Source: an uncultured Candidatus Saccharibacteria bacterium (GTDB lineage Bacteria > Patescibacteriota > Saccharimonadia > Saccharimonadales > CAZVRA01). From it: a stretch of 64,000 bases of DNA. The notes under the pieces are model-generated. The model worked only from the letters and a program-made list of their open reading frames with translations. It searched no databases and had not been told where the DNA came from. Below are positions 1 to 64,000 of this stretch, in pieces. The first letter of the stretch is position 1; every line of letters starts with the position of its first letter. The stretch is from positions 91,569 to 155,568 of the forward strand of contig CAZVRA010000001.1 of NCBI GenBank assembly GCA_964630055.1. The letters run 5' to 3'. A program made the translations under genes and the position numbers.

Positions 1-1
1 C

Positions 2-586
2 GAGGCTGGCCACGCAATTGTTGGTCATGTTCTGCCGGAAAGCGACATGGTGCACAAGGTTACTATTATTCCGCGCGGTGGCACCGGCGGCGTAACTTGG
101 TTTATACCGCCCGAAGACAAGAGCTACCACACAATATTGGAGTACAAAGATATTCTGGCGCGCATTCTGGGCGGGCGAATTGCTGAAGAAGTTATTTATG
201 GGGCAGACCGTGTTACTACTGGCGCCGGTAATGATCTTCAAAAAGCTGCTGAACTTGCTAGGGATATGATCGTTAATCAGGGGATGGGTAAAAAGCTGCG
301 CGACCAAGTTTTTCATGTAGACGAAGGTATGATGCTAGACCGGCTGGTACACGAAAGAACTTATTCCGACGACACCGCCAAGGTGATTGACCAGGAAGTA
401 GAAAGCTTGATTACGGAAGCTGCCAATAGGGCCCGGGAGGTAATAAAATCCAATCTACATAAGCTCGAAGAGCTAAAAGATAGGCTGCTCGACAAAGAAA
501 CTGTCGAGGCCGAAGAGGTTCTAGAGATTTTACAGGGTTCATATTTGCCTGCAGCGGCATCAATCCATGCGGCTGCTAGCCATTAA
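2..586 (+). CDS. ftsH: ATP-dependent zinc metalloprotease FtsH, C-terminal part (5' end upstream of window)
   Basis: Frame already open at base 2 and reads EAGHAIVG (HEAGH zinc site of M41 peptidases), then KVTIIPRGGTGG. Same frame as ORF-track piece 47..586. Stop at 584-586. Confidence 0.9.
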   Translation, partial: EAGHAIVGHVLPESDMVHKVTIIPRGGTGGVTWFIPPEDKSYHTILEYKDILARILGGRIAEEVIYGADRVTTGAGNDLQKAAELARDMIVNQGMGKKLRDQVFHVDEGMMLDRLVHERTYSDDTAKVIDQEVESLITEAANRAREVIKSNLHKLEELKDRLLDKETVEAEEVLEILQGSYLPAAASIHAAASH

Positions 587-643
587 TCAATTTTAATTAT
601 TTTAGCTTTTTTATAGGTACGTGGGCGGGTATAATAATACCTA

Positions 644-2236
644 ATGAATCGTTTACTCAGCCGTGCCAACAAAAAAATCGGTCTGGGCGGTGCGGCTATG
701 ATGATGATTGCCGTGGCACTGCTAGGTCAGACTTTAGGTTTTTTTCGTAACCGCTTGGTTAGCGCCAACTTTACGGTGCATGACCCTGGTAGCACCGATG
801 CTTTTTTTGCTGCCTTCCAGATACCAGATTTCTTTTACCTAACCATTGCGGCCGGTGCTTTGGGAGTGGCTTTTGTGCCAGTGCTGGCTGATCGCCTGCA
901 AAAAGGTGATCGTCAGGGCATGTGGGATCTTACCAATAGTCTGCTTAATCTGCTAACCTTGGTTATGGCTGTGGTAGCTGTGGTTATTTTCTTTTTTGCA
1001 CGGCCGCTGCTGCACACTATTGTGGCGCCCAAATTAACGCCACATCAGCTAGACCAAGCCACCACAATAATGCGTTTTTTGGCTCTGAATCCGTTGTTTT
1101 TTACGTTGTCGGGCATTATTACTAGCGTGCAGCAAACTTTTGGGCGGTTCTTCTTTTTTGCTGTGGCACCGCTGTTTTATAACCTGTCGATTATTGCTAG
1201 TGTTTATATTTTTAAAGACCACTTGGGTGTGGTTGGGCTTGGTTTGGGTGCATGTGTAGGCGCTTTTTTGCAACTTTTGGTGGCCGGTTTTGGCATGTGG
1301 GGATTGGGCTTTAAATATAAGCCAAAAATCAACTTTAAAAACACCGACTTTAAACACGTCATGAGTGCTCTGCCGGCCAGGTCTATCGACCAGGGGATCG
1401 ACTCTATAAACAGTATTGTCGAAACTAACCGAGCTAAGACATTAGGCAATGGGCCGGTTAGCTATTTTAACTTTGCCATGACTCTCCAGAATGTGCCGAT
1501 TATGCTGTTTGGTACGGCTATTGCCACGGCGGCGTTTCCTAAACTGGCCGATCGGCTGGCTCAAAAAAGGCCCGATTTGTTCCATAAAGATTTTTTCCAG
1601 ATTTTACGCCTAATGATCTGGATAGCCATGCCGGTGGTAGTGGTTTGCTACTTTGCCCGCGGCTATTTGGCGCGTATGTTGTTTGGCGATGTGGCTCCAG
1701 AGGTGTCGCTGATATTTGGCTATTTGTGCGTGGCTATTTTATTTAGAATTATTTATAGCATTGTGTCGCGGTATTTTTATGCGCAAAAAGATACGCGCAC
1801 ACCTCTTATGGTGTCGTTATTTGCAATTGGTTTAAACATATTTTTGGTGTTTCGATTAGCAGCGCCAACGGCCTACGGCATTGCTGGCCTGGCTATGTCC
1901 CAATCCATAACCGCTGCTGTAGAAATTTTACTGTTGTTTACAGTTATGTTTGCACGTGACCATTATTTGGCTAATGCTGCGTTCTGGGGGGCGATTATGC
2001 GTATTGTGTCGGTGACTGGCTTTACTGTGCTGACGGCTTTTATTATGGTTTCGCTGCTGCCGCTAGAAATTGCGGATCGTGGGTTTATTACCCTTGGCTT
2101 CAAGCTGGGTGGTATTGCATCGGCAACCTTCTTGGTGCACGTGTTTGTGTCGCTGTTGTTCGGACTGGATGAGCCTAAACCGGTGCTCAAAAAAATTGCC
2201 AGCTATATTTTAAAACCAATTAAAATCCAGTACTAA
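644..2236 (+). CDS. murJ: lipid II flippase MurJ/MviN
   Basis: 530-aa polytopic membrane protein. N-terminal LLGQTLGFFRNRLV and overall helix pattern typical of MviN/MurJ. TATAAT 630-635 lies 8 nt before the ATG. Confidence 0.8.
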   Translation: MNRLLSRANKKIGLGGAAMMMIAVALLGQTLGFFRNRLVSANFTVHDPGSTDAFFAAFQIPDFFYLTIAAGALGVAFVPVLADRLQKGDRQGMWDLTNSLLNLLTLVMAVVAVVIFFFARPLLHTIVAPKLTPHQLDQATTIMRFLALNPLFFTLSGIITSVQQTFGRFFFFAVAPLFYNLSIIASVYIFKDHLGVVGLGLGACVGAFLQLLVAGFGMWGLGFKYKPKINFKNTDFKHVMSALPARSIDQGIDSINSIVETNRAKTLGNGPVSYFNFAMTLQNVPIMLFGTAIATAAFPKLADRLAQKRPDLFHKDFFQILRLMIWIAMPVVVVCYFARGYLARMLFGDVAPEVSLIFGYLCVAILFRIIYSIVSRYFYAQKDTRTPLMVSLFAIGLNIFLVFRLAAPTAYGIAGLAMSQSITAAVEILLLFTVMFARDHYLANAAFWGAIMRIVSVTGFTVLTAFIMVSLLPLEIADRGFITLGFKLGGIASATFLVHVFVSLLFGLDEPKPVLKKIASYILKPIKIQY

Positions 2237-2284
2237 AATATAACCTCCACGGTAAACTATTTCTCATCTGTTATAATGACTGTA

Positions 2285-4066
2285 ATGAGCCAGTCTAAAA
2301 TTAGGAATTTTTGTATTATTGCCCATATTGATCATGGTAAGTCAACTTTGGCTGACCGTTTGCTCGAAATAACCGGCACTGTCCAAAAGCGTGACATGAA
2401 GGCCCAGCTTTTGGACAAAATGGACCTAGAGCGTGAGAAGGGTATTACCATTAAGTTGACGCCTGTTCGAATGAACTACCAGGGTTATCAGCTTAATTTG
2501 ATTGATACGCCAGGGCATGTTGATTTTAGTTATGAGGTTTCGCGTAGCTTGGAAGCTTGCGAGGGGGCTATTTTGGTGGTTGATGCCGCCCAAGGAATCC
2601 AGGCTCAGACTTTGGCTAATGTTTATTTGGCTATGGCGGCCGACTTGGCAATCATACCAGTTCTTAACAAAATTGATTTACCAGCCGCCGATGTGCCGCG
2701 AGTTACGGCCGAAGTTGTAAGCCTGCTGGGCTGTAACCCGGCAGATATTTTGCATATCAGTGCCAAGACTGGCCAGGGGGTAGAGTCGGTGCTGGAGGCG
2801 GTTGTCGGTAGAGTTCCGGCACCAATTTCTGCGGCAGATGCCTCGGCTCGAGCATTAATTTTTGACAGTTACTACGATGATTACCGTGGGGTAATTTTAT
2901 ATGTGCGTTTGGTCGATGGCCAAATTGCTAAGGGTGAGCAGCTGCAAATGATGGCCACAGGTGCGCACGGCTTGGCATTGGAGGTTGGGCACCTAAAGCC
3001 AAGTATGTCGCCAGATCAGGCGCTAGTTAGCGGCGAAATTGGCTATATTGTAACTAACCTTAAAAGTACTCGTGAAGCCAAAGTGGGTGATACGGTCACA
3101 ATTGTTGGTACGGCCGCCGAAAAACCATTACCGGGTTACCAAGAGGTCAAGCCATTTGTCTATGCTGGCTTTTTCCCAGAGTCAAACGAATATTACCAAG
3201 AGCTAAAAGATGCCATAGAAAAGCTCAGCCTAAGCGATTCGGCTCTGCAATTTACACCAGAAAATTCGCCAGTGCTGGGTTTTGGGGTGCGGATTGGGTT
3301 TTTGGGCTTGCTGCACATGGACATTGTACGAGAGCGCCTGGAGCGCGAATACGACCTAAGCCTAATAGTCACCAATCCCAGCACGGATTATCATGTTACT
3401 TTAACCACCGGCGAGCAAATCGACATCAAGTCGGCCGCCGACTTGCCTGATGTTGCAAAGGTGGACACTATTGCCGAGCCCTGGATAAAGGGCGAAATTG
3501 TTGTGCCAAAAGATTACGTTGGCGCTGTGATTCAATTAGTCTCTAGCAAGCGTGGCTTGCAAAAAAACCTCAGCTACGTGGATGCCCAGCTGGCCTTGGT
3601 TAGTTTTGAAGCGCCGCTGGCCAACCTGCTGACCGATTTTTACGATCAGCTAAAAAGTGTTACTAGCGGCTATGGCAGCTTTAATTACGAACTAGCGGAT
3701 TATCGAACAGAGGATTTGGTGCGAGTCGATTTTTACGTAGCTGGCGACATGGTGGCGGCACTTAGCGTTATGGCGCATCGCAGCGAGGCTCAGCGCTTGG
3801 GCCGCGAAACGGTCGAAAAGCTCAAAGATGTTATCCCACGGCAGAACTTTCAGGTGGCACTGCAAGCAGGTATTGGTGGTAAATTTATTGCTCGCGAAGA
3901 TATTTCGGCTTACCGCAAGGACGTTACAACTGGTTTGTATGGCGGTGATGTTAGCCGCAAAAAGAAGGTTCTGGCCAAGCAGGCCAAGGGCAAAAAGCGT
4001 CTAAAACGCTTTGGCAAGGTCGATATACCGGCCGAAGCCTTTACGGTTATGCTCAAGCGGGACTAA
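2285..4066 (+). CDS. lepA: elongation factor 4 (LepA)
   Basis: GTPase motifs IAHIDHGKSTL, DTPGHVDF, NKIDL. LepA-type C-terminus GKKRLKRFGKVDIPAEAF. Start placed at ATG 2285 because ATG 2276 overlaps the TATAAT box 2272-2277. Confidence 0.95.
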   Translation: MSQSKIRNFCIIAHIDHGKSTLADRLLEITGTVQKRDMKAQLLDKMDLEREKGITIKLTPVRMNYQGYQLNLIDTPGHVDFSYEVSRSLEACEGAILVVDAAQGIQAQTLANVYLAMAADLAIIPVLNKIDLPAADVPRVTAEVVSLLGCNPADILHISAKTGQGVESVLEAVVGRVPAPISAADASARALIFDSYYDDYRGVILYVRLVDGQIAKGEQLQMMATGAHGLALEVGHLKPSMSPDQALVSGEIGYIVTNLKSTREAKVGDTVTIVGTAAEKPLPGYQEVKPFVYAGFFPESNEYYQELKDAIEKLSLSDSALQFTPENSPVLGFGVRIGFLGLLHMDIVRERLEREYDLSLIVTNPSTDYHVTLTTGEQIDIKSAADLPDVAKVDTIAEPWIKGEIVVPKDYVGAVIQLVSSKRGLQKNLSYVDAQLALVSFEAPLANLLTDFYDQLKSVTSGYGSFNYELADYRTEDLVRVDFYVAGDMVAALSVMAHRSEAQRLGRETVEKLKDVIPRQNFQVALQAGIGGKFIAREDISAYRKDVTTGLYGGDVSRKKKVLAKQAKGKKRLKRFGKVDIPAEAFTVMLKRD

Positions 4067-4155
4067 TTAATAGTTGTATCGACAATATGTGCTTGCTCAA
4101 TTAAGCCACTTATGGTTAATTATAAGCAGTAATATTATTAAAAGGGTAGGTTGGT

Positions 4156-6336
4156 GTGAATAGCATTAGAAACAAAGCGTTTTTTAAGGATAAAAAGTTT
4201 TTGGTAGCCGGCATAACAGTTTTGGTTTTTGCTGTTTTGGGAGCATTTTTGCTTCAACGCAGCATGGCTAGCAGTGGGCTAACCCCTACGGCTTCCTGTG
4301 GCGCCCGAGTAGCAAACTACAACTATCAGCGCCCATTTGGCGCCGATGCTGCCTGGAACGTTCCAGCCTGTAATTTAAAAAAATGGTCACGATCGGACGA
4401 CATGGTTAATCGGGTTTGGAATTTTTCTCAGCGTTGGCGATATGATTTTGCCAGACCAAACGGCGACTGGTCTATGGAGTTTGGCCTGGTAGACGACAAA
4501 TATAAAACCGATAGCTTTGCGTTGCCCATTTACAACGCCAAAGACGCTACTTATAAGGCAAAGGCCAAGCTTAAGACTGGCTATGGAGCCGTTGCCAATT
4601 TAGGGTCAGATATTTGGAGTAATAGCGAGGACGATTGGGGCGCAAGCATACCTTTTAACCAGAGTTGGCGGCCATCTACTGGTAGTGATGGACAAATGAC
4701 CATAATTGACCCCGATACTGGCAAAATGTGGGACCTATGGGCAACGGCCTGGGATGGCTTCCAGAACCCTAAAAATACTGTAGCTTCTTGTTTGACCGAT
4801 CTAAACAATAGTCAGCCGCAGAGCTTGTTTTTCCCTAATGGCCGCGGTGGATACGATACAGCCAGTGATTTGTGTGTTGGTTCGGCCATACTTTCTAGGG
4901 GCCCAGACGGCAAGCCAGCCGATTATAGGACATACACGGGTAATTCCCCGGGAGCGACTGGCCTGGGTCTACAGCATTATGCGGGTATTATTACCCCCGA
5001 AGAAGTGGCCGCTGGCGAGGTAAGGCACGCCACCAGATTAACCGTTGCCAATACTATTTTTGCTCCAGATTGCGCATCCATGGGCGTGACCTCAATTGAT
5101 GATATGCGAATTGGCAGCGAATGCGGTACAGCGCTAGCGCCTGCCGGTATGTTCGAAAAAACATCGGCTAACGATTCGCCTGGCGAATTTGACTCACGTT
5201 TTGGTAATTTTGGTAATAATGCCAACGAAAGAAGGCGCAACTCGGTTCCGGAGGGGCTAAGAATAGCGCTAAATATTACCGATCAGGAAATAGAAAACTG
5301 GTTAACCAGCCGAGGCTACACCGGTCGCAAGCGCGAAACGGCCAGAGTGATAGCTGTGGGCATGCGGGATTACGGCCTGATTGTGTCCGACAGCTCGGGC
5401 ATGGCCGGCATACAGGCTATGGGCGCCGAAAACCCCGAGACAGCCAAAAAATGGCGTGATCTTGGTTTGGATGGCGATGGCAAAAACTTGCTGTTTGGCT
5501 TGTTCCAGAAAGAAAAATTGTATGCTGTAGAACCAGCCGTTAACACCTGTAAAAATGGAGTTAAAAGTCGTTTTTACTGCCATGCTAGTGCCACGGGTTA
5601 CTCGGAAGATATAGCTCGCCAAGCAGCCGTAAACGACCCTTCGGCTCCGGTGCAGCCAGCGAATACCCCGCCAACTGTTGCTATAGCCGCACCTACCGAC
5701 GGCCAGACCGTTGTTAACACGGCTACAGTTATAACTGCCAAGACCAGCGACGACGGTTACGTGGCCAAAGTTCAGTACATGAATGGTCCTAACACCGTGG
5801 CGACATCGACCGCTGCGCCAGATTATGCAGCCAGCCTTAGTAGCTTGCCAGTTGGTTCGTACAAGCTGACGGCCGTAGCCACCGATAACAAGGGTGCTAC
5901 AGCCACATCGGCGCCAGTTAACGTAACCATTAAGGCGGCAGCTACTCAGACGCCAGTACCGGTTAATAACCAGACGACCCAAAAACCTAGTGCCAATGAA
6001 TTATCGTCTAAACCAGCAGTGGTTACTACTTCGGTCACGCCACCAAGTGTCCCGGCTAATCTTGGCGGTTACCTAAACTTCGACATCACCCGTTGGCACT
6101 ATGCGATTGTGCCAAATTGGTCCAAATCTAGTTCGACAAATGTTAAAACTTATGTCCTAAAACGAGACGGCATAGAGATTTATCGGGGCCCCAATACTAG
6201 TCATAGTGACTTCAACATTGCTGACGGCAAAACATACACTTACGAGGTGAGCGCCTTTGACGGCACTTACTATTCGACACCAAAAACCTTCAAGGCCACA
6301 ACTAAGTGCTACTGGTTCTACTGCACGCTACAATAG
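4156..6336 (+). CDS. secreted/surface protein with C-terminal Ig-like and FN3-like modules (central domain unrecognised)
   Basis: GTG start after AAAGGGTAGG. N-terminal hydrophobic anchor FLVAGITVLVFAVLGAFLL. Ig-like segment PPTVAIAAPTDGQTV...VNVTI. FN3-like segment ending YTYEVSAFDG. Confidence 0.6.
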   Translation: MNSIRNKAFFKDKKFLVAGITVLVFAVLGAFLLQRSMASSGLTPTASCGARVANYNYQRPFGADAAWNVPACNLKKWSRSDDMVNRVWNFSQRWRYDFARPNGDWSMEFGLVDDKYKTDSFALPIYNAKDATYKAKAKLKTGYGAVANLGSDIWSNSEDDWGASIPFNQSWRPSTGSDGQMTIIDPDTGKMWDLWATAWDGFQNPKNTVASCLTDLNNSQPQSLFFPNGRGGYDTASDLCVGSAILSRGPDGKPADYRTYTGNSPGATGLGLQHYAGIITPEEVAAGEVRHATRLTVANTIFAPDCASMGVTSIDDMRIGSECGTALAPAGMFEKTSANDSPGEFDSRFGNFGNNANERRRNSVPEGLRIALNITDQEIENWLTSRGYTGRKRETARVIAVGMRDYGLIVSDSSGMAGIQAMGAENPETAKKWRDLGLDGDGKNLLFGLFQKEKLYAVEPAVNTCKNGVKSRFYCHASATGYSEDIARQAAVNDPSAPVQPANTPPTVAIAAPTDGQTVVNTATVITAKTSDDGYVAKVQYMNGPNTVATSTAAPDYAASLSSLPVGSYKLTAVATDNKGATATSAPVNVTIKAAATQTPVPVNNQTTQKPSANELSSKPAVVTTSVTPPSVPANLGGYLNFDITRWHYAIVPNWSKSSSTNVKTYVLKRDGIEIYRGPNTSHSDFNIADGKTYTYEVSAFDGTYYSTPKTFKATTKCYWFYCTLQ

Positions 6337-6366
6337 CGCTTGGTACAAAATTACACACCTTAGTTT

Positions 6367-6393
6367 TTAGCGCTCGTTGCAGTCGAGTGCTAA
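6367..6393. promoter_or_regulatory. CIRCE operator (HrcA site) in the hrcA promoter
   Basis: TTAGCGCTC-N9-GAGTGCTAA versus consensus TTAGCACTC-N9-GAGTGCTAA (1 mismatch). Followed by TGcTATAAT (-10 at 6401-6406) and ATG at 6413. Confidence 0.85.
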
Positions 6394-6412
6394 AAAATGC
6401 TATAATGCAAGC

Positions 6413-7123
6413 ATGACAAGTCGACAGCAAAAAGTGCTTCAATCGATTATTGAACAATATGCCGAAGTTGCTAGCCCGGTTGGTTCTAATTTGCTGGCCA
6501 AAGTTTTTGGCGTTTCATCGGCGACTATTCGCAGCGAAATGGCCGAATTAGAGCAGGCTGGCTATATAATGCAGCCTCACACTAGTGCTGGCAGAATTCC
6601 AACCGACAAGGGCTATCGGTTTTATGTTAATCATTTGGGCGACACGCAACATGCCGAAACGGCCAACGAGCGGCGCGGCGAAAAGGCTTTGACCAGCCGT
6701 ACGGCTGGCGGAGGTGTGCCGGATCGTCTGATACGCACAACAGTCGATACTTTGGTAGAACTGACTCACAACTTAGGCTTGGCTACTATTGGCGACCAAC
6801 TTTATATGAGCGGGCTGTCTAACTTATTTGGCCAGCCAGAGTTTATGAATACTGAGCAGGTCAAAGAGGTGGCGCGCTTGCTGGACAACCTAGAGCCATG
6901 GCTTTACGAAGCAGCCCCCAACGAACCGCTCAGTGTTTACATTGGCCACGAAAATCCCATCGGTCGTAGTGCTGGCTGCTCGTTAATTGTTAGTCGCTTT
7001 CGCAGTCCGTTTTCCGACACAAGTTACATTGGAGTACTTGGTCCGACCAGACAAAGCTACCGAGATGTTATGAACTTGGTGCGCCGCGCCGGCCAAAACC
7101 TAGAGGAGATTTTATATGTCTAG
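6413..7123 (+). CDS. hrcA: heat-inducible transcription repressor HrcA (short form, 236 aa)
   Basis: N-terminal winged-helix MTSRQQKVLQSIIEQYAEVASPVGSNLLAKVFGVSSATIRSEMAELEQAGYIMQPHTSAGRIPTDKGYRFYV. Sits before grpE-dnaK and behind a CIRCE. ATG 6413 chosen over TTG 6377, which lies inside the CIRCE. Confidence 0.85.
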   Translation: MTSRQQKVLQSIIEQYAEVASPVGSNLLAKVFGVSSATIRSEMAELEQAGYIMQPHTSAGRIPTDKGYRFYVNHLGDTQHAETANERRGEKALTSRTAGGGVPDRLIRTTVDTLVELTHNLGLATIGDQLYMSGLSNLFGQPEFMNTEQVKEVARLLDNLEPWLYEAAPNEPLSVYIGHENPIGRSAGCSLIVSRFRSPFSDTSYIGVLGPTRQSYRDVMNLVRRAGQNLEEILYV

Positions 7124-7415
7124 AACCATAGTTGATCAGCGTTTCTTTGAGCAGCCCGGATTTACCGAACTGTTTGATGCATATTCCAATATGTTTGAGC
7201 GTAAGGATGACGGCCAATACAAAATACCACCCGACGAGGCCTTGGCTGGCGTAATGAAGGTTCGTCATGAACTCGACATGCAGTATTTACTAGCCACAAG
7301 AGAAATGAACCAGATAGAGCGTATTGCCTGTAAGTATGCCATAGAAATGTCTATTATGGCCGACGAGCTAGAATATGAAAACGAAAACGAGGATTTGGCT
7401 GGGTACATAAAATGA
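7116..7415 (+). CDS. hypothetical small acidic protein (99 aa) inside the hrcA-grpE operon
   Basis: Start overlaps the hrcA stop by 8 nt and the stop overlaps the grpE start (ATGA at 7412-7415). No family recognised. Confidence 0.6.
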   Translation: MSRTIVDQRFFEQPGFTELFDAYSNMFERKDDGQYKIPPDEALAGVMKVRHELDMQYLLATREMNQIERIACKYAIEMSIMADELEYENENEDLAGYIK

Positions 7416-7951
7416 ACAGATCACACAAGAACAAGCAAAATCAGCCAGATTCCAGCTTGCCAGACCACGAGGAAGTTACAGTTTTGCAACAACAAATTGG
7501 CGAGCTAACCGAGGCCTTGCAGCGCGAAAGAGCCGACGTTAGCAATATTCGCCGCCGACACGCCGAAGATATGGCCAACCTGCGGACCAGCGCTGTGGCC
7601 GATGTTGTTGAGCAGCTACTACCAGTTATAGACAATTTTGAGCGATCGCTTAAATACGTACCAGAAGATTTGGCCGATAACCAGTATGTTAAGGGTGTTG
7701 GCGGCTTAATTAAGCAGTTTCAGAGCACGCTAAGCGCTATGGGCGTGCAAAAAATTCCAACGGTGGGGCATGGTTTTGACCCCAATCTTCATGAGGCGGT
7801 TAGCATGGAAGAAGGCCAAGGCAAGCACGAAGTAGTTACCGAGGAGCTCCAATCTGGTTATAGTATGGGCGACAAAATTATTCGACATGCCATGGTGCGA
7901 GTTGGTCATAGTGATCTCGCGCCATCCGATGCTACTACCCCAGCCAAATAA
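7412..7951 (+). CDS. grpE: nucleotide exchange factor GrpE
   Basis: 179 aa. N-terminal coiled coil and C-terminal FDPNLHEAV...VRVG pattern typical of GrpE. Position between hrcA and dnaK. Confidence 0.85.
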   Translation: MNRSHKNKQNQPDSSLPDHEEVTVLQQQIGELTEALQRERADVSNIRRRHAEDMANLRTSAVADVVEQLLPVIDNFERSLKYVPEDLADNQYVKGVGGLIKQFQSTLSAMGVQKIPTVGHGFDPNLHEAVSMEEGQGKHEVVTEELQSGYSMGDKIIRHAMVRVGHSDLAPSDATTPAK

Positions 7952-7967
7952 CTTATAAAATTGTAAG

Positions 7968-7994
7968 TTAGCACTCTTGACATGTGAGTGCCAA
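7968..7994. promoter_or_regulatory. CIRCE operator overlapping the dnaK promoter
   Basis: TTAGCACTC-N9-GAGTGCCAA (1 mismatch). TTGACA (7977-7982) sits in the spacer and TATACT at 8001-8006. A degenerate second copy CTGGCAGTA-N9-GAGTGCTAA lies at 8005-8031. Confidence 0.85.
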
Positions 7995-8102
7995 CTAATA
8001 TATACTGGCAGTATTGCATGTTGAGTGCTAAAATTATCGTAGTAAATATTAGCTAAAGTAAAGCAAACTATTAACAATAAGTTATAAAAAAGGGGAAATA
8101 AT

Positions 8103-10046
8103 ATGGGTAAAATTATCGGAATCGATCTTGGTACAACCAACAGCGCTATGGCGGTTATGCAGTCGGGCAAGGCCGACATTATTGCCAATAGCGAGGGCAA
8201 CCGTACCACGCCTAGCGTGGTGGCCATCAACAAAAATAAGGAGCGCTTGGTGGGTCAAGTTGCTCGCCGCCAACAGGTTACTAACCCAAAAAACACAATT
8301 TACGAGGTCAAGCGTTTAATTGGCCGCCGCTGGGAAGACAAAGAGGTTCAGCGTGACCTCAAGCTGCTAGGCTACGAAATTGTCAAAAGCGGCAGTGGCG
8401 TTAAGGTTAAGATGGGCGGCAAAGAATACAGCCCCGAAGAAATCAGCGCCATGATTTTGGGCAAGCTAAAGGCCGACGCCGAAGCATTTTTGGGCCAAAA
8501 AGTAGACGAGGCAGTCATTACCGTGCCGGCTTATTTTGACGACGCTCAGCGCCAGGCTACCAAAGATGCCGGCAAAATTGCTGGCCTCGAGGTCAAGCGC
8601 ATAATTAACGAGCCAACAGCGGCCGCACTGGCCTACGGCTTAGACAAAGGCAGCAAAAAAGACGAAAAAATCGTTGTCTTTGACCTGGGTGGTGGTACCT
8701 TCGATGTGTCCATTCTGGAGCTAGGTGATGGTGTCTTTGAGGTAAAAAGCACCAATGGCGACACGCATTTGGGTGGTGCCGACTTTGACCGTGTCCTGGT
8801 TAACTACTTCGCCGACGAATTTAAGCGCGAGCAGGGCATAGACATCCGCGAAGACAACGCCGCTATGCAGCGCCTACGTGATGAGGCCGAAAAGGCCAAA
8901 ATTGAGCTTAGCTCTACTAACGAAATCGACATCAATTTGCCATTCTTAACGGCCGACGCCGACGGGCCAAAACACTTTGAGCTTAAGTTGACTCGTGCCA
9001 AGCTAGAAAGTTTGGTTGGCGACCTGGTGGACAAAACCGCTGTGCCATGCGAAAAGGCGCTTAAAGATGCCGGACTAAAAGCCAGCGACATAGATGCAGT
9101 TGTTTTGGTGGGTGGTATGACCCGCATGCCAGCCGTGCAGGCCAAGGTTAAAGAGATATTTGGCAAAGACCCAATGCAGGGCGTTAACCCCGACGAAGTA
9201 GTGGCCATTGGCGCCGCTATTCAGGGTGGCGTGTTGCAGGGCGACGTCAAGGACGTACTGCTGCTAGACGTCACCCCACTGAGCCTAGGTATAGAAACTT
9301 TGGGCGGTGTGGCAACCAAGCTAATCGAGCGCAACACGACTATTCCGACCAGTAAATCCGAGGTCTTTAGTACAGCCGCCGACAACCAGAACCAGGTAGA
9401 AATTCATGTTGTCCAGGGCGAGCGCGAATTTGTGACAGACAACAAGTCGCTTGGTCGGTTTGTGCTAGACGGCATTCCTCCAGCTCCGCGCGGTGTGCCT
9501 CAGATCGAAGTTACCTTTAACATCGACGCCAACGGTATTTTAAACGTTACCGCCAAGGACAAGGGCACTAGCAAGGAACAAAGCATTACTATCCAAAATA
9601 GTGGCAACCTAGACAAGTCCGAGGTCGAGAAAATGGCCAAAGAAGCCGAGACTCATGCCGAAGAAGACAAGAAAAAACGCGAGGCAATCGATGCTCGCAA
9701 CCAGCTAGACAGCGCTATTTACCAAGCCGAAAAAATGAAGTCCGACAACAAAGATAAGCTGGACGAAGCCGACGTTAAAAAGTTGGACGAAGCCGTCGAA
9801 ACTGCCAAAAAGGCAGCTGGCGACGAAGCCGCCGACAAAGATACGTTGGAGGCCGCAGCCAAGGCGCTAACAGAGGCAATTATGCCAATTGGTGCCAAAA
9901 TGTACGAAGCTGCCAGTAAAGCCGAAGAAGCCGCCGAGGCCGCCAAAGAAAAAGACCAAAAATCCGACAGCGACTCAGGCTCAAAGGCTAAAAGTAAAGA
10001 CAAGGACGAGCCAGTCGAAGGCGAAGTGGTAGACGAATCCAAATAA
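8103..10046 (+). CDS. dnaK: chaperone DnaK (Hsp70)
   Basis: [48 protein letters not shown] upstream. Confidence 0.98.
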
Positions 10047-10071
10047 ATTGTCTTTCTGCCGCGACGCTAAA

Positions 10072-10106
10072 AAAAGCCGCCCCAAATCCGGGCGGCTTTT
10101 GCTTTT
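10072..10106 (+). terminator. rho-independent terminator after dnaK
   Basis: AAAAGCCGCCC-caaatcc-GGGCGGCTTTT followed by GCTTTT. Confidence 0.8.
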
Positions 10107-10175
10107 AGGGCCAATCACATGCCCGGTATATGCTATACTGAATAAAGTTATAAGCATAAACACAGTTGGATTTAT

Positions 10176-13070
10176 ATGCTGACTAAGGGCTTTTATAGGA
10201 TTAGGGTAGATAAGCTAGCAAAAATAACTCTGGCTGGTGTTTTTTTGTTTGGCGTTGTACTAGGTTCTTTGAGCAATTTGGTTTGGACGGCCGCCAGGCC
10301 AAAACTCGCAAAGGCCCAGTCAGCCCAGCCGACCCTGCCACGGCTTCAGTTAACAGAACTAGGTACTCACCCCCAAGCGGCGGCTCAGCCAACTACCGAT
10401 GGCAAAAGCATTAACAGCCTCAAGGTTTTTGACGGCAAGCTTTTTGCTGGTTATGGCGACTACCAAAACAACACTGGGCCAATTATCATAAACCCTTTTA
10501 ACCTAAGTACTAATACTTTTGAGGGCCAGGCCCTAAGCGTGCCCAGCGAAGCGATTGGCAACTGGACGGTTATAAACGGCAGCCTTTATGCAACTACAAT
10601 TGATCCTAATTGTTCCAAAACCTGCCCTGCCGGCTATGCCAAATACACGCCGGGCGGGAGTTGGTCCATGCAAACACCAATCAATGCCGAGCACGTCTTT
10701 GCTATGGCTAGCTTAAACGGTAGCGATTTGTGGCTTTTTGGATCTGCCGGTGGCTACACTTCTACCGCTTGGCGGAGTACCGATGGTGGCAGCACTTGGG
10801 CGGTGGTTCGCACCTATGCCAACGAATCATCGAGTAATCTAGAGCGTTATTACTGGGGCATTGCTACCGGCGGCAAAATGTATATGCAATCAAACTTGTA
10901 CGGATTTCAAAACCCAGTCGAGGCGTTTGACGGCACAAATTGGACCTCTAACACATCGGTGCCAGCATTGTGCGATACAGGCACTGCCGGCAGGGGGCCA
11001 TCGATAATTGTTCACCAGTCTAAAATAATTTGCGCTGGTAGCTCATGGAACCAAGCCCAGGCAATGGTGTATGATGGCAGCACGGCAACACAGCTTGATA
11101 TCAACAGTTCTGTTTGCGGCAATTCTGTTTATATGCTGCAAGAAGCTGATGGCTATGTTTATGCACTCTGTCGGTCCTGGTATGACCAGAATTACTCAGA
11201 CAGAGCTTCTAAGATTATGGATTCGCGCATAATCCGCAGCAAAGATTTAAATAACTGGCAAACAATAACCACCTTTGACAGTAATTTAATGAACAGTAAT
11301 TTTACCATCGAATCATTCGCCATAGATGGCTCGACGCTCTATGTGGGCGATAATAATTCCAAAATATATAAAACTACCTTTGACGCTGGCGCCGACACTA
11401 CACCGCCCACGGGCAGCGTAACTACCTCGGCCAAAAATGGCCTGGCCGAAGGATCGTTTACAATGAGTGTTGACGCCAACGATGCCAAAGGTGATGTTTA
11501 CGTTGAGTATTACATTAATGGGGTTGTTCAGCCGATGCCATATAGTTATCGGCCTACCAACGGTGGAAACAACACTGCTACTAACAAAGACTATTATTCG
11601 CCATTTACTTTTGACATAACTAACCGTTATTTGCAAAACGATTGGCAGTACCCACCCGACAAAAACCTGGTATTAACCGCCAAAATTACCGATGGCAGTG
11701 GCAATACCACCACTACTCAGCCGGTCACGGTTCACTTTGCCAAGCCAGACATCAATGTGAGTTCGCTAACTACAAGTGGTATAAATTTAGGCGCGCCTAT
11801 GGCGACCGACCAAGCCGGCAACATTTGGACTCCAGACATCAATCCCTTTGTTAGCGAAGAGTTACTTGGTTTTATAAAAGTCGACCCGGCAACCGGCGTT
11901 ACTACAAAATATCCGTTTGCTTCTTCGCACCCCAGCTATGCATATGTTTATGATGGTGGTTTTACAGTAGACAAAACAGGCCATATTTGGTTTGTGGATT
12001 GTCGAAGTAGCCAGCTGCACAAGTTTAACCCCCAAACAAAAGCCGAAGTTGTTAGCGACCTGCCGTTTAGTGTTTGTACCGATTCAGGTACCCAAATGGT
12101 GCTTGGAAGCGGCTCCGACATGCTGATACTAAAGCGAGGTAGCGACCAAATTGTTCGGGTCAATATAGAAACCGGTGCTTTGTCGCGCCAAGATATACCC
12201 AGCAATTATTTAGTTACAACATTGGAGCCAGACAATAGCGGCCAGTTTATGGCGGCTTATGCTACCGGCCAACCAGGCAGTGGCAGTAGCGTAGATGTCG
12301 GCTTAGCCAATATTAATGCTGCTGGGGTGTTTTCGTCCTTTTACGAAGAACCTTACGATGCTAATTCTATTTTGGGTAATGTGTGGTCTATCATTAAAGA
12401 CCAAGCTGGCAATATTTGGATAAGCAGCGATACCGAGCGCCAGACCGATGGACCGCTAATATCTGTGCTGACCGTTTCTGGCCAAAAAAAGACCTTTGGC
12501 ACAGTGCTGGGTGGGAGTTATGGTCATTCGGCTAGGTTGCATTTTACGCCTTCGGGCATGTTGGTCGGGCAAACTGCCGACGGTGCCGTAGTAATAATTG
12601 ACCCAGGCACAGGTAATATAAAGAAGCATTATGTTTTAAGTACGGTGCTGCCGGGTGGAGAAGTCATTGCTTACCCTGGAATGTTTTCCTCATTGGTCAT
12701 AGACAAACAGGGGGTCATGTGGGTTAATGATATTATTGGACAGCGGCTAGTTAAGATTTCGGTATTGTCGGCTGCCACCGGCTCGGTCAATGCCCTGGTC
12801 GACGGCGCGGCCAGTAGTAACGGCTCGCTACTTGCCACCACTGGGGCTTATCTTTTGGCAACTCCTCTGGTGGCGATTGTTTTGGGCACCATAGCCTACA
12901 CATTTTTTGACTACCGGCGCTGCAAGCGAGGCCTGTCCGGCAGCCCCGGCTCGGAGGCCTATACCTACAGGCACCACTTGCAGGTGGTTAGTTTTCCGCT
13001 GTTTAGATACAGGCTGGTGTTGGCTTTTGACAAAATTGTCAAAACTAACGGCAAAATATCGCGCTACTAG
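10176..13070 (+). CDS. very large surface protein (964 aa) with BNR/Asp-box, Ig-like and beta-propeller-type repeats and an LAxTG-like C-terminal signal
   Basis: N-terminal anchor ITLAGVFLFGVVLGS. Asp-box STDGGSTW. Repeated DQAGNIW / DKTGHIW / DKQGVMW blades. C-terminus LLATTG + hydrophobic AYLLATPLVAIVLGTIAYTFF + DYRRCKR. Confidence 0.7.
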   Translation: MLTKGFYRIRVDKLAKITLAGVFLFGVVLGSLSNLVWTAARPKLAKAQSAQPTLPRLQLTELGTHPQAAAQPTTDGKSINSLKVFDGKLFAGYGDYQNNTGPIIINPFNLSTNTFEGQALSVPSEAIGNWTVINGSLYATTIDPNCSKTCPAGYAKYTPGGSWSMQTPINAEHVFAMASLNGSDLWLFGSAGGYTSTAWRSTDGGSTWAVVRTYANESSSNLERYYWGIATGGKMYMQSNLYGFQNPVEAFDGTNWTSNTSVPALCDTGTAGRGPSIIVHQSKIICAGSSWNQAQAMVYDGSTATQLDINSSVCGNSVYMLQEADGYVYALCRSWYDQNYSDRASKIMDSRIIRSKDLNNWQTITTFDSNLMNSNFTIESFAIDGSTLYVGDNNSKIYKTTFDAGADTTPPTGSVTTSAKNGLAEGSFTMSVDANDAKGDVYVEYYINGVVQPMPYSYRPTNGGNNTATNKDYYSPFTFDITNRYLQNDWQYPPDKNLVLTAKITDGSGNTTTTQPVTVHFAKPDINVSSLTTSGINLGAPMATDQAGNIWTPDINPFVSEELLGFIKVDPATGVTTKYPFASSHPSYAYVYDGGFTVDKTGHIWFVDCRSSQLHKFNPQTKAEVVSDLPFSVCTDSGTQMVLGSGSDMLILKRGSDQIVRVNIETGALSRQDIPSNYLVTTLEPDNSGQFMAAYATGQPGSGSSVDVGLANINAAGVFSSFYEEPYDANSILGNVWSIIKDQAGNIWISSDTERQTDGPLISVLTVSGQKKTFGTVLGGSYGHSARLHFTPSGMLVGQTADGAVVIIDPGTGNIKKHYVLSTVLPGGEVIAYPGMFSSLVIDKQGVMWVNDIIGQRLVKISVLSAATGSVNALVDGAASSNGSLLATTGAYLLATPLVAIVLGTIAYTFFDYRRCKRGLSGSPGSEAYTYRHHLQVVSFPLFRYRLVLAFDKIVKTNGKISRY

Positions 13071-13111
13071 TTTTCCACAGGTTATTGTTTGCAGACTTGA
13101 CAAGCATAAGC

Positions 13112-13122
13112 GGGGGGGGGGG
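13112..13122. repeat. homopolymeric G11 tract in the intergenic region
   Basis: Eleven consecutive G, counted directly. Flanked by TTGACA (13097-13102) and TAACAT (13123-13128). Confidence 0.95.
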
Positions 13123-13169
13123 TAACATCGAAGAGTACATTAACAGTATGTGTAGGTATCTTAGGGCAG

Positions 13170-13205
13170 AGCAGTTTTGGTTAACTGCTATGCTTTGGTT
13201 TTTTC
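13170..13205 (+). terminator. hairpin plus T-rich tail (candidate terminator of the 10176..13070 gene, or an attenuator)
   Basis: AGCAGTT-ttggtt-AACTGCT, then atgcTTTGGTTTTTT. Confidence 0.5.
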
Positions 13206-13317
13206 CGTAAGTGGCGCCCATTTTGGTCTTATCAGCTTTGGCAAAACATTGTGGTATTTACAACATACAAATAATTTAAGCTTTTATTAAGTAAACAAGG
13301 AAGCAAGGAAACAAAAA

Positions 13318-14931
13318 ATGACAACCAAAAGACCCCAAGCCAAAACAATCTCGGTCCTAGCAGGCGCCATCCGCCGCACTGGCTTTTTGGCCATAGCAAC
13401 CGTCCTATTCGCCTCCGGCCTGGCCGTCCTGGCTCCCGCCAAAAAAGCCAGCGCCGCCGCGTGTGTAAAGAATTATGGTTCTTACGGTGGAAGCTCTGGA
13501 TTCACGCCTTTTCAATTAGTTGGCGGAATTGGCTCATCACTAGACTCTAGCGTTCAATCTTATGATACTGAATTTACGCCAAAAGGAACGGGCTATGCCT
13601 ATAGCATTAGGGCAAGTATTGTTAAATCCGATTGTACTGATCCTGGTCAATCTGTAGATATAAGTATCTACAAGGGGGGCGATGGTACAATTAAAGCTTA
13701 TGCGTATGATGGAAATCGCACAACTCCTTATGCTGCGACTACTGACTATAAGAATATAAATTCGGCTTTTACGCCAAGCCCAAGCGGCAGCACCGGTCTT
13801 AGTTTAAGCTCATCTGCACTTATTAATTCAGATAATAATACAGCAGTCAGATTCCGACTGGATATATCAACTAGCGGCTGGCTTAAGGTTTCGTACTTTG
13901 TAGGCAGTGGAGCAGAGCAAGTCATAGGTGAGTTTGCGATTCCAGCTAGTGCAGTATCGTTCCTTGGTCATGACTATGGTGACTTCAGTTTAGACCTTCA
14001 ACGCAAGGGTGCGACTACCTGTTCTCAGGTAACTGGTAGCGCAAATATGGACGTTAGGGTATTGAGTGGGGGAACCGCCGCAGTGCCCTTAACTATATAC
14101 ACAGCCGACGCCCAGTCTAATATGTATACGTGCTATGCTATGGTTAAATCATCCTTTAACGCTACTTCTAAGGTTGCCACGCTGGCATACGATGTCGCCG
14201 GAGCTAGCGTGCCAAAAGGGGTAAAGAATGATCTTAATGTGCTGTCAGATCCTGGATTACCTTTTGTCTATAGTGCCTCGCTGGAGCTTGGTACCAGTGG
14301 GGATAGCCCGTGGCCGAAACAAGAATTTATTAGCTCAACCTCTGCCGACCAGCAACTCTACTTTTTTGCCCAGAACTATAATGGCAGCAAGACTATGGCG
14401 AAGGGGGTTATTTATCCAATCGCTGGTGGTATTTTTGACATGAGCTCTAGCGATGTTGACCTAAAAGACGTAAAAATGGATGTTGACGGCATGGCATTTA
14501 AGTCCTTGGCGCACAACCTGGGAGCCTTAACAAAAGACAAGACATTTACCTTGTTTGTACCCTATAGGGACGGCGATAAATCGGTTGGGATATGCCCTGG
14601 CGCCAGCACATTAGATACGGTAACCGATAAATGCGACAAGGTTTACTACTTGGCCGACGGTATGACCAAGACCAGTGCAGACAGCAGTACAATTCCTAAA
14701 GGCGTCAATGTTAAAGCCAATAAAGTTAAAATTGGCAATACAAACTTCTGGCGCATAGATGGTCTAAGCGGTACCGGCGGCTTTAGCTCACCAGCCGTGG
14801 CCGCAGCGCCAGCTACTGGTGCGATTCAGCTGATTACTTCTAACCCAATTGTTGCTGGTTTGGCCACTTTGGCGGTTGTAGGGGCCTTGGCGGTTCTGCG
14901 CCGCAAGTATGTGCCGGCAGTTAACAAATAG
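13318..14931 (+). CDS. surface protein (537 aa) with sortase-type C-terminal sorting signal
   Basis: SD AAGGAA 7 nt upstream. N-terminal signal/anchor FLAIATVLFASGLAVLAPAKKASA. C-terminus AAPATG...VAGLATLAVVGALAVL-RRKYVPAVNK (xPxTG + TM + basic tail). Confidence 0.7.
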   Translation: MTTKRPQAKTISVLAGAIRRTGFLAIATVLFASGLAVLAPAKKASAAACVKNYGSYGGSSGFTPFQLVGGIGSSLDSSVQSYDTEFTPKGTGYAYSIRASIVKSDCTDPGQSVDISIYKGGDGTIKAYAYDGNRTTPYAATTDYKNINSAFTPSPSGSTGLSLSSSALINSDNNTAVRFRLDISTSGWLKVSYFVGSGAEQVIGEFAIPASAVSFLGHDYGDFSLDLQRKGATTCSQVTGSANMDVRVLSGGTAAVPLTIYTADAQSNMYTCYAMVKSSFNATSKVATLAYDVAGASVPKGVKNDLNVLSDPGLPFVYSASLELGTSGDSPWPKQEFISSTSADQQLYFFAQNYNGSKTMAKGVIYPIAGGIFDMSSSDVDLKDVKMDVDGMAFKSLAHNLGALTKDKTFTLFVPYRDGDKSVGICPGASTLDTVTDKCDKVYYLADGMTKTSADSSTIPKGVNVKANKVKIGNTNFWRIDGLSGTGGFSSPAVAAAPATGAIQLITSNPIVAGLATLAVVGALAVLRRKYVPAVNK

Positions 14932-15049
14932 TTAGTAGTTTGTGCCGGTTACCAGCTGGCAACCGGCGAGGCAAATTGTTGCCCAAAAATAAAATTCTAA
15001 AACTTTAAAAACCTAAAATTAACACCCAAATTTAAAATCAAAAAATAAA

Positions 15050-16186
15050 ATGCAACCAAGTCGAATATATTTAGATGATGCTGTTTTTGCGTCGCGCCTC
15101 AGGCGGGAATTCCCCCGGCGCCAGTTTGGCGCTGGCGGAGCGCCATACTCTGGCGCCGCCAAGCCGCGGTCCCAACGGTCCTTTAGCTCCGAGCCTTTTG
15201 TTGGCCAGGGTGTTCTGCTGTCGCGACCTTTGCCCGGGACGCCGCCAAAAACTGCGCCTAACCCTTCGCCCAAAGCTGTGGCAGTGGCGTCGGCCCAGAT
15301 GGTAGACGGCATAGTAATGCGTACTCCTTCGGTTGCCCAAACTGCGACCGTCCAACCTGCAACTGCCCAAGGAACAACGAAAAATGTGTTGCAGCCAGGG
15401 CGGACCAATCCGGTTGTTGGTAGGCCACAAATACCCAGTCCGCCGGAATTATCTGTCATGGCCAAGCAATTTGCGCCCCGGGTTGCGCCCCAAAACTCCA
15501 AAACACCGGCCGCATCCACTCCAAAGCAAAAAGGTTGGCGCAAAGTACTGGGACACGCCTTAACCGGCTTTAGTTTACTGGTGCTTATGGCCGGCAGCTA
15601 CGTAGTAACAAGCAGCTATTTTACCAACAAGCACGTGGCGGCTCAGGTTCAGCAGTCATCTAGCCAGCAGGAAGATGCTAACAACAGCTTGCCCTCCGAA
15701 GAACCACCTAGCGAAGACATAGGCAAATATGCTGTTGCGGCCGACATGCCCAAGTTGGTGTCTATCCAAAAGCTGGGGGTCAAGGCGCGAGTTAGGCGCA
15801 TGGGCGTCGACAAAACAGGGGCCATTCAGGCGCCGCGCAATATTTACGACGCCGGCTGGTACGATGGCAGCGCCAAGCCTGGCGAGCCAGGCACAGTTTT
15901 CTTGGATGCTCATGTGTCGGGGCCGACAAAACCTGGGGTTTTTCACGACATCAAAAAACTGGCCGCTGGCGATACCATCACCATAGAAATGGGCGATGGC
16001 AAAACCCACACATATAGCGTGGTCAGCCAAAAGTCCTACCCCAGAGATCAGGTTAACATGCAGGAAGCGCTGGTGTCGGCTAAACCTGGCAAGCGAGCCT
16101 TAAACATGATGACATGTAGTGGCAAGTTCGATTCTAAGACTCAAAGTTATTCCGAGCGCCTAGTTGTCTTTGCGGTAGAGCAATAA
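15050..16186 (+). CDS. sortase (class E/F-like) with ~165-aa Pro-rich N-terminal extension
   Basis: C-terminal domain has His (FLDAHVSG), Cys (LNMMTCSG) and Arg (SERLVVFA). Single TM LTGFSLLVLMAGSYVV. N-terminal part is P/A/Q-rich low complexity. Confidence 0.8.
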   Translation: MQPSRIYLDDAVFASRLRREFPRRQFGAGGAPYSGAAKPRSQRSFSSEPFVGQGVLLSRPLPGTPPKTAPNPSPKAVAVASAQMVDGIVMRTPSVAQTATVQPATAQGTTKNVLQPGRTNPVVGRPQIPSPPELSVMAKQFAPRVAPQNSKTPAASTPKQKGWRKVLGHALTGFSLLVLMAGSYVVTSSYFTNKHVAAQVQQSSSQQEDANNSLPSEEPPSEDIGKYAVAADMPKLVSIQKLGVKARVRRMGVDKTGAIQAPRNIYDAGWYDGSAKPGEPGTVFLDAHVSGPTKPGVFHDIKKLAAGDTITIEMGDGKTHTYSVVSQKSYPRDQVNMQEALVSAKPGKRALNMMTCSGKFDSKTQSYSERLVVFAVEQ

Positions 16187-16201
16187 GCGTGCTATAATTA
16201 C

Positions 16202-16350
16202 AGCCGTTATCAAACCGGTCCAATGAATAAAGCGGCTCAGGGAGCAAGCTATGTTACGTAAACAGCTTGCACCAACCTGAGAAGTTTGGACTTTAAGCCT
16301 AATCACCGCATGGCTGGCATTAAAATGCTGCCTGGGTAAAAAAGACGGCT
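16202..16350 (+). promoter_or_regulatory. structured 5' leader / candidate riboswitch upstream of the transglycosylase lipoprotein gene
   Basis: Starts just after TGcTATAAT (-10 at 16193-16198). Closing stem AGCCGT (16202-07)/ACGGCT (16345-50). Nested stems CTCAGG (16236-41)/CCTGAG (16276-81) and GCAAGCT (16244-50)/AGCTTGC (16264-70). Hairpin GGC..GCAT-taaa-ATGC..GCC (16312-16332). Confidence 0.4.
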
Positions 16351-16437
16351 TACAATCTGATAACCCAACTAATATTAATTGGCCATTTGGCATGTTTTTG
16401 TTGTTTGGCCCTATTTATACAGAAGGGACTGTTTGCT

Positions 16438-17025
16438 ATGTCTATTGAGTCTATGGAACAAGCACCAGCAACAATACAAAATAACGAAATTGCCACTGCG
16501 ACCAATTGGCGACGCGCCGTAGCCGTGGCTGGCCTAGCCACTTCGGCACTTTTGAGCGCTGGTTGCGATGCTAGGGACGTGCCGTTTTTTCGCGAAGCCT
16601 GCGAGCAACAAGGCCAATCGGCGGATACTTGTTACAACCAGTTTAACCAATTAATCCGCCGGGCAAATGCCGTAAATGGCGGGCAGGTTGTTGACCCGGA
16701 TGCTTTTTTTGAGGCCGGTGGCTTAACGCCCGGCGAGGCCAGCGCCGCCAGACAAATTATGACCCCCGAATCTGGCATGTGCGCCTGGAAGGTCCAAGGC
16801 AAGTTTGGCGCTTGTCCACCCGCACCGCCCGCGCCGTCCAGAGTACCGAAGAGTGGCGGTTATGGTTTGTGCCAGTCAACTCCGCCCCAAAAAATGGCTT
16901 CCGCCGGTCCAGACTGGGTCACTAACCCTTACACCCAACTAAAATGGTGCGATTCGTATGTAAAAGGACGCTACGGTGGTTGGTTGCAAGCGTTGGGTTA
17001 TCGCCGTGCCCACGGAAATTTCTAA
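16438..17025 (+). CDS. putative lipoprotein, lytic transglycosylase-like (SLT/IsaA-type C-terminal domain)
   Basis: RRAVAVAGLATSALLSAG|C lipobox-like signal. C-terminal PESG...GGYGLCQSTPPQKM...DWVTNPYTQLKWCDSYVKGRYGGW resembles transglycosylase-like domains. ATG 16438 (AAGGGA upstream) preferred over TTG 16387. Confidence 0.5.
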   Translation: MSIESMEQAPATIQNNEIATATNWRRAVAVAGLATSALLSAGCDARDVPFFREACEQQGQSADTCYNQFNQLIRRANAVNGGQVVDPDAFFEAGGLTPGEASAARQIMTPESGMCAWKVQGKFGACPPAPPAPSRVPKSGGYGLCQSTPPQKMASAGPDWVTNPYTQLKWCDSYVKGRYGGWLQALGYRRAHGNF

Positions 17026-17068
17026 CCTGGTTTGATGCTCGGCGGCTACCTGCGGTATACTAATTTAT

Positions 17069-17794
17069 ATGCCAAAAGATATACCGCGGAAAATGCTAAA
17101 GAAAATACCGACAGTAAAAAGAAAAGTAAAAACCGCAAAATCGTTGAGCGCCAGCATAAAGCTTGGGCCGACTGCTAAAACCGTTAGCAAAACCAGTTGG
17201 CTGGACCGATGGTACCCCAGAATACTGCTAGTTTTGGCGGTTATTGGTTTTGTGGCTTCGTTTGTGCTGACGCTAGAGAAGATTGCCATTATCAAGAACC
17301 CGCAACACCATTTAAGCTGTAGCATTAATCCGCTTTTGTCTTGCGGACCGATCATTACGTCGCCGCAGGCTAGTGCCTTTGGATTCCCCAACCCCATTAT
17401 CGGCTTGTTTGCCTTTAGTGTGCTAATTTGTGTGGCCATTACCATGATGGCTGGCGCAGTCGTGGACAAAACCAAACAGTGGTACTGGCGGCTATTTGTG
17501 GCTGGGCATTTGTTTGGCCTGGGCTTTGTGCTTTGGCTAATTCACGAAGCTGTTTTTGAGCTAAAGGCGCTGTGCATTTACTGCATGGTGGCCTGGGCGG
17601 TGACTTTTGCCCTAAATTGGTACGGCTATTTGTGGCTGAGCAGCACCGGTCGGCTGGTAGTTACAGGGGTGGGGCGACAGCTGCGAGACTGGGGTTTGCG
17701 CAATCACTTAGGTGTTCTGTTTTTGAGCTATCTGGCCGTTTTTGCAGTTATTTTGCTGCAATTTAGGGATTACTTCGAAAGTTTTTTGCACTAG
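17069..17794 (+). CDS. vitamin K epoxide reductase (VKOR) family membrane oxidoreductase
   Basis: Loop cysteines HHLSCSINPLLSCGP and CxxC in a TM helix (LCIYCMVAW). TATACT 17056-17061 lies 7 nt before the ATG. Confidence 0.8.
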   Translation: MPKDIPRKMLKKIPTVKRKVKTAKSLSASIKLGPTAKTVSKTSWLDRWYPRILLVLAVIGFVASFVLTLEKIAIIKNPQHHLSCSINPLLSCGPIITSPQASAFGFPNPIIGLFAFSVLICVAITMMAGAVVDKTKQWYWRLFVAGHLFGLGFVLWLIHEAVFELKALCIYCMVAWAVTFALNWYGYLWLSSTGRLVVTGVGRQLRDWGLRNHLGVLFLSYLAVFAVILLQFRDYFESFLH

Positions 17795-17817
17795 CACTCT
17801 CGACCTCAAAGTGCTAA
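17791..17817. promoter_or_regulatory. CIRCE-like inverted repeat overlapping the VKOR stop codon
   Basis: CTAGCACTC-N9-AAGTGCTAA (8/9 + 8/9 to the CIRCE consensus, correct 9-nt spacer). Confidence 0.6.
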
Positions 17818-17885
17818 AATGTACTAAGTGGCTAACAAAAGCTGCTTGTAAATTATTCTACAATGTGCTACAATTTTGCCACAGC

Positions 17886-17920
17886 ACCTCGCTTGGCATT
17901 ATTGTCTCGCGAGGTTTTTT
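17886..17920 (+). terminator. hairpin plus T6 (weak terminator or attenuator) between CIRCE-like site and NYN gene
   Basis: ACCTCGC-16 nt loop-GCGAGGT followed by TTTTT. The large loop lowers confidence. Confidence 0.4.
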
Positions 17921-17957
17921 GATATAAAAATAATTTCTTAATTTCTGGAGATATTTA

Positions 17958-18557
17958 GTGAGAAGAGTTGTTTTAGTGGATGGCGAAAATCTCAACTATG
18001 CAATACGCAAGATGATAGGATCAAGCAGTAAGCCGGCTAGCAGAGCTGTACTTATAGGCTATAACTATCGTGGTCTTATTGATAATGTTCTAGAAAATGA
18101 GCAATATGATTCTGTATTATTTTTTGGGGCTAAGTTGCGCCGCTATAAACACAGCGAAGAGTTATCGAAGAAATGCGAAAAGGCTATCCACCTGCAATCC
18201 ATATTAGTAAACCAGCTAAATAAACAAGGTATCCAATTTATAAAAGCTGGATATTTGCGAGCCCGAGAAACCAAATCCTGCAAGCAGTGTGGCGACAGCA
18301 GATGGGCTCTAATAGAGAAGGGTGTAGATGTCGCATTAGCTGTGCGGATAGTAGAAGAGGCAAAAAAAGACACAGAAATAGTGGTTATTAGTGCCGATAC
18401 CGATGTATTGCCGGCTATAAAAACAGCTGCCGTTAAGGGTGCCAAAGTTACGGTGGTAAGCTACGAAGACTGTGTACCCCTGGCATTGGTGAAGAATGCG
18501 TCGTTATCTAGAGTCATAACTCGTAATATGGTAAAAAAGGCGGCCAAACATGAGTAA
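17958..18557 (+). CDS. NYN-domain (LabA/DUF88-like) putative RNase with inserted zinc-ribbon-like CxxC
   Basis: [15 protein letters not shown] at the N-terminus and [14 protein letters not shown]...KVTVVSY, typical of NYN/Lab[10 protein letters not shown] insert. GTG start with GGAG 9 nt upstream. Stop overlaps the dnaJ start. Confidence 0.7.
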
Positions 18558-19674
18558 ACGCGATTATTACGAAGTGCTTGGCGTGGGCAAAAAAGCCAGC
18601 GACGACGAGATCAAAAAGGCTTTTAGGCGAGCTGCAGTTAAGCATCACCCAGACAAAGGTGGCGACGAAGTAAAATTTAAAGAGATCAACGAAGCCTACG
18701 AAGTTTTAAAGGACGAAAAAAAGCGCCAGCGCTACGATCAGTTTGGTCATGCCGGTGTCGGGACCAGCGCTGCCAGCGATGGGCCGACTGGCAATCCTTT
18801 TGGTGGCGCTGGCGCGGGCGGCCAGAACGTGCACTTTGACTTTGGTGATTTGGGGTTGGGCGACATTTTTGGTAGCTTTTTTGGTGGCGCGGGCGGCATG
18901 GGTGGTTCTGGCCGCTCCGGCGGCCGCGCGGCGCGCGGCCGCGACGTCGAAACAGCCATAGAGCTAACTTTTGAGGAAGCAATTTTTGGCATAGAGCGCG
19001 AAATAAACTTAAACCTGGCCGACACCTGCGAACACTGCAAAGGCACGACTGCCGAGCCAGGCTCCGAGATCAAAACTTGCGACACCTGCAAGGGCAGCGG
19101 CCAGGTGCACCGCGTAATGCAAACGGTTTTTGGCAACATTCAGCAAGCTTCGGTCTGCCCAACCTGCAAAGGTCGCGGCAAAATTCCCGAAAAAGTTTGT
19201 ACGGTTTGCCACGGCAAGGGTGTACAACCCAAAAACCAGAAGATTCGTCTTAAAATTCCGGCTGGCATAGACGATGGCGCAACCATTCGCTTGCGGGAAC
19301 GTGGCGAGGCTGTAGCCGATGGCCCCAAGGGCGACCTGTATGTGCATGTCAGGGTCAAGGCCCACAAACAGTTTACTCGCGAAGGCGACCTAATACTCAG
19401 CAGTCAGCATATTGGCATGGTCGATGCAGCTCTGGGCACCGAAATAGATGTGGCCACTGTCGATGGCAATGTGCGCATGAAGGTGCCGGCTGGTACGCAG
19501 AGCGGCACAGATTTTAAGCTATCGGGCCATGGAGTTCCACACATGCGTGGTGATCGCCGTGGCGCTCATATTGTGACCATAATTGTCGACACACCGACCA
19601 AATTGTCGCGTCGCCAGCAAGAATTGCTGCAAGAATTTGGGGCTGCTTCAGGACGCCGCGGGTTCTTCAGGTAG
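18550..19674 (+). CDS. dnaJ: co-chaperone DnaJ
   Basis: J domain DYYEVLGV...HHPDKGG, G/F region, four CxxCxGxG zinc motifs ([32 protein letters not shown]). Confidence 0.97.
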
Positions 19675-20526
19675 CTGATCGGTCGAAGCGGCAGCCACTT
19701 TTGCATTTTGTTCATTTTGTTGCTTTTGGTTGAATGCGTTGACCACATTAGTCATCCAGTCGGGTATTCTAACGCCTAGTTCTTCGAATTTGGGCAAATG
19801 CTCCGACAAAAATTTTAAGTCTTCGAATGTTAGTTTCTCGATTTTACCAGCATATTTAACGGCGTACATGTTGGTATCCGCTTGCGCGACTACTTTATTA
19901 ATATTATCGCCTTTTTTGGCAAACTCGTAGCCGATGGCTAGCGTTGGACCAAATTTTTCAAATTCGGTGCCAGCAATAGCTTCGGCCAGAATTTTGTTGA
20001 GGCGCTTAATTTCGTTCTGTGCATTTTCGTCTGGAGTAGACAGTGCTCGGTTTTCGGTGCCCTTTTCTTGATTTCTAAAAACGGTTGCAAGTGCAAATTC
20101 GTCTCCACCCAATCGGGCCGAATTATTGGACGGATCGGCGCTACGCGGTTGACCATGCGTCGCCACTTCGTCGGTACGACGGTAACTGTCTTTGAGCGCC
20201 TGACCGACAATGCCAAGTAGCTCATCGCCTTTGGGGTGACCAAGTGTGTCATTTACTTCTTTAAAACCGTTCATATCCATAATGAACACAGTGGCAATGT
20301 CGTTTTCGCCTAAAGATTCTACCGTGGTTTTTAATTGTTCGGTCCAGGATTCTTGATTTAATAGGCCTGTTTTGGAATCAAACCGTAGCTTTTTATCTAG
20401 GTGTTCAACGGCACCAAGCACAAAATCCATACCGGCAACTGGCGCTCTGTTCATTATCTCTTGCATCATATTGCTTCTATGTGCAGTTGGTTGTTCTTGC
20501 CCTGGTTGCCCTTGACTTTCGGCCAT
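19648..20526 (-). CDS. GGDEF-domain diguanylate cyclase (no recognisable sensor domain)
   Basis: [25 protein letters not shown] and intact [15 protein letters not shown]. 3' end overlaps the dnaJ 3' end by 27 nt (convergent). Confidence 0.85.
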
Positions 20527-20610
20527 TTTGAATATCTCCGTAGTCTAATATGTGTACATATTTTAACATTTTTTGTTTACAAATAATATGCCTTATGCTT
20601 GAATGAGGTG

Positions 20611-20718
20611 ATGAAAGACAACTCTCAGTCTGGTCTTATTCCTATGTTGATTATACTTTTTTTGCTGATGGTAGGGGTGATTGTATTTGCTTTTATGAGG
20701 GTAGCCCATAACCGTTAA
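20611..20718 (+). CDS. candidate 35-aa single-TM micro-protein
   Basis: Hand translation MKDNSQSGLIPMLIILFLLMVGVIVFAFMRVAHNR*. Below the ORF-track cutoff, no conservation evidence. Confidence 0.25.
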   Translation: MKDNSQSGLIPMLIILFLLMVGVIVFAFMRVAHNR

Positions 20719-20787
20719 ACTACTTATGCCTATGCATCACCAGAGTCTATAGACGAAAAAACCAAAAAATGCTATAATATAGTAATC

Positions 20788-21219
20788 ATGAGCGACAAAA
20801 ATACGGCTAATCAGCAACAAAACATAATTGGCACATTCGAGCGAGTTTCGTTTCCGGATCTAAAGGTGCTAGACGTGGTAGCCAAAATAGACACCGGCGC
20901 TTATACTGGTGCGCTACACTGCAAAATTATTGAGGAGCGAACCAAAAAAGACGGTAAAAGCGAGCTTTATTTTATCCCCTTTGATGATCCAGAGCATGCT
21001 CATGTGGTGGCAACCTACAAAACCCAAACTGTTAAAAGCTCAAATGGCAAAAAGCAGAAGCGTTTTGTAATACCGACTGTTATAAAAATTCGTGGCCAAG
21101 AATATCAGATATCTTTAACATTAGCCGACCGCTCGGACATGAAATACGCTGTTTTAATCGGTCGAAAGTTCTTGCGCCAAAATCACTTCATAGTTGACGC
21201 AAGGCAGTATAAGAAGTAA
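20788..21219 (+). CDS. RimK-associated retropepsin-like protein ('ATP-dependent zinc protease' family, RimB-like)
   Basis: VVAKIDTGAYTGALH ... AVLIGRKFL pattern, immediately upstream of rimK. TGcTATAAT 9 nt before the ATG. Confidence 0.7.
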   Translation: MSDKNTANQQQNIIGTFERVSFPDLKVLDVVAKIDTGAYTGALHCKIIEERTKKDGKSELYFIPFDDPEHAHVVATYKTQTVKSSNGKKQKRFVIPTVIKIRGQEYQISLTLADRSDMKYAVLIGRKFLRQNHFIVDARQYKK

Positions 21220-21233
21220 GGTTAGGTAGGTTT

Positions 21234-22136
21234 ATGAATATTGCAATTTTATCTCGAGGTCCAGGAAATTACTCTACCCGCCGTCTGCGCGAGGTAGCCG
21301 AAGCACGTGGCCACAATGTGCGGGTAATTAACCACGCCGAGTGTTACGTAACGGTCGAAAAAAGCAAGCCAGTGGTTCGATACCAAGGAGAAGACCTAAG
21401 CGACATAGATGTAATTATTCCCCGAATTGGCCAAAGCATTACCAAATATGGCTCGGCTATGGTGCGCCAGTTTGAGATGCAGGGTGTTTATACTACGGCC
21501 AGCTCGATTGCCATAAATCGCTCGCGTGACAAGTTGCGCAGTATGCAAATTTTGGCTCGGGCCGACGTGGGCATTCCCAAAACCGTTTTTGCACGCGAAA
21601 CCAGCGACGTGGACGACGTTATTGCCCAGGCCGGTGGCACGCCGCTGATTATTAAGGTGGCCCGCGGTACTCACGGCAACGGGGTGGTGCTGGCCGAAAC
21701 CAAAAAAGCTGCTCAAGCGGTAATGCAGGCCTTTTATGTTGAGGGCGTGAACTTTTTGGTGCAAGAATTTGTCGCCGAATCGGCCGGAACCGACATTCGC
21801 GCCTTTGTGGTTGGCGGCAAAGTGGTGGCCAGCATGAAGCGCCAAAGCCTAGACGACGATTTTCGTAGTAATTTGCACCAAGGCGGCGAGGGCACTCCTG
21901 TTAAATTGAGCGACGCCGAGCGCCGAACGGCTATAAAAGCTGCTCGTGCCATGGGCCTAAGCATATGCGGCGTAGACATGATGCGCAGCGACCGCGGCCC
22001 ACTGGTGCTAGAGGTTAATCCTAGCCCAGGATTTGGCATAGAAAAGGTTACTAGCCGCGATGTCGCCGAAAAGATTATAGAATATATCGAGCAAAACGCC
22101 CGCGGCAAACGGCGTAAAGACCGCGTCGGCGCCTAA
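21234..22136 (+). CDS. rimK: ATP-grasp ribosomal protein S6 glutamate ligase RimK
   Basis: MNIAILSRGPGNYSTRRL..., PLIIKVARGTHGNGVVL, DIRAFVVGGKVV, LEVNPSPG. Confidence 0.9.
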   Translation: MNIAILSRGPGNYSTRRLREVAEARGHNVRVINHAECYVTVEKSKPVVRYQGEDLSDIDVIIPRIGQSITKYGSAMVRQFEMQGVYTTASSIAINRSRDKLRSMQILARADVGIPKTVFARETSDVDDVIAQAGGTPLIIKVARGTHGNGVVLAETKKAAQAVMQAFYVEGVNFLVQEFVAESAGTDIRAFVVGGKVVASMKRQSLDDDFRSNLHQGGEGTPVKLSDAERRTAIKAARAMGLSICGVDMMRSDRGPLVLEVNPSPGFGIEKVTSRDVAEKIIEYIEQNARGKRRKDRVGA

Positions 22137-22188
22137 GTGCGAACCGACCCATAACTGGCCCCTTTTTCGCTTATGGTATTATGAGGAT

Positions 22189-22689
22189 ATGCAATCCTTA
22201 GTAATTGTTGCCATCGTTGCTGCCATACCGGTTATTCTAATACTTTTGCTGCGAGTAAATGCTGGACTAGTTTTTTTAAGCGCCTGCGCCGGCACGTTAA
22301 TTGCCAAATATTTTGGCCAAGACGTAGAAACCTTTGCCCGTGGTTTTATTGCCCAGCCAGGGGTTAGCCTGCTGTCATCTACCAGGCTATTGCTAATTAT
22401 TCTACCAGTGCTGGTGACAATTATTGCGCTGCGGCGGACCGTGGCCGGTGCTCAACACCTAATTAACCTGATTGTTGCTTTAGCAACGGGCTTAAGTTTA
22501 ATATTTTTGGCATTCCCGTACTTATCATCGGGAACGGCTGGCACTATAAGACAGGTGCCTTTTTGGTCAACCGCCGAACAAATGCAGGGTACTATTATTG
22601 GCGCAACAGCATTTTTGAGCCTAATTATGCTCTGGTCGCTGCGCGCCCTCAAACATCCTAAAAAAGACAAAAAAAAGAGGCATCGCTAG
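22189..22689 (+). CDS. hypothetical integral membrane protein (166 aa)
   Basis: Four or five hydrophobic helices, basic C-terminus KKDKKKRHR. TATTAT 6 nt before the ATG. Confidence 0.6.
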   Translation: MQSLVIVAIVAAIPVILILLLRVNAGLVFLSACAGTLIAKYFGQDVETFARGFIAQPGVSLLSSTRLLLIILPVLVTIIALRRTVAGAQHLINLIVALATGLSLIFLAFPYLSSGTAGTIRQVPFWSTAEQMQGTIIGATAFLSLIMLWSLRALKHPKKDKKKRHR

Positions 22690-22714
22690 CCTCCGTACAA
22701 ATACAAAATATAGT

Positions 22715-22791
22715 TGGAGGGCCCACTGGGACTCGAACCCAGGACACCCTGCTTAAAAGGCAGGTGCTCTAACCGGCTGAGCTATGGGCCC
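22715..22791 (-). tRNA. tRNA-Lys (anticodon UUU)
   Basis: Reverse complement folds as a cloverleaf: GGGCCCA acceptor, anticodon arm CCTGC-CTTTTAA-GCAGG, T-arm GGTTCGAGTCC, encoded CCA. Confidence 0.9.
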
Positions 22792-22944
22792 ACTCAGCAA
22801 TTTACTTAATTTACTTGGGGTATTATCGCTTTTTTAGCTTAAAAAGTCAACCCGCGGTGCGATATTTTGATATTCCGTTTTAACTGGTCAAATCTGGTCA
22901 AAGTGGTTTTGTTTAAAGCTGGTTTAGGTGCGTATGATGAACAT

Positions 22945-24498
22945 ATGCCAAATATTTATAATAAAAACCGGGCCAAAAGTAGGGTGCTGCAGCAAATGCG
23001 ACATAGTCGCAGGTTGCGCGAAAGTGTTGCAATGCGCCGGACGACACTTATAAGTTATGGTTTGGCGGCATTTGTGGCCGGTTTGGGCCTGGCTCGTGTT
23101 ATTAGTCTGCCGGCCGGGCTAAGCGTAGTAATATTGCTAGCCTTTTTCTTAATCGCGCGGCGGCCAGCTACAGTGCGCCTGTGCATGGTAGTGGTTATGC
23201 TGATGGTTGTGGCGGGCATAGCCCGAGGATCAGCTTTTTTGCCAAAATTATCTACCTATAACCAGCTAAAAGGGCAACAATTAACTCTAGAGGCGGTAGC
23301 CCAAAATGACGCGGTCTATGCCGACAAAGGCCAGCTCAGCTTCGACATTGGCAGTTTGCAGTTGCTGGAGCCGTCGTCGCGGCCACTGGTGGGTGTAGTT
23401 GGCGTTAAAGGCTATGGTTTGCCTATGGTTTTTCAGGGTGACAAGCTGCAAATAAAAGGCAAAATGTCGCCGGCTCGTGGCTCGCGGCAGGCCTATATTA
23501 GTTTTGCGCAAATAGAGCTGCAACATCGCGGTGATTCGCGGGTTAATAAGTTTAGGCGCGATTTTGCGGCTGGTTTGGGGTCTACGCTGCCGGAACCGCT
23601 AGCATCGTTTGGGCTTGGGCTGCTGATTGGCCAGCGGACAACTTTGCCTAAAGAGCTAAATGACCAGCTGTCTACCGTTGGCTTAACACATATTGTGGCG
23701 GTGAGCGGCTACAATTTAACTATAATTATTATGGCGGCCAGTCGACTTTTGGGAAAGAGGTCAAAATATCAGACGCTTGTGCTAACTTTGGCGATGATTG
23801 CCGGTTTTTTGCTGTTGGTCGGTGGCAGCGCTTCGATAGTAAGGGCTGCATTAGTTAGCGGTTTGAGCTTGGCGGCTTGGTACTATGGCCGGACGTTCAG
23901 ACCGTTGGTTATTATTTTGTTGGCGGCGGCCATTACGGCCGGGATTTACCCAGTTTATCTGTGGAGTGACATTGGTTGGTATTTGTCTTTTTTGGCTTTT
24001 TTTGGTGTCTTGGTGGTTGCTCCGGCACTAACAAAGCGCTTTTTGGGCAAGCGTAAACCAAAAATAATTTTAGCGGTGCTTATAGAAACCACTGCCGCCC
24101 AGCTCACTACTTTGCCCCTAATTATGTACATATTTGGCCGCCTATCGGTGGTGGCACTGGTGGCCAACATGCTTGTAGTACCTCTGGTGCCGTTAGCCAT
24201 GCTAACGAGTTTTATGGCCGGCCTGGCGGGCATGGTTATGCCTAATTTTGCTGGCTGGCTGGCTTGGCCCGCCAAACTGCTAATGAGTTACATGATAGAT
24301 GTGGTGCAAATATTCGCCCGTTTGCCAAAGGCGGCCATTCAGCAGCCACTACATTTGCCTGAAATGGTTGCCTTGTATACTATTTTGGTGGCGCTACTAC
24401 TGCTTTTACGAATCAAAGGTGCTACAATAACAGATGCAGGAACACGAGGAAAGGTGAAATTAGAGTTATGTCGGGACACAGCAAATGGTCAACCATAA
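22945..24498 (+). CDS. comEC: DNA internalisation competence protein ComEC/Rec2 (membrane domain)
   Basis: GLTHIVAVSGYNLTII core motif and many TM helices. True start uncertain (ATG 22945, 22996 or 23032). The TTG 22867 extension is unsupported. Confidence 0.8.
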   Translation: MPNIYNKNRAKSRVLQQMRHSRRLRESVAMRRTTLISYGLAAFVAGLGLARVISLPAGLSVVILLAFFLIARRPATVRLCMVVVMLMVVAGIARGSAFLPKLSTYNQLKGQQLTLEAVAQNDAVYADKGQLSFDIGSLQLLEPSSRPLVGVVGVKGYGLPMVFQGDKLQIKGKMSPARGSRQAYISFAQIELQHRGDSRVNKFRRDFAAGLGSTLPEPLASFGLGLLIGQRTTLPKELNDQLSTVGLTHIVAVSGYNLTIIIMAASRLLGKRSKYQTLVLTLAMIAGFLLLVGGSASIVRAALVSGLSLAAWYYGRTFRPLVIILLAAAITAGIYPVYLWSDIGWYLSFLAFFGVLVVAPALTKRFLGKRKPKIILAVLIETTAAQLTTLPLIMYIFGRLSVVALVANMLVVPLVPLAMLTSFMAGLAGMVMPNFAGWLAWPAKLLMSYMIDVVQIFARLPKAAIQQPLHLPEMVALYTILVALLLLLRIKGATITDAGTRGKVKLELCRDTANGQP

Positions 24499-25220
24499 AA
24501 CGTCAAAAAGGGGCTAAAGATGCTGCCCGCGGGGCGCTATTTACAAAATTAGGCAACGCCATTGCCATTGCGGCGCGTGATGGCGCCGACCCTGACATGA
24601 ATTTTGCTTTGCGTCTGGCTATAGACAAAGCCAAGGCGTCTAACATGCCGACGGCCAATATTCAGCGTAGTATTGACCGAGGAAGTGGCAAGCTAGGTGA
24701 CGCCCAAATTCAGGAAGTTTTATACGAAGGTTACGGGCCGGGCGGCGTGGCCATAATTGTTGAAGCGGCCACCGACAATGTCAATCGCACCTTGCCCGAG
24801 GTCCGTCTGGCTTTTAGCAAACATGGCGGTAACTTGGCCGAAAAAGGGGCGGTGGCTTTTCAGTTTGATCGCCGCGGGGTCATTAGGCTCAAGGGTGCTA
24901 GCGACGATTTAATGCTGCAAGCGTTGGACGCTGGAGCTTTGGACGTGGACCAGGACGGCTCATCTGAGGACGATTCGGCCGAGACAATTGTGTACACCGA
25001 CCCCAAAGAGCTGGCCAAGGTGCGGCAAGCCTTAGCCGACCAAGGCGCTCAAATAACCGAGGCCGAGCTAACCTATGTGCCCAGCAATACGGTGGAGGTT
25101 ACCGACCAAGTGACTGCCGGCAAAATAATGCGGCTAATGGATGCGCTCGACGAAGTCGACGATGTTACCAATACTCACGTTAACTTCGACATAGCGCCAG
25201 AATTGCTGGACCAAAATTAG
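24468..25220 (+). CDS. yebC: YebC/PmpR family transcriptional regulator
   Basis: MSGHSKWSTIKRQKGAKDAARG... canonical family N-terminus. Overlaps the comEC 3' end by 31 nt. Confidence 0.95.
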   Translation: MSGHSKWSTIKRQKGAKDAARGALFTKLGNAIAIAARDGADPDMNFALRLAIDKAKASNMPTANIQRSIDRGSGKLGDAQIQEVLYEGYGPGGVAIIVEAATDNVNRTLPEVRLAFSKHGGNLAEKGAVAFQFDRRGVIRLKGASDDLMLQALDAGALDVDQDGSSEDDSAETIVYTDPKELAKVRQALADQGAQITEAELTYVPSNTVEVTDQVTAGKIMRLMDALDEVDDVTNTHVNFDIAPELLDQN

Positions 25221-25229
25221 GCAGGTTAC

Positions 25230-25715
25230 ATGAGGATTATTGGCATCGACCCAGGCACCGGAATTTTGGGTTTTGGAGTAATCGACGTCGAGCCAAGCAG
25301 TAAAATGGTACTGGTTGATGCTGGGGTTATTCGGACGCCTGCCGGTCAGCCAGACGCCGAACGGCTAGCGACTATTTTTGACGAACTTAACCAAATAATT
25401 GATGCCCACAGGCCGGGCGTTATATCGGTCGAAAAGCTGTTTTTTGCGCGTAATGTTACCACCGCCATGACAGTAGCGCAGGCCCGCGGCGTTGTTTTGC
25501 TGCTGGGTCAGCAAAAAAAAATGCAACTGCACGAGTTCACGCCGCTGCAAATTAAGCAAGCTATAACCGGTTATGGTAAGGCCGACAAAAAGCAAGTTCA
25601 GGAAATGGTAAAAGTGCTGCTGGGCCTAAAAAGTATTCCCAAACCCGACGACGCCGCCGATGCTTTGGCGGCTGCCATCTGCTGCGCTTCATCGATAAAA
25701 ATCAATAAAAAATAA
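25230..25715 (+). CDS. ruvC: Holliday junction resolvase RuvC
   Basis: MRIIGIDPGTGILGFGVI, VEKLFF, DAADALAAAIC. Confidence 0.9.
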   Translation: MRIIGIDPGTGILGFGVIDVEPSSKMVLVDAGVIRTPAGQPDAERLATIFDELNQIIDAHRPGVISVEKLFFARNVTTAMTVAQARGVVLLLGQQKKMQLHEFTPLQIKQAITGYGKADKKQVQEMVKVLLGLKSIPKPDDAADALAAAICCASSIKINKK

Positions 25716-25733
25716 AAAGGGTATAATAACACT

Positions 25734-26141
25734 ATGAAGAAAAACTTTTTTATTGCTTACAAATTTAGCGGCGAAGATATGATGACATTGTCGCGCCGGA
25801 TTCGCACGGTGCAAGAAGCGCTGGCTACTCACGGCATTAAGGCTTACGCCACCCTGGCCGAGGAGGAGCGTTTTAAAGAAAAGCAGCTAACAATTAAGCA
25901 AATATTTGACCTGGCGTTCCAAAAAATTAACGCTGCTGATGGCTTGTTTGTTTTGCAGGCCGGCAACGAGCGCAGTGAAGGTCAGTTGGTCGAAATTGGT
26001 TATGCACTGGCCAAAAACAAGCCAATTATTGTGGCTCGCAAGCTTGGCGTAAAATCCTACATTCACGAATTTGCCAGCCACGACATACTCTACACCGATC
26101 TGGCCGATCTGAGCCGTAAAATCCAGGATTTGGCCCTGTGA
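25734..26141 (+). CDS. nucleoside 2-deoxyribosyltransferase-like protein (135 aa) inserted between ruvC and ruvA
   Basis: FFIAYKFSGE ... ERSEGQLVEIGYALAKNKPIIV resembles the NDT-like fold signature. TATAAT 25722-25727 lies 6 nt before the ATG. Stop overlaps the ruvA GTG. Confidence 0.5.
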   Translation: MKKNFFIAYKFSGEDMMTLSRRIRTVQEALATHGIKAYATLAEEERFKEKQLTIKQIFDLAFQKINAADGLFVLQAGNERSEGQLVEIGYALAKNKPIIVARKLGVKSYIHEFASHDILYTDLADLSRKIQDLAL

Positions 26142-26713
26142 TAGCCACTTTAAGGGGTCAAGTTACCGAGCATTTGCCCGATGGCTTGGTTTTAGAATGC
26201 GGCGGTGTTGGCTATGGGGTCAAAACCACAGCCGCCGACACCGGAGCCAGCCCGCCAGGTGTAGACGCCAAGTTTTATATTCACGAGCACATCAAGGAAG
26301 ACCAGTTCGATTTGTACGGCTTTTTAAATGCCGACAGCAAAGCACTTTTTGAACAACTGCTGGGCGTAAAAAATGTTGGTCCAAAAGTAGCTTTGGCGCT
26401 ACTCGACACCGGCTCCACCGGAGCTGTGCGGACGGCCATCGCCGGCGGTGACATAAAACAGTTGCAAACTGCCAAGGGTGTAGGCAGGCGGGCGGCCGAA
26501 CAAATTGTCGTAGAGCTGCGCGACAAAATGGGCGCCGCCGTGGGGGCGGCGGCCGAGCAGCTAGTTGGCCGTGGCGGCATTAATACTGCCGACGAGGCCG
26601 TGCAAGCATTAATTGCGCTGGGCTACAGCGAGGCCGACGCTGCGCTGGCACTGCAAAACATTGATCCTTCGCTACCAACCGAAGCACGCATAAAGCAAGC
26701 GCTAAAAAGCTAG
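26138..26713 (+). CDS. ruvA: Holliday junction DNA helicase subunit RuvA
   Basis: IATLRGQV..., HhH segments LLGVKNVGPKVAL and LQTAKGVGRRAAEQIVVEL, C-terminal ALIALGYSEADA. Confidence 0.9.
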   Translation: MIATLRGQVTEHLPDGLVLECGGVGYGVKTTAADTGASPPGVDAKFYIHEHIKEDQFDLYGFLNADSKALFEQLLGVKNVGPKVALALLDTGSTGAVRTAIAGGDIKQLQTAKGVGRRAAEQIVVELRDKMGAAVGAAAEQLVGRGGINTADEAVQALIALGYSEADAALALQNIDPSLPTEARIKQALKS

Positions 26714-26751
26714 TTCTACAATTCACGATTGCCAAAGATTGCCAAACTTTG

Positions 26752-28497
26752 CTAAAGCTGCGGAGTTATTTCGTCTAGGGCCTGATTAACTGTTCGGACT
26801 GCTAAGCCGCTAGCGGCTATTGCTTGAAAGTGCTGCTCTAGCTGGCTTGGCGTGGTGTTCCAGTAATTATCGGGTATATCTGCCGAGGGGTCGGTAGCGT
26901 GATAGACCAAAATTAGCCAGGTTTTTTGGGCGGCCGCTTGGGCTAACCAGCTTTGCACCTCGCCAACTGTAGTCGTAGCAACAATGTTTTGAACTTTTAG
27001 ATCATAAATATCGAAATTATTTTTGGCGTTGTAGCCAGGCTCTACGCCGCGGTGTGATCGATAATACTGCTTAATTTTTGCCAAAGTGGTCGAATTGTAT
27101 TCGCCGTATGGACTAGCAAAATTAGCCGGTTGACTGCCAGTTATGGTGGCAAGCCCGCTTCGTGAGGCGCTTAGCTCGGTATTAAGTTTGCTGCTGGTAA
27201 CTTGAGTAAGGTGCGGATGACTAACTGTGTGCGAGCCAATTTCCTGGCCAGCTTGTTTAAACGCAAGCATCATGGTTTTGTCCATGTAATATGGGTCGGT
27301 GGTCAATCCGCTTATCATGTAATTGGTGCTTGTCAGATTATATTTGGTCAAAAGAGGCAGGGCATAGGTGTAGTTGGACCGAATCGAATCGTCGAAGGTA
27401 ATGCTTACTAAACCTCGGCTAAAACCAGTTGGCCTAAAAACATGCAAGTCGTAAGCGTCGGTTGTGAGCGTGCCAACAGCTGCCAAAGACTGATAAAAGG
27501 CGGCTTTTTTAGCACCAGCCGGCATAGTAAACTGGGCGTAAAATTTATTCCAACCCGGGCTGGCCATGGCAGTACCCACATATCGCCATTGTTCACTGTT
27601 GTCTTGATTGGTTATATGAGCATAAATATCGGTATTGACAGTACTCTTATACCAGTTGGTGTATTCGTATGTGGTATTTTCGGCCACTAAGGCAGCCTGT
27701 GGCTCCCAGAAAGCATCACCAGAAGTATAAGAGCTGGTTTTTACTTGAATGGCGCGGGATCCGTCACGGGCGCCGCTGCTTAAATAAGCAAAACTGCTGG
27801 TATTGACGCGTGATTTGTTGGTAGACCATGCTTGTGGCGTATTGCCCTGGGCTGTTTCTAGAGACGGGTTTAACAACACATTGCTGCCATCAACAACTGG
27901 CGCGATTGGTGGCGCGGCTAAGCTTACAGAATAATCATCGGTTTGCAACCAGCCATTACCAGCCAGCAATTGAAAAATTGTGATTGTTTTTGCAGTTGGC
28001 GATGTGCGAAAGTCTTGCTGGTAGTTTTTCCAGTCGGCACTGGCGGCTTGTCCGCCCAGCCACTGGTAATTGCGAGAGCCATCGATATTGGTTGTTTGCA
28101 TTAAATAATCGGTATAAACCGACGACTGGAACCAGTTAGAAAATGTGTAGTTTGTGTTTGGGGTAACCTGTATTGGGTCAAAAAACCATTTGGCATCGCC
28201 CGAGCTGTAGCTGCTAACGGTTACTTTTAGGCTTTTTGCACCGCTGTGGGCAACCGAGCTATATTCAAAGTTCGAGCTAAGCGAGCCCCAGCTATCGGCT
28301 GTCCAGCTCTGAGGCTTTAGCGGATTATTCGGGTCAGCAACCTCGGCTGAATTATTGGCAACTAAATTAGGGCTATCGGCAAAGGCTTTGCTGGTAAATG
28401 AAACCGCATTCAATAATATGGTTAATAAAGCAATAGCCAGTAGGTATAAGAATCTACCGCCAATAATAGAGGTGTTTTTGATTAATCTCCGCAACAT
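26752..28497 (-). CDS. secreted polysaccharide deacetylase (NodB domain) with two N-terminal CBM_4_9-like modules
   Basis: NodB motifs VSITFDDS and GSHTVSHPHL. Two ~170-aa internal repeats (...SGAKSLKVTVSSYSSGDAKW... / ...DGSRAIQVKTSSYTSGDAFW...). N-terminal signal anchor. Confidence 0.8.
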   Translation of the reverse strand: MLRRLIKNTSIIGGRFLYLLAIALLTILLNAVSFTSKAFADSPNLVANNSAEVADPNNPLKPQSWTADSWGSLSSNFEYSSVAHSGAKSLKVTVSSYSSGDAKWFFDPIQVTPNTNYTFSNWFQSSVYTDYLMQTTNIDGSRNYQWLGGQAASADWKNYQQDFRTSPTAKTITIFQLLAGNGWLQTDDYSVSLAAPPIAPVVDGSNVLLNPSLETAQGNTPQAWSTNKSRVNTSSFAYLSSGARDGSRAIQVKTSSYTSGDAFWEPQAALVAENTTYEYTNWYKSTVNTDIYAHITNQDNSEQWRYVGTAMASPGWNKFYAQFTMPAGAKKAAFYQSLAAVGTLTTDAYDLHVFRPTGFSRGLVSITFDDSIRSNYTYALPLLTKYNLTSTNYMISGLTTDPYYMDKTMMLAFKQAGQEIGSHTVSHPHLTQVTSSKLNTELSASRSGLATITGSQPANFASPYGEYNSTTLAKIKQYYRSHRGVEPGYNAKNNFDIYDLKVQNIVATTTVGEVQSWLAQAAAQKTWLILVYHATDPSADIPDNYWNTTPSQLEQHFQAIAASGLAVRTVNQALDEITPQL

Positions 28498-28658
28498 TTC
28501 AGCATTTTATAACATTATTAACTATATGTCAAAATAAATTATTGTAGCAACATGCTTATGTCTACAAAATATACTTTACAAAAAGTCACAAAGCATGTAT
28601 AATTGGCATAACCTTATTTCACGGTGGAGTGATTTGGGCGCTTATTAAATAATAAAGT

Positions 28659-28856
28659 ATGGGACTTAACATGTCTGGAACAAACACAGGTTCTGCAGTA
28701 TTGTCGGCAACTACTATGGTTGGCGGTATCGCTGTTTTGCCAAACACTGGCGGCAACGTATTGCTAACAATCTTGAGTGTTGTTTGCATCGCAGCCAGCG
28801 CTGTAGTTTTGGTTAGCTTTGGCCTTTCTCGCCTAGTTGGCAAAACTCTTCGCTAA
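28659..28856 (+). CDS. mini LPXTG protein (61-65 aa): LPNTG + TM + basic tail with almost no mature domain
   Basis: MGLNMSGTNTGSAVLSATTMVGGIAVLPNTGGNVLLTILSVVCIAASAVVLVSFGLSRLVGKTLR. TATAAT at 28598-28603. Alternative start ATG 28671. Sortase gene 90 nt downstream. Confidence 0.5.
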   Translation: MGLNMSGTNTGSAVLSATTMVGGIAVLPNTGGNVLLTILSVVCIAASAVVLVSFGLSRLVGKTLR

Positions 28857-28948
28857 GCAGATAAACCACCAAACGTTAGTTTTATTAAAACCAAGGCTTT
28901 ACAACAATATGTTGGTAGTCTTTTTCAGGTTGTAGAAAAAAGGATAAT

Positions 28949-29575
28949 GTGGTGAGGACAACTTTTAGCTCTAGACGCCGTATAAAGGCGTTATGCTTGA
29001 TTGGAATTTTTCTACTGTCGCTAACGGCGATTGGTGTTTATTTTTGGTGTCGCCATAATGATTATTTAGCGCAAAAAAATCGACTGAATCAGGTAGTTAA
29101 AACCACCGATCAACGCTTTGCCGCTGCTTCCAAAACTGCCGCCGAGCCTCTGATTGAAGGACGGCCAACCAAGCTGGTTATTCCTAGGCTGGATTTGGTT
29201 GTATCAATTGTGGACGGACATTACATACCCGAGCAGCGCACCTGGACGGTCGCTGCCCAGGCCGCCAATTATGCCACTAACTCCAGCCTTAGCAACAATA
29301 AAAGTGGCAAAACATTTATTTATGGTCATTGGTACGACTCTGTGCTTGGCCGGACTAGCCGTTTGCAGCCCGGGGACGAAGTGCTTGTATACACCGACAA
29401 TAACCATGTTTTTAAATACTACTACCAGACGCAAGTGTCGCTAAAACCGACCGACACCTGGATTTTTGACGCTGCTAATTTGGGCGGCAAGCCCGGCTTA
29501 CAGCTAATGACCTGCGAGGGGGTGTGGGCCCAGAATAGGCGGTTAATGAAATTTGATCTAGGGGCGGCAGTATGA
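28949..29575 (+). CDS. sortase (208 aa)
   Basis: N-terminal TM ALCLIGIFLLSLTAIGVYFW. His in TFIYGHW, Cys in LQLMTCEG, Arg in QNRRL. GTG start after AAGGA. Confidence 0.8.
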   Translation: MVRTTFSSRRRIKALCLIGIFLLSLTAIGVYFWCRHNDYLAQKNRLNQVVKTTDQRFAAASKTAAEPLIEGRPTKLVIPRLDLVVSIVDGHYIPEQRTWTVAAQAANYATNSSLSNNKSGKTFIYGHWYDSVLGRTSRLQPGDEVLVYTDNNHVFKYYYQTQVSLKPTDTWIFDAANLGGKPGLQLMTCEGVWAQNRRLMKFDLGAAV

Positions 29576-30891
29576 GCGCGTCTTTAATAATGCACTATTT
29601 TGTATACTTTGTTTTGTGCATTAGCATAATCAATATATTACGCCTAATGGTTATGATGGTCGGCTCCGACATTTACGAGGTCAAAAAACAGCTCAAATTG
29701 CGTCAGCAGAGGCGCCAGTTAAATAGTGGTCAAAGACCGTATCGACCCTATATTTCTGTTATTATTCCGGCCCACAACGAGGAGCTTTGCATAATCCGCA
29801 CAGTTAAGTCGGTTCTGGCTAATGACTACGCTTACAAGCAGATTATTGTGGTTGATGATGGCTCAAAGGACAAAACCCTAGGTAAGCTTAGGTATTTTAA
29901 GAAAAAACACCAACTGAGCAAGCTGGTGATTGTGCACCAAAAACAGCAGGGTAAAGCCGAGGCAATCAATAACGCGCTGCGCAACCACGTTCGGGCTAGC
30001 TTGGTAATGGTGCTTGATGCCGACTCTATATTACACCCAGAGGCTCTGACTCGTATGGTTCGTCATTTCGAAGATCCACTGGTGGGGGCGGCAGCATCAA
30101 ACGTTAAAGTTATAGATTCGCCGCGTCTGCTGACTCTGGCCCAACGTTTGGAGTATGTTGTTTCGTATCGGATGAAGCGTGCTTTAACTACTATGAATAT
30201 GGAGTACATTATTGGCGGCGTGGGCTCGACTTTTCGCCGGTCTATTGTCCGCCAGGTAGGCTTTTTTGACAATGACACCATGACCGAAGACATTGAGTTT
30301 ACCATGAAGGTGATTGCCCAAAAGGGTAATAGGCAGCACAAGGTGACTTTTGCTGCTGACGTTTTGGCCTACACGGAAGCTGTGCTAACCTTTGGCGCAC
30401 TGCTAAGACAACGCTTTCGTTGGAAGTATGGTCGTATGCAGACGTTTGTTAAAAACCGTCAAATATTTTTTAGTCGAGACAAAAAGCACACCAAGCGCCT
30501 AACTTGGGTTAACCTGCCATTTGTGGTTTTTAGCGAAGGACTACTGCTACTGGACCCCTTACTGAGCGGTTTTGTTTTGTTTGCCGCCATACGTTTTGGA
30601 GGTGTTATATCACTACTCAATATATATGTTGTGGTAACGCTATTTTGTTTGTTGAATGTTTTGGGCGAGTCAACCGAGTCGTTGCGTTCCAAGGCTAAGC
30701 TAATTATGCTAGTGCCTTTTGCCTATCCATTGCTATTAATCATGTCATCGGTAGACTTTTTTGTGCTGGTCAAATCTTTGGTTAAGTTCCCGGCAATTTT
30801 GCGGGGTAATTCTGGCAATTCTATTTGGCAGCCAGTTGCACGATCAGGTAGCGCGGCCAATTTACATAACAATCAATTAGGGATATCCTAA
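29572..30891 (+). CDS. processive family-2 glycosyltransferase (PNAG/chitin/cellulose-synthase-like membrane synthase)
   Basis: ISVIIPAHNEE, VVDDGSKDKT, VLDADS, TEDIEF and QRFRWKYG (D,D,D,QxxRW signature). TM helices at both ends. ATGA overlap with the sortase stop. Confidence 0.85.
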   Translation: MSASLIMHYFVYFVLCISIINILRLMVMMVGSDIYEVKKQLKLRQQRRQLNSGQRPYRPYISVIIPAHNEELCIIRTVKSVLANDYAYKQIIVVDDGSKDKTLGKLRYFKKKHQLSKLVIVHQKQQGKAEAINNALRNHVRASLVMVLDADSILHPEALTRMVRHFEDPLVGAAASNVKVIDSPRLLTLAQRLEYVVSYRMKRALTTMNMEYIIGGVGSTFRRSIVRQVGFFDNDTMTEDIEFTMKVIAQKGNRQHKVTFAADVLAYTEAVLTFGALLRQRFRWKYGRMQTFVKNRQIFFSRDKKHTKRLTWVNLPFVVFSEGLLLLDPLLSGFVLFAAIRFGGVISLLNIYVVVTLFCLLNVLGESTESLRSKAKLIMLVPFAYPLLLIMSSVDFFVLVKSLVKFPAILRGNSGNSIWQPVARSGSAANLHNNQLGIS

Positions 30892-30908
30892 GAATCGTTG
30901 GGTCAACA

Positions 30909-31805
30909 ATGAGCGAACAAAAAAGATGGCCTACTTTTGGCATAAATAAGGAAGTAAGAGGCTTAAGTCCCGAAACGACGTTTAAATACGGCATACCATA
31001 CGCGTGGGGCGCACTCCACGTGACTAGCCAGGCCGAAGAAGCTTATGGTTTTGTGCCGCTTACCGCTAACGCCATTAATGGCGATGGTATTGACATCACT
31101 AAGCAACCAGAAACCGGCATAAGAACTGACATATATCTTATGGGCCTGCAGGAGTTTACTGAGCATAACAACTTTGCTTTTGCATTATCCAACTTCGAAA
31201 TGAATGACATTGGCGTCAGTGCAGCCAGCATCGGTACAGATAAAATTGAGCTTCGACTGGCCTTAAGCCGTCATGCAGATGACCTAAGAGAATCCATTTT
31301 AGATGATATAAGTCGGATTGCCCACGATCTTGGTAGCGATATTGACGATGTAATGGACCACAATAATATGCCCATCAGCGAATCAATAGGGCAAAGTTCA
31401 TCTCAGATACTAATGCACGGCCTATGTGCTTTTACGGCCAGAAAAGTGCATGAATCTGCTGTGGAGCTGGCAAATGCTCAGCTTGATAAAAAGGCGCTCA
31501 GGCGCATGACTGCCTTAGGCGGCGCGGGACTGGCTGGTGCAGGGACGTTACTAACGATGAATGGCCTAATCAATCATGGTAACATTGACGTTTTGAGCGC
31601 TAGCTTGGCAATGTCCTACGTTGGTGCTTATGCCTATAACGCACGAAGAACAATAAAGCAGCACTTAGCGTCAGCAAGTGTTAGACAGCCTATTATAGAA
31701 GATAACGCCGAGCGCTATGCAATTATGGTCGCCGACGATGTGCACGCAACTTTTTGCTCGTCTCATTTCGACAACAATGCCGAACAAATGCTAAAAGACA
31801 ACTAG
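30909..31805 (+). CDS. hypothetical protein (298 aa) downstream of the GT2 synthase
   Basis: Long ORF with one or two hydrophobic segments (MTALGGAGLAGAGTLLTMNGL, LSASLAMSYVGAYAY). No family recognised. Confidence 0.55.
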   Translation: MSEQKRWPTFGINKEVRGLSPETTFKYGIPYAWGALHVTSQAEEAYGFVPLTANAINGDGIDITKQPETGIRTDIYLMGLQEFTEHNNFAFALSNFEMNDIGVSAASIGTDKIELRLALSRHADDLRESILDDISRIAHDLGSDIDDVMDHNNMPISESIGQSSSQILMHGLCAFTARKVHESAVELANAQLDKKALRRMTALGGAGLAGAGTLLTMNGLINHGNIDVLSASLAMSYVGAYAYNARRTIKQHLASASVRQPIIEDNAERYAIMVADDVHATFCSSHFDNNAEQMLKDN

Positions 31806-31847
31806 ACCCGTAGCCACCAAAAATCTATTTTGTGCTCCGAGTCAGAA

Positions 31848-32909
31848 CTAATGCTTAGTTTTGGCAGATAGTAAATGTCTACGCACCAAAGATAATGCCT
31901 CTACTGCACTAATGGCCTCAATGCTGGCTCCGGCTGCATGTTTGTGGCCGCCGCTTGCGCCCAGGCTACGGGCAATTACTGATATATCAATTTGGGTGTT
32001 TGGTTTGGAGCGGAAAGAGGCTCTGTACTGTCGCCTTGTTTTGTTGTAGTCTACCAGGCTTGGGTATACAATAAATCCCCAGTCTGCTCCTGTTATGGCA
32101 GTAATATATCTATTGCCAAAACTGGTGCATGCGGCCTTAAAATCACCGGGGCAATAATCTGCCGGCAGCCTATCCTGCACAAACTGGTCGCTAACAAAAC
32201 TATAACAATAGTTTGATTCTAACTTCATGTTGCTGGCCAGCTCGGCAACAATAGAGACTTGCTCTATGGTTAGCCGATTAATAACAGACGCCGCTCGGGC
32301 AATAGAAGCTTCGTCTTTTATTAATTGAGTGACAATCGGGAATGTCTCCGTGTAGTTATATGGGTAGGTAAAAAATCCGCTATCGTCGACCATGCCGAGC
32401 ATGGTAATTTGGCTTATGTTGGCCGGCTTATTTACGCCCAATTGATTAAAACATATCTGGTAGACTAGCTGTGTCGCCGAGGGTAAGTCGGCATTTTGTA
32501 TGCATACATCAAAATCCGTGCTGCTTTTATGATCGTGATGATCGATAACAATTGTTTTAATTTTGTGCTTTTTGATAAAAGCACTTATCTGGGATTGTTC
32601 GCCGCGCGTAACGTTGCTTAGGCTATATGTATCGGTCAGTATTAGGCAATCGGTCTTGCTAGACTGTAAGTAATCAATTATTGGTGCAGTTTTGATTTCA
32701 TGGCTATCGATAATGTCATTATGCTTTGGTTTATCTTCTAGAACTACCTGAATATGCTTGTTGGGCAAATTAAATTTTAGTGTCCGAGCAAGTAAAACCG
32801 CAGAACAAACAGCGTCATGATCGGGGTAGAGATGCGATGTTATGACTATATTTTGGGTGCTGTCTATGGTGTCGACGAACTTTTGTATTTCGCTAATTTT
32901 AAGGCTCAT
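31848..32909 (-). CDS. DHH/DHHA1 phosphoesterase (NrnA-like nanoRNase/pAp phosphatase)
   Basis: ITSHLYPDHDAVCS, VIDHHDH, C-terminal GASGGHKHAAGA (DHHA1 GGGH motif). Confidence 0.8.
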   Translation of the reverse strand: MSLKISEIQKFVDTIDSTQNIVITSHLYPDHDAVCSAVLLARTLKFNLPNKHIQVVLEDKPKHNDIIDSHEIKTAPIIDYLQSSKTDCLILTDTYSLSNVTRGEQSQISAFIKKHKIKTIVIDHHDHKSSTDFDVCIQNADLPSATQLVYQICFNQLGVNKPANISQITMLGMVDDSGFFTYPYNYTETFPIVTQLIKDEASIARAASVINRLTIEQVSIVAELASNMKLESNYCYSFVSDQFVQDRLPADYCPGDFKAACTSFGNRYITAITGADWGFIVYPSLVDYNKTRRQYRASFRSKPNTQIDISVIARSLGASGGHKHAAGASIEAISAVEALSLVRRHLLSAKTKH

Positions 32910-32950
32910 TATGACAGCCGCCGATCCAGGTCTTGTTTAGTCGGTTTAGT

Positions 32951-33027
32951 TGGTACCGGCGGAGGGACTCGAACCCCCGACCCTCTGTTCCGAAGACAGA
33001 TGCTCTAATCCACTGAGCTACGCCGGC
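32951..33027 (-). tRNA. tRNA-Arg (anticodon UCG)
   Basis: Reverse complement: GCCGGCG acceptor, D-arm GCTCAGTGGATTAGAGC, anticodon arm TCTGT-CTTCGGA-ACAGA, T-arm GGGGGTTCGAGTCCCTC, ACCA end. Confidence 0.9.
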
Positions 33028-33088
33028 ACCGTAACAGATTAACATATTTTGGCTAACAAGGGTAGGGATAATAAATAGACATTGTATC

Positions 33089-33186
33089 GCCACGCAACCC
33101 AGTGTGCGAGGCGCCTCCGCAGCAAGCCATGTTATATATAAACATGGCGCGGCGAGGACCAGTGCCGGCACACTGGGTTGCGTGGC
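33089..33186. other. 98-nt GC-rich extended hairpin (19-bp perfect outer stem) between the Lnt-like gene stop and the tRNA-Arg promoter
   Basis: GCCACGCAACCCAGTGTGC (33089-33107) pairs perfectly with GCACACTGGGTTGCGTGGC (33168-33186). Imperfect inner pairing. Apical CCATGTT-atatata-AACATGG. Confidence 0.6.
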
Positions 33187-33198
33187 AAGAACAACAGC

Positions 33199-34581
33199 TT
33201 ATTTATTGGACTTTTTGGCTTTACTATTTTTACTCTTTGTTCGGTGCAAGCCGAGATAGGCCAGAATCAGCAAACCGCTCCAGGGAATCAGCTCACCAGT
33301 TTTGGTATAAAAGGTGTGGCGGCTATTTGTCTGTACAGTTACGACCTGCGAATCTATGCCGCTAAACAGGGTTAGTAACTCTCCATTGTGGGTATAAGCA
33401 TAGCCAGTAGCGCCGTTGGCCGACTGCAAGTAGCCGCGGGCGTTGGCCACTGCCATGAATCGGCCAAATGACCGTTGTTGCAAAAAGAACACCGGTGAAC
33501 CCTGAAAAATCCCCAAAGAAGCCGAGTTGCTAAAAACATTAGCGCCGCGACTGGCTAGCCATCGGTAATCCTGGGGCGCGATTATGCTAGAGCAAACGGC
33601 AGCGCCAACCTTTACTCCGTCGCCAACCTCAAACGGTTCCAGTTGCTTTGGCCCGCGGATTACGCCTTTGGCGTAACTAAAATAGTTGAGCGTTCCGACC
33701 TGGCCGGTGGCTCGCAAACCAATACGCACCAGATAGGGCAGGTCCTCGCCACCCGGAATCAGCCGATATTTGTCCTGCGCCTGCAAAAATCCGTCTTGGT
33801 TGTTGCCAACATGCATACGGTTGATGTGGCCAGTTTGGTCATTCGGGAAAATTTGCTCCGAACCGAGGAAGTAGGTCTTTGGCTGACCAGCCGCCGGCTG
33901 CTCTAACCGCTGATCCAGGTTGCTGTTATTAATTTTTTCTAGGCCATATTCCGGAAACACAACCAGTTTTTCGCCCTCTGGCTTGATGGCCGGAATTCTG
34001 GCATCGAGCGTTTCGCTAACCACGCGGGCCGTTAGCTGGCTGCCATCGGCACTTCGCCAAATTAGCCAGCTGGCGGTAGATATTACTACCAGAATGGCAA
34101 GCGGCAGGTAGGCTAGGCGCCGAGTTTGGCGCTGCCCGAGCAAAAAAATGGTGGCCCAAACAAACCCGGCCAGACCATAAAAACCAACCAGTCGGCCAGC
34201 AAATACCAGGGGTGTGTTAGCCAGCAGCAGCGCCGGCGAGGCCAGTGGCAACACACTGTCCCACTGGGCTTGCGGGCCAACCCAAAAAAGAGTCGGCAGC
34301 CAGGCAACGGCGTAATCTGCCAGAGCGCCCAACCCAATGGTGGCAGCCACCACGGCCGCCGGATGCCAATTGGCTGGTAAGCGTCGTCGCCAAAACCAAT
34401 GGATTATAAACACCGATGCAAAAATCTCAAAAGCAAAAACAATCGATGCAACCACCATAGCCTGCGGCCGTGACCCCGCTAGGTCCAGCATGTCCGTAAA
34501 AAACACCCAAGACCAATTAAGCCCATACCAAACAACCAGCCCCAAAAGGACTGGTTGTTTTAACTTTCTTAAAACCTTCAC
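33199..34581 (-). CDS. apolipoprotein N-acyltransferase-like protein (polytopic N-terminus + carbon-nitrogen hydrolase domain)
   Basis: GTG start. About 7 TM helices, then KLVVFPEYGL (catalytic Glu context) and VGAAVCSSII (Cys context), as in Lnt/CN-hydrolases. Confidence 0.55.
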   Translation of the reverse strand: MKVLRKLKQPVLLGLVVWYGLNWSWVFFTDMLDLAGSRPQAMVVASIVFAFEIFASVFIIHWFWRRRLPANWHPAAVVAATIGLGALADYAVAWLPTLFWVGPQAQWDSVLPLASPALLLANTPLVFAGRLVGFYGLAGFVWATIFLLGQRQTRRLAYLPLAILVVISTASWLIWRSADGSQLTARVVSETLDARIPAIKPEGEKLVVFPEYGLEKINNSNLDQRLEQPAAGQPKTYFLGSEQIFPNDQTGHINRMHVGNNQDGFLQAQDKYRLIPGGEDLPYLVRIGLRATGQVGTLNYFSYAKGVIRGPKQLEPFEVGDGVKVGAAVCSSIIAPQDYRWLASRGANVFSNSASLGIFQGSPVFFLQQRSFGRFMAVANARGYLQSANGATGYAYTHNGELLTLFSGIDSQVVTVQTNSRHTFYTKTGELIPWSGLLILAYLGLHRTKSKNSKAKKSNK

Positions 34582-34595
34582 TGATTTTTCTTTTG

Positions 34596-35330
34596 TTATG
34601 GGTTTTTCTTTGTTGGTGCTGGCGCTGGAGCAGGAGCTGGTGCTGGTGCTGGTGCTGGTGCCGGAGCTGAATTTTTGCTAGGAGTGTTTGTACTTACAGA
34701 GCTTATTGAAACACTAATGTAACCGACATTCATAGCACCTGTAGCATATGTAGACAAGTAGGCACCTGACCCAGCTCTACTGTCGCTCCTAAGGTAGAAG
34801 GAAGGGGTGCATATATTAGTGTAAGAAGAAGAGGATATTGTTACTAGGTTGCCTCTGACGTAACCTTCAGGATTAGTGCCCATATTAGTTGCCTCGACTC
34901 TGGCTTGTGTGCTAGAACCAGACACAGATCTTACATAAGCACATACTTTTACAGGTAGCCCTGCGTTAGCTATGACAAAATCCGCTAACTTAGACTGGCC
35001 ACTACGATTTCTTGTAGAGTCGACGTTGAGAGAGTTCCCTGTTCTCACTACATCTATATTATTTTTCTCTCCTGTGGTTTCACGAATAATCTGGGTCCCT
35101 TGATCTCCTACTATGTCTGCGGGTAATAATTTTAGTTCGGGTGTCGCCGCAAAACTCCTATACACCATCACACCACCACCAATTACGGCAAAGGCTAGAA
35201 CCGTAACTATCAACATAGTCTTTGGTGACCTTGTATTAATCCTAGACAAAAAGCCAAACGTACTCTTTTTGGTATTAGCACTAGAACTAACCTTGGCTCG
35301 GCTAGCTACTTTAGGTTTAGTTACGGGCAT
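34596..35330 (-). CDS. secreted/anchored protein with C-terminal (Ala-Pro)9 repeat
   Basis: N-terminal basic region + TM [18 protein letters not shown]. C-terminus [26 protein letters not shown]. Confidence 0.6.
   Translation of the reverse strand: [244 protein letters not shown]
34614..34667. repeat. hexanucleotide tandem repeat (TGGTGC-type unit, 9 units) encoding (AP)9
   Basis: Codon-by-codon reading of 34614-34667 on the minus strand gives nine Ala-Pro pairs. Central units are identical (tggtgc x4). Confidence 0.9.
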
Positions 35331-35393
35331 ACAGATAATATCCTTATGATTAAGCTTATGTTAATTAAAGAGTAGTACGTGGGAGTTGGCGTG

Positions 35394-36074
35394 TCAAGCT
35401 TTTTGGGGATTATCTGGCTTTTGCTTGGGGTTTTGGCTAATTGGTTTGGTGGTTTCGGTACCAGCACCGCCGACTGTTTTGGCTAAAATTTCCATCATTC
35501 TTTTGGCATGCTCGCGGCTCATGCCGACGCGGGCAACGGTTGCCGACTGGCCAGAATTGCCGGTTTGCTGCATAAAACTGAGCACCACGCCGTGGTCGTC
35601 TACGGCCACATTGACGCGGTTGGTATAAACAATCCGCGGGTCTAGCGCCAGCAGCATGGCAATTGGTGGTAGCTGCTCTAGGGCAGATGGCAAGCGTTTT
35701 GACTGGTCGTCTCCGCCACGGCGCTGGTTGCTCGATCCTCTGTCATTATCGTGGTCATCGGCGTCAGGGTCGTAATCTTGGTCGGTGTCGTCTTCCTGAG
35801 GTAGATTGTCTGGGTCGTAGCCGGCCAAGCTCCAGCAGTCAAGAGCGGTTTGGTCGTCTACATCAAAATAACTAAATAGCAAAAACAATACGTCTTCGCT
35901 GGGGCGCTGTTCGCCGACTTCTATGCGGTTTAGTTGGCCGGGGTCAATTTCTACAGCGCCAGAAACTTCGTCTAGGCTGGCTTTTTGCTGTTGTCTTAAA
36001 ATGCGTAGCTGCTGGCCTAGGTCTTTAAAAGGCCGTTTTAGAGGTCCGTGGTCATTTTTCCCGGTTTTGCTCAT
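35394..36074 (-). CDS. XRE-family HTH protein with acidic linker and C-terminal DUF3467-like segment
   Basis: LGQQLRILRQQQKASLDEVSGAVEIDPGQLNRIEVGEQRPS HTH. D/E-rich linker. C-terminal VYTNRVNVAVDDHGVVLSF. ATG 36074 preferred (TATCAT 7 nt upstream on the minus strand). Confidence 0.7.
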   Translation of the reverse strand: MSKTGKNDHGPLKRPFKDLGQQLRILRQQQKASLDEVSGAVEIDPGQLNRIEVGEQRPSEDVLFLLFSYFDVDDQTALDCWSLAGYDPDNLPQEDDTDQDYDPDADDHDNDRGSSNQRRGGDDQSKRLPSALEQLPPIAMLLALDPRIVYTNRVNVAVDDHGVVLSFMQQTGNSGQSATVARVGMSREHAKRMMEILAKTVGGAGTETTKPISQNPKQKPDNPQKA

Positions 36075-36143
36075 TAGAAGTATGATACCCCTAAAGCGAT
36101 GGCATGGCAAATATGACGCAAATACGGCATACTATAAAAGCAT

Positions 36144-37172
36144 ATGCGTGTACAAGAAAAAGTTAGTCTAAAAGATCATTCGACCATGCGGCTGGGCGGC
36201 CAGGCCGCCTATTTTTGCACAATATCCGACAAGCACGAGCTGGTCAACGCGCTGGACTGGGCCGATAAGCATCGCCAAAAAGTCAAAATAATTGGTGGCG
36301 GTAGCAATTTGGTCTGGAGCGACGACGGTTTTGCCGGGCTGGTTATAGTCAACCAAATCAAGGGTTTTAAAGTGGTCAAACAGGGAAGCACCAGCTACGT
36401 AACGGTTGGCGCCGGTGAAGATTGGGACAGTGTGGTCGAGCGGACGGTGCGACTAGGCTTAAGCGGCATAGAGGCTTTGTCACTAATACCGGGCAGGGCC
36501 GGAGCGACCCCAGTGCAAAACGTGGGCGCTTACGGCCAGGATGTGTCGCAGACCCTGGTCAGAATAGAGGCTTACGACCGCGACAGTCAGGCTTTTATAA
36601 CTTTACAAGCCGAAGATTGCCAATTTAGTTACCGATACAGTCGTTTTAAGGGGCCAGACGCCGGTCGGTTTTTTATTGTTGCGCTGACATTTGCTTTGCA
36701 GCGAGTCAACCCTCGGCCACCTTTTTACCCAGCAGTGGCCAATTATTTGCGTGAGCACCGCATAAATGTGGTAACACCATTGGTGCTGCGCCAGGCAGTT
36801 ATAGCGATTCGGTCGGCCAAGTTGCCCGATCCGACTAAGGTGGCCAACAGTGGGTCTTTTTTTGGCAACCCAATTGTGGGGCCGCAAACCTTGGCCAAGC
36901 TGCTCAAAAAATACCCTGATGCGCCACATTGGGTTTTGTCGGGTGGTAATGCCAAACTTTCGGCCGCCTGGTTAATAGATCAGGCCGGGTTCAAGAATTT
37001 TCGCGACAAGAGTACCGGTATGGCCACCTGGCCCCAGCAGCCGCTGGTTTTGGTTAACGAAAAGGCCAAAAAAACCGAGGACTTGATAGTTTTTCAGGCC
37101 AAAATCCGCTCGGCCGTAGACAAAAAATTCGGCGTCTACCTAGAAAACGAACCCGAAATAGTCGAAGTGTAG
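36144..37172 (+). CDS. murB: UDP-N-acetylenolpyruvoylglucosamine reductase MurB
   Basis: LKDHSTMRLGGQAAYF, IIGGGSNLV, GIEALSLIPGRAGATPVQNVGAYG, SGSFFGNP. Confidence 0.9.
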   Translation: MRVQEKVSLKDHSTMRLGGQAAYFCTISDKHELVNALDWADKHRQKVKIIGGGSNLVWSDDGFAGLVIVNQIKGFKVVKQGSTSYVTVGAGEDWDSVVERTVRLGLSGIEALSLIPGRAGATPVQNVGAYGQDVSQTLVRIEAYDRDSQAFITLQAEDCQFSYRYSRFKGPDAGRFFIVALTFALQRVNPRPPFYPAVANYLREHRINVVTPLVLRQAVIAIRSAKLPDPTKVANSGSFFGNPIVGPQTLAKLLKKYPDAPHWVLSGGNAKLSAAWLIDQAGFKNFRDKSTGMATWPQQPLVLVNEKAKKTEDLIVFQAKIRSAVDKKFGVYLENEPEIVEV

Positions 37173-37173
37173 T

Positions 37174-38478
37174 CTAGGCTTGGTCGCTGGGCAAGGGAAA
37201 TTGCTCGGAAAATTGGCGGACTTCGCGGGCTAGGCGGACTAATTTGGCCTGGTCGCCGCGGTTTTGGATGGTGGCCTGCATCCAGCGGGCAATTTGCTCC
37301 ATGTCCTTAACCTTAAGCCCACGAGTGGTAATGGCGGGTGTGCCTAGGCGCAAGCCGCTGGGCCTAAAAGGTGGCAAGCTGTCGTTAGGTATGGCATTGC
37401 AGTTGGCGTTGAGGCCAATTTGGTCTAGAGCATCTTGGGCTTCGCGACCAGAAATGCCAAAACTGGACATCATGTCGATCATAATTAGGTGGTTGTCGGT
37501 ACCGCCGCCGACCAATTTAAAGCCGCAGTCCATTAGCTGACCGGCCAATTCTTGAGCGTTGTCTAGTATGGCCTGGGCATATTTGGCAAAGCTGGGCTGC
37601 AAGGCCTCGTTAAAAGCAACTGCTTTGGCGGCAATGCTGTGCATGTGCGGGCCACCCTGGAAGCCAGGGAAGACCTCGCGGTCAATAAGGGTTGGCAGGT
37701 TATCTATAGTTTTTGGCGGGGCTTTGAGCGGGTTGCTAACAGTACCCTTGGACAAAATTAGCCCGCCACGCGGTCCGCGCAAAGTTTTGTGAGTGGTGGT
37801 GGTTATAACATGAAAGCCAAAATCGAATGGGTTGGGCAAAACTTTGCCGGCGATTAATCCGGCAATATGAGCCATGTCGGCCATCAGCACGGCACCGACT
37901 TCTTGGCCGATGGCGGCAAATTTGGCGTAGTCGAGGCTGCGGGGATAGCCGCTAAAGCCGGCCACAATAATTTTGGGTTTTTCGCGCAGGGCAACCTGGC
38001 GCATTTGTTCGTAGTCTATGTCGCCTGTTTGGGGGTCGGACACGCCGTAGCGCACAAAATTATAAAGCTTGGCGCTGCTGGTAACTGGAGCGCCGTGGGT
38101 CAGGTGGCCGCCGTGATCTAGCCGCATGGCCATAATGGTGTCGCCCGGTTCCAGCCACGCTTGGTAGACGGCAATATTGGCTGGAGCGCCGCTGTGGGGC
38201 TGAACATTGGCGTGGTCGGCGCCAAAAAGTTTTTTGGCTCGTTCTATGGCTAGCGATTCTAGTTGGTCGGTGTTTTCTTGCCCTCCGTAGTAGCGTTTGC
38301 CGGGGTAGCCTTCGGAGTATTTGTTGGTAAAAACGCTGCCTAAAGCGGTTAGGACGTCTCGGCTAACGTAATTTTCGCTGGGAATTAGTTCTAACCCTCG
38401 CCGTTGGCGGGATTCTTCGGCGGCAATTAATTTGGCCACAGTTTTGTCGTGCATAATTGGTGCGTTGGCGTCTGACAT
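37174..38478 (-). CDS. glyA: serine hydroxymethyltransferase
   Basis: ELIPSENYVS, YPGKRYYGG, TTTTHKTLRGPRGG (PLP lysine). SD GGAGGAG. Confidence 0.97.
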   Translation of the reverse strand: MSDANAPIMHDKTVAKLIAAEESRQRRGLELIPSENYVSRDVLTALGSVFTNKYSEGYPGKRYYGGQENTDQLESLAIERAKKLFGADHANVQPHSGAPANIAVYQAWLEPGDTIMAMRLDHGGHLTHGAPVTSSAKLYNFVRYGVSDPQTGDIDYEQMRQVALREKPKIIVAGFSGYPRSLDYAKFAAIGQEVGAVLMADMAHIAGLIAGKVLPNPFDFGFHVITTTTHKTLRGPRGGLILSKGTVSNPLKAPPKTIDNLPTLIDREVFPGFQGGPHMHSIAAKAVAFNEALQPSFAKYAQAILDNAQELAGQLMDCGFKLVGGGTDNHLIMIDMMSSFGISGREAQDALDQIGLNANCNAIPNDSLPPFRPSGLRLGTPAITTRGLKVKDMEQIARWMQATIQNRGDQAKLVRLAREVRQFSEQFPLPSDQA

Positions 38479-38602
38479 TGCTACTCCTCCTGAACTTACA
38501 ATTTATAGTAACACAAACAGGGGTGTCAGGCACGGGCAAAACGCCAAAAATGCTGGCAAAAATACTTGCGGATTATCTCACGAATAGTATACTTAAGGGC
38601 AC

Positions 38603-40126
38603 ATGTCGACCACAAACCAAAAAATAGGTCAATTTATTTACCAAGTACGGCAAGAAAGAGGTCTCACGCAGGCCGCACTGGCCAAGCGCCTAGGCACTAG
38701 CCAATCGGCGGTTAATCGGATCGAGCACGGCAAGCAAAACCTCAGCTTAGAAACGTTGGGTCGAATTAGCGACGTGCTGAATCGGCCCATAATTCAGACT
38801 GGCGACAGCGGCGTGAACCTGCGTATAGAAGGCGGGCATGAATTGCACGGTAGTGTTACGCTTAAAACCAGCAAAAATGCCGCGGTGGCGCTGCTGTGTG
38901 CCAGCTTGCTAAATACTGGCGTGACGCGTTTTAAGGCCTTTCCGCGGATAGAAGAAGTCTACCGGATTATAGAGGTGCTTGAGAGCATTGGGGTCAAGGT
39001 AAAGTGGCTGCCCGGTAATGATCTGGAGCTGCGCCGCCCTGCCAAGCTGGATTTGGCAAATATTAATGCCAAATCGGCTCGTCGCACGCGTAGCGTTTTG
39101 ATGCTGCTTGGACCGCTCATGCACCAGCATAAAAGTTTTACCATACCGTATGCTGGCGGTTGCAAGCTTGGTTCGCGGACGGTGTCGCCTCACCTTATGG
39201 CGCTAGAAAATTTTGGTGTCGATGTAGTGGCCGAAGAGGGTCATTACCAGGTCACGGTGGGCAAAAAAGTGCCCAAAGACCGAGTGGTTTTGTACGAGCA
39301 GGGCAACACCGTAACCAACAACGCGCTTATGGCGGCAGCCGGCACCAAGGGCACGACCATCATTCATGGGGCCAGCGCCGACTACATGGTCCAGGACCTG
39401 TGCTACTTTTTGCAAAGGTTGGGCGTAAAAATACAAGGGGTCGGCTCGTCAATTTTGACTGTTCACGGGGTTGGTATGGTCAAAAAAAATATTCGTTTTG
39501 GCTCGACCGAAGACCCAATCGAGGCGATGTTTTTTGTTTCGGCCGCGGTCACGACTAACTCGCAGCTAACAATCTGCCGAGTGCCAATCGACTATATTGC
39601 GCTAGAATTGCTTAAGCTAAAGGTCATGGGCCTAAAGTTTTCTACGACCGACCGCTACAAAGCCGAAAACGGTACCACCGACCTCGTTGACCTAACAATT
39701 TACAAGCATGATGGTTCGCTAAAAGCGCCGGCCGACAAGCTCCATCCAAATTTGTGGCCCGGCATTAACCCCGACAATATCCCATATTTTGTACCAATTT
39801 GCGGCGTCTTGCGCGGTCGAACGCTAATTCACGACTGGATGTTCGAAAATCGGGCCATTTATTACACCGAAATGACCAAAATTGGCATGAATGTCGAATT
39901 GGTCGACCCCCACCGCCTGTATATTAAGGGGCCAACGGCTTTTGTCGCCGGCGACGTGGTCTGCCCGCCAGCACTGCGTCCTGCCAGCCTGCTGCTAATT
40001 GGCATGCTGGCTGCCAAAGGCACTAGCATGTTGCGCAACGTCTACACCATTAACCGTGGTTACGAAGACATTGCCGAGCGGCTTAATAGTTTGGGTGCGC
40101 AAATCACCATTTTGCACGAATTGTAA
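38603..40126 (+). CDS. murA: UDP-N-acetylglucosamine 1-carboxyvinyltransferase MurA with N-terminal XRE-type HTH domain fusion
   Basis: Residues 1-65: IGQFIYQVRQERGLTQAALAKRLGTSQSAVNRIEHGKQNLSLETLGRISDVL (HTH_3-like). Then LRIEGGHELHGSVTLKTSKNAAVALLCASLL and the active-site Cys context YAGGCKLGSRTV, typical of MurA. One uninterrupted 507-aa ORF. Confidence 0.9.
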   Translation: MSTTNQKIGQFIYQVRQERGLTQAALAKRLGTSQSAVNRIEHGKQNLSLETLGRISDVLNRPIIQTGDSGVNLRIEGGHELHGSVTLKTSKNAAVALLCASLLNTGVTRFKAFPRIEEVYRIIEVLESIGVKVKWLPGNDLELRRPAKLDLANINAKSARRTRSVLMLLGPLMHQHKSFTIPYAGGCKLGSRTVSPHLMALENFGVDVVAEEGHYQVTVGKKVPKDRVVLYEQGNTVTNNALMAAAGTKGTTIIHGASADYMVQDLCYFLQRLGVKIQGVGSSILTVHGVGMVKKNIRFGSTEDPIEAMFFVSAAVTTNSQLTICRVPIDYIALELLKLKVMGLKFSTTDRYKAENGTTDLVDLTIYKHDGSLKAPADKLHPNLWPGINPDNIPYFVPICGVLRGRTLIHDWMFENRAIYYTEMTKIGMNVELVDPHRLYIKGPTAFVAGDVVCPPALRPASLLLIGMLAAKGTSMLRNVYTINRGYEDIAERLNSLGAQITILHEL

Positions 40127-40174
40127 GGGCAGATTCTGGCGTCAATAGACTTGCTGAGGTGATATAATACTTGC

Positions 40175-40684
40175 ATGATACGAGTAATTGTGGTCATAGA
40201 TGCAAAGCGTGGCCTGGCGAACGAGCGGGGGCTGCCCTGGCATTTGCCTGGTGACTTGGCTTATTACAGGGAGCGCACCAAGGCTGGCCCGATAATTATG
40301 GGCTATCACACATACCAGGAACAAAAAGTGCCGCTCGGCCACGGCACCAATTATGTGTTTGTTGTTAGTGGTCGGCCGGCCAAGCTGCGGCCAGGTTTTG
40401 TGGCGGTGCATGACTTAGCGCAATTTTTAAATAATTACAGGGGTGCGAGTAGTCCGGGTAGTCCTAAAGGCGACATCTGGAACATCGGCGGCGCCAGGCT
40501 TTTTGCCCAAACTATGGACATGGCAGACGAGCTGTACATAACACTTATTGACGGAGATTTTAACTGCACTAAGTTTTTTCCGGAGTACGAGGCCGATTTT
40601 GAGCTAGCCGGCGAAAGCCAGCCTCAGGTCGAGAACGGCACCGAGTATCGCTTTACCACTTGGCGCCGCAAAGGCAAACAATGA
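40175..40684 (+). CDS. folA: dihydrofolate reductase
   Basis: IRVIVVIDAKRGLANERGLPWHLPGDLAYYRERT..., IWNIGGARLF. TATAAT 40163-40168 lies 6 nt before the ATG. Confidence 0.8.
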   Translation: MIRVIVVIDAKRGLANERGLPWHLPGDLAYYRERTKAGPIIMGYHTYQEQKVPLGHGTNYVFVVSGRPAKLRPGFVAVHDLAQFLNNYRGASSPGSPKGDIWNIGGARLFAQTMDMADELYITLIDGDFNCTKFFPEYEADFELAGESQPQVENGTEYRFTTWRRKGKQ

Positions 40685-42216
40685 CACCCGAAACTACAAC
40701 TGAAGCGCCAGCGGTCTCTGCTTGGCGCCGTCTGGCTGCCCGGGCGATGTTGTGCGGCGGCCTAGGTATGGCGGCTGGCTTGGCTGGCACTATGCTAGAC
40801 CCGGTCGAGTCGCAGCTGGGGCCGCATCGGGCAGAGGTTACCACCACCTTTGACCAGTACGACACTATCGACGCCGGCCCAATTGGGGCGCTGCGCCAAT
40901 CTATTGGCAGCCGCACTTTACCGCTGGGCGTGCATTTGGATATTAAGGAGCCGGCCGTGGGTAGCCCGCTAGCGGTGCAGGGGGACAGCGCGGCCAATGA
41001 GCAACTGCTCCGCCAGTATGTTGGCTTGCTGGACACCAAAGTTATTGCGCGCAATATAGAAGATATCCGCACCGGTCTGGAGCGACGTTTTATTTTTTAC
41101 GGTTTGGCAGGTGTGGCAGCCGGCTTTTTGGCCACCCGAACCCGAGCCCGAGCCCAGGCTCGCCTGCCAGGCGTGGCCACTAGGAGGCAACGCTTTTTGC
41201 CCATCGTGCTGGCCGGTAGTTTGCTGACTGTTGGCTCGTCACCATCGCAACAGGATTCGCTGTCTTGGCAGCCAGTATCTGGTGTTTTTGCTGATACGCC
41301 GCTCAAAAATATGCAGGTGGCGGGGGCGCCGCTTCAGCTGGCGCTCAACAATTATGGCCCGCGGGCGGTAGAGTTTTGGCATCAAACCGAGGATTTTTAT
41401 GCCGAGGCTGCGAATAGTACCGCCCAAACCTTGGCCTCGGCGCTGCCGGCAAAAATTCCCGATGGCCACGCGCGAGCCTTATTTATTAGCGATAACCATT
41501 GCAATATTGGTATGGGCCAGGTGTACGAGTCGGTTATAAAAAGCGCCAACCCAAGCCTGGTTATTGATAGTGGCGATACCGCGATGGGCGTGCTGCCATA
41601 CGAAGGAATTTGCATAGACAGCCTGTATAGCCAATTTGGCAAGCTGTCAATAGCGGCGACACTTGGCAACCACGACGCGCCGTCTATTGCCGACGCCATG
41701 CGCCAGAACAAGGCGGTGGTCATGAATGGCAAGGCCCAAACGGTGGCTGGGGTGACGTTTTTGGGAGTGCCCGACCCCAGGCAAACTGTTATTGGTCAGG
41801 GGACCAGTTTGCGCGAATCCAGCATGACCATGGACTCGGCGGCCCAAAATCTTTTGGCCGCCGCTTGCAGCGAGCAGCAAAAAACCGGCCGCGAACCGTT
41901 GATTTTGGTTCATGCCAGTCAGCTGGCTGACTTGGCGCTGCGAGGCTCTTGCGCCACAGATGTATTGGCCGGACACAAGCACGTTTTTAGCGCCGAGCAG
42001 GTTAGCGACTGGCTGGGCAGTAAGCATACCGTATTGACCAATGGCACTAGCGGCGGCGCAGCCGAAAATAGCTTTACACCCGGGCCGCTCAAAGCCCCGG
42101 GCGTAATGGCGTTGCTTGACATAAACACAGCCACCAATCGGCTGGCAGGTTACCGGACCATTAGTATTATGCCCGACGCCACTGTGTGGTTGGGGTCGGC
42201 AACTAGTGTTGGTTGA
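40681..42216 (+). CDS. membrane-anchored calcineurin-like metallophosphoesterase
   Basis: LFISDNHCN, DSGDT, LGNHDA, GHKH motifs. ATG 40681 overlaps the folA stop (ATGA) and is preferred over 40660. Confidence 0.7.
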   Translation: MTPETTTEAPAVSAWRRLAARAMLCGGLGMAAGLAGTMLDPVESQLGPHRAEVTTTFDQYDTIDAGPIGALRQSIGSRTLPLGVHLDIKEPAVGSPLAVQGDSAANEQLLRQYVGLLDTKVIARNIEDIRTGLERRFIFYGLAGVAAGFLATRTRARAQARLPGVATRRQRFLPIVLAGSLLTVGSSPSQQDSLSWQPVSGVFADTPLKNMQVAGAPLQLALNNYGPRAVEFWHQTEDFYAEAANSTAQTLASALPAKIPDGHARALFISDNHCNIGMGQVYESVIKSANPSLVIDSGDTAMGVLPYEGICIDSLYSQFGKLSIAATLGNHDAPSIADAMRQNKAVVMNGKAQTVAGVTFLGVPDPRQTVIGQGTSLRESSMTMDSAAQNLLAAACSEQQKTGREPLILVHASQLADLALRGSCATDVLAGHKHVFSAEQVSDWLGSKHTVLTNGTSGGAAENSFTPGPLKAPGVMALLDINTATNRLAGYRTISIMPDATVWLGSATSVG

Positions 42217-42745
42217 GATAGTCTTTTAGTTTGTCAAAAGGTTTAATTTTCAAATATGTTTTTTGGTCGTCGGTTTGGTTCATTTCGGCGCGGGTTATGC
42301 TATAGCCCTCTGGTATAAAAATTTGATCCCAACCATAACCATTGTTGCCTCGCGGGTGTTGTGCTATTTTGCCGCGCAGGTAGCCCTCAAAAAGCTCCAA
42401 CTTGGCCCCATCGTAGTAGCCAAAAACACAGCGAGCGGTAGCGTCTCTGTCTAGACCGTCTAACGTTCGGCAAAGTGTTTCGAAGGGCACTTTTTCGACG
42501 TAAAATTTTATGAACGTGCCCGGTAGCCCATTAAGCGCCGCAAATTCAAGGCTAACATCCTCGACTATCACCGGAGTTTTAACAAAATTATAAGCTTGCT
42601 TAATCTTGTGTTCGACCACTTTTTTAAGATTGAGCGACTGAATCTCGTCCAGGGCAATTTTTTTGTGCCGAATAGGAGCGCCCAAATACTTTGCAAGATA
42701 ATCGGCTTTAGCCTGATTGCCGGTTATAAAAGTCGCTCTTTGCAT
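42203..42745 (-). CDS. rdgB: non-canonical purine NTP pyrophosphatase (HAM1/RdgB family)
   Basis: ATFITGNQAKADYL, VIVEDVSLEFAALNGLPGTFIKF, GYGWDQIFIP. Confidence 0.8.
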   Translation of the reverse strand: MQRATFITGNQAKADYLAKYLGAPIRHKKIALDEIQSLNLKKVVEHKIKQAYNFVKTPVIVEDVSLEFAALNGLPGTFIKFYVEKVPFETLCRTLDGLDRDATARCVFGYYDGAKLELFEGYLRGKIAQHPRGNNGYGWDQIFIPEGYSITRAEMNQTDDQKTYLKIKPFDKLKDYLNQH

Positions 42746-42935
42746 ATGCCGATTTTACCACGTCATTGGATATATTATGTGGTTATGCTATAATATGGTT
42801 TATGAATTTGAGCAACAAATTCCTACCGGTTACAGATAATTTTGCTCGGTACAACTCTTATTGGGCTTAGAGCCCATTTATCTAAAAATACTTTTTAATC
42901 TATTTATCTAACTCAAATTAACTGAGGAGACTATT

Positions 42936-43622
42936 ATGTCCGTCATTGGAATACTCGGCGGCATGGGCCCTCAGGCAAGTGCTAGGTTGGTTGAGCTGAT
43001 TATTGCTAAAACACCTAATTTTGTTTCTAATCCTATTGATAGTGATTTTCCAGAAATAATACACTTGTCTGTGCCCGTGCCAAACTTCGTATCAAGTAAA
43101 AATAATATGGAGAAAGCCAAACAAATACTAATAAAACGCACAAAGCTGCTCGAAGCAGCAGGGAGTACAATTAACTGCATTGCTTGCAATACGGCTCATT
43201 TGTTATTGCCCGAATTGCAAGCAGAAACGTCGGTGAAATTCCTTTCTATTCCTGTGCTAGTCGCAGAAAAAATAAATCAACAGAACTTTAAGAGGGTTGG
43301 ATTATTGGCTTCCCCAAACACCTTAAATTCTAACTTGTTCGATCAGGCGATTGACCCATCGGTTACTTTAATTCGCCCGTCTAAACCATTGTCCAAAAAA
43401 ATTGAGAAGTTAATTGTTAGCCAGTTAAAGGGGAGTATAGGCACTGCAGACAAAGCTGAATTTAGAGAAATGGTTGGTGCTTTTCTAGAGCAAAACAGTC
43501 TTGACGCTGTGATTTTAGGCTGCACCGAGCTGCCGCTTATTTTTGGAAATAGTCAGGATGAAAGAATTATCGATACACTAAATGTTCTTTCCGAAGGCTT
43601 GCTTTTGGAGCACTATCGTTAA
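42936..43622 (+). CDS. aspartate/glutamate racemase family protein
   Basis: IGILGGMGPQAS, catalytic Cys contexts IACNTAH and LGCTELPL. SD GAGGAG. Visibly more AT-rich than its neighbours. Confidence 0.85.
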   Translation: MSVIGILGGMGPQASARLVELIIAKTPNFVSNPIDSDFPEIIHLSVPVPNFVSSKNNMEKAKQILIKRTKLLEAAGSTINCIACNTAHLLLPELQAETSVKFLSIPVLVAEKINQQNFKRVGLLASPNTLNSNLFDQAIDPSVTLIRPSKPLSKKIEKLIVSQLKGSIGTADKAEFREMVGAFLEQNSLDAVILGCTELPLIFGNSQDERIIDTLNVLSEGLLLEHYR

Positions 43623-43624
43623 GA

Positions 43625-43783
43625 CTATTTTTTCGAATTCTGAGCAGCAATTAGGTTTGCGAATGCCGCGATAAAAAATAATGTTGTAGCAATAAGCTTT
43701 GAAGGACCAGGTACTGCCAACCAGATACAGCCTGCTGCAAACAGTAACCCAGCACTGAGATATGGAAGATTTTTCTTATTCAT
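43625..43783 (-). CDS. candidate 52-aa two-helix membrane micro-protein
   Basis: Hand translation MNKKNLPYLSAGLLFAAGCIWLAVPGPSKLIATTLFFIAAFANLIAAQNSKK*. Minus-strand TATAAT (43790-43795) lies 6 nt before its ATG. Confidence 0.35.
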   Translation of the reverse strand: MNKKNLPYLSAGLLFAAGCIWLAVPGPSKLIATTLFFIAAFANLIAAQNSKK

Positions 43784-43797
43784 AACCTAATTATATT

Positions 43798-44181
43798 TTA
43801 TTTATTGGTGCGAGCCTTCTCAAGCCAGTTAGCAATTGACTCCACAGCTAGATTATCTGTAGTTATTTTAACAGCAAAATCTTCCAGGTCTCCGGGTGTA
43901 ATTTGAAAACCAATATCGTTAATTCGTAAAAAGGTCAGCCCAACCAGCATAGCTGTTCGCTTGTTCCCATCCACAAAAGGGTGATCGGCAATAATACCCC
44001 GTATTAACGCCGCTGCTTTGTGGGTTAAGCTAGCATATACTTCTTTGCCAAAAACATTCTGCTGCTGGGTTGCAAGAGTCGCTTCAAGCCTGCCTAAGTC
44101 GCGTAGTCCGGCTGAGCCACCCGTATCGCGGGCTACTAATACATGCATCTGCAATACTTGTTCAAGAGTGATGAGATTCAT
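43798..44181 (-). CDS. doc: Doc (death-on-curing) Fic-fold toxin
   Basis: Fic/Doc motif HPFVDGNKRTA. 127 aa. 4-nt overlap with the upstream antitoxin gene. Confidence 0.85.
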   Translation of the reverse strand: MNLITLEQVLQMHVLVARDTGGSAGLRDLGRLEATLATQQQNVFGKEVYASLTHKAAALIRGIIADHPFVDGNKRTAMLVGLTFLRINDIGFQITPGDLEDFAVKITTDNLAVESIANWLEKARTNK

Positions 44182-44405
44182 CTTTTAGCGAGGTTTGCAA
44201 AATCCTGTTTGTACTCGCTCAGGATTGATCTAGCTGCATTAATGACTTTTTGGTCTTCGTGACTGGCTGTACGGATCGGCTTAATGGTCACTTCAACTTC
44301 ATCCCCAAAGCCTATATTTTGACGCTTTAACTCCTTGGCTGGAATAGTAACACCGCCACTCGAACCGATTCTAATGATTTTTTGGGTACTGTGTATCATA
44401 CGCAT
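44178..44405 (-). CDS. AbrB/SpoVT-type antitoxin partner of Doc
   Basis: IRIGSSGGVTIPAKELKRQNIGFGDEVEVTI swapped-hairpin motif. Duplicated TTATAATA boxes upstream (44406-44424). Confidence 0.75.
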   Translation of the reverse strand: MRMIHSTQKIIRIGSSGGVTIPAKELKRQNIGFGDEVEVTIKPIRTASHEDQKVINAARSILSEYKQDFANLAKR

Positions 44406-44459
44406 ATTATAACAATATTATAATAAAAGCACAACCCTTAATTTAAAGCTGCTTATGAT

Positions 44460-44536
44460 TGGAGGGCCAGGAGGGGCTCGAACCCTCGACACCCTGCTTA
44501 AGAGGCAGGTGCTCTAACCAGCTGAGCTACTGGCCC
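44460..44536 (-). tRNA. tRNA-Lys (anticodon CUU)
   Basis: Reverse complement: GGGCCAG acceptor, anticodon arm CCTGC-CTCTTAA-GCAGG, T-arm GGTTCGAGCCC, encoded CCA. Confidence 0.9.
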
Positions 44537-44621
44537 ATTCCAATGGGCCACACTATAGCATAATACCCCTGTTGTAGCAACTACAATACCGCTTAAATAA
44601 GGCTTATGTCATACTGTAACC

Positions 44622-45638
44622 ATGGCAATAGAGAGGATACTAGATGCGGCGCCGCAAGCGGAGGACCCGGCCGACAAAGAGCTGGAGCAGACGCTGCGCC
44701 CCCAGGATTTTGCTAATTACATCGGTCAGAAGCGGCTCAAACAGAACCTAAAACTGGCCATAGACGCGGCCAAAAAACGCGGCGAACCGCTGGATCATGT
44801 GTTACTTTATGGGCCGCCGGGCTTAGGCAAAACCACCATGGCCACGGTTATTGCCAACGAAATGGGTGCTCAGCTCCGCATTACTAGCGGGCCGGCCATC
44901 GAGCGGGCCGGCGACCTGGCCAGTTTGCTAACCAACTTGCAGGACGGCGACATATTATTTATCGACGAAATCCACCGTTTGCACCGGACCGTAGAGGAGG
45001 TGCTGTATAGCGCCATGGAGGATTTTCGCTTAGATATTATGCTTGGCAAGGGGCCGAGTGCGCGTAGTCTGCGGCTGGATTTGCCTAAGTTTACTATCAT
45101 TGGTGCTACCACGCGCACTGGTTCGTTGGCGGCGCCGCTGCGCGACCGTTTTGGCATGATTCATCGCTTAGAATTTTATGCTCCAGAAGAGATTGCCCAG
45201 GTTATTACCCGAGCCGCCGGCATTTTGGGTATAAAAATAGACCGAGCAGCGGCCGAGCAACTGGCGACGCGGGCTCGCCTGACGCCGCGAATTGCCAATC
45301 GGCTGCTGCGCCGGGTGCGCGATTACGCCGATGTTAACGGCGATGGCATTGTCGATACGGTGGCAGCCGAGCAGGCGCTGGCTCTGCTCGAAATAGACGA
45401 ATTGGGCCTGGACCCAGGCGACCGTATGTTGCTTAGAGCCATCATAGAGCATTACGGCGGCGGACCGGTAGGTGTCGAAACTTTGGCGGCGGCTACGGCC
45501 GAAGAACGCACAACTATAGAAGACTTTTACGAGCCATATTTGCTTCAGATCGGCTTGTTGCAGCGGACGCCTCGCGGACGGGTGGCGACTCATAAGGCGC
45601 ACCAGCATATTGGCAGCCATACTACCAATAAAACATAA
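44622..45638 (+). CDS. ruvB: Holliday junction DNA helicase RuvB
   Basis: [12 protein letters not shown], Walker [10 protein letters not shown], Walker [10 protein letters not shown], sensor regions. Confidence 0.97.
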
Positions 45639-45677
45639 GCGTTACTTTTTTAGGGCGAATCATTATATAATGAAGCT

Positions 45678-46709
45678 ATGCCTAACATGTCCAAACACTT
45701 GGTTTCTAAAAATCCTAGCATGTCTAAGCTGGATCCAGACGAAGAGCAGGTGGCGGTTATTTATCGGCACCCGTTTGGTATTATGGCGCTTTATGCCCAG
45801 GTTGGTTTTGGTCTGCTGGCGGCTGCGGCGCTTATATTTTTGATTATGCCAAATTTTGTGGCTCGCACCGACAACCCGGCGCTTTATGTGTGGTTTGGCA
45901 TTGGTTTGCTGGCGGTGGCTGTTTTTATGGCGGTCATTTTGCTGGCGGCAACGGCAATTTACCACCAAAACAAAATGGTCATTACCAACAAAGCTATTAC
46001 CGAATTTACCCAAATTGGCTTGTTCGATAGACGAGTTTCTCAGCTAGCGCTAGGCAATATAGAGGACGCGACATCCATCCGTAAGGGTTTTGCTCAAACC
46101 ATGTTAGATTACGGCACGCTAGACATAGAAACAGCCGCCGAGGCCGAGAACTTTTATTTTCACTACTGTCCCAACCCAGATAAATACGCCAAAATGGTTT
46201 TGGAGTTGCGCGAAAATGCTATGACCACAAGAGCAGTCAAGCGTGACGAAGCTAGCACGGCCTACGCTATATCTAGTGGTAAAATTCCGCATCCAACTTA
46301 CATGGCAGCGGCGGCCGGCGCCGCCGCTGCGGCAGCACAGCATCAACAGCAGCAAGCTGACCAAGCTCAGGCAGCAGCTAACACTGGATTTGCGCCACCC
46401 ACACCAGGCTATCCTGGGCCCGAGCAGTCGGTCTATCCATATCCAGCTCAACCACCACAGCCGGCCTATATGTCTCAGCAGCCGCAACAACAACCTCAGC
46501 AAGCTCAAGCTGCTCAACCTATGCCGCCATTGTTGCCTACACCTGGCGAATATCAGCAGTCGTACCAGCCGCAGCAACCCCAACAACCTCAGCCCTACCA
46601 AGCGTATCCTTCGCCAGCTCAGTATCCAGGTCCCACCGAGCAAGGTCCTGCCCAGGGCCCTAATCAGGGACAATACCCAGACCAATACAGGGGAAGTGGT
46701 CAAGCTTAG
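45678..46709 (+). CDS. membrane protein with bacterial PH (YdbS/DUF304-like) domain and long Q/P-rich C-terminal tail
   Basis: EQVAVIYRHPFGIMALY + two TM helices + ITNKAITEF...GTLDIETA. The last ~120 aa are Gln/Pro low complexity. Confidence 0.6.
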   Translation: MPNMSKHLVSKNPSMSKLDPDEEQVAVIYRHPFGIMALYAQVGFGLLAAAALIFLIMPNFVARTDNPALYVWFGIGLLAVAVFMAVILLAATAIYHQNKMVITNKAITEFTQIGLFDRRVSQLALGNIEDATSIRKGFAQTMLDYGTLDIETAAEAENFYFHYCPNPDKYAKMVLELRENAMTTRAVKRDEASTAYAISSGKIPHPTYMAAAAGAAAAAAQHQQQQADQAQAAANTGFAPPTPGYPGPEQSVYPYPAQPPQPAYMSQQPQQQPQQAQAAQPMPPLLPTPGEYQQSYQPQQPQQPQPYQAYPSPAQYPGPTEQGPAQGPNQGQYPDQYRGSGQA

Positions 46710-46779
46710 ATTTGTTTGACTATTAGCCGCCTAAAACCCAAGACTTCAAATATTAAAACGCTAATGGTAAGCTAAGGCT

Positions 46780-47403
46780 ATGAGTAGCTACAAAAAACTA
46801 CGAATGGCTGGCTTTACGTTGACCGAAGTTATGGTAGTTGTATCTATATTGTCAATTTTGGCAGTTATTACTTACGGTGTTTCGGTTACACAGGGCAAGG
46901 AACGGGCCCAATTTACGGCCACAATTAGCGATCTTACGCAAATGGGCCAGGCGGCCAAATTATTTGTGACCAATAATGACGATTACCCAGCCGCCGTATC
47001 TGTTAATGTGCTGCCGGGGCAGAGTGGCCAAACACAAAATGCCCGGCCTATTAGTACTCCATATTCGATTCAAAAGTCCGATAGCGACACGGCGGCTGGC
47101 AAAATGCCCAAAGCTCAGTGGGCTGGCGCCCAGTACCATTACGAATACCTTAGCGACGGAACGGTACAAGTAGAATTGCGATTTTGTGCCGATTCGTCGG
47201 TTAATCCATGCGCAAAACCCAAAGGCGACTGGGCCAAAGACATGCTGGCTAGCGGGGCCACCATGTATTACTGCGTCAAAGCGGGGACCAGCGGCTGCCG
47301 CTCAACTGGGCTTAACTCGGACGGCTCAGTAAAAGAAAGCTCCACGCCCAGCAATGGCATCTGCGTTGGTGGCTATGGCTGCCAGACGCCCAAATATAAT
47401 TAG
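46780..47403 (+). CDS. type IV pilin-like protein (prepilin leader G|FTLTE)
   Basis: KKLRMAG|FTLTEVMVVVSILSILAVI with Glu at +5. Cys-rich C-terminal globular part. Confidence 0.7.
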   Translation: MSSYKKLRMAGFTLTEVMVVVSILSILAVITYGVSVTQGKERAQFTATISDLTQMGQAAKLFVTNNDDYPAAVSVNVLPGQSGQTQNARPISTPYSIQKSDSDTAAGKMPKAQWAGAQYHYEYLSDGTVQVELRFCADSSVNPCAKPKGDWAKDMLASGATMYYCVKAGTSGCRSTGLNSDGSVKESSTPSNGICVGGYGCQTPKYN

Positions 47404-47456
47404 AAAAATGACCGATTAGCGCTTGTGCTTAACATCATTTATACTAAGTAGTATCT

Positions 47457-49274
47457 ATGCATATTCCCGATGATGCGGTAGCAGCAATTTTGGTGGCCTC
47501 GGGCAAGCTAACAGCCCAGGGGGTGGCCGAGCTACGGGCCAAAGACAGTAGTAAAAACCATAGCTTGCAAGATGTGGCTATTGCCGACTCAATAATTACC
47601 GAGGCCGACCTAACCAAGCATTATGCCGACAAAATAGGCGTTAGTTTTGCCGAAATTGACCCTAAAACAATTAAAAAAGAGCTGCTCAATAAAATCCCTG
47701 ACCGTATTGCCAACCGCTATAAAACGGTGTTGTTTGCCGTTGACCCCAAGGGTGTGGCATTGGTGGCGGTCGGCGATCCGGACGATGTTCAGGCTCAGGA
47801 CTTTTTGCAAAAAACCTTTGGCAAGGCTTTTAAAATATATGTGGTAACTCGCCCCAACATGGCGGCTCTGCTGGACCTGTATCGGGCCAGCATGGGGAGC
47901 GCCATTAGCACGGCCATATCTAGTGATGGTCACGACGAGCTGGGCATAGAAGTTCCGGACGAGATCCGTGAAGACGATCTGGCCGAAAATTCGCCAATTG
48001 CCCAAACGGTTAATTTGTTGCTAGAATACGCCATTCGCTCGGGGGCGTCGGATGTTCATATCGAGCCGCGCGAGCACCTGGTTTCGGTCCGCTACCGCAT
48101 AGACGGCGTTTTGCGCGAGGTCCAGCAACTGCCCAAAAAAGTGCTAGGGGCGTTGGTGTCGCGTATTAAAATTGTCGCCAGCCTAAAAATCGACGAGCGG
48201 CGTGTGCCCCAAGACGGCCGGTTTAAAATCGACATCGAGGGCCGCCGCTACGCCCTGCGTGTCTCGACACTGCCTATAACAGATGGCGAAAAAGTGGTTA
48301 TGCGTATTTTGGACGAATCCAACAAGGCCCAAACCCTGGAGCAGCTGGGATTTTGGGGCCGCTCGCTAGAAATTGTTAACCGGGCCATTTCGCAGCCGCA
48401 TGGGGTGGTACTGGTCACCGGACCAACTGGTTCTGGTAAGTCTACAACCCTGTTTTCTATGCTTAGTTTGCTCAACAAGCCGGCTGTTAACATTAGCACC
48501 ATCGAGGACCCGGTGGAATATCGCATTCCTGGAGTTAACCAGACGCAGGTTAATCCGGTGGCCGGTATGACATTTGTGAATGGACTGAGGGCGCTGCTGC
48601 GACAGGATCCAAATATTATAATGGTTGGCGAAATTCGCGATAGCGAAACGGCCGACCTGGCGGTGCAGGCGGCTTTAACTGGTCACATGGTTTTTAGTAC
48701 GCTGCACACCAATAATGCGGCAACTTGTTTGCCGCGTCTGCTCGACATGAAAATAGAGCCGTTTCTGATTGCCAGCACCGTGCGAGCGGTGGTGGGCCAG
48801 CGTTTGGTGCGCAAACTTTGCGATGATTGCCGCGAATCTTACGAGCCCGACATTCCGACTCTGTCTAAAATTGGCAACATGTTTGGCATTAAAGACGCTC
48901 GGGCGTTGGCGCTTTTACACGCCTTAGAAGCCATTGCTTTTGATGCTGGCTTGGGACGCGATAAAGATAACAGATTACCAGAGGTCAACGAACTCAGTAC
49001 CAAAGGCATATCTATTGTGCGGCTTTATCGGGCGCACGATGGCGGTTGCAACAGCTGCGCTCACACCGGCTACAAAGGCCGCCGCGGCATTTACGAAGTT
49101 CTTAGCAACACACCAGCCATTCAGCAAATGATTACCAGCAAAGACACCAGCGAAAACATACAGGCCCAAGCAGTTAAAGAGGGCATGATAACCATGCAGC
49201 AAGACGGACTAATAAAAGTGCTGCGTGGCATAACCAGTATAGACGAGCTGCTGCGCGTCACCAGCGAGACTTAA
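47457..49274 (+). CDS. pilB: type IV pilus assembly ATPase PilB (GspE family)
   Basis: Walker A GPTGSGKSTT, Asp/His boxes, tetracysteine CDDC...CNSCAHTGYKGRRG. N-terminal T2SSE_N-like repeats. Confidence 0.9.
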   Translation: MHIPDDAVAAILVASGKLTAQGVAELRAKDSSKNHSLQDVAIADSIITEADLTKHYADKIGVSFAEIDPKTIKKELLNKIPDRIANRYKTVLFAVDPKGVALVAVGDPDDVQAQDFLQKTFGKAFKIYVVTRPNMAALLDLYRASMGSAISTAISSDGHDELGIEVPDEIREDDLAENSPIAQTVNLLLEYAIRSGASDVHIEPREHLVSVRYRIDGVLREVQQLPKKVLGALVSRIKIVASLKIDERRVPQDGRFKIDIEGRRYALRVSTLPITDGEKVVMRILDESNKAQTLEQLGFWGRSLEIVNRAISQPHGVVLVTGPTGSGKSTTLFSMLSLLNKPAVNISTIEDPVEYRIPGVNQTQVNPVAGMTFVNGLRALLRQDPNIIMVGEIRDSETADLAVQAALTGHMVFSTLHTNNAATCLPRLLDMKIEPFLIASTVRAVVGQRLVRKLCDDCRESYEPDIPTLSKIGNMFGIKDARALALLHALEAIAFDAGLGRDKDNRLPEVNELSTKGISIVRLYRAHDGGCNSCAHTGYKGRRGIYEVLSNTPAIQQMITSKDTSENIQAQAVKEGMITMQQDGLIKVLRGITSIDELLRVTSET

Positions 49275-49304
49275 GCCTTTAGGTAGTTTAAAATATAAGA
49301 AAAC

Positions 49305-50528
49305 ATGGCAAAATTTCACTACACCACACTAGATAAATCCAAAAAGATGGCCGAAGGCAATATAGAGGCCGCCGATCATGCTCAAGCTATAGAGCTGCTA
49401 ACCAAGCAAGGCATAAAGCCCTTAACATTGCACGAAGGAGTGGGTCCCAAACCTGGCGGGTTAAAGGACTTGCTGAGCCGCAAAAAAGTTAGCCTGCGCG
49501 ACATGGTGGTATTTACGCGCCAACTGTCGACCATGATTAGTGCCGGCGTGCCGCTGGTACGCAGCCTGCAAACCATGGCCAACCAGACCGACAACAAATA
49601 TTTTAAGCACGTCATTACCGATATTATGCACAAGGTCGAAGGCGGTATGCCGCTGTCGGACGCTATGTCTGCTTTCCCGCGGGTTTTTAGCGATATTTAC
49701 GTTAGCATGGTTAAAGCTGGCGAAACAGCTGGTATTTTGGATGAAGTGCTCAAGCGCTTGGCTACACAAACCGAAAAAGATGCCTCGATCCGCAAAAAAA
49801 TTAAGAGCGCCTCGGCCTACCCGCTGGTTTTGCTGGTGGTTACAGTGGTGGCGTTTTTCCTAATTATGCTTGGAATTATGCCCAAAATTACCAAAATTTT
49901 AAGTGACCTTAGCGATGGCGAGGGTAAGTTGCCACCAATTACAGTATTTATGATCTGGCTGAGCCACTTTATTCAGCACAACATAATTTTTATTGTAGTT
50001 GTGGCCGGGGCTTTGGGCTATGCAGTCATGCGCTATATTCGTACGCCTGGCGGCAAATTGCAGTGGCACCAGCTACTGCTGCGCATACCAGTGCTTGGCA
50101 CTTTGGTTACAAAGGTGGCGGTGGCACGGTTTGCGCGAACGTTTTCTTCACTTATGGGGGCTGGTGTTGGCGTGCTCAATGCCATAGAGGTGACTAGTGG
50201 GGCTGTTGGCAACGAGGTTATTGCCCGCGAGCTGCGCGACAGTATAGACGATGTTCGGAATGGTAAGCAGTTGTCGGCAGTATTGGGTGCCAGTAAGCAC
50301 TTCCCAGTTATTGTGCCACAAATGATTGCGGTCGGCGAAGAAACCGGCCAGATAGACAAAGTTTTGGTCAAGGTGGCGGACTTTTACGAAGAAGAGGTCG
50401 ACACTATGATTGACGGTCTGGCCTCGATTGTGGAACCGGTAATGATTGTTATTATGGGCTCGATGGTGGGTCTGATTGCGGTCAGTGTTATGGGGCCGAT
50501 TGCTTCGCTTAGCAGCAATGTTAAATAA
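49305..50528 (+). CDS. pilC: type IV pilus platform protein PilC (GspF family)
   Basis: Two GspF repeats (VFTRQLSTMISAGVPL... / RFARTFSSLMGAGVGV...) and three TM segments. Confidence 0.9.
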   Translation: MAKFHYTTLDKSKKMAEGNIEAADHAQAIELLTKQGIKPLTLHEGVGPKPGGLKDLLSRKKVSLRDMVVFTRQLSTMISAGVPLVRSLQTMANQTDNKYFKHVITDIMHKVEGGMPLSDAMSAFPRVFSDIYVSMVKAGETAGILDEVLKRLATQTEKDASIRKKIKSASAYPLVLLVVTVVAFFLIMLGIMPKITKILSDLSDGEGKLPPITVFMIWLSHFIQHNIIFIVVVAGALGYAVMRYIRTPGGKLQWHQLLLRIPVLGTLVTKVAVARFARTFSSLMGAGVGVLNAIEVTSGAVGNEVIARELRDSIDDVRNGKQLSAVLGASKHFPVIVPQMIAVGEETGQIDKVLVKVADFYEEEVDTMIDGLASIVEPVMIVIMGSMVGLIAVSVMGPIASLSSNVK

Positions 50529-50541
50529 TTTAATTTTATGC

Positions 50542-50674
50542 GGGCCAGTGCTGGGTGGGGCTCAGGCCGCTCACGCGCGGACGGGCGGCCAGCTGATCTG
50601 CCTAAAATTATGGCATATCCCTGGCCGCCCGGCCCGGCTTCACTTAGAGTCTTCGCCCCACCCAGCACTGGTCC
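50542..50674. other. 133-nt GC-rich nested hairpin between pilC and the pilA promoter
   Basis: Outer stem CCAGTGCTGGGTGGGGC (50545-61)/GCCCCACCCAGCACTGG (50655-71), extendable to 50542/50674. Inner perfect 10-bp GGGCGGCCAG (50583-92)/CTGGCCGCCC (50621-30). Apical GATCTGCC-taaaattat-GGCATATC. Confidence 0.6.
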
Positions 50675-50754
50675 TAATTAAAAATAAATAATACTTAATC
50701 TGGCATCTAGCGGGCTGGCGATTAACAAATTGGCCATAGTTGGCCGCAAATTTA

Positions 50755-50782
50755 TTGACATCTTGCTGCTTATGGTTACAAT
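50755..50782 (+). promoter_or_regulatory. sigma70-type promoter of pilA
   Basis: TTGACA (50755-60), 16-nt spacer, TACAAT (50777-82). SD AAGGGGG 10 nt before ATG 50829. Confidence 0.7.
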
Positions 50783-50828
50783 AGAGGCATAGGCAAATTA
50801 ATAAAACCGCAAAGGGGGCATTTGCAAA

Positions 50829-51398
50829 ATGAATCTCGCCAAACTTCAACAACTTCGTAAAAACCAAAAGGGCTTCACCATCGTTGAGCTCTTGATCGTA
50901 ATCGTCATCATCGTAATCTTGGCCGCTTTGGTGCTCAACACCTTCAACGGTGCCCAAAAGAAGGCCCGTGATGCCAAGCGCGATAGCGACATCAAGGCCA
51001 TAGCTACACAGCTCGAGGCTTGTTACAATGATGACAGTAATACTCAGAGCTGTAATGTGACTGGTAGCTATCCGCTCACGCTAGTTGCTGGTCCGTCTGG
51101 TCTTAAATCTTTAGACCCCAAAGCTCTTAGTGATCCAAAGGGCACTGCTGCAGCTACTGCTACGGCGGCAACAATTGTCACTAGCAGCTGTAATACATCA
51201 TCAGTTGGTGGCTCTTTCTCTGCCACCACCCCAGCTAATTCGGCCACAACATACCAATATGTATACGTTCCATTGACTAGCGCCGGAGGCCCATGTGCTT
51301 CTGGACAAACTCTTTGTACAACAGGTACTTGCGCTAGTTTTGCAATAGTTTACGCAAAAGAAAACGGTGGATCTCAACTAAAAGTCGGTCTTAACTAA
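50829..51398 (+). CDS. pilA: major type IV pilin
   Basis: Leader ...KNQKG|FTIVELLIVIVIIVILAALV (Glu+5). Strong promoter, SD and terminator suggest high expression. Confidence 0.85.
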   Translation: MNLAKLQQLRKNQKGFTIVELLIVIVIIVILAALVLNTFNGAQKKARDAKRDSDIKAIATQLEACYNDDSNTQSCNVTGSYPLTLVAGPSGLKSLDPKALSDPKGTAAATATAATIVTSSCNTSSVGGSFSATTPANSATTYQYVYVPLTSAGGPCASGQTLCTTGTCASFAIVYAKENGGSQLKVGLN

Positions 51399-51417
51399 TT
51401 AAGTGGAATAATCTAAT

Positions 51418-51447
51418 AAACCCCGGGTTACCGGGGTTTTTAATTTT
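51418..51447 (+). terminator. rho-independent terminator after pilA
   Basis: AAACCCCGG-gtta-CCGGGGTTT followed by TTAATTTT. Confidence 0.8.
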
Positions 51448-51474
51448 GTACATGTGGTAAAATTAGAGGTAAGC

Positions 51475-52002
51475 ATGAGCGAGTTACGGCGCGGCGCCCA
51501 AGCGGGTTTTACCATTGTTGAGCTTCTCATCACGTTAATTGTGGTGGGGTTGGCTTTTAGTATTTTTTCGTCTTTGCATGATTCGGTAAATTCGCTGGCT
51601 GGCCGCGGGCAGGTTAATATTAATGCCACCGATACGCTCAATCGTTTTGTGCAGTATTACCAGAACCAAAAGGCCGATAATCTGCCGCCGCCTATTAGCA
51701 CTCCAGCTATTTCTAATGATCCATATACAGAGACTATCGACGCCAATACGTCGTCGGATTCGGTTCTTTTTAAAGCTACTGGGGCTGGTGCCGACGCCTT
51801 GACGGCGCTCAAATCTATGCCAAAACCAGCTCAGGTTGTAGTAAAAACTTGTTTTGCCAGTATGAATTTGGGCAGTGTGGCTTGCGGGCAACAGCCAACA
51901 AAACTAAAAGCAGTTACCATAACACTAACTTATGGCAACCCTAGCCGCACCAAAGTATCAACGGTCTTGGTCGCCACTCAGAATGATGGAGGGTCCCACT
52001 AA
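51475..52002 (+). CDS. minor pilin / pseudopilin
   Basis: MSELRRGAQAG|FTIVELLITLIVVGLAF. ATG 51475 (AGAGG upstream) preferred over GTG 51454. Confidence 0.7.
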   Translation: MSELRRGAQAGFTIVELLITLIVVGLAFSIFSSLHDSVNSLAGRGQVNINATDTLNRFVQYYQNQKADNLPPPISTPAISNDPYTETIDANTSSDSVLFKATGAGADALTALKSMPKPAQVVVKTCFASMNLGSVACGQQPTKLKAVTITLTYGNPSRTKVSTVLVATQNDGGSH

Positions 52003-52883
52003 TGGCCGAACATTTTGGGGTTATAAGGCGTAATCCGCGTCGGCGCGGCAAGGCTAAGCACCAAGCGGGCTTTACCTTGATTGAACTAGTGGTTATTGCG
52101 CCGGTAATGCTATTTGCCATTGGTTACACTATGGGATTTTTGATTGACTTATATGCTTCTTCCTTGGCTAAAACGGCTAAGCTAAACCTGCGGCTTGATG
52201 CTCAGACGCTTTCATCGACAATGCAAAACGATCTTTATTATGCCACACGTTTAACATCGGGCTCTATAGCAGGTGATCCCAGCCCGCCATCCGGCGGCTG
52301 GTCGATTGTGCCAAATGGTGAGGGTCGTTTTAAAGCGCTCGAAAAAGGCGTGCCCCTGTCTGGAGCTAGAGCCTTGTTTGTGGCGGTAGAGCTTCAGACT
52401 ACTTCCAAGGCTTCGGCGGCTGGTCGTCAGATTATATTCGATAACACCAGTGGTCTGGACTGCAACGACATTGCCGCTCAGCAAACACCGCGACTTAATT
52501 ATATTATTTATTACGTAGCCTATCGGGACAATACCAATAATTTGTATCGGCGGGTGGTGCCGGCATCAAACAGCGGTAATGCTTGCCCGGTCGGCGCTCA
52601 GTCTTCTCGGGCGGCGACCTGCACTAAGATATCTGTCGATTGTCCGGCAGGCATGCCTAGTGACATATTGATGGCTTCTAACTTAAGCTCGATAGACATG
52701 TCGTTTTTTACAGTCAACAATACGTTGGTAAACGGCCAGCTTTCTTCGGCATCTAGCCCAATTTTGCGGGCCGATCTGACGGTAGTGCTAAAGCAGTTAA
52801 TACAGGGCGAAGACAATACGGCTACCGCCGCTACATCTATAAAAGTAACCAATTGTATGTCTGGGGCGGCGTCATGTTTGTAA
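52002..52883 (+). CDS. minor pilin / pseudopilin
   Basis: ...KHQAG|FTLIELVVIAPVMLFAIG. Start overlaps the previous stop. Confidence 0.7.
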   Translation: MAEHFGVIRRNPRRRGKAKHQAGFTLIELVVIAPVMLFAIGYTMGFLIDLYASSLAKTAKLNLRLDAQTLSSTMQNDLYYATRLTSGSIAGDPSPPSGGWSIVPNGEGRFKALEKGVPLSGARALFVAVELQTTSKASAAGRQIIFDNTSGLDCNDIAAQQTPRLNYIIYYVAYRDNTNNLYRRVVPASNSGNACPVGAQSSRAATCTKISVDCPAGMPSDILMASNLSSIDMSFFTVNNTLVNGQLSSASSPILRADLTVVLKQLIQGEDNTATAATSIKVTNCMSGAASCL

Positions 52884-55156
52884 GGTTTAAATGCTTTTTT
52901 ATGGCTGCCACACAATTGGGCTCATCGGCATTTATGATGCCAATGGTTATTTTGCTAATGGCAATTTTGATGATTGTGGGCAGCGCGGCGTTGGCGCAAG
53001 CGGCTAACTCATTTGGCTTAAGCACCAAACAAGGTTATGACAACATGGCTTTGGAAGGGGCCCGGTCGGGCATAGAATATGCCCGAGTGCATTACAAAAA
53101 CGATTCCCCCTGCTATAACCCCCAGGGATCTAGCCCGGTCGAAACTGTTTCTAGCGGTCAAAGCGGGGGAACCTACAAAGTAACCTTCCAGGTCGAGCCG
53201 GTTGTGCCCGCCGGTACGACTTTTTCGCCCTGCGGCAGCTACACGGTTAAAGTTACCGGCCGAGTTTATACACCAGCCACTTCATCGACTCCACGAACCA
53301 GCAAAAGTTTACAGCTAGCCTTAGTGCCTAATGCTGCCGTAGCGGGCAGTGGGCAGGCTACGGCGGGCAGCGGGGCAGGCTCTAATGTAAACGCTCAGCT
53401 CAACACTTTTACTTCTGGGGGCAAAACAATTGTTTTTGGGGTCATGGCCAATGCCAAAGCCGCCTATAACCAATCGCCAAATTACTTTGTTTGTTTTGAC
53501 CTAAGTAAGCCCAAAGATCCAAATAACTCCAATAACATTGATGCCCAAGCTTGTGATGGCACCGGTAACGGTACAGCCAGCCTCAAGGCCAATTCTTATA
53601 TAGATTCCAATATGATGGCCGGCGACTCTTTGGCGTCCTCGAGCACTGGCATAGGAGGTGCTTTTAATGCAGCAGGCACCGGCGGCGGCACCAATTTATT
53701 TTTGACCGATAACAACAATTCAGGCTACTTTGACCGCGAAACTGGCAATTATTATGTCAACGTCCACCGCACCAATTCGCCAGCCAGCAACCGAACCGAT
53801 GCCAACACCGACATCGGCTGGTTGTGCGTAAATATCAGCACTGCCGGTGCCAAAAATTGCGGCTTTCGCAAGGCCGGTAATTTAGCGCCAGCGTTCTCTG
53901 GTACGGTAGCCGCTGCCGCTCCTCAGTCGATGTTTATTAGCACAGTTTACAAAGAATCAGGCTCCGGTGGCGGGCGGATTAAGCGGATTTACGCCCTGGC
54001 TGGCAAAGATGTGCCCAGTGGCTCCAAACGTAAGGTTTATTGTTGGGACATTACCAACACCGTCGGCGCCGGTAATGCTTGCAGCGGCCAGCCCTACCAG
54101 ACCAATTTGCCAGATTATTTGCCCGATCAACACCAATTTGGTGCTGCCTATGGGCCTTATGGCATTACTGGTTACGGCTCAAGCTTTAACGACGACGGCA
54201 ACAGCAAAGTTTACTGGACAATTAATTATTCAACCTATTCTACGCCTAATTATTTAAGGAATACTTCTTGTTATAGTGACTGGGGGTATTACTACCCATG
54301 CCAATACTGGACAGGTGGCGGCTCCCAAAAAACCATGGGCGCACGCATAGATTGCTTTGATACGTCCCTGTCTACGCCAGGACCTTGTTTTAATGGTACT
54401 GATGCCAACAACTTTTTGAATGGCCAGAATGTTTTGCCGGGATCTGGTGACCAGATAACGATTGACGCTTTATTTATGAACCGATTGTATGGTGATAATG
54501 CTAATACAGGCGGTAATGGCTGGGTTGGTCTAACTGCAGCACCGTTCTTTTGGCGCAATACCAGTTTGGCTGTGGGTGGTTTGTGCCAGCTTACTCACCC
54601 AGATGTTGTGTCGCACCAGTTTATGCGCAAACCTTTGGCTTGCTATAACCTCGGCAATGGCACGCTACAGACTAGCCCACCAGCTAATTTGGCCAGCGCT
54701 ATAAACAGCATGAATGGCGACCTCAGCTTAATGATATCGGCCGAAACGTCTAACAGATTATATTCGCCATATGTGATTATAGATAGTTTATATGTAGCCC
54801 TGGGGATGGACACTAAATGCAGTGGTAACCCACCCGACGCCAACTGGTGCCCTGGCTTTAAGCGCAGTCGCGGTTTTTGTTACGATTGGGCGGCCAATCA
54901 GCCATGTAGTCAATGGACAAACAGCTACGGTTTTGGCAGCGGTGTGGTAACTTGGGATAATTTGTCGGCTAGCGGTAGTAGCAACCAGAACAACCCGGGG
55001 GTAAGCCAGTTCGTAGTAGACCGTACGTGCATAAACGTTTCGACGTTTTTGGGTGCCTCGCTGTATTCTATAAACCGGTCGAACGGTCTTTACCCTGTGT
55101 CAAACGGTGGTAATAATGTTGGTTGTGCTCCATCTGGGCCGAGTTTTATCTTCTAG
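52874..55156 (+). CDS. large pilus-associated protein with PilX-like N-terminal hydrophobic segment (candidate tip/adhesin)
   Basis: SSAFMMPMVILLMAILMIVGSAALAQA followed by ~730 aa rich in G/N/S/C. Position between the minor pilins and pilM. Start ambiguous (52853, 52874 or 52901). Confidence 0.6.
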   Translation: MFVRFKCFFMAATQLGSSAFMMPMVILLMAILMIVGSAALAQAANSFGLSTKQGYDNMALEGARSGIEYARVHYKNDSPCYNPQGSSPVETVSSGQSGGTYKVTFQVEPVVPAGTTFSPCGSYTVKVTGRVYTPATSSTPRTSKSLQLALVPNAAVAGSGQATAGSGAGSNVNAQLNTFTSGGKTIVFGVMANAKAAYNQSPNYFVCFDLSKPKDPNNSNNIDAQACDGTGNGTASLKANSYIDSNMMAGDSLASSSTGIGGAFNAAGTGGGTNLFLTDNNNSGYFDRETGNYYVNVHRTNSPASNRTDANTDIGWLCVNISTAGAKNCGFRKAGNLAPAFSGTVAAAAPQSMFISTVYKESGSGGGRIKRIYALAGKDVPSGSKRKVYCWDITNTVGAGNACSGQPYQTNLPDYLPDQHQFGAAYGPYGITGYGSSFNDDGNSKVYWTINYSTYSTPNYLRNTSCYSDWGYYYPCQYWTGGGSQKTMGARIDCFDTSLSTPGPCFNGTDANNFLNGQNVLPGSGDQITIDALFMNRLYGDNANTGGNGWVGLTAAPFFWRNTSLAVGGLCQLTHPDVVSHQFMRKPLACYNLGNGTLQTSPPANLASAINSMNGDLSLMISAETSNRLYSPYVIIDSLYVALGMDTKCSGNPPDANWCPGFKRSRGFCYDWAANQPCSQWTNSYGFGSGVVTWDNLSASGSSNQNNPGVSQFVVDRTCINVSTFLGASLYSINRSNGLYPVSNGGNNVGCAPSGPSFIF

Positions 55157-55219
55157 CCGAGGAGTCGCTGGTCGCCTTTGAGGCTGCTTTTTGATAGACT
55201 ATAAAAAGGTTAAGCTTAT

Positions 55220-56332
55220 ATGCAAAAAATTCCTACTTTTTACCGCGACAAGCCGATTATTGGTGTTGATATTGGTCAACACACAATTAAAATTGTTCGT
55301 ATTGATGTTGGCAAAAAAGATTACCACGATGTGCGGGGCTATGGTTCGGCCGATTTTACCAAACCCATCATACAGTCTGATATGATCATAGACCCAGCGG
55401 CTACTGGCAACGACATTCGTAACTTGCTTAATCAGACTCTTGGTAGCGACACCATTGGTGACCGAAGGGTGGTTGGTTCGCTGCCAACGCGCTACGCTTA
55501 TATTCGCAGTTTGTATTTTCCCAAGCTCAAAAGCAAGGAGCTGCGCGACGCCATTAATCTAGAGCTGGAACAGTCTGTGCCCATACCGGTGGCAGATTTG
55601 GTGGTATCTTACGATGTTTTTGATGCCAAGCCACACAAAGATAAAGATGGCCACGAAGTGCCAGTGAGTGCCGACCAGGCCATCGAGGTAGTAGTAACGG
55701 CTGCACCGCGTAAGCTTATAGATTCGTTTTGCCAAGCTTTTGTCGAGGCTGGTCTGGAGTTGGCCGCCATCGAAACGTCTATCCAGTCGCTTAATCGGCT
55801 TATTGGCTTTGCCGACGACAAATCGTCGACCACCTTGTTGGTGGATATAGGCGACAATTCGGTAGATATGTGCGTGGTTGATTCTGTTATACGAGTGGTC
55901 ACCATGGTAGATGGCGGCGGCCGGTCGTTTACTCAGCAGATTGCCAAACATTACGATGTGCCCCAAAAAGTGGCCGAAGGCTTGAAGTTTAAGTATGGTT
56001 TAGGTGTTGGCAAATATCAGGCGGGTATGCGAGAGGCGCTTACTCCACCCCTGTCAGTTTTAATTAAAGAAATCCAAAAAATAATGCGTTTTTACGAGGA
56101 ACGATCTGGTCCTCAAGGCGGCGTCCAGCAAATTATTACCACTGGAGGTGGCGCTAATATGCCCGGTTTAAGCGATTACCTTATCGATACTTTGCGTTTG
56201 CCGGTTCGTATGTGCAATGTTTGGCAGAACATGAACTTTAGCAGTATTGAAAAACCAAAAATCTATGACGACTCAACTTATGCCACGGCCGCTGGCCTAG
56301 CGTTGCTTGATATTAGGGAGATTTATTCATGA
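55220..56332 (+). CDS. pilM: type IV pilus assembly protein PilM (actin-like ATPase fold)
   Basis: IIGVDIGQHTIKIV, LLVDIGDNSVDMCVV, ITTGGGANMPGLSDYL. Confidence 0.85.
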   Translation: MQKIPTFYRDKPIIGVDIGQHTIKIVRIDVGKKDYHDVRGYGSADFTKPIIQSDMIIDPAATGNDIRNLLNQTLGSDTIGDRRVVGSLPTRYAYIRSLYFPKLKSKELRDAINLELEQSVPIPVADLVVSYDVFDAKPHKDKDGHEVPVSADQAIEVVVTAAPRKLIDSFCQAFVEAGLELAAIETSIQSLNRLIGFADDKSSTTLLVDIGDNSVDMCVVDSVIRVVTMVDGGGRSFTQQIAKHYDVPQKVAEGLKFKYGLGVGKYQAGMREALTPPLSVLIKEIQKIMRFYEERSGPQGGVQQIITTGGGANMPGLSDYLIDTLRLPVRMCNVWQNMNFSSIEKPKIYDDSTYATAAGLALLDIREIYS

Positions 56333-56910
56333 TTAATTTACTCCCAGAGGAAACGCGCACCGAAATCATGTATGGCCGGCGTAATTTATGGATCCTCCAC
56401 CGCCTATTGGCAGTTTTTTGCGTGATGATTGTTATTGTTGGATTAGCCGGTGTAGGCACAAAATATGCCATTGATTCTCAGAAGCAGGTTCAGTCGTCGA
56501 TTAGCCAAAACAATACTCAGCTCGAAAGTGGGCGCTGGGGCAAAGTTATGGCTCAGGATCATGAGCTGGGCAAAAAGGTTGAGGCGGTGGCGCAAGTGTT
56601 GGACCAAGAAGTCAGGTTTTCCGAAATAGTACACGCTATAGCTACCACCATGCCTGACGGCAGTATTTTGACTGGTGGGCTGAGCTTGGCCCCAAACCAG
56701 AGTGGGCCAGTTAACTTAACCATTAAGACTAAGAATCAAGAGATGATACCTTCCTTGGCATCAACTTTAACGACCGCTACTGGGTCGCCCTTTAAGACGG
56801 CCGTTATCAATAACACTAATTGCGCTCCTTCCGGTGATTACCCCTGTACGGCTCAAATAACTGCTACCTTTAAAGACAATGTATTTAAGCATAGTAAGGT
56901 TAAATCCTAA
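56329..56910 (+). CDS. pilN: type IV pilus assembly protein PilN
   Basis: MINLLPEE N-terminus + single TM. ATGA overlap with pilM. Confidence 0.7.
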   Translation: MINLLPEETRTEIMYGRRNLWILHRLLAVFCVMIVIVGLAGVGTKYAIDSQKQVQSSISQNNTQLESGRWGKVMAQDHELGKKVEAVAQVLDQEVRFSEIVHAIATTMPDGSILTGGLSLAPNQSGPVNLTIKTKNQEMIPSLASTLTTATGSPFKTAVINNTNCAPSGDYPCTAQITATFKDNVFKHSKVKS

Positions 56911-57527
56911 TGAGTAACAAACGCTACGCATTTATACTATCGGCTATTTTGGTGGTCTCTATTATTGGGTCGATTGGTGTTTTGTATGGGGCGCACAAGT
57001 ATATTATGTCGCGAGCTAGCCATTTTTCTAACCTAAAAGCCGAGGACGAAGCCGGCCAACAACGCTTAGCTCAGCTTGGCAAGATTGAAGGACAGCTCAA
57101 GAAATACCAAGATTTTACAGCAATATCAGAGCAAGTAATGCCGACCAAGTACGATCAAACAGAGATCAACCTAATAGTTAGACTAGCTGCCCAGTCGGGT
57201 ATTAGCCTTTCTACAATTGGCGTTGGTAGTGGCCCAGGCGCAGGTACCGGGGCCGCCCCAGCCAGCCCTGGAGCCGGCGGAACGTCGTCTGCAGCGTGTG
57301 CGTCACCTCTGGTAACCTACAAACCAGCACCTGGAGTTTGCTCTGTAACTTTTCGTATTCAGCCCAATGGTACAGTAAGTTTTGGCCAATTTATGGATTT
57401 TTTGACTCGTATAGAGCAGAGTCGCCGAAAAATTGTTGTTACCAATCTTACTATTAGTCCGACGGGCGATAATGCTAGTCGGCTAAACTTTGCAGCAGAT
57501 CTTAATATGTTTACGAGGCCCAAATAA
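56910..57527 (+). CDS. pilO: PilO-like pilus assembly protein
   Basis: N-terminal TM + coiled coil. Start overlaps the pilN stop codon by 1 nt (TAATG). Confidence 0.6.
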   Translation: MSNKRYAFILSAILVVSIIGSIGVLYGAHKYIMSRASHFSNLKAEDEAGQQRLAQLGKIEGQLKKYQDFTAISEQVMPTKYDQTEINLIVRLAAQSGISLSTIGVGSGPGAGTGAAPASPGAGGTSSAACASPLVTYKPAPGVCSVTFRIQPNGTVSFGQFMDFLTRIEQSRRKIVVTNLTISPTGDNASRLNFAADLNMFTRPK

Positions 57528-57937
57528 TGGACGATAAAGAAAAAGCTACTACAACAATAAAAGCACCAGCTGGCGCTAACAAGGTTTCGGTATCTAGCCC
57601 CAAAGCTAGACCAAAGTCCAAAATATCGCCTCGCGACATGATTGTGCGTGGCTCTACTTATGTTAAACGAACCCAGGGCTTTATTTTTAACCATAGTCTG
57701 TGGGGTATTTTCATTATTTTGGTGGCTGCTATTAGCTTGCTGGTGTATGACATACAACGTTTTAGCAGTACTCCAGTCAATGATTCCAGAGTTCAAGAGA
57801 TTTTGCAGCAAAACCAATTACCTCCGGTAGATACCAAGACTATCGATTCGGTCATGAAACTGCAAGAAACGCCAACGGGGGGTGGCCCCTTGGCAGCTCC
57901 AACGGCCGGAAACCGGGCTAATCCATTCGGTGAGTGA
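57527..57937 (+). CDS. hypothetical single-TM protein, last gene of the pilMNO operon
   Basis: Start overlaps the pilO stop. TM LWGIFIILVAAISLLVY. No family recognised. Confidence 0.5.
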   Translation: MDDKEKATTTIKAPAGANKVSVSSPKARPKSKISPRDMIVRGSTYVKRTQGFIFNHSLWGIFIILVAAISLLVYDIQRFSSTPVNDSRVQEILQQNQLPPVDTKTIDSVMKLQETPTGGGPLAAPTAGNRANPFGE

Positions 57938-58120
57938 GGTTAGCAAACACTTAATGGCCGGTTGTAACATCTATTCTGTAGGACATATATTAAATATTTG
58001 TTAAATATTTTCAAAAAAGTTACATAATTTTAGCATAAGCAGTTAACATGGCCCAATTCTTGCTATACTATGGCAGAGCATACGGGGAATAATTCAGTAT
58101 TTTAAGTGAAGGAGAGGGAT

Positions 58121-59155
58121 ATGGCAGAAGCTAAAAAGACAAAACAGGCTAAGACCGAAGTGGCGGCTGAACCGACTAGCGGCAAGGCTAAGGCGCTTGG
58201 TTTAGCGCTCGAGGCTATAGAAAAACAGTTTGGTAAAGGGTCAATCATGAAGTTGGGTGATGCCCAAGATACAAAAGTCGAGTGTATACCGACCGGCAGC
58301 TTGTCGTTAGATTTAGCTCTGGGCGGAGGCGTGCCTAAAGGGCGAATCATCGAAATATATGGTCCGGAATCATCGGGCAAAACGACTTTAACTCTACACG
58401 CAATTGCGGAGATTCAAAAACAGGGTGGCACAGCAGCCTTTATTGATGCCGAACACGCGCTGGATCCGGCCTACGCCAAGCGTATTGGTGTCGATCTAGA
58501 GAACCTGCTGCTTAGCCAGCCAGATAACGGCGAGCAGGCATTAGAAATAACCGAGACTCTGGTGCGCAGTAATGCAGTTGATCTAATTGTCGTGGACTCC
58601 GTTGCTGCCTTAGTGCCTCGGGCCGAAATAGAAGGCGATATGGGCGACAGTCACATGGGCTTGCAGGCTAGGCTTATGAGCCAGGCTTTGCGTAAGCTCA
58701 CCGGTGTTATTAGCCGTTCTAAGGCCACGGTTGTGTTTATCAACCAGATTCGTATGAAGATTGGTGTTATGTTTGGCAACCCCGAAACAACAACCGGCGG
58801 TAATGCTCTAAAATTCTATGCTAGCGTCAGGATGGATATTCGCCGCATTGCCCAGATCAAACAGGGCGACAACATAATAGGCAATCGTACTAGAGTCAAG
58901 GTTGTTAAAAACAAAATTGCACCGCCATTTAGACAAGCCGAATTTGACATTATGTACAATAAAGGCATTAGTATGGCCGGCGATGTGCTAGATCTGGCGG
59001 TCGAAAAAGGTGTTGTAGATAAGGCGGGTGCTTGGTTTGCCTATAATGATGCCAAGATTGCCCAAGGTCGCGAAGCTGCCAAAAAATACCTAGAAGACAA
59101 CCCCAAAATTCTTAAAGAAATAACCGAAAAAATTAAAGTTGCCAGCGTAGATTAG
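58121..59155 (+). CDS. recA: recombinase RecA
   Basis: [10 protein letters not shown] Walker [50 protein letters not shown] 58121 (AGGAGAGGG SD) preferred over GTG 58106. Confidence 0.98.
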
Positions 59156-59249
59156 TTAGTTGAGTTCTGAGTTTTTGTGCACTGTTTAATTTTGTTAGTG
59201 GCGTCCATGGGTGGCAAAAAGCGACTCAAAATAGTACTATAAGCTTTAT

Positions 59250-59582
59250 ATGTCTGCAGTCGATATCGGTTCTAGCCCAGAATTTGTTGCGCAATCAACT
59301 TCAGCTGCGGCTTTTTCGGAAATGCCCATACACAGACGCTTCAGGGTGATTGCCGAAATGGCGGTTGGAGGTGCTTGGGTTGCTCTCAGCTATTCATCGG
59401 TGTTCAACGAGGAATTTCCGCCCAGAACTGTTGGTGGGTGGGCCGTGGCTTTAACATCTACTGGTGTAGGCGTTGGGTCGTTATTGCATGCTGGTTACGC
59501 CAACCAAATCCCAGTTGGCCCTAACGAACACCAACAATTCGACGATCAAATCAAACAAATAAAACAAGTTGAGGCTGTGTGA
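59250..59582 (+). CDS. hypothetical two-TM membrane protein between recA and recX
   Basis: 110 aa. TACTAT 9 nt before the ATG. Stop overlaps the next gene's start. Confidence 0.5.
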   Translation: MSAVDIGSSPEFVAQSTSAAAFSEMPIHRRFRVIAEMAVGGAWVALSYSSVFNEEFPPRTVGGWAVALTSTGVGVGSLLHAGYANQIPVGPNEHQQFDDQIKQIKQVEAV

Positions 59583-60034
59583 CCGGATTTAACCACTTGG
59601 CTACTGGTGCTGCAATTGCAGTGATTGCTCACAGTCCTGCCGTCGCTTTGCCGGCCGCTTTAGCTTCGCATTTTATTCTTGATGCTCTGCCTCATTATGG
59701 GGTGGATCATCATGACCCAGAGCATTCCAGATTTTTTTGGCGTGTCATATCTATAGATTTAGCAGCTTCTATTTTGCTGACCATATCTATCGTTTGGCTA
59801 ACCAGGAGCTGGTTATTTGTTGGCTGCATGCTGGCAGCTATATCGCCAGACTTTGTTTGGTTCGCAAAATTTGGTCTGGATCGTTTGCGAAATCAACCAT
59901 TTGCACTGCCCAAAGACTTATTTTCGCGTTTACACAAAAATATTCAGTGGGGTGAACGCTCTTGGGGTTGGGGAGTAGAGCTAGTCTATGCCCTAGGCGT
60001 TATTGGTTTGTTAGTACGCATTCTAAAAAAGTGA
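59579..60034 (+). CDS. hypothetical polytopic membrane protein (weak resemblance to YdjM/DUF457-type membrane hydrolases)
   Basis: GFNHLATGAAIAVIA and SHFILDALPH segments. The resemblance is by eye only. Confidence 0.45.
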   Translation: MTGFNHLATGAAIAVIAHSPAVALPAALASHFILDALPHYGVDHHDPEHSRFFWRVISIDLAASILLTISIVWLTRSWLFVGCMLAAISPDFVWFAKFGLDRLRNQPFALPKDLFSRLHKNIQWGERSWGWGVELVYALGVIGLLVRILKK

Positions 60035-60070
60035 TACCTAAGTGCGATAATCGAAAGGTTAAGTTTTGTT

Positions 60071-60682
60071 GTGGCTCAGATTACAGATATAAAACAACAG
60101 GTTAAGCAAGCTGGTCGCTATTCGGTTTATGTCGATGGTGCTTTTTGCTTTGGCATTAGCGCCAATGGTTTGCTGGAATCGGGGCTACACACAGGGCAAG
60201 AAATTACATTGGACCAGCTAAAGCAGCTACGAAGTCGGGCTGCTGAGGATAAATCTTATAATTTGCTATTAAATCTAATTGCACGTCGCCAACGCAGCCG
60301 CTATGAGATTGAGCAATACATGCAACGCAAAAAGTACGATAAAAACACCGCCGAGCAGCTAATCACTAAATTGGAACAGGCCGGCCATATCGAAGATGAA
60401 GCGTTTGCAAAAGCATGGGTATCTAACCGGCGGTTGCTTAAGTCGATTAGCCGGCGGCGATTAGTGCAGGAGCTGCGGGCTAAAGGTATTGCCACCACGA
60501 CAATCGAGGCTGTTATGGCCAATGACAATACCGAGGATAGCGAAGTATTGACCGATTTGGTCCGGCGTAAAAGCCAGCAATCACGATATAAAGATCCGCA
60601 AAAATTGTTGGCATATTTGGTGCGTCAGGGCTACGGCTACGCTGATGTCAAGCAAGCTCTAGACGGCTATACTCGACCCTAA
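60071..60682 (+). CDS. recX: recombination regulator RecX
   Basis: GRYSVYVDGAFCFGIS N-terminus and three helical repeats (YNLLLNLIARRQRSRYEIEQYMQRK...). GTG start. Confidence 0.85.
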   Translation: MAQITDIKQQVKQAGRYSVYVDGAFCFGISANGLLESGLHTGQEITLDQLKQLRSRAAEDKSYNLLLNLIARRQRSRYEIEQYMQRKKYDKNTAEQLITKLEQAGHIEDEAFAKAWVSNRRLLKSISRRRLVQELRAKGIATTTIEAVMANDNTEDSEVLTDLVRRKSQQSRYKDPQKLLAYLVRQGYGYADVKQALDGYTRP

Positions 60683-60685
60683 ACT

Positions 60686-61231
60686 TTAGGATGCCGCAGC
60701 AGCGGTCATGGTGACATTGGCGGTGGTTATTTTGGTGGGTTGCAAGGGGTCGCGGATAACAATTTTGCGGTTTGTGACTTCTACAATTTGGCTGCGGTCT
60801 ACACTGAGGCTGCCAGTTGTGAAATTCTTTAATAAAGATTGCCCAACGTAGAGTTTTTTGACATAAAGAGACGTGGAGTCACAGGCGTAATCGTTAATTT
60901 TGCCCAATCGCTTTTTTTGTTCATTAAAAACCGGCTTATTTTTTAGTTCGTAATTTATGTCTATAGTTTTTTTGAGTCGCACCAGATCGTCTGGGTGCGC
61001 TAAAACATCGTGATCATTAACCACCAAACCGGCGCCAATAACTTCTCGGATATCTTGAGTTAGGAGTATTAATACCAGCTTTTTATTAAGCGAATCGGTA
61101 CAGAAAAAACCTTCGATTTTCAGGTTGTTGGGGTTAATAATAGCCGAGTAGGTATGCGCTACCTGCCGCCCTGTTCGCAGACTTAGAACGGGTTGGTCGA
61201 TCAGACTTTTGCTAAGCAACAGCATAAGCAT
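60686..61231 (-). CDS. PRC-barrel domain protein (two repeats)
   Basis: LIDQPVLSLRTGRQVA...IINPNNLKIEGF and a second similar half. By-eye assignment. Confidence 0.55.
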   Translation of the reverse strand: MLMLLLSKSLIDQPVLSLRTGRQVAHTYSAIINPNNLKIEGFFCTDSLNKKLVLILLTQDIREVIGAGLVVNDHDVLAHPDDLVRLKKTIDINYELKNKPVFNEQKKRLGKINDYACDSTSLYVKKLYVGQSLLKNFTTGSLSVDRSQIVEVTNRKIVIRDPLQPTKITTANVTMTAAAAS

Positions 61232-61457
61232 AGTATAGCAGGCGCAATTGGTCTTGGCGACGATCCCAAGGTGTAATTATTTGCAAGTTTTTTGAACAAA
61301 TTTAACAATAATTTAACAAATTTTTAGTGCTGAAATTGTAATATTACAGTGGTCGTCATGCTTAGTTCATTGTGCTTGTGTTTTATAAAAAAAGTTGTTG
61401 CAACCATCCAAATAGGTTCTTATACTGGCTCAGCTAACCATAAATAAAGGAGGGAAT

Positions 61458-62948
61458 ATGGAACACATTGGTCTTATTTTGAAACGACGCGGACGTCAGC
61501 TCAAATTGTTGGCATTACTTATGCCAACAATATTTTGGAACATTGCTTACGCTAGAACGGTCGTTGCCGAGTCGCCACCGTTAATAATTACTGAGCTACA
61601 AACCGGCACTACCGATAGTGCCACTCAAGAATTTATAGAAATTTATAACTGCTCTGGTAATGATGTGAATCTGTCTAATTGGTTTATACAATATTTCTCA
61701 TCTTCGGCCATAAATCTTGACAAACCGAGCCGCACCATACCGCTTAGTGGCAAATTGCCAGCAGGCACGCATCACCTGGTAGCAAGCAGCAATTACTTAC
61801 AAGACAAGGCTAACGACAGCTTTGCGGCTACTCTTGCCGGAGCCGGTGGGCATGTTCGGCTGGCATTTGTGAATAATGGCACAACCGAAGGTCTGGAGCT
61901 GCTAACTTGGGGAACTACAAAAGCAATGAACTCTAGCGCATTGACGGCCCCACCTGCCGGACAGAGTATTGCTCGTCGTCAAAATTCTGCTTCTGGGCAA
62001 ACTGTTGAATATGCTGTAACTGGCAAGAACGACGCCGATTTTGAATTAAGCACACCTTCACCAGAGGGGCATATTAAGACTCCAGAATTGTCAGACACAA
62101 GCGACGAGGCCGAAGGACCAGCCACAATGCCAGCAACAGACCCAATTGCTGGCTCAGGTGAATCGCCAGTTTCGGACCAGCCTACAAGTACCTCGCCGCC
62201 AGAATATATAAGCTTTCCACAAATTCAGATTACAGAATTACTGCCTAATCCCGCAGCACCACAGACCGATAGCAACGATGAATTCCTAGAGCTTTATAAT
62301 CCAACAGATCAGATTGTGGATTTATCCGGTTGGAAATTACGCTCAGGCTCTACTCTAAGTCATAACTTTACAATAGGTCAGCAGGCTATTGGGCCCCATA
62401 GCTACTTAGCTCTTTATTCATCGCAAACTAAACTTAGCCTAGCCAACAGTGGAGGACGAGCCCAGTTGTTAAATCCCAATGGAGAGGTTTCCGCTGACAC
62501 CATGTCTTATGGGACAGCTCAGCCTGGTCAGTCATGGGCTTGGGACGGAGCAACTTGGGTATGGACAACAGAACCCACTCCCAATGCGGCCAATACAATA
62601 GTCGATCCTGCTAAACCTAAACAGTTGCCAAGTTCGGGCCTGAGTAAAACTACTGCCGCCAAAGCAGTTGCCGGTACTAAAATTACCAAAGCTGCATCTG
62701 CTGGAGTATCTAAAGCGGCTAAAGCCACAACAACCAAAACCGGTACTGCTAAAAAACCGTCTGGCAGCAATAAACCTAACGGTACTGCAGATAGTGGCCA
62801 TGGCAGCTTGCATCCGGCAATCCTTGCAGCGGTGGGAGGTGGTGCGGTAATATACGGAGCATATGAGTACCGACAAGACTTGGCAAATTTGTACCGCAAG
62901 CTCCGCCGACACCGAGGCGTTAGCGCGCCGGGTGGGGCAGCGGCTTAG
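61458..62948 (+). CDS. lamin-tail-domain (LTD) surface protein with C-terminal TM anchor
   Basis: Two LTD signatures, IITELQTG...EFIEIYN...NLSNW and ITELLPNP...EFLELYNPTDQIVDLSGWKL. SD AAAGGAGGG. C-terminal TM ILAAVGGGAVIYGAY. Confidence 0.75.
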   Translation: MEHIGLILKRRGRQLKLLALLMPTIFWNIAYARTVVAESPPLIITELQTGTTDSATQEFIEIYNCSGNDVNLSNWFIQYFSSSAINLDKPSRTIPLSGKLPAGTHHLVASSNYLQDKANDSFAATLAGAGGHVRLAFVNNGTTEGLELLTWGTTKAMNSSALTAPPAGQSIARRQNSASGQTVEYAVTGKNDADFELSTPSPEGHIKTPELSDTSDEAEGPATMPATDPIAGSGESPVSDQPTSTSPPEYISFPQIQITELLPNPAAPQTDSNDEFLELYNPTDQIVDLSGWKLRSGSTLSHNFTIGQQAIGPHSYLALYSSQTKLSLANSGGRAQLLNPNGEVSADTMSYGTAQPGQSWAWDGATWVWTTEPTPNAANTIVDPAKPKQLPSSGLSKTTAAKAVAGTKITKAASAGVSKAAKATTTKTGTAKKPSGSNKPNGTADSGHGSLHPAILAAVGGGAVIYGAYEYRQDLANLYRKLRRHRGVSAPGGAAA

Positions 62949-63333
62949 TGGTGGCGAAGTCATAGAGCTATCTAGCGATCTTGGAGGAGGTAAAACTACT
63001 TTTGTTAAGGGTTTGGCTGAAGGCATGGGTAGCAAAGATCACATTTCTAGCCCAACATTTACAATTTGCAATGTATATAATGGCCGCAATAATCTTAAGC
63101 TTTGGCATTACGATTTTTATCGTTTGCCCGAACCGGGATTAATGGAGCATGAATTGGCAGAAGCATTGTCTGACAAAAAATCTATCATTGTGGTCGAGTG
63201 GGCACAGATAGTACGCGGCGTACTGCCGCTGGAAAGGTTAACTGTACGCATTCGACCAACAGGAGAAGATTCTCGGCTGATAGATTTTACTTGTCCACCA
63301 TCTTTGGCATATTTGTTAGGTGGCATAAAATGA
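62863..63333 (+). CDS. tsaE: tRNA t6A biosynthesis ATPase TsaE
   Basis: GEVIELSSDLGGGKTTFVKGL, SPTFTI, HYDFYRL. Start overlaps the LTD gene by 86 nt in another frame. Confidence 0.9.
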   Translation: MSTDKTWQICTASSADTEALARRVGQRLSGGEVIELSSDLGGGKTTFVKGLAEGMGSKDHISSPTFTICNVYNGRNNLKLWHYDFYRLPEPGLMEHELAEALSDKKSIIVVEWAQIVRGVLPLERLTVRIRPTGEDSRLIDFTCPPSLAYLLGGIK

Positions 63334-63770
63334 AATCAGATAAAACAAAGCTTGCCAATTCAAAGCATAATTTTATTTTGGCTATTCGTACCGACAGCCC
63401 AACGGCCGAGATTGGTCTATTGCTCGATTACCCCAGTCACCAAATAGCTCACTACACTTGGGAGGCGAATCGCTTACTGGCCGAGACAATCCATGACAAA
63501 ATTACAGAGATGCTGGGCAAGAATAACGTCGAGTGGTCACAAATAATAGGCTTAATAGCTTACCAGGGGCCAGGCAGCTTTACTGGGTTGCGCATAGGCA
63601 TTAGCGTGGCGAATGCTCTAGCCTACAGCCTAAAAATCCCAATAGTAGGAGTCCAAAAAAACCATAACTGGTTGATCGAAGGTTGTGAATTGCTGGGTGA
63701 GAACAAAAATCATTATCCGCTAGTTCCTAGCTACGGGGCGCCGGCTTTTGTTACGCAACCCAGAAAGTAG
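63330..63770 (+). CDS. tsaB: tRNA t6A biosynthesis protein TsaB (short, 146 aa)
   Basis: ILAIRTDSPTAEIGL and GPGSFTGLRIGISVANALAY. ATGA overlap with tsaE. The ORF-track start 63198 lies inside tsaE. Confidence 0.8.
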   Translation: MKSDKTKLANSKHNFILAIRTDSPTAEIGLLLDYPSHQIAHYTWEANRLLAETIHDKITEMLGKNNVEWSQIIGLIAYQGPGSFTGLRIGISVANALAYSLKIPIVGVQKNHNWLIEGCELLGENKNHYPLVPSYGAPAFVTQPRK

Positions 63771-64000
63771 TTTGTGCTTCCGGTTGTTTAGTCCTTGTCC
63801 AATAGTCTATTTAACGGTATTATATATCTTAGGATACTCGTGTTTTTGGGACGTTATCCTGGCTTGAAATATTTGATTATCAGACCGTTTTGGCCAGCTA
63901 ATGATGTGATAGTGATGCTGTTTACCTCGGGCGGACTGAGTAAAAGGAGACAAACATGGAACCAATAACAATTGCATTGGCTATTGCTGGTATTATCGCT

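What the first reader, a model, noticed from the sequence alone, without database searches (positions are those of the whole stretch)
10176..16186. Sortase locus with two giant candidate substrates carrying non-canonical signals (LATTG, APATG)
Seen in sequence. The 964-aa protein (Asp-box STDGGSTW, Ig-like module, repeated DQAGNIW-type blades) ends with LLATTG + hydrophobic helix + DYRRCKR, but then continues for about 45 further residues. The 537-aa protein ends with AAPATG...TM...RRKYVPAVNK. The next gene is a sortase (TCSG Cys, DAHV His). Established knowledge: class E sortases of Actinobacteria prefer LAxTG rather than LPxTG. Inference: this is a dedicated adhesin-display locus. In an epibiotic or surface-attached organism these would be prime host- or substrate-binding candidates.
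Basis: partly seen in the sequence, partly recalled or inferred. Interest (0 to 1): 0.55.

Follow-up and report, generated by a model that had tools for sequence, protein, structure and literature searches.

The report
Saccharibacteria sortase with two wall-anchored proteins

Summary
The organism is a Saccharimonadales (Saccharibacteria) bacterium.

The sortase at 15050-16186 is class F-like, not class E. Its family is widespread in Saccharibacteria. In 56 of 65 loci with enough flank, a gene within 1 kb ends in [A/V/K/S/T]-P-[N/D]-T-G, a hydrophobic helix and a basic tail.

The 537-aa protein (APATG) fits this rule. Its only two known homologues (DPETG, APDTG) also sit beside such a sortase. 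I take it to be the cognate substrate.

The LATTG of the 964-aa protein is also a conserved signal: L, A and G are invariant in 14 related proteins, while the flanks have diverged. However, LAxTG genes are not consistently linked to any sortase type, so the processing enzyme is unresolved. The 46-residue C-terminal extension is unique to the window copy.

The window also holds a second, unclassified sortase (28949-29575). It lies in a conserved cassette between a ~60-aa LPNTG mini-protein and a GT2 glycosyltransferase.

This is a new member of a known kind, of moderate interest.

The parts
10176..13070 (+). Gene for the 964-aa secreted surface protein. It has an N-terminal signal/anchor helix (aa 11-39), an N-terminal beta-propeller with an Asp-box (about aa 56-405), an Ig-like domain (about aa 408-525), a C-terminal beta-propeller (about aa 526-865), and then the sorting signal.
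   Evidence: ORF. AlphaFold2 model with pLDDT 79.9 and pTM 0.73. Foldseek matches to double-propeller plus Ig ectodomains (BT4663/BT4673, PorZ, GH74) and to Vgb lyase (TM 0.76 on the C-terminal propeller). Weak Pfam hits to Reg_prop, SGL and Big_7. Domain limits are read from the model's secondary structure and are approximate.
12831..12845 (+). LATTG pentapeptide of the 964-aa protein (LAxTG-type sorting motif).
   Evidence: Position. L, A and G are invariant in 14 related proteins against diverged flanks.
12846..12929 (+). Hydrophobic helix AYLLATPLVAIVLGTIAYTFF followed by the basic stretch DYRRCKR of the 964-aa protein.
12930..13067 (+). The 46-residue C-terminal extension after the basic stretch. 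It is unique to this copy, is not conserved, and is predicted to be cytoplasmic and left behind after cleavage.
   Evidence: The window protein has 58 residues after the TM window, against 7-24 in 13 homologues. pLDDT is below 50.
13318..14931 (+). Gene for the 537-aa secreted protein of unknown fold. It has a signal peptide (probable AxA cleavage site near aa 44-47, inferred from the sequence) and six invariant cysteines, and is the cognate sortase substrate.
   Evidence: ORF. No Pfam or NCBIfam family. Only two homologues in 5.8 billion clusters. Alignment. Both homologues are adjacent to a sortase.
14806..14820 (+). APATG pentapeptide of the 537-aa protein (xPxTG-type sorting motif).
   Evidence: Position. 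P498, T500 and G501 are invariant. It fits the family-wide partner consensus [AVKST]-P-[ND]-T-G except at position 3.
14821..14928 (+). Hydrophobic stretch AIQLITSNPIVAGLATLAVVGALAVL and basic tail RRKYVPAVNK of the 537-aa protein.
15050..16186 (+). Sortase 1, class F-like. It has a proline-rich cytoplasmic N-terminus (aa 1-165), a moderately hydrophobic membrane segment (about aa 168-190) and a catalytic domain (aa 229-376; His288 at nt 15911-15913, Cys356 at 16115-16117, Arg370 at 16157-16159).
   Evidence: Pfam Sortase 1.6e-21. NCBIfam class F 117.8 bits against class E 51.1 bits. Family alignment. Residues checked. The start codon is supported by the conserved N-terminal motif.
16387..17025 (+). 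Secreted protein with an aggregation-promoting-factor C-terminal-like domain (context gene).
   Evidence: NCBIfam NF052397 6.2e-18, above its cut-off.
17069..17794 (+). VKOR-family membrane oxidoreductase (context gene). It probably supports disulfide formation in the cysteine-containing surface proteins.
   Evidence: Pfam VKOR 2.7e-37. Six invariant Cys in the 537-aa family. The VKOR / disulfide / sortase link in Actinomyces and CPR is described in PMC6744442.
28659..28856 (+). Mini-ORF of 65 aa (probable start at Met5, nt 28671) with LPNTG, a hydrophobic helix and a basic tail. It is the likely substrate of sortase 2.
   Evidence: Homologous ORFs of 58-65 aa lie upstream of sortase 2 genes in seven other loci, with L-P-x-T invariant. 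The ORF is called as a gene in L128.
28949..29575 (+). Sortase 2, 208 aa, not assignable to classes A-F, with His127, Cys189 and Arg197.
   Evidence: Pfam Sortase 4.8e-14, 52.6 bits. No NCBIfam class model above 24 bits. The family has 771 representatives. Invariant H/C/R.
29572..30891 (+). PgaC/IcaA-like GT2 glycosyltransferase that overlaps the end of sortase 2 by 4 bp. It is a conserved partner of sortase 2.
   Evidence: A GT2 lies directly downstream of sortase 2 in most related loci.

Best explanation
The region encodes a sortase-dependent cell-wall display system of a Saccharibacteria bacterium.

Both large proteins are exported through N-terminal signal peptides. They are held in the membrane by a C-terminal hydrophobic helix and basic residues. 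A sortase then cleaves them between Thr and Gly of the pentapeptide and links the Thr carboxyl to peptidoglycan, which is the standard sortase mechanism.

The 537-aa protein (APATG) is the cognate substrate of the adjacent membrane-anchored class F-like sortase. In Saccharibacteria this sortase family recognises xP[N/D]TG-type signals in which Leu is rarely the first residue.

The 964-aa protein has two beta-propellers and an Ig-like domain. It carries a second conserved signal type, LAxTG, and is also a sortase substrate. The neighbouring class F-like sortase is the single most likely enzyme (about 45%). Sortase 2 in the same window, or a third sortase elsewhere in the genome, remain real alternatives.

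The nearby VKOR probably supports disulfide formation in these cysteine-containing exported proteins.

Shown: the gene content, motif conservation, gene linkage, sortase class affinity and the fold of the 964-aa protein. Inferred: cleavage, wall attachment, the enzyme-to-substrate assignment and any ligand-binding role.
For: - The sortase domain and its catalytic His/Cys/Arg are present.
- Class F is the best-matching class model for all 30 family members.
- 476 relatives were found, and all 80 listed are from Saccharibacteria/Patescibacteria genomes.
- In 56 of 65 loci an xxxTG + TM + basic ORF lies within 1 kb of the sortase. Position 2 is Pro in 66 of 87 cases, and most of the rest are spurious short ORFs. 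Position 3 is N or D in 65 of 87. Such ORFs lie a median of 28 bp from the sortase, against 4278 bp for TM-tailed ORFs without the motif.
- The 537-aa family has three members, all adjacent to this type of sortase, with P-x-T-G and six Cys invariant.
- The 537-aa family shares only its C-terminal ~75 columns, the signal region, with the usual PATR partners (hhalign probability 91.5%).
- LAxTG is conserved in 14 proteins.
- A second LAxTG orthologue lies 443 bp from a class F-like sortase, among six APNTG/APSTG paralogues.
- Some full-length homologues of the 964-aa protein end in [AST]P[NK]TG.
- The 964-aa model is confident and has an extracellular ligand-binding-like architecture.
Against: - There is no biochemical evidence of any kind.
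- The sortase scores below the NCBIfam class F cut-off (117.8 against 166), so its class membership is not formal.
- APATG has Ala at position 3, where partners usually have N or D.
- The LA and xP signals are strictly separated. There is no Pro at position 2 in 14 of 14 LAxTG proteins, and Leu is the first residue in only 2 of the partners of sortase 1. This argues for separate enzymes rather than one relaxed enzyme.
- Four of six LAxTG gene contexts have no class F-like sortase nearby, and one lies 8 kb from a sortase 2 cassette.
- The 964-aa protein has an atypical 46-residue extension after its basic residues.
- The 537-aa structure model failed (pLDDT 38.5), so its function is unknown.
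Confidence: 0.7

Rival explanations
1. The locus is not one functional unit. The 537-aa protein belongs to the adjacent class F-like sortase. The LAxTG signal of the 964-aa protein is read by a different sortase, and its position next to sortase 1 is incidental. That enzyme would be either sortase 2 (28949-29575, whose partners start with Leu: LPxTG) or a third sortase outside the window, for example the classical TLxTC type seen in L041.
For: - L and A are invariant in 14 of 14 LAxTG proteins, while partners of sortase 1 have Pro at position 2 and almost never Leu at position 1.
- Sortase 2 partners are LPxT[G/A] in 27 of 27 loci.
- One LAxTG gene lies 8 kb from a sortase 2 cassette, and three have no sortase within reach.
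- A third sortase type exists in Saccharibacteria.
- Class E sortases are the known LAxTG enzymes (PMC8225981).
Against: - Two of six LAxTG genes are next to class F-like sortases.
- No LAxTG ORF was found directly beside any sortase 2 gene in 41 loci.
- The third sortase type is absent from the window and from all LAxTG loci held.
- No class E-like sortase was seen anywhere in the window.
Confidence: 0.4
2. The C-terminal regions are plain transmembrane anchors. The pentapeptides are incidental and are not cleaved, so the two proteins are simply membrane-tethered.
For: - Some family members end in a plain TM + KKKK without a pentapeptide (P0062, P0063; also P0075, P0076, P0078, P0080).
- The 964-aa protein has a long tail that is atypical for a sorting signal.
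Against: - The motif columns are invariant while neighbouring columns have diverged.
- Motif-bearing ORFs lie a median of 28 bp from a sortase, against 4278 bp for motif-less TM-tailed ORFs.
- The gene pair is conserved in three of three genomes.
Confidence: 0.06
3. The sortase is a pilus-polymerising enzyme and the two proteins are pilus subunits or tip adhesins.
For: Sortase genes clustered with several signal-bearing genes are typical of pilus loci in Gram-positive bacteria (established knowledge).
Against: - The class C model scores only 23.8 bits.
- The sortase has no DP[WFY] lid motif, and neither protein has a YPK pilin motif or an E-box.
- Propeller proteins of 964 aa are unlike pilins.
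- Most related loci have a single partner gene.
Confidence: 0.03

Closest known systems
Class F sortases of Actinobacteria (NCBIfam NF033748; the only characterised member is the Propionibacterium/Cutibacterium acnes housekeeping SrtF)
   Same: It is the best-matching sortase class for the window enzyme and all 30 relatives. Both have a membrane-anchored catalytic domain with a His-Cys-Arg triad.
   Different: The window enzyme scores below the curated cut-off (117.8 against 166). P. acnes SrtF takes LPXTG (PMC8225981), whereas the partners here have A/V/K/S/T instead of Leu at position 1. The enzyme is found in Saccharibacteria. Most family members have a long proline-rich cytoplasmic N-terminus with a conserved N-terminal motif.
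Class E sortases and their LAXTG substrates (Streptomyces SrtE1/E2 with chaplins, Corynebacterium SrtE/SrtF, Actinomyces oris SrtA)
   Same: The 964-aa family carries an LAxTG signal identical in form to class E substrates (PMC8225981).
   Different: The window holds no class E sortase. The class E model gives 51 bits for sortase 1 and 20 bits for sortase 2.
Dedicated sortase / single-substrate gene pairs, such as SrtB-IsdC in Staphylococcus aureus and the class GN 'marine' sortase with its adjacent target protein (TIGR03784)
   Same: One sortase gene lies next to one conserved substrate gene that carries a variant pentapeptide.
   Different: The sortase family and the motifs are different. 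The resemblance is in organisation only and is recalled from established knowledge. The class GN model scores 23.9 bits.
Variant proline-containing sorting motifs such as (S/P)PXTG of Clostridioides difficile SrtB and NPXTG
   Same: The core is xPxTG, with a non-Leu residue tolerated at position 1. Such variants are already used in substrate searches (PMC13251363).
   Different: The preferred first residues here are A, V, K, S and T, and position 3 is strongly N or D.

Membership tests
Sortase (Pfam PF04203, cysteine transpeptidase) | Sortase domain match above the Pfam gathering score | tested here: met
   Sortase 1 scores 76.8 bits against a cut-off of 26.6. Sortase 2 scores 52.6 bits.
Sortase (Pfam PF04203, cysteine transpeptidase) | Catalytic His, Cys and Arg in conserved positions | tested here: met
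   H288, C356 and R370 in sortase 1; H127, C189 and R197 in sortase 2. All fall on invariant or nearly invariant columns.
Sortase (Pfam PF04203, cysteine transpeptidase) | N-terminal membrane anchor that places the catalytic domain outside the cell | tested here: inconclusive
   Sortase 2 has a clear TM segment at aa 14-32. Sortase 1 has only a moderately hydrophobic segment at about aa 168-190 (GFSLLVLMAGSYVV), below the 1.6 Kyte-Doolittle threshold I used. No dedicated topology predictor was available.
Sortase (Pfam PF04203, cysteine transpeptidase) | Transpeptidase activity on the sorting signal | not testable with these tools
   This needs a biochemical assay.
Class F sortase (NCBIfam NF033748) | Score at or above the curated cut-off of 166 bits | tested here: not met
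   The window enzyme scores 117.8 bits. The best E-value among 30 relatives is 7.1e-37. Class F is nevertheless the best class for all 30, hence 'class F-like'.
Class E sortase (NCBIfam NF033747) | Score at or above the curated cut-off of 160 bits | tested here: not met
   51.1 bits for sortase 1 and 19.9 bits for sortase 2.
Class C (pilus) sortase | Class C model match, a lid motif (DPW/DPF/DPY), and substrates with a pilin motif and an E-box | tested here: not met
   23.8 bits against a cut-off of 160. No lid motif, YPK motif or E-box was found.
Cell wall sorting signal (LPXTG-type), 537-aa protein | N-terminal signal peptide; pentapeptide ending in TG; hydrophobic stretch; short basic C-terminal tail | tested here: met
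   Hydrophobic N-terminus at aa 23-41 with conserved A-x-A-A. APATG is followed by 26 mostly hydrophobic residues and RRKYVPAVNK at the very C-terminus. The first residue is Ala rather than Leu.
Cell wall sorting signal (LPXTG-type), 964-aa protein | N-terminal signal peptide; pentapeptide ending in TG; hydrophobic stretch; basic residues | tested here: met
   N-terminal helix at aa 11-39. LATTG is followed by a 21-residue helix and DYRRCKR. The motif is conserved in 14 proteins.
Cell wall sorting signal (LPXTG-type), 964-aa protein | The protein ends shortly after the basic residues | tested here: not met
   46 further residues follow. Thirteen homologues have 7-24 residues after the TM window, against 58 here.

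The most novel reading that the evidence does not exclude
One reduced epibiont-type genome runs at least two, and possibly three, separate sortase 'address codes' side by side:
- xP[N/D]TG, read by a class F-like sortase with a dedicated partner.
- LAxTG on large double-propeller proteins.
- LPNTG on a ~60-aa mini-protein with no signal peptide. Its gene is locked into a cassette with an unclassified sortase and a PgaC-like glycosyltransferase, which hints that a short peptide is joined to the wall or to a GT2-made glycopolymer.

Under this reading, the class F-like enzymes of Saccharibacteria would be the first class F sortases with a defined physiological substrate, and the double-propeller protein would be a host-surface glycan binder.
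Probability: 0.25. Interest if true: 0.6.

Novelty: new member of a known kind. Interest (0 to 1): 0.4.

Why it matters
Saccharibacteria live attached to host bacteria, and how they recognise and hold on to the host surface is still largely open. Type IV pili are the main known factor (PMC11623550).

Proteins fixed covalently to the cell wall by sortases are natural candidates for that contact. This work gives a simple sequence rule for finding them in the group: xP[N/D]TG next to a class F-like sortase, plus LAxTG and LPNTG classes. The same sortase family occurs in cultivated Nanosynbacter strains, so sortase or substrate knock-outs are feasible.

It also offers a natural substrate set for class F sortases, whose physiological roles are still described as unknown (PMC13251363).

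The mechanism itself is the standard sortase mechanism, and this particular genome is an uncultivated one, so the finding is useful but not surprising.

Tried and rejected
- BLAST of the two window proteins against 80 sortase loci found no similarity. The 537-aa protein is therefore not an orthologue of the common PATR-repeat partner. A profile comparison showed that only the signal region is shared.
- Structure prediction of the 537-aa protein failed (three-sequence alignment, pLDDT 38.5), so I ran no fold search on it. A PDB profile search gave only noise.
- A PDB sequence search with sortase 1 alone found nothing. The family profile gave only weak sortase hits, with no help on class.
- Promoter and terminator scans gave no more sites than shuffled sequence, so I make no statement on operon structure.
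- Exact look-ups of the window proteins' contig failed. The cluster look-up gave no names or accessions. I therefore could not scan the rest of the 292-kb source contig for more sortases or substrates.
- A frameshift or lost-stop explanation for the 46-residue tail was examined in three frames without a clear answer.
- The weak second sortase hit in L038 looks spurious. Those in L061 and L073 are sortase-like but match no class model.
- The pilus rival was rejected on motif and class grounds.
- Literature searches found no description of Saccharibacteria sortase substrates or their motifs. The library covers only open-access papers and preprints.

Full report
**1. What is in the sequence**

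The three ORFs exist as described: 964 aa (10176-13070), 537 aa (13318-14931) and 378 aa (15050-16186), all on the + strand. They lie between dnaK (8103-10046) and, further on, an Apf-C-terminal-like secreted protein (16387-17025), a VKOR (17069-17794), an NYN-domain protein and dnaJ (18550-19674). Base composition is unremarkable across the region.

- STDGGSTW at aa 201, and DQAGNIW at aa 545 and 742, with related blades at 599 and 843.
- LATTG at aa 886-890, then a hydrophobic helix, DYRRCKR and 46 more residues.
- APATG at aa 497-501, then a hydrophobic stretch and RRKYVPAVNK.
- Sortase His288 in DAHV, Cys356 in TCSG and Arg370.

A scan of all six frames of the window found no other long ORF with such a C-terminus.

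**2. Organism and sortase class**

Homologues of the sortase come from Saccharibacteria/Saccharimonadales, with the closest at about 50% identity over the catalytic half. A pattern scan of one genome per GTDB species found 476 stretches encoding relatives. All 80 listed are from Saccharibacteria/Patescibacteria, including cultured Nanosynbacter strains.

The window enzyme scores 117.8 bits on the NCBIfam class F model and 51.1 bits on class E. All 30 aligned relatives also match class F best, but none appears to reach the curated cut-off of 166 bits. I therefore call it class F-like.

The only characterised class F sortase, from P. acnes, takes LPXTG. The physiological roles of class F enzymes are described as unknown (PMC8225981, PMC13251363).

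**3. The signal that travels with this sortase family**

I called ORFs in all fetched loci and asked which end in a hydrophobic window followed by basic residues, and which of those have xxxTG just upstream.
- In 56 of 65 loci with at least 2.5 kb upstream of the sortase, such an ORF lies within 1 kb of it.
- The median distance to the sortase is 28 bp, against 4278 bp for TM-tailed ORFs without the motif.
- The pentapeptide consensus is [A/V/K/S/T]-P-[N/D]-T-G. APNTG is the commonest, and Leu in first position appears only twice.
- The usual partner is a PATR-repeat protein of about 550 aa ending in ...GGDGNDVVLTV...xP[N/D]TG.
- Other passengers occur with the same signal: an Asp-box repeat protein in L049, and six paralogous ~500-aa proteins in L086.

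**4. The 537-aa protein**

It has no Pfam or NCBIfam family and only two homologues in the 5.8-billion-cluster database. These end in DPETG and APDTG followed by a TM helix and basic tail. Both sit directly next to a class F-like sortase, one upstream and one downstream of it.

In the three-way alignment (34-39% identity), P, T and G of the motif are invariant, and so are all six cysteines. Conserved cysteines fit an exported, disulfide-bonded protein, and they make the nearby VKOR meaningful. The VKOR / disulfide / sortase link is noted for Actinomyces and CPR in PMC6744442.

A profile-profile comparison with the PATR partners aligns only the last ~75 columns, which are the signal region (probability 91.5%). 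So this is a different passenger on the same address. The structure model was too poor to use (pLDDT 38.5).

I conclude that this protein is the cognate substrate of the adjacent sortase.

**5. The 964-aa protein**

The AlphaFold2 model is good (pLDDT 79.9, pTM 0.73). It shows an N-terminal helix, a beta-propeller, an Ig-like domain, a second propeller, and a disordered C-terminal region that includes the signal.

Foldseek against the PDB returns double-propeller plus Ig ectodomains (Bacteroides hybrid two-component sensors BT4663/BT4673, PorZ, GH74 enzymes). It also returns Vgb lyase for the second propeller (TM 0.76).

Among homologues, LAxTG + TM + basic tail recurs as LAETG, LADTG, LAATG, LASTG, LARTG, LAKTG and LALTG, plus three LAxSG variants. 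L, A and G are 100% conserved in 14 proteins, while flanking columns are 14-50% identical. LATTG is therefore a genuine conserved signal.

Other family members end differently:
- Some end in [AST]P[NK]TG followed by only 3-12 residues and no helix.
- Some end in a plain TM + KKKK.

So the anchor type is exchangeable in this family.

The window copy is the only one with a long tail: 58 residues after the TM window, against 7-24 elsewhere. The tail is not conserved and is predicted with low confidence. It would stay on the cytoplasmic side after cleavage. I regard it as an idiosyncrasy of this copy, possibly a lost stop codon, though the frame analysis was inconclusive.

**6. Which enzyme reads LAxTG?**

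This is the weak point of the 'one dedicated locus' reading. I examined six LAxTG gene contexts:

| Locus | Nearest sortase |
|---|---|
| window | sortase 1, 2 kb downstream |
| L086 | class F-like sortase, 443 bp away |
| L128 | sortase 2 cassette, 8 kb away |
| L083 | none in reach |
| L129 | none in reach |
| L130 | none in reach |

The signals are also sharply partitioned. Ala at position 2 is invariant in the LAxTG set. Pro at position 2 with a non-Leu first residue is the rule for sortase 1 partners. That pattern is what separate enzymes would produce.

My rough split for the 964-aa protein:
- sortase 1: about 45%
- a sortase outside the window: about 30%
- sortase 2: about 15%
- not processed at all: about 10%

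**7. A second sortase system in the window**

An HMM built from the sortase 1 family picked up a weak second hit. The ORF at 28949-29575 is a 208-aa sortase (Pfam 52.6 bits; His127, Cys189, Arg197) that no class model scores above 24 bits. Its family has 771 representatives at 50% identity.

In 41 metagenome loci it is typically followed directly by a PgaC-like GT2 glycosyltransferase. In 27 of 27 loci with enough upstream sequence, it is preceded by an ORF ending in LPxT[G/A] + TM + basic tail.

The window has the same arrangement:
- a 65-aa ORF (28659-28856) ending in ...IAVLPNTGGNVLLTILSVVCIAASAVVLVSFGLSRLVGKTLR;
- the sortase;
- the GT2 (29572-30891), overlapping the sortase by 4 bp;
- a divergent CBM + polysaccharide deacetylase gene (26752-28497) upstream.

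Eight such mini-ORFs (58-65 aa) align, with L-P-x-T invariant and no N-terminal signal peptide. One is called as a gene in L128.

A third, classical TLxTC-type sortase exists in another Saccharibacteria genome (L041; about 68 bits on the class C, D and E models alike). It is absent from the window and from the LAxTG loci I hold.

**8. Rivals and verdict**

- **Plain membrane anchoring:** unlikely, given motif conservation against diverged flanks and the tight linkage to sortase genes.
- **Pilus assembly:** unlikely. The class C score is 23.8 bits, there is no lid motif, pilin motif or E-box, and most loci have a single partner.

The accessible literature notes that sortases are common in CPR (PMC6744442). 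I found no description of their substrates or signals in Saccharibacteria.

In kind, this is a standard sortase display system with variant signals in an understudied phylum: a new member of a known kind, of moderate interest. Its value is mostly as a rule for finding wall-anchored surface proteins of epibiotic bacteria.

Noticed in passing
window 28659-30891 (plus the divergent gene at 26752-28497): A conserved cassette: a ~60-aa LPNTG mini-protein with no signal peptide, an unclassified 208-aa sortase, and a PgaC-like GT2 glycosyltransferase that overlaps the sortase by 4 bp. A secreted CBM + polysaccharide deacetylase is encoded divergently upstream. The LPxTG ORF / sortase / GT2 order recurs in dozens of metagenome loci. 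In more distant relatives the upstream ORF is 190-390 aa.
   Followed up: partly
window 8103-19674: dnaK and dnaJ are separated by an 8.5-kb block holding the two surface proteins, sortase 1, the Apf-like protein, VKOR and an NYN protein. In the closest syntenic genomes (L049, L056; DnaK 81% identical) grpE-dnaK-dnaJ are contiguous and the sortase lies a few kb beyond dnaJ.
   Followed up: no
window 15050-15550 (sortase 1, aa 1-165): Sortase 1 has a long proline-rich (14.5% Pro) cytoplasmic N-terminal region. Its first ~25 residues carry a motif conserved across the family (consensus M...R..LD.P...GRLR...RR). Short forms of the enzyme (219-228 aa; L049, L056, L086) lack the whole region. Its function is unknown.
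   Followed up: no
L086 1-22622: This region has mobile-element genes (resolvase, Replic_Relax-like, rve integrase, DUF3800, CdiA_C toxin domain). It also holds six paralogous ~500-aa proteins ending in APNTG/APSTG + TM + basic tail, two nearly identical short class F-like sortases, and the LADTG orthologue of the 964-aa protein. It looks like an expanding, possibly mobile, surface-protein island.
   Followed up: no
P0060, P0064, P0067, P0068 (homologues of the 964-aa protein): These full-length homologues carry an extra C-terminal domain and end in [AST]P[NK]TG followed by only 3-12 residues, with no hydrophobic helix. Either the signals are degenerate, or the pentapeptide is used without membrane retention.
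   Followed up: no
L041 18550-19053 (- strand): A third sortase type in Saccharibacteria with the classical TLxTC signature (LTIYTC). It scores about 68 bits equally on the class C, D and E models and lies 8 kb from the class F-like sortase. L061 (18609-19355) and L073 (13974-14603) hold further sortase-like ORFs that match no class model.
   Followed up: partly
L069, L070, L073, L074, L078, L080 (gene ending about 34 bp upstream of the sortase ORF): In these animal-gut lineages, the ~480-aa gene just upstream of the class F-like sortase ends in F[IL]xTGAPxGLSISGTGLLIVVTVALENLRSxDSRALMxTYDDF... This is an atypical C-terminus: xxxTG, a hydrophobic stretch and then an acidic tail rather than a basic one.
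   Followed up: no
window 16387-17794: An Apf-C-terminal-like secreted protein and a VKOR follow sortase 1 directly. Together with the six invariant cysteines of the 537-aa family, this suggests that oxidative folding is coupled to surface display, as described for Actinomyces oris.
   Followed up: partly

Follow-up and report, generated by a model that had tools for sequence, protein, structure and literature searches.

Between two genes for predicted surface proteins of a Candidatus Saccharibacteria bacterium, we identified a run of eleven guanines (G11) inside the spacer of a sigma70-type promoter-like hexamer pair, which we refer to as P1, and the locus is a plausible candidate for a promoter-spacer phase-variation element in this group. 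Our interpretation, held with moderate confidence, is that G11 is an expanded G-run in a promoter serving the downstream gene pair (a 537-aa protein and a sortase), the expression of which would be switched by tract length. The element and its neighboring genes in the window, i.e., the whole 64-kb stretch of DNA analyzed here (G+C content of 48%), are as follows.

10176-13070, plus strand: gene for a 964-aa surface protein with an LATTG signal and its own extended -10 element (TGcTATACT, 10130-10138)
13097-13102, plus strand: -35-like hexamer of P1, TTGACA, read directly; perfect consensus, 7.7 bits with an E. coli-type matrix
13103-13122, plus strand: 20-nt spacer of P1, AGCATAAGCGGGGGGGGGGG, the final 11 nt of which are all G; read directly, it is composed of AGCATAAGC followed by G11
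13112-13122, plus strand: G11 homopolymer, candidate slippage tract, from run-length counts
13123-13128, plus strand: -10-like hexamer of P1, TAACAT, 4.3 bits with an E. coli-type matrix, with A2 and T6 kept
13318-14931, plus strand: gene for a 537-aa secreted, sortase-signal surface protein of a rare Saccharibacteria family (APATG-TM-RRK)
15050-16186, plus strand: gene for a 378-aa sortase, closest to class F (PF04203, 1.6e-21; class F, 3.2e-34, below the cut-off)

The 964-aa ORF ends with a stop codon at 13068-13070 and the 537-aa ORF begins with the ATG at 13318, leaving a gap of 247 nt, for which the first-pass annotation of this DNA had given 248 nt. The tract is located 42 nt past the stop codon and 196 nt ahead of the ATG, and transcription from P1 is predicted to start near 13135. 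On rereading, the hexamer TTGACA, the 20-nt spacer with its terminal G11 and the hexamer TAACAT were found at exactly the coordinates that had been annotated, and both neighbors are indeed sortase-signal proteins, as had been claimed, with an LATTG signal in the 964-aa product and an APATG signal in the 537-aa product.

These data raise the question of how unusual such a tract is in this genome. In the 64-kb window, the number of G-runs drops approximately five-fold with each added base (116 runs of G4, 22 of G5 and 3 of G6), runs of 7-10 are absent, and G11 is the sole outlier; it is also the only G or C run of at least 7 nt, the longest C-run being 5 nt. The related Saccharibacteria loci, ~ 170 kb in all, contained one G7 and no longer G/C run. 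Because the window and these loci are nearly free of them, long G/C runs are avoided in the Saccharibacteria lineage of the window, and G11 stands out. As a mononucleotide run of ~ 8 nt or more that is over-represented for the composition of the genome, G11 is a slippery tract.

It should also be asked whether the hexamers surrounding the tract could be a chance find. Together, TTGACA and TAACAT score 12.0 bits with a position weight matrix borrowed from E. coli, and in the whole window, both strands included, only 0-4 pairs per spacer length score equally high or higher. The first-pass annotation had stated that the loss of two or three G's would bring the spacer to the optimal 17-18 nt, and the ranking bears this out: with an 18-nt spacer P1 would be 9th, and with a 17-nt spacer 4th, of the ~ 640,000 promoter configurations in the window, while at 20 nt it is outside the usable range. 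When spacers of 11-25 nt were allowed, 0.28% of the window positions placed an 11-mer wholly inside the spacer of an equally good pair (p = 0.0028). The best matches of the E. coli-type matrix in the window are intergenic and situated just ahead of genes, as in the following three cases.

90 nt before dnaK: TTGACA-18-TATACT
40 nt before the gene at 50829: TTGACA-16-TACAAT
25 nt before the gene at 61458: TTGCAA-17-TATACT

The window organism is predicted to use E. coli-like sigma70 promoters.

One additional piece of evidence was provided by relatives of the 537-aa gene. We compared eight distinct loci of this family (L001, L003, L005, L011, L012, L015, L016 and L019; L002 and L003 are identical in DNA despite differing gene calls), and all eight possess a sigma70-like promoter upstream of the family gene, with spacers of either 16 or 17 nt. 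The -35 hexamer is TTGTGT, TTGCGT, TTGTGC or TTGACA (TTCCAA in L019), and the -10 hexamer is TA.A.T-like and ends 23-64 nt before the ATG, with no hairpin between. The TTGACA of P1 aligns with the invariant CTTG of the family promoters, and in an ungapped alignment anchored on this motif, the -10 hexamer of the window is displaced exactly 3 nt downstream relative to those of its relatives. In three of the eight loci (L001, L003 and L011), GGGG occupies spacer positions 11-14; the G-run of the window begins at position 10. The simplest reading of this alignment is that P1 would be the promoter of the 537-aa family, in which a short G-run has grown to G11 and the spacer has lengthened from 17 to 20 nt. 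G/C runs of at least 7 nt are absent from the relatives; therefore, G11 is a lineage-specific state and not a conserved feature. An extended -35 context, GCTTG(T/C)GTTT, is common to L001 (5943-5971), L003 (5920-5948), L005 (1226-1254), L011 and L012, the proteins of which are only ~ 34-39% identical to the 537-aa protein of the window; this context may represent more than a plain -35 hexamer, e.g., a putative regulator site.

The switch that we propose would operate as follows. In the assembled state, with G11 and a 20-nt spacer, P1 would be off or very weak. Replication slippage (slipped-strand mispairing) at G11 would change the distance between the -35 and -10 hexamers, and shortening of the tract by two or three G's, to G9 or G8, would produce an 18- or 17-nt spacer and a strong promoter. 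P1 would thereby range from being among the strongest promoters of the region at G8-G9 to weak at G10 and essentially off at G11, and re-expansion of the tract would turn it down again. The population would be mixed, with heritable and reversible differences in the display of the wall-anchored 537-aa protein. The scheme presumes that RNA polymerase uses the P1 hexamers, that the tract varies in length and that transcription can read through a terminator to reach the gene.

Several features speak against such a switch: a terminator (13161-13205) separates P1 from the 537-aa gene; P1 is 190 nt from the ATG, compared with 23-64 nt in all of the relatives; the assembled spacer is three steps off the optimum, not one; and no long tract is present in any other family member. 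Downstream of P1, the gap contains the following elements.

13161-13205, plus strand: intrinsic-terminator-like hairpin and U-run; dG of -17.8 kcal/mol, z of -3.2 versus shuffles
13249-13277, plus strand: P2, a second, weak promoter-like site at 40 nt from the ATG, TTGTGG-N17-TAATTT
13297-13310, plus strand: two AAGGAA Shine-Dalgarno-like motifs, read directly, ahead of the ATG at 13318

The first-pass annotation had cautioned that a hairpin and T-run intervene, and this obstacle is both real and serious. The stem extends over 13161-13198, with a core at 13166-13193 formed by 11-nt arms (13166-13176 and 13183-13193) that are 91% complementary, and the U-run continues to 13205. The whole structure starts ~ 26 nt past the predicted P1 start and spans 26-70 nt downstream of it; it is one of ~ 4 intergenic sites in the window that combine a hairpin with a T-run and is similar to the dnaK terminator. 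From the terminator up to the ATG at 13318, a scan with the E. coli-type matrix detected no promoter better than chance: P2 scores 4.8 bits (rank 2331 in the window), and TTGGCA-17-CAACAT, also downstream of the terminator, scores 7.3 bits, both at the chance level. P2 is of the family type in its -35 hexamer (TTGTGG versus TTGTGT), in its 17-nt spacer and in its distance to the ATG, and on these grounds it is retained as a putative promoter. Since P1 is behind a terminator and the downstream sites are at the chance level, the 537-aa gene must, on sequence grounds, be served by read-through, either from P1 or from the 964-aa gene, or else by weak P2. The terminator could also be part of the device: P1, tuned by slippage between G8 and G11, would then fire into a terminator ~ 26 nt on, yielding a phase-varied ~ 70-nt RNA (13135-13205) or a phase-varied input to an attenuator that controls the surface-protein and sortase operon. 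We consider this elaboration quite improbable; if this two-tier promoter/terminator reading were true, the Candidate Phyla Radiation (CPR) would gain its first described contingency locus, and an unusual one.

The same features bear on an alternative that we consider unlikely, namely, one-way decay, in which expansion of the G-run disabled the ancestral family promoter and left a relic upstream of the terminator of the 964-aa gene, the tract being a neutral product of slippage and the 537-aa gene being silent or expressed at a low level via weak P2 or read-through. A spacer that is 3 nt too long, and not 1 nt, a terminator between P1 and the 537-aa gene, a downstream P2 with the -35 type, spacer and ATG distance of the family, and the absence of a long tract from every other family member are all consistent with decay. 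However, the score of P2 is no better than chance, and both P1 hexamers are intact, perfect TTGACA included, which would be unexpected for a decaying relic; moreover, given the strong avoidance of G/C runs elsewhere in this genome, the survival of G11 points to a recent origin or to maintenance.

Improbable, in our view, is a coincidence within the 3' UTR, whereby the tract and the hexamers would simply be part of the untranslated tail of the 964-aa gene and would have no promoter function. With the stop codon at 13070 before it and the hairpin and U-run at 13161-13205 after it, the element has a 3' UTR layout, and by a positional rule used for Bordetella, a tract that precedes the start codon by more than 150 nt is unlikely to overlap a promoter, so that G11 would be a weak candidate (PMC1891110). 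The hexamers and the related promoters point the other way: the chance of such hexamers occurring around the tract is ~ 0.003, and the architecture is that of the eight related promoters, including the position of the G-run. In addition, a neutral G11 would be unexpected where no other G/C run in the 64-kb window exceeds 6 nt.

A further question is whether the length of the tract could be an error of assembly, in which case the true tract would be shorter (e.g., G8-G9) and P1 an ordinary constitutive promoter, or G11 would be an arbitrary consensus length. Database lengths of G tracts are unreliable (PMC9187656): in B. breve, the RefSeq G11 proved to be 37% G11 and 60% G12, and G tracts degrade Illumina reads (PMC9187656). 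We nevertheless regard this explanation as very unlikely. The tract is interior to a 292-kb contig with continuous and sensible flanks, it is shorter than the assembly k-mers, which rules out a spurious join, and a three-base miscall exceeds the typical short-read error; a miscall would, moreover, leave the intrinsic instability of a long tract in place. An assembly artefact is unlikely, but the exact length of G11 is nonetheless not to be trusted. As for close strains, single-sequence and family-profile searches of the protein collection returned no protein with more than 38% identity to the 537-aa product; with DnaK as an anchor, the nearest match was 88% identical, and no closer strain was present in the collections. 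The exact-flank DNA pattern gave 0 matches in metagenome contigs, and scans for related loci in genome and metagenome contigs retrieved distant relatives only. Variation in the length of G11 is predicted solely because G tracts of at least 9 nt are known to be unstable.

The least likely explanation is a short RNA (~ 70 nt) or an attenuating leader made from P1 and the terminator, with the tract phase-varying an sRNA or a premature-termination checkpoint: a strong promoter-like pair followed after ~ 26 nt by a good terminator does have the layout of an sRNA or attenuator, but there is no Rfam match, no copy or homologue is present in any related locus compared, 13060-13320 folded in its entirety does not outperform its shuffles (z of +0.31), and a 20-codon ORF that crosses the terminator (13149-13211, with its ATG at 13149 ~ 14 nt from the predicted P1 start) has no Shine-Dalgarno sequence on direct reading.

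Several other candidates were considered and rejected. In the six-frame translation around the tract, no ORFs were joinable across G11, which excludes a coding-frame switch, and all three frames after G11 reach stop codons within ~ 32 codons; because no ORF is fusable across the tract, any effect of the tract must be transcriptional. A role on the minus strand was rejected, as no minus-strand gene is located nearby; the 91-aa minus-strand ORF at 12828-13103, which overlaps the 964-aa gene, is probably spurious. A repeat or mobile element was rejected because the 247-nt gap is unique sequence, occurring once in the window and in none of the related loci compared. A known structured RNA (riboswitch, leader or sRNA family) was rejected for want of a match to a curated covariance model: the region 12500-13800 has no Rfam match at E<=1, and in the whole window just three tRNAs reach the gathering score. 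Short inverted repeats are not enriched in 12850-13330, 8% of the window tiles holding as many, and Tandem Repeats Finder reported a AAGGAAAC repeat at 13289-13314.

How does the proposed switch compare with known systems? In Mycoplasma hyorhinis, a poly-A tract is located in the -35/-10 spacer of the vlp surface lipoprotein genes, which are ON at 17 nt and OFF when the spacer is longer, and this species resembles the window organism in being a reduced-genome, host-dependent bacterium; the difference is that the vlp tract is A/T and belongs to a multigene family with several switches, whereas the window has a G tract at a single locus. The first-pass annotation had invoked the porA and fim systems, and this analogy is apt as far as the mechanism is concerned but carries no evidence of membership. 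Poly-G/C tracts in promoter spacers (porA, fetA) or in promoters (fim) are well-documented switches (PMC5320596, PMC1891110). According to PMC5320596 (citing van der Ende 1995 and Carson 2000), tracts in the -35/-10 spacers of Neisseria porA (poly-G) and fetA/frpB (poly-C) set transcription by their length. The likeness to porA and fetA is that a G/C homopolymer (~ 10-14 nt there) lies inside a sigma70 spacer ahead of a surface-protein gene (PMC5320596). The Neisseria tract fills most of the spacer, common alleles are at or one step from the optimum, the promoter is near the gene with no terminator between, and both length polymorphism and an effect on expression are demonstrated; in contrast, the window has a spacer that is 3 nt too long and an intervening terminator.

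In Bordetella fimX, a single-base change in the C-stretch leads to a 3.8-fold change in transcript (PMC1891110). Here, the likeness is to fim2, fim3 and fimX, where a homopolymer in the promoter of a surface-appendage gene gives transcription that is graded with length (PMC1891110). However, the Bordetella C-stretch spaces the BvgA activator site from the -10 hexamer and is not a plain -35/-10 spacer, and no activator is known for P1. In Bifidobacterium, G10-G12 tracts switch sortase-dependent pilus loci, and their lengths are heterogeneous in culture (PMC9187656). The tract of Bifidobacterium breve and longum has the same length as that of the window (G11 in RefSeq) and belongs to a sortase-linked surface locus of a Gram-positive-type host-associated bacterium, in which slippage demonstrably produces tracts of mixed length and turns expression on or off (PMC9187656). 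However, the Bifidobacterium tract is intragenic and acts by reading frame, while the window tract is outside ORFs; an intragenic frameshift switch of this type was rejected since the tract is located between ORFs with nothing fusable. The Pam pilus of CPR bacteria is assembled by donor-strand exchange and is not sortase-based (bioRxiv 10.64898/2026.03.03.709456), and a relation of this pilus to the window locus was rejected on this account.

The product of the downstream gene has the characteristics of a surface protein that a promoter-spacer switch would be expected to control. The 537-aa protein possesses an N-terminal signal/TM segment and a C-terminal PxTG-type signal (APATG), followed by a TM segment and a basic tail (RRK), and a sortase is encoded next to it; the P, T and G of the PxTG motif are invariant across the family. 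Surface functions such as a sortase substrate and its sortase are usual targets of phase variation. No Pfam or NCBIfam match was obtained for the 537-aa protein. The family is small: a word-indexed search of 5.8 billion proteins yielded three members, and an exhaustive HMMER search of 1.84 billion proteins yielded ~ 25 full-length representatives. The AF2 model, built from a 3-sequence alignment, had a pLDDT of 38.5 and was unusable; the 537-aa protein is a predicted sortase substrate. The sortase gene and the 537-aa gene probably share a transcript. The gap between them (14932-15049) showed neither a terminator nor a promoter, and a sortase gene also adjoins the family gene in L001, L002/L003, L012 and L015. 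An extended -10 element, TGcTATAAT, is present after the sortase gene. The C-terminal ~ 150 aa of the 537-aa protein (14380-14931), ending in the PxTG signal, recur in more than 200 proteins, the larger of which, among those scanned, contain beta-propeller (DUF5122, SBBP, NHL) or DUF285 repeats; this module seems to represent a domain for wall anchoring, or a stalk, that is missing from the catalogues.

Saccharibacteria are ultrasmall episymbionts obliged to attach to a host bacterium, and to our knowledge, how they vary their surface is largely undescribed. In full-text literature searches, phase variation through simple sequence repeats was found neither for Saccharibacteria nor for other CPR bacteria, and the closest case was a hypervariable in-frame repeat gene in a Gracilibacterium. 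If the proposed switch is real, stochastic surface variation, which as far as we know has been described mainly from mucosal pathogens and gut commensals, would exist in a ~ 1-Mb genome living on other bacteria, and the 537-aa family would stand out as a candidate for host contact or for a phage receptor. The mechanism would be a textbook one in a new host lineage, and the gain would thus be taxonomic and ecological, not conceptual.

The genes surrounding the element are arranged in the order dnaK, 964-aa gene, 537-aa gene, sortase, a gene for a 212-aa protein with an aggregation-promoting-factor C-terminal domain, VKOR and dnaJ. The gene content of the window (MurJ, LepA, PilB-type ATPase, ComEC, sortase and VKOR) is consistent with a Gram-positive-type CPR chromosome, and the loci of the 537-aa family relatives are located on contigs of 0.94-1.13 Mb. 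Many DnaKs from MAGs share 84-88% identity with the DnaK of the window (8103-10046), the named matches being Candidatus Saccharibacteria bacterium (87%), Candidatus Limnocylindria (86%) and Patescibacteria group (84%). The stretch from dnaK to VKOR/dnaJ (10047-17068 in the window) contains unrelated surface-protein genes in different Saccharibacteria: in L006 (11911-17603), it encodes Big_7/dockerin proteins, and in L007 (11915-13259), a 295-aa unknown protein and CutA1. Because these two relatives carry quite different surface-protein genes there, the cluster occupies a variable island inside the heat-shock gene cluster.

Just after dnaK, between an A-run and a T-run, a hairpin, GCCGCCCCAAATCCGGGCGGC, is present at 10076-10105; it looks like a bidirectional intrinsic terminator, and it separates dnaK from the 964-aa gene. 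No -35 hexamer was recognizable for the extended -10 promoter of the latter gene (10130-10138). The 964-aa protein has a signal-anchor N-terminus and an LATTG + TM + RRCKRG sorting signal, and a propeller repeat, Reg_prop, was its one faint Pfam match (E 4e-05). Oddly, the ORF continues for 45 codons beyond the sorting signal (12936-13070). This tail, which may be former intergenic or regulatory DNA, includes, at 12973-12988, a hairpin resembling a terminator and, at 13025-13044, a perfect 9+9 palindrome, TTTTGACAA-aa-TTGTCAAAA, ~ 55 nt upstream of the -35 hexamer of P1; the palindrome may be a putative operator. Elsewhere in the window, the longest A/T homopolymer is an A9 run (25513-25521) inside the ORF at 25230-25715, and an in-frame hexanucleotide repeat, TGGTGC x9.3 (34614-34669), in the minus-strand ORF at 34596-35330 (244 aa, no Pfam match) is potentially another length-variable repeat.

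Follow-up and report, generated by a model that had tools for sequence, protein, structure and literature searches.

The window (the whole 64-kb stretch of Saccharibacterium DNA that was analyzed) carries an hrcA-grpE-dnaK-NYN-dnaJ operon in two parts, which are divided by a block of approximately 7.9 kb holding surface-protein, sortase and VKOR genes. Every gene from dnaK to dnaJ lies on the + strand. The genes and operators are located as follows, with position 1 as the first letter of the window.

6367–10046, + strand: upstream half of the ancestral operon (CIRCE site 1, hrcA, a 99-aa ORF, grpE, CIRCE site 2 and dnaK)
6367–6393, + strand: CIRCE site 1, preceding hrcA
6413–7123, + strand: hrcA (PF01628 and PF03444 matches)
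7412–7951, + strand: grpE
7968–7994, + strand: CIRCE site 2, preceding dnaK
8103–10046, + strand: dnaK
17069–17794, + strand: VKOR-family gene (Pfam E = 2.7e-37), last of the block between dnaK and NYN-dnaJ
17791–17817, + strand: CIRCE-like HrcA operator, site 3 (CTAGCACTC-N9-AAGTGCTAA), from consensus match and orthologous sites
17947–17951, + strand: Shine-Dalgarno sequence GGAGA for the NYN GTG, from sequence reading
17958–18557, + strand: NYN-domain (LabA/MARF1-like) putative ribonuclease, 199 aa, GTG start (PF01936)
18550–18557, + strand: 8-nt overlap of the NYN stop and the dnaJ ATG, from ORF coordinates (translational coupling)
18550–19674, + strand: dnaJ, with all three DnaJ domains in Pfam (J domain, CXXCXGXG zinc centre, C-terminal domain)

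The HrcA encoded in the window is a short form of 236 aa. With hrcA and two canonical CIRCE promoters, sites 1 and 2 preceding hrcA and dnaK, the HrcA system that the original prediction took to be in use is present. The third CIRCE-like repeat, the hairpin with its T6 run, the GTG-initiated NYN gene and the overlap with dnaJ were likewise all found where it had placed them. The sequence at the overlap is CATGAGTAA (18549–18557); in close relatives the NYN/dnaJ junction ranged from a 2-nt gap to an 11-nt overlap by ORF coordinates, the dnaJ start of locus L019 being a tblastn estimate. It had also been proposed that dnaJ was split from dnaK and is expressed with an RNase. The split and the tight coupling were borne out, but the nuclease has not newly joined dnaJ: the order hrcA-grpE-dnaK-NYN-dnaJ is common among Saccharibacteria relatives, and its occurrence in so many of them makes the nuclease an old member of the dnaK operon. 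What is novel in this genome is the insertion of approximately 7.9 kb and the dedicated operator.

The NYN protein matched PF01936 with 37.5 bits against a cut-off of 24.2 (E = 4.2e-9) and its N-terminus aligned with the starts of its homologues. Among 26 homologues D124, D147 and D149 were invariant and D8 was at least 90% conserved; these acidic residues would map onto the catalytic aspartates of MARF1. With an AF2 model (pLDDT 92.4) the best folds in Foldseek were the LabA-like 2qip (E = 1e-6) and the MARF1 NYN domains 5yaa and 6fdl, and a PDB sequence search with the NYN family profile returned no significant match. No record was identical to the NYN protein of the window in an exact-sequence look-up. 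PADLOC analysis of the protein reported HEC-09 (NYN candidate, E = 2e-13), an NYN model and a weak AbiLii match; the HEC-09 NYN candidate showed no phage defence in its source paper. A phage or defence origin of the family was rejected, as only four weak relatives were present in viral contigs.

CIRCE site 3 and its counterparts in relatives

The arms of site 3, CTAGCACTC (17791–17799) and AAGTGCTAA (17809–17817), flank a spacer of exactly 9 nt and agree at 16 of 18 positions with the HrcA/CIRCE consensus TTAGCACTC-N9-GAGTGCTAA (for consensus and mechanism, PMC545781). The VKOR stop codon TAG (17792–17794) lies inside the left arm and a -35-like TCGACC (17800–17805) within the spacer. Both mismatches fall at positions which also vary among the clear sites of relatives, and the invariant core TAGC.CTC...AGTGC.AA is unbroken. 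With up to three mismatches allowed, exactly three matches were found in the window, at 6367, 7968 and 17791, where dinucleotide shuffles gave an expectation of 0.01 and none of 100 shuffles reached three. In 623 kb of related loci we found 36 CIRCE sites with 0–3 mismatches, all beside hrcA, dnaK, NYN-dnaJ or dnaJ, while sites with four mismatches numbered only five and those with five mismatches ten. A chance match without function has nothing in its favour beyond the two mismatches and is contradicted by these statistics and by the conservation of the site, so that its probability is negligible. As a CIRCE site, site 3 is unremarkable, one more example of a familiar type of operator.

Orthologous CIRCE sites with no more than one mismatch (0–1) were found upstream of NYN-dnaJ in L003, L004, L010, L018 and L019, and conservation among these operators is confined to the CIRCE arms, the flanks and upstream genes being different. 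Six loci have NYN-dnaJ at least 1.9 kb from dnaK, or have dnaK beyond the visible sequence, and all six carried CIRCE upstream of NYN. With dnaK no farther than about 1.6 kb away, 18 of 18 loci lacked it there, even when five mismatches were allowed, as did all of the approximately 58 loci without adjacent dnaJ. The original prediction had turned on whether relatives that keep NYN-dnaJ also keep the repeat; the order proved widespread, with CIRCE tracking the distance from dnaK, and the repeat was kept in every relative with NYN-dnaJ far from dnaK. An apparent counter-example, L083, in which NYN-dnaJ follows cutA and lacks CIRCE, was discarded since its contig begins inside dnaK about 540 nt upstream, making this an unsplit operon. 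In L028 and L044 CIRCE stands directly before dnaJ instead, indicating that the operator follows dnaJ. Loci bearing CIRCE are not monophyletic in the NYN tree, and the number of independent lineages behind the six supporting loci may be as low as two or three.

The surroundings of these sites bear on whether the repeat acts as DNA or RNA. In L019 the VKOR-CIRCE junction is the same as in the window, with DnaJ only 68% and VKOR only 36% identical, and the operator shares the G-to-A variant of the window together with TGCTAAAAT, a candidate promoter element. In L003 and L018 the gene upstream of CIRCE is divergent, lying on the opposite strand, so that CIRCE there can serve only the downstream unit. 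These two loci keep CIRCE all the same, which argues against a role at the RNA level in which the repeat would fold at the 3' end of the VKOR mRNA, or bound HrcA would block read-through from co-directional upstream genes. Such a role would fit the overlap with the VKOR stop, a predicted fold of -7.3 kcal/mol, the shared strand of the genes from dnaK to dnaJ, and L004, where the upstream gene also ends inside CIRCE. The RNA stem is weak, however, with its innermost pair broken by the G-to-A change, and the arms fit the DNA operator consensus and not merely a stem; we regard this explanation as very improbable. The 3'-UTR stability element that had been suggested earlier is ruled out in L003 and L018 by the divergent gene, and could formally apply in the window, whose VKOR gene reads in the direction of NYN-dnaJ and has its stop codon within CIRCE.

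Predicted promoters and a hairpin RNA ahead of the nuclease gene

Four further features lie in the interval from the right arm of site 3 to the NYN gene.

17812–17820, + strand: candidate extended -10 (TGCTAAAAT), P1, overlapping the right CIRCE arm, from sequence reading and also in L019
17846–17874, + strand: P2, promoter of the hairpin RNA (TTGTAA, 17 nt, TGcTACAAT; 9/12 match, with TG)
17881–17920, + strand: conserved NYN-associated hairpin RNA of approximately 40 nt, intrinsic-terminator-like, from folding, covariation and model search
17920–17928, + strand: weak extended -10-like TGATATAAA after the hairpin, from sequence reading

The hairpin RNA comprises a 5' ACAGC, a 7-bp lower stem (17886–17892 with 17909–17915), a UU/UC internal loop, a 4-bp upper stem, a tetraloop and a U6 tail. 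The hairpin (17886–17915, then T6 to 17920) had a predicted free energy of -17.1 kcal/mol (z = -4.7), and its 7-bp plus 4-bp stem directly before U6 is that of an intrinsic terminator; a simple terminator scan missed it because the loop rule disallows an internal loop. Across 42 sequences 92% of cells were paired compared with 33–55% when slid, and compensatory changes were observed at 7 of the 11 pairs. Model search gave 57 bits (E = 8e-16) for the window hairpin, the sole copy in 64 kb, and 69 matches in 610 kb of loci, 68 of them beside an NYN gene. The RNA accompanies NYN genes with or without dnaJ or CIRCE. It occurs twice in a few relatives, as separate copies that each have a promoter, and L034 has it on the downstream side of NYN, where it likewise has its own promoter. 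Rfam 15 returned no match at E <= 1 in 17000–19000 of the window or on the hairpins of seven related loci, and scans for tRNA, tmRNA and tandem repeats were negative. A metagenome scan with the exact 15-mer CAGCACCTCGCTTGG returned 120 loci, 118 of which were chance matches in GC-rich coding DNA, and L182 was the only genuine locus obtained. The hairpin and T6, earlier taken as a possible 3'-UTR element of the VKOR mRNA, are neither this nor the VKOR terminator; they form a structured RNA that is conserved and has its own promoter.

At 44 of 46 distinct loci a TTGACA-like plus TAnAnT-like promoter ends exactly 11–12 nt upstream of where pairing in the hairpin begins; in the window this is P2, with a predicted start near A17881. 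P2 is strong and lies downstream, beyond the reach of HrcA, and basal expression may therefore dominate. After the hairpin, TGATATAAA is doubtful as a promoter in the window since its final T is missing, and at this position NYN-only relatives have a TGnTAnAAT driving leaderless NYN. A start-proximal extended -10, with the start codon 5–8 nt after, was found at 19 loci, all without adjacent dnaJ, and at none of the close NYN-dnaJ loci. The latter have Shine-Dalgarno sequences and no promoter between hairpin and NYN, so that NYN-dnaJ expression must pass through the hairpin; in L004, L010 and L018 the NYN start is within a few nt of the U-tract.

Sites 1 and 2, as well as those of L003, L004, L010 and L018, have a -35 in the spacer and a TATAAT-like hexamer 17–18 nt later, a position at which the window has only a poor TACTAA (17822–17827). 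Judged by its sequence, TGCTAAAAT (P1) is the most plausible promoter for HrcA to occlude in the window. The promoter at site 3 is the weakest of the orthologous set, and site 3 is the most degenerate of the six NYN-dnaJ operators (2 mismatches, spacer -35 TCGACC, no good -10 at the canonical distance). This weakness, the good P2 promoter and the terminator-like hairpin in between would fit a decaying relic, in which the CIRCE promoter once served NYN-dnaJ and has lost its function here, leaving expression only from P2 and perhaps the weak TGATATAAA. Every invariant core position is nevertheless kept, the G-to-A variant and TGCTAAAAT are common to L019 despite the divergence of DnaJ and VKOR, a retention which argues for selection, and accepted CIRCE sites elsewhere have 2–3 mismatches (PMC545781, Table 8); we consider loss of function unlikely.

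It could also be that transcription from the operator stops at the hairpin, giving a heat-inducible isoform of the hairpin RNA of approximately 95 nt and leaving NYN-dnaJ unresponsive to HrcA. The strong intrinsic-terminator-like structure, which the fold of 17826–17921 leaves intact, and the independence of the hairpin RNA in L034 are consistent with this. L003, L004, L010, L018 and L019, however, have no promoter after the hairpin and need read-through to make dnaJ, and the occurrence of CIRCE goes with that of dnaJ rather than that of the hairpin RNA. A short transcript as the sole product of the operator thus appears quite unlikely, and the hairpin RNA probably acts as a partial terminator.

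Two other roles for the interval between the CIRCE promoter and P2 were rejected, and one for the hairpin proved not to be general. For an antiterminator between the CIRCE promoter and P2, CGAGG-like complements were not conserved and the 17826–17921 fold kept the terminator; for a conserved small ORF in the same interval, the ORFs that cross the hairpin in L003 and L010 use different frames; and for an RNA thermometer sequestering the Shine-Dalgarno sequence, the GAGG of the 3' arm was usable as such only in L004, L010 and L018, most loci having a separate Shine-Dalgarno sequence or being leaderless. The -17 kcal/mol hairpin with U6 between operator and NYN, for which no antiterminator is predicted, speaks against HrcA control.

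Proposed HrcA control of NYN-dnaJ and known systems

From the sequence comparisons we favour, with a probability of about 0.58, that site 3 is a functional HrcA operator giving NYN-dnaJ its own heat-shock control after separation from hrcA-grpE-dnaK. HrcA control had been raised as a possibility in the original prediction, and the comparison of relatives supports it as the best reading. At normal temperature HrcA on 17791–17817 would occlude an operator-embedded promoter, most plausibly TGCTAAAAT in the window and, in relatives, the spacer -35 with the TATAAT-like hexamer 17–18 nt later. Under proteotoxic stress HrcA would be released and transcription would start near 17827, adding to the constitutive output of P2 (17846–17874). 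Both transcripts would reach the hairpin and U6 (17881–17920), where some would terminate to give the RNA of approximately 40 nt and the rest would read into NYN, with NYN and dnaJ then translated as a coupled pair through their 8-nt overlap. The sequence features, their conservation, their tie to synteny and the covariation of the RNA are observed in this scheme, whereas binding by HrcA, use of the promoters, partial read-through and the activity of the nuclease are predicted. How far HrcA control would extend to NYN-dnaJ in this genome is an inference, given the strong terminator-like hairpin that separates operator from NYN and a promoter weaker than any other in the set.

Tentatively, the hairpin RNA of approximately 40 nt and NYN may form a dedicated RNA-ribonuclease module, with the RNA as partner, inhibitor or decoy, or autoregulatory target. 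Such a module would be conserved across Saccharibacteria and some other CPR lineages. In many lineages, this one among them, it would be tied into the HrcA heat-shock operon and translationally coupled to dnaJ; if so, regulated RNA cleavage would be linked to the chaperone response of ultra-small bacteria. Between dnaK and dnaJ these reduced genomes encode a PIN-like nuclease and a dedicated small structured RNA, and a broken operon has a new CIRCE in front of the nuclease-dnaJ pair. To our knowledge almost no regulation has been studied experimentally in Saccharibacteria. HrcA/CIRCE regulons are normally limited to chaperones. Among the results listed in our literature searches, no paper joined Saccharibacteria with CIRCE/HrcA, or NYN with the dnaK operon or dnaJ, and a TM7x transcriptome paper yielded nothing usable on these genes. 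The NYN family and the hairpin RNA stand out as strong candidates for involvement in the RNA metabolism of Saccharibacteria under stress, and the hairpin adds a new RNA motif, well supported by promoter, structure and covariation, that is directly testable in cultivated TM7 strains.

The arrangement resembles the class I regulon of Bacillus subtilis (hrcA-grpE-dnaK-dnaJ/groESL) in its 9-nt-spaced repeat with 16/18 matches, in having hrcA in the same window and an operator at chaperone genes, and in the repressor-occluded sigma-70-type promoter expected. In B. subtilis the CIRCE operator lies downstream of the start site, whereas in these Saccharibacteria the -35 hexamer is inside the CIRCE spacer; the regulated unit here also begins with a small RNA gene and the NYN nuclease before dnaJ, and HrcA is short. 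A stand-alone dnaJ with its own CIRCE is known, for example, from Lactococcus lactis, and there too a dnaJ apart from dnaK has a dedicated operator, but the dnaJ of the window is coupled to a nuclease gene and its operator lies approximately 170 nt upstream, past a second promoter and the hairpin RNA.

With intrinsic terminators, attenuators and 5'-terminal stabilizer stem-loops the hairpin shares a GC-rich stem that begins 5 nt from the predicted 5' end and leads into a U-tract. Phylum-wide sequence conservation of its lower stem, internal loop and 5' tail, a fixed-register promoter and specificity to one gene family are not to be expected of a generic terminator. The nuclease is like PIN-like ribonucleases of the NYN/LabA/MARF1 type in its above-threshold Pfam match, predicted fold and conserved acidic residues. 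It is only 11–17% identical to them, has an inserted beta-hairpin and, in most members, a CxxC, is without LOTUS, RRM or CRISPR partners, and is set apart by its dnaK-operon location and dedicated neighbouring hairpin RNA. The CRISPR-associated NYN of B. fragilis is a Mn2+-dependent ssRNase (bioRxiv 10.1101/2024.04.08.588522). As in type III toxin-antitoxin (ToxIN-like) systems, a small structured RNA with promoter and terminator lies just upstream of a ribonuclease gene, and RNA and nuclease are kept together at many genomic positions. Unlike those systems, the RNA has no tandem repeats and is a single hairpin copy in the window, and the nuclease is NYN and not ToxN, AbiQ, CptN or TenpN. The NYN family is moreover nearly absent from viral contigs, and its place in a core operon of reduced genomes points to a housekeeping function.

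CIRCE sites and gene order around NYN-dnaJ

The third match to the HrcA operator CIRCE in the window (site 3) precedes the gene for an NYN-domain putative ribonuclease, and the features of this region are listed below.

10176-17794, plus strand throughout: intervening block encoding two large proteins, a sortase, an aggregation-factor-like protein and VKOR
17791-17799 and 17809-17817: arms of site 3, CTAGCACTC and AAGTGCTAA, separated by 9 nt, read from the sequence
17846-17874: P2, predicted promoter of the hairpin RNA, of the pattern common in related loci; predicted start near 17881
17886-17915: hairpin followed by U6, predicted at -17.1 kcal/mol
17958-18557: NYN ORF with GTG start preceded by a GGAGA Shine-Dalgarno sequence; PF01936 match above threshold
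18550-19674: dnaJ

Site 3 agrees at 16/18 positions with the consensus TTAGCACTC-N9-GAGTGCTAA (PMC545781), and the TAG stop of the VKOR-family ORF (17069-17794; PF07884, E = 2.7e-37) falls within its left arm. A search of the 64-kb window allowing up to 3 mismatches returned three sites only (6367, 7968 and 17791), against 0.01 expected by dinucleotide shuffling; sites 1 and 2 lie upstream of hrcA (6413-7123) and dnaK (8103-10046), with grpE between these genes. The 3' codons of NYN share 8 nt with the dnaJ start (18550-18557), and all three DnaJ domains are present in the dnaJ product. The original prediction had read site 3, its overlap with the VKOR stop, the GTG start, the dnaJ overlap and the two other CIRCE sites from the sequence, and each was confirmed. 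Past the hairpin and before the Shine-Dalgarno sequence, the 5' untranslated region of NYN contains a perfect 8-nt direct repeat, two copies of TAATTTCT at 17931-17946. The 3' end of dnaJ shares 27 nt (19648-19674) with the 3' end of a GGDEF-domain gene that converges on it from the minus strand (19648-20526), with no terminator between them.

The family of NYN homologues is small (72 proteins), and in reference genomes its members come nearly all from Candidatus Saccharibacteria/Saccharimonadia and in a few cases from other CPR lineages. When the heat-shock proteins of the window were run by tblastn against 80 loci carrying NYN homologues (L numbers denote these loci from other genomes), the order hrcA-grpE-dnaK-NYN-dnaJ was found in many of them (L024, L026, L031, L044, L046, L052, L054, L072, L076 and others). 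It was also seen in L081, the closest relative found (NYN identity 57%), which has the identical 8-nt overlap; in L020 NYN follows hrcA-grpE. In all close relatives NYN and dnaJ either overlap or are separated by no more than 2 nt (the L019 dnaJ start being a tblastn estimate). The pairing is thus conserved in many relatives, and the nuclease is no newcomer to dnaJ but a long-standing member of the dnaK operon in this phylum. The special feature of the window is the distance between dnaK and NYN-dnaJ, which are separated by about 7.9 kb of other genes; this bears out the predicted split of dnaJ from dnaK. The intervening block looks like a set of cell-surface genes inserted into the heat-shock operon; besides VKOR it encodes two proteins of 964 and 537 aa that have no clear domains, the sortase (15050-16186) and a protein (16387-17025) whose C-terminal domain is of the aggregation-promoting-factor type. 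Between hrcA and grpE, and overlapping both, lies a 99-aa ORF (7116-7415) that matches nothing in Pfam or NCBIfam, and the L081 hrcA-grpE-dnaK cluster also holds small unannotated ORFs.

Operators and promoters in related loci

Every related locus was scanned for CIRCE and then grouped by synteny, the split class being those in which dnaK is 1.9 kb or more away from NYN-dnaJ or does not occur within the 2-4 kb in view. CIRCE was present 5' of NYN in 6/6 split loci (window, L003, L004, L010, L018, L019) with 0-2 mismatches, at 167-186 nt from NYN except in L019 (769 nt, a LysE-like gene intervening). None was found upstream of NYN in the 18 loci with dnaK within about 1.6 kb, even allowing five mismatches, nor in the approximately 58 loci where no dnaJ follows NYN. 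In L028 and L044 CIRCE instead stands immediately before dnaJ, indicating that the operator tracks dnaJ. Mismatches were distributed bimodally over 623 kb of loci (36 sites with 0-3, only 15 with 4-5), and all 36 of the former adjoin hrcA, dnaK, NYN-dnaJ or dnaJ. When the six orthologous sites were aligned with sites 1 and 2, only TAGC.CTC, AGTGC.AA and the TA of a -10 hexamer were invariant, and the flanks could not be aligned. The CIRCE-bearing loci were not monophyletic in a rough NYN tree, which implies either repeated gain of the operator or its retention across deep divergence, and either one argues for selection. Loss of the repeat from relatives that keep NYN-dnaJ had been set beforehand as a refutation test; its conservation in all split loci leaves the proposal standing.

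It had also been suggested that the repeat and hairpin form a 3'-UTR element of the VKOR mRNA. The gene upstream of CIRCE is VKOR in L019 and the window, a membrane protein gene in L004 and a 171-aa ORF in L010. In L003 and L018 it is a SOD and an MFS transporter gene on the opposite strand, so CIRCE there can serve the downstream unit only and a 3'-UTR role is excluded; in the window such a role is formally possible.

A -35 hexamer was found within the CIRCE spacer at sites 1 and 2 (TTGCAG, TTGACA) and in L003, L004, L010 and L018 (TTGCAC, TGGACT, TTGTAT, TAGACA), followed after 17-18 nt by a TATAAT-like hexamer. HrcA bound to the CIRCE arms would cover such an operator-embedded promoter. The site 3 promoter is the weakest of the set (spacer TCGACC, 16 nt, TACTAA). 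An extended -10, TGCTAAAAT, common to the window (17812-17820) and L019, overlaps the right CIRCE arm and, as read from the sequence, is the best candidate for the regulated promoter of site 3. Putative HrcA control of NYN-dnaJ is therefore supported by comparative evidence, with the weakest promoter of the set at the site in this genome. At site 1 (6377-6415), TTGCAG is followed after 18 nt by TGcTATAAT, with its hexamer at 6401-6406, and only 6 nt separate this -10 from the ATG (6413), so that hrcA looks leaderless. The dnaK promoter (7968-8031) has TATACT at 8001-8006 and is accompanied by a degenerate second CIRCE, CTGGCAGTA-N9-GAGTGCTAA (8005-8031, 4 mismatches); in many relatives dnaK is likewise preceded by a pair of CIRCE sites, spaced 46-49 nt apart.

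A conserved hairpin RNA beside NYN genes

The hairpin, originally taken as the end of a short CIRCE-controlled transcript or part of a VKOR element, recurs beside NYN genes throughout the phylum and is reinterpreted here as a conserved small RNA unit. Its lower stem of 7 bp and upper stem of 4 bp flank a 2x2 internal loop of pyrimidines (UU/UC), and the upper stem is capped by a GNRA, UUCG or other loop. In a 42-sequence alignment 92.4% of cells pair, against 33-55% with the pairing partner slid as control, and double changes number 66 cells against 5-25. Compensatory changes occur in 7/11 pairs (e.g., CCUCGC/GCGAGG, CCUCAC/GUGAGG, CCUUGAC/GUCAAGG, CCCCGC/GCGGGG), and G-U pairs indicate that the selected molecule is the plus-strand RNA. 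A covariance model found a single copy in the 64-kb window (17878-17923, 57 bits, E = 8e-16) and 69 across 610 kb of loci, 68 of them adjoining an NYN gene. The remaining copy is a duplicate in L021 (578-1211), where a near-identical promoter and hairpin precede Phd/YefM-like and RelE/ParE-like genes. No Rfam 15 family matched at E <= 1, either within 17000-19000 of the window or for the hairpins of seven related loci.

The usual place of the hairpin RNA is 16-43 nt upstream of NYN. Five loci (L029, L034, L035, L043 and L055) have it about 45 nt downstream of NYN with its own promoter, which makes it an independent transcription unit and more than a leader; in L034 (4615-4692, 5821-7113) an ORF containing a YVDD motif like that of reverse transcriptases comes after the downstream RNA gene. 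A promoter (TTGACA-like, 16-18 nt, (TG)TAnAnT) ends 11-12 nt before the first paired base in 44/46 distinct loci, and this fixed register predicts the A of a conserved ACAGC as 5' end. An inverted repeat, TTGAC-N6-GTCAA, often spans the -35 and spacer (L001, L002, L005, L006, L008, L013, L015-L017, L021, L081; TTGTA-N8-TACAA at 17846-17863 in the window) and may be an operator for some regulator. Another hairpin, built alike but more divergent in sequence (e.g., CACCCCG-UGUUGGCGYAAGCCUCAG-CGGGG, then U5) lies about 80-150 nt 5' of the main one in L083 (861-906, with its own promoter), L026 (~3850-3895), L024 (3785-3830) and L049 (3855-3904).

Expression, the NYN protein and known systems

Nineteen loci, all without dnaJ after NYN, carry an extended -10 (TGnTAnnnT) directly 3' of the hairpin with the NYN start 5-8 nt on (7-8 nt in 17/19), indicating a leaderless NYN mRNA distinct from the hairpin RNA. 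None of the close NYN-dnaJ loci has this promoter; Shine-Dalgarno sequences are found there instead, and in L004, L010 and L018 the NYN start codon directly follows the U-tract. Transcription of NYN-dnaJ must then traverse the hairpin, which would act as a partial terminator or attenuator; folding of the window hairpin region revealed no antiterminator. In the window, the HrcA-controlled operator-embedded promoter (P1) and constitutive P2 would both transcribe into the hairpin, a fraction of transcripts ending there as an RNA of about 40 nt and the remainder extending into NYN and dnaJ, to be translated as a coupled pair.

The AF2 model of the NYN protein was confident (pLDDT 92.4), and its best structural matches were 2qip, a LabA-like protein, and the NYN domains of MARF1, an experimentally demonstrated endoribonuclease (PMC6294520). 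A bacterial NYN protein has Mn2+-dependent ssRNase activity (bioRxiv 10.1101/2024.04.08.588522). Residues D124, D147 and D149 are invariant in the family and D8 nearly so. The protein is matched by the PADLOC model HEC-09 (2e-13), an NYN candidate which conferred no phage defence; the family is nearly missing from viral contigs, and NYN-only loci have unrelated housekeeping genes as neighbours. A core cellular, stress-tied role for the putative nuclease seems more likely than one in defence or as a toxin.

The order of RNA, terminator and RNase in the window resembles type III toxin-antitoxin systems, but the defining tandem RNA repeats and toxin families were not found at the locus, and we therefore rejected this assignment. 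Among the results listed, literature searches returned no paper connecting an NYN gene or a small RNA with Saccharibacteria. Three features appear to be undescribed: an NYN nuclease gene stands inserted between dnaK and dnaJ across the phylum, this gene is tightly coupled to dnaJ, and NYN genes are accompanied by a hairpin RNA whose promoter keeps a fixed register. The provision of a separated dnaJ with its own CIRCE has precedent, and the site 3 operator adds a further member to the well-known HrcA/CIRCE class.
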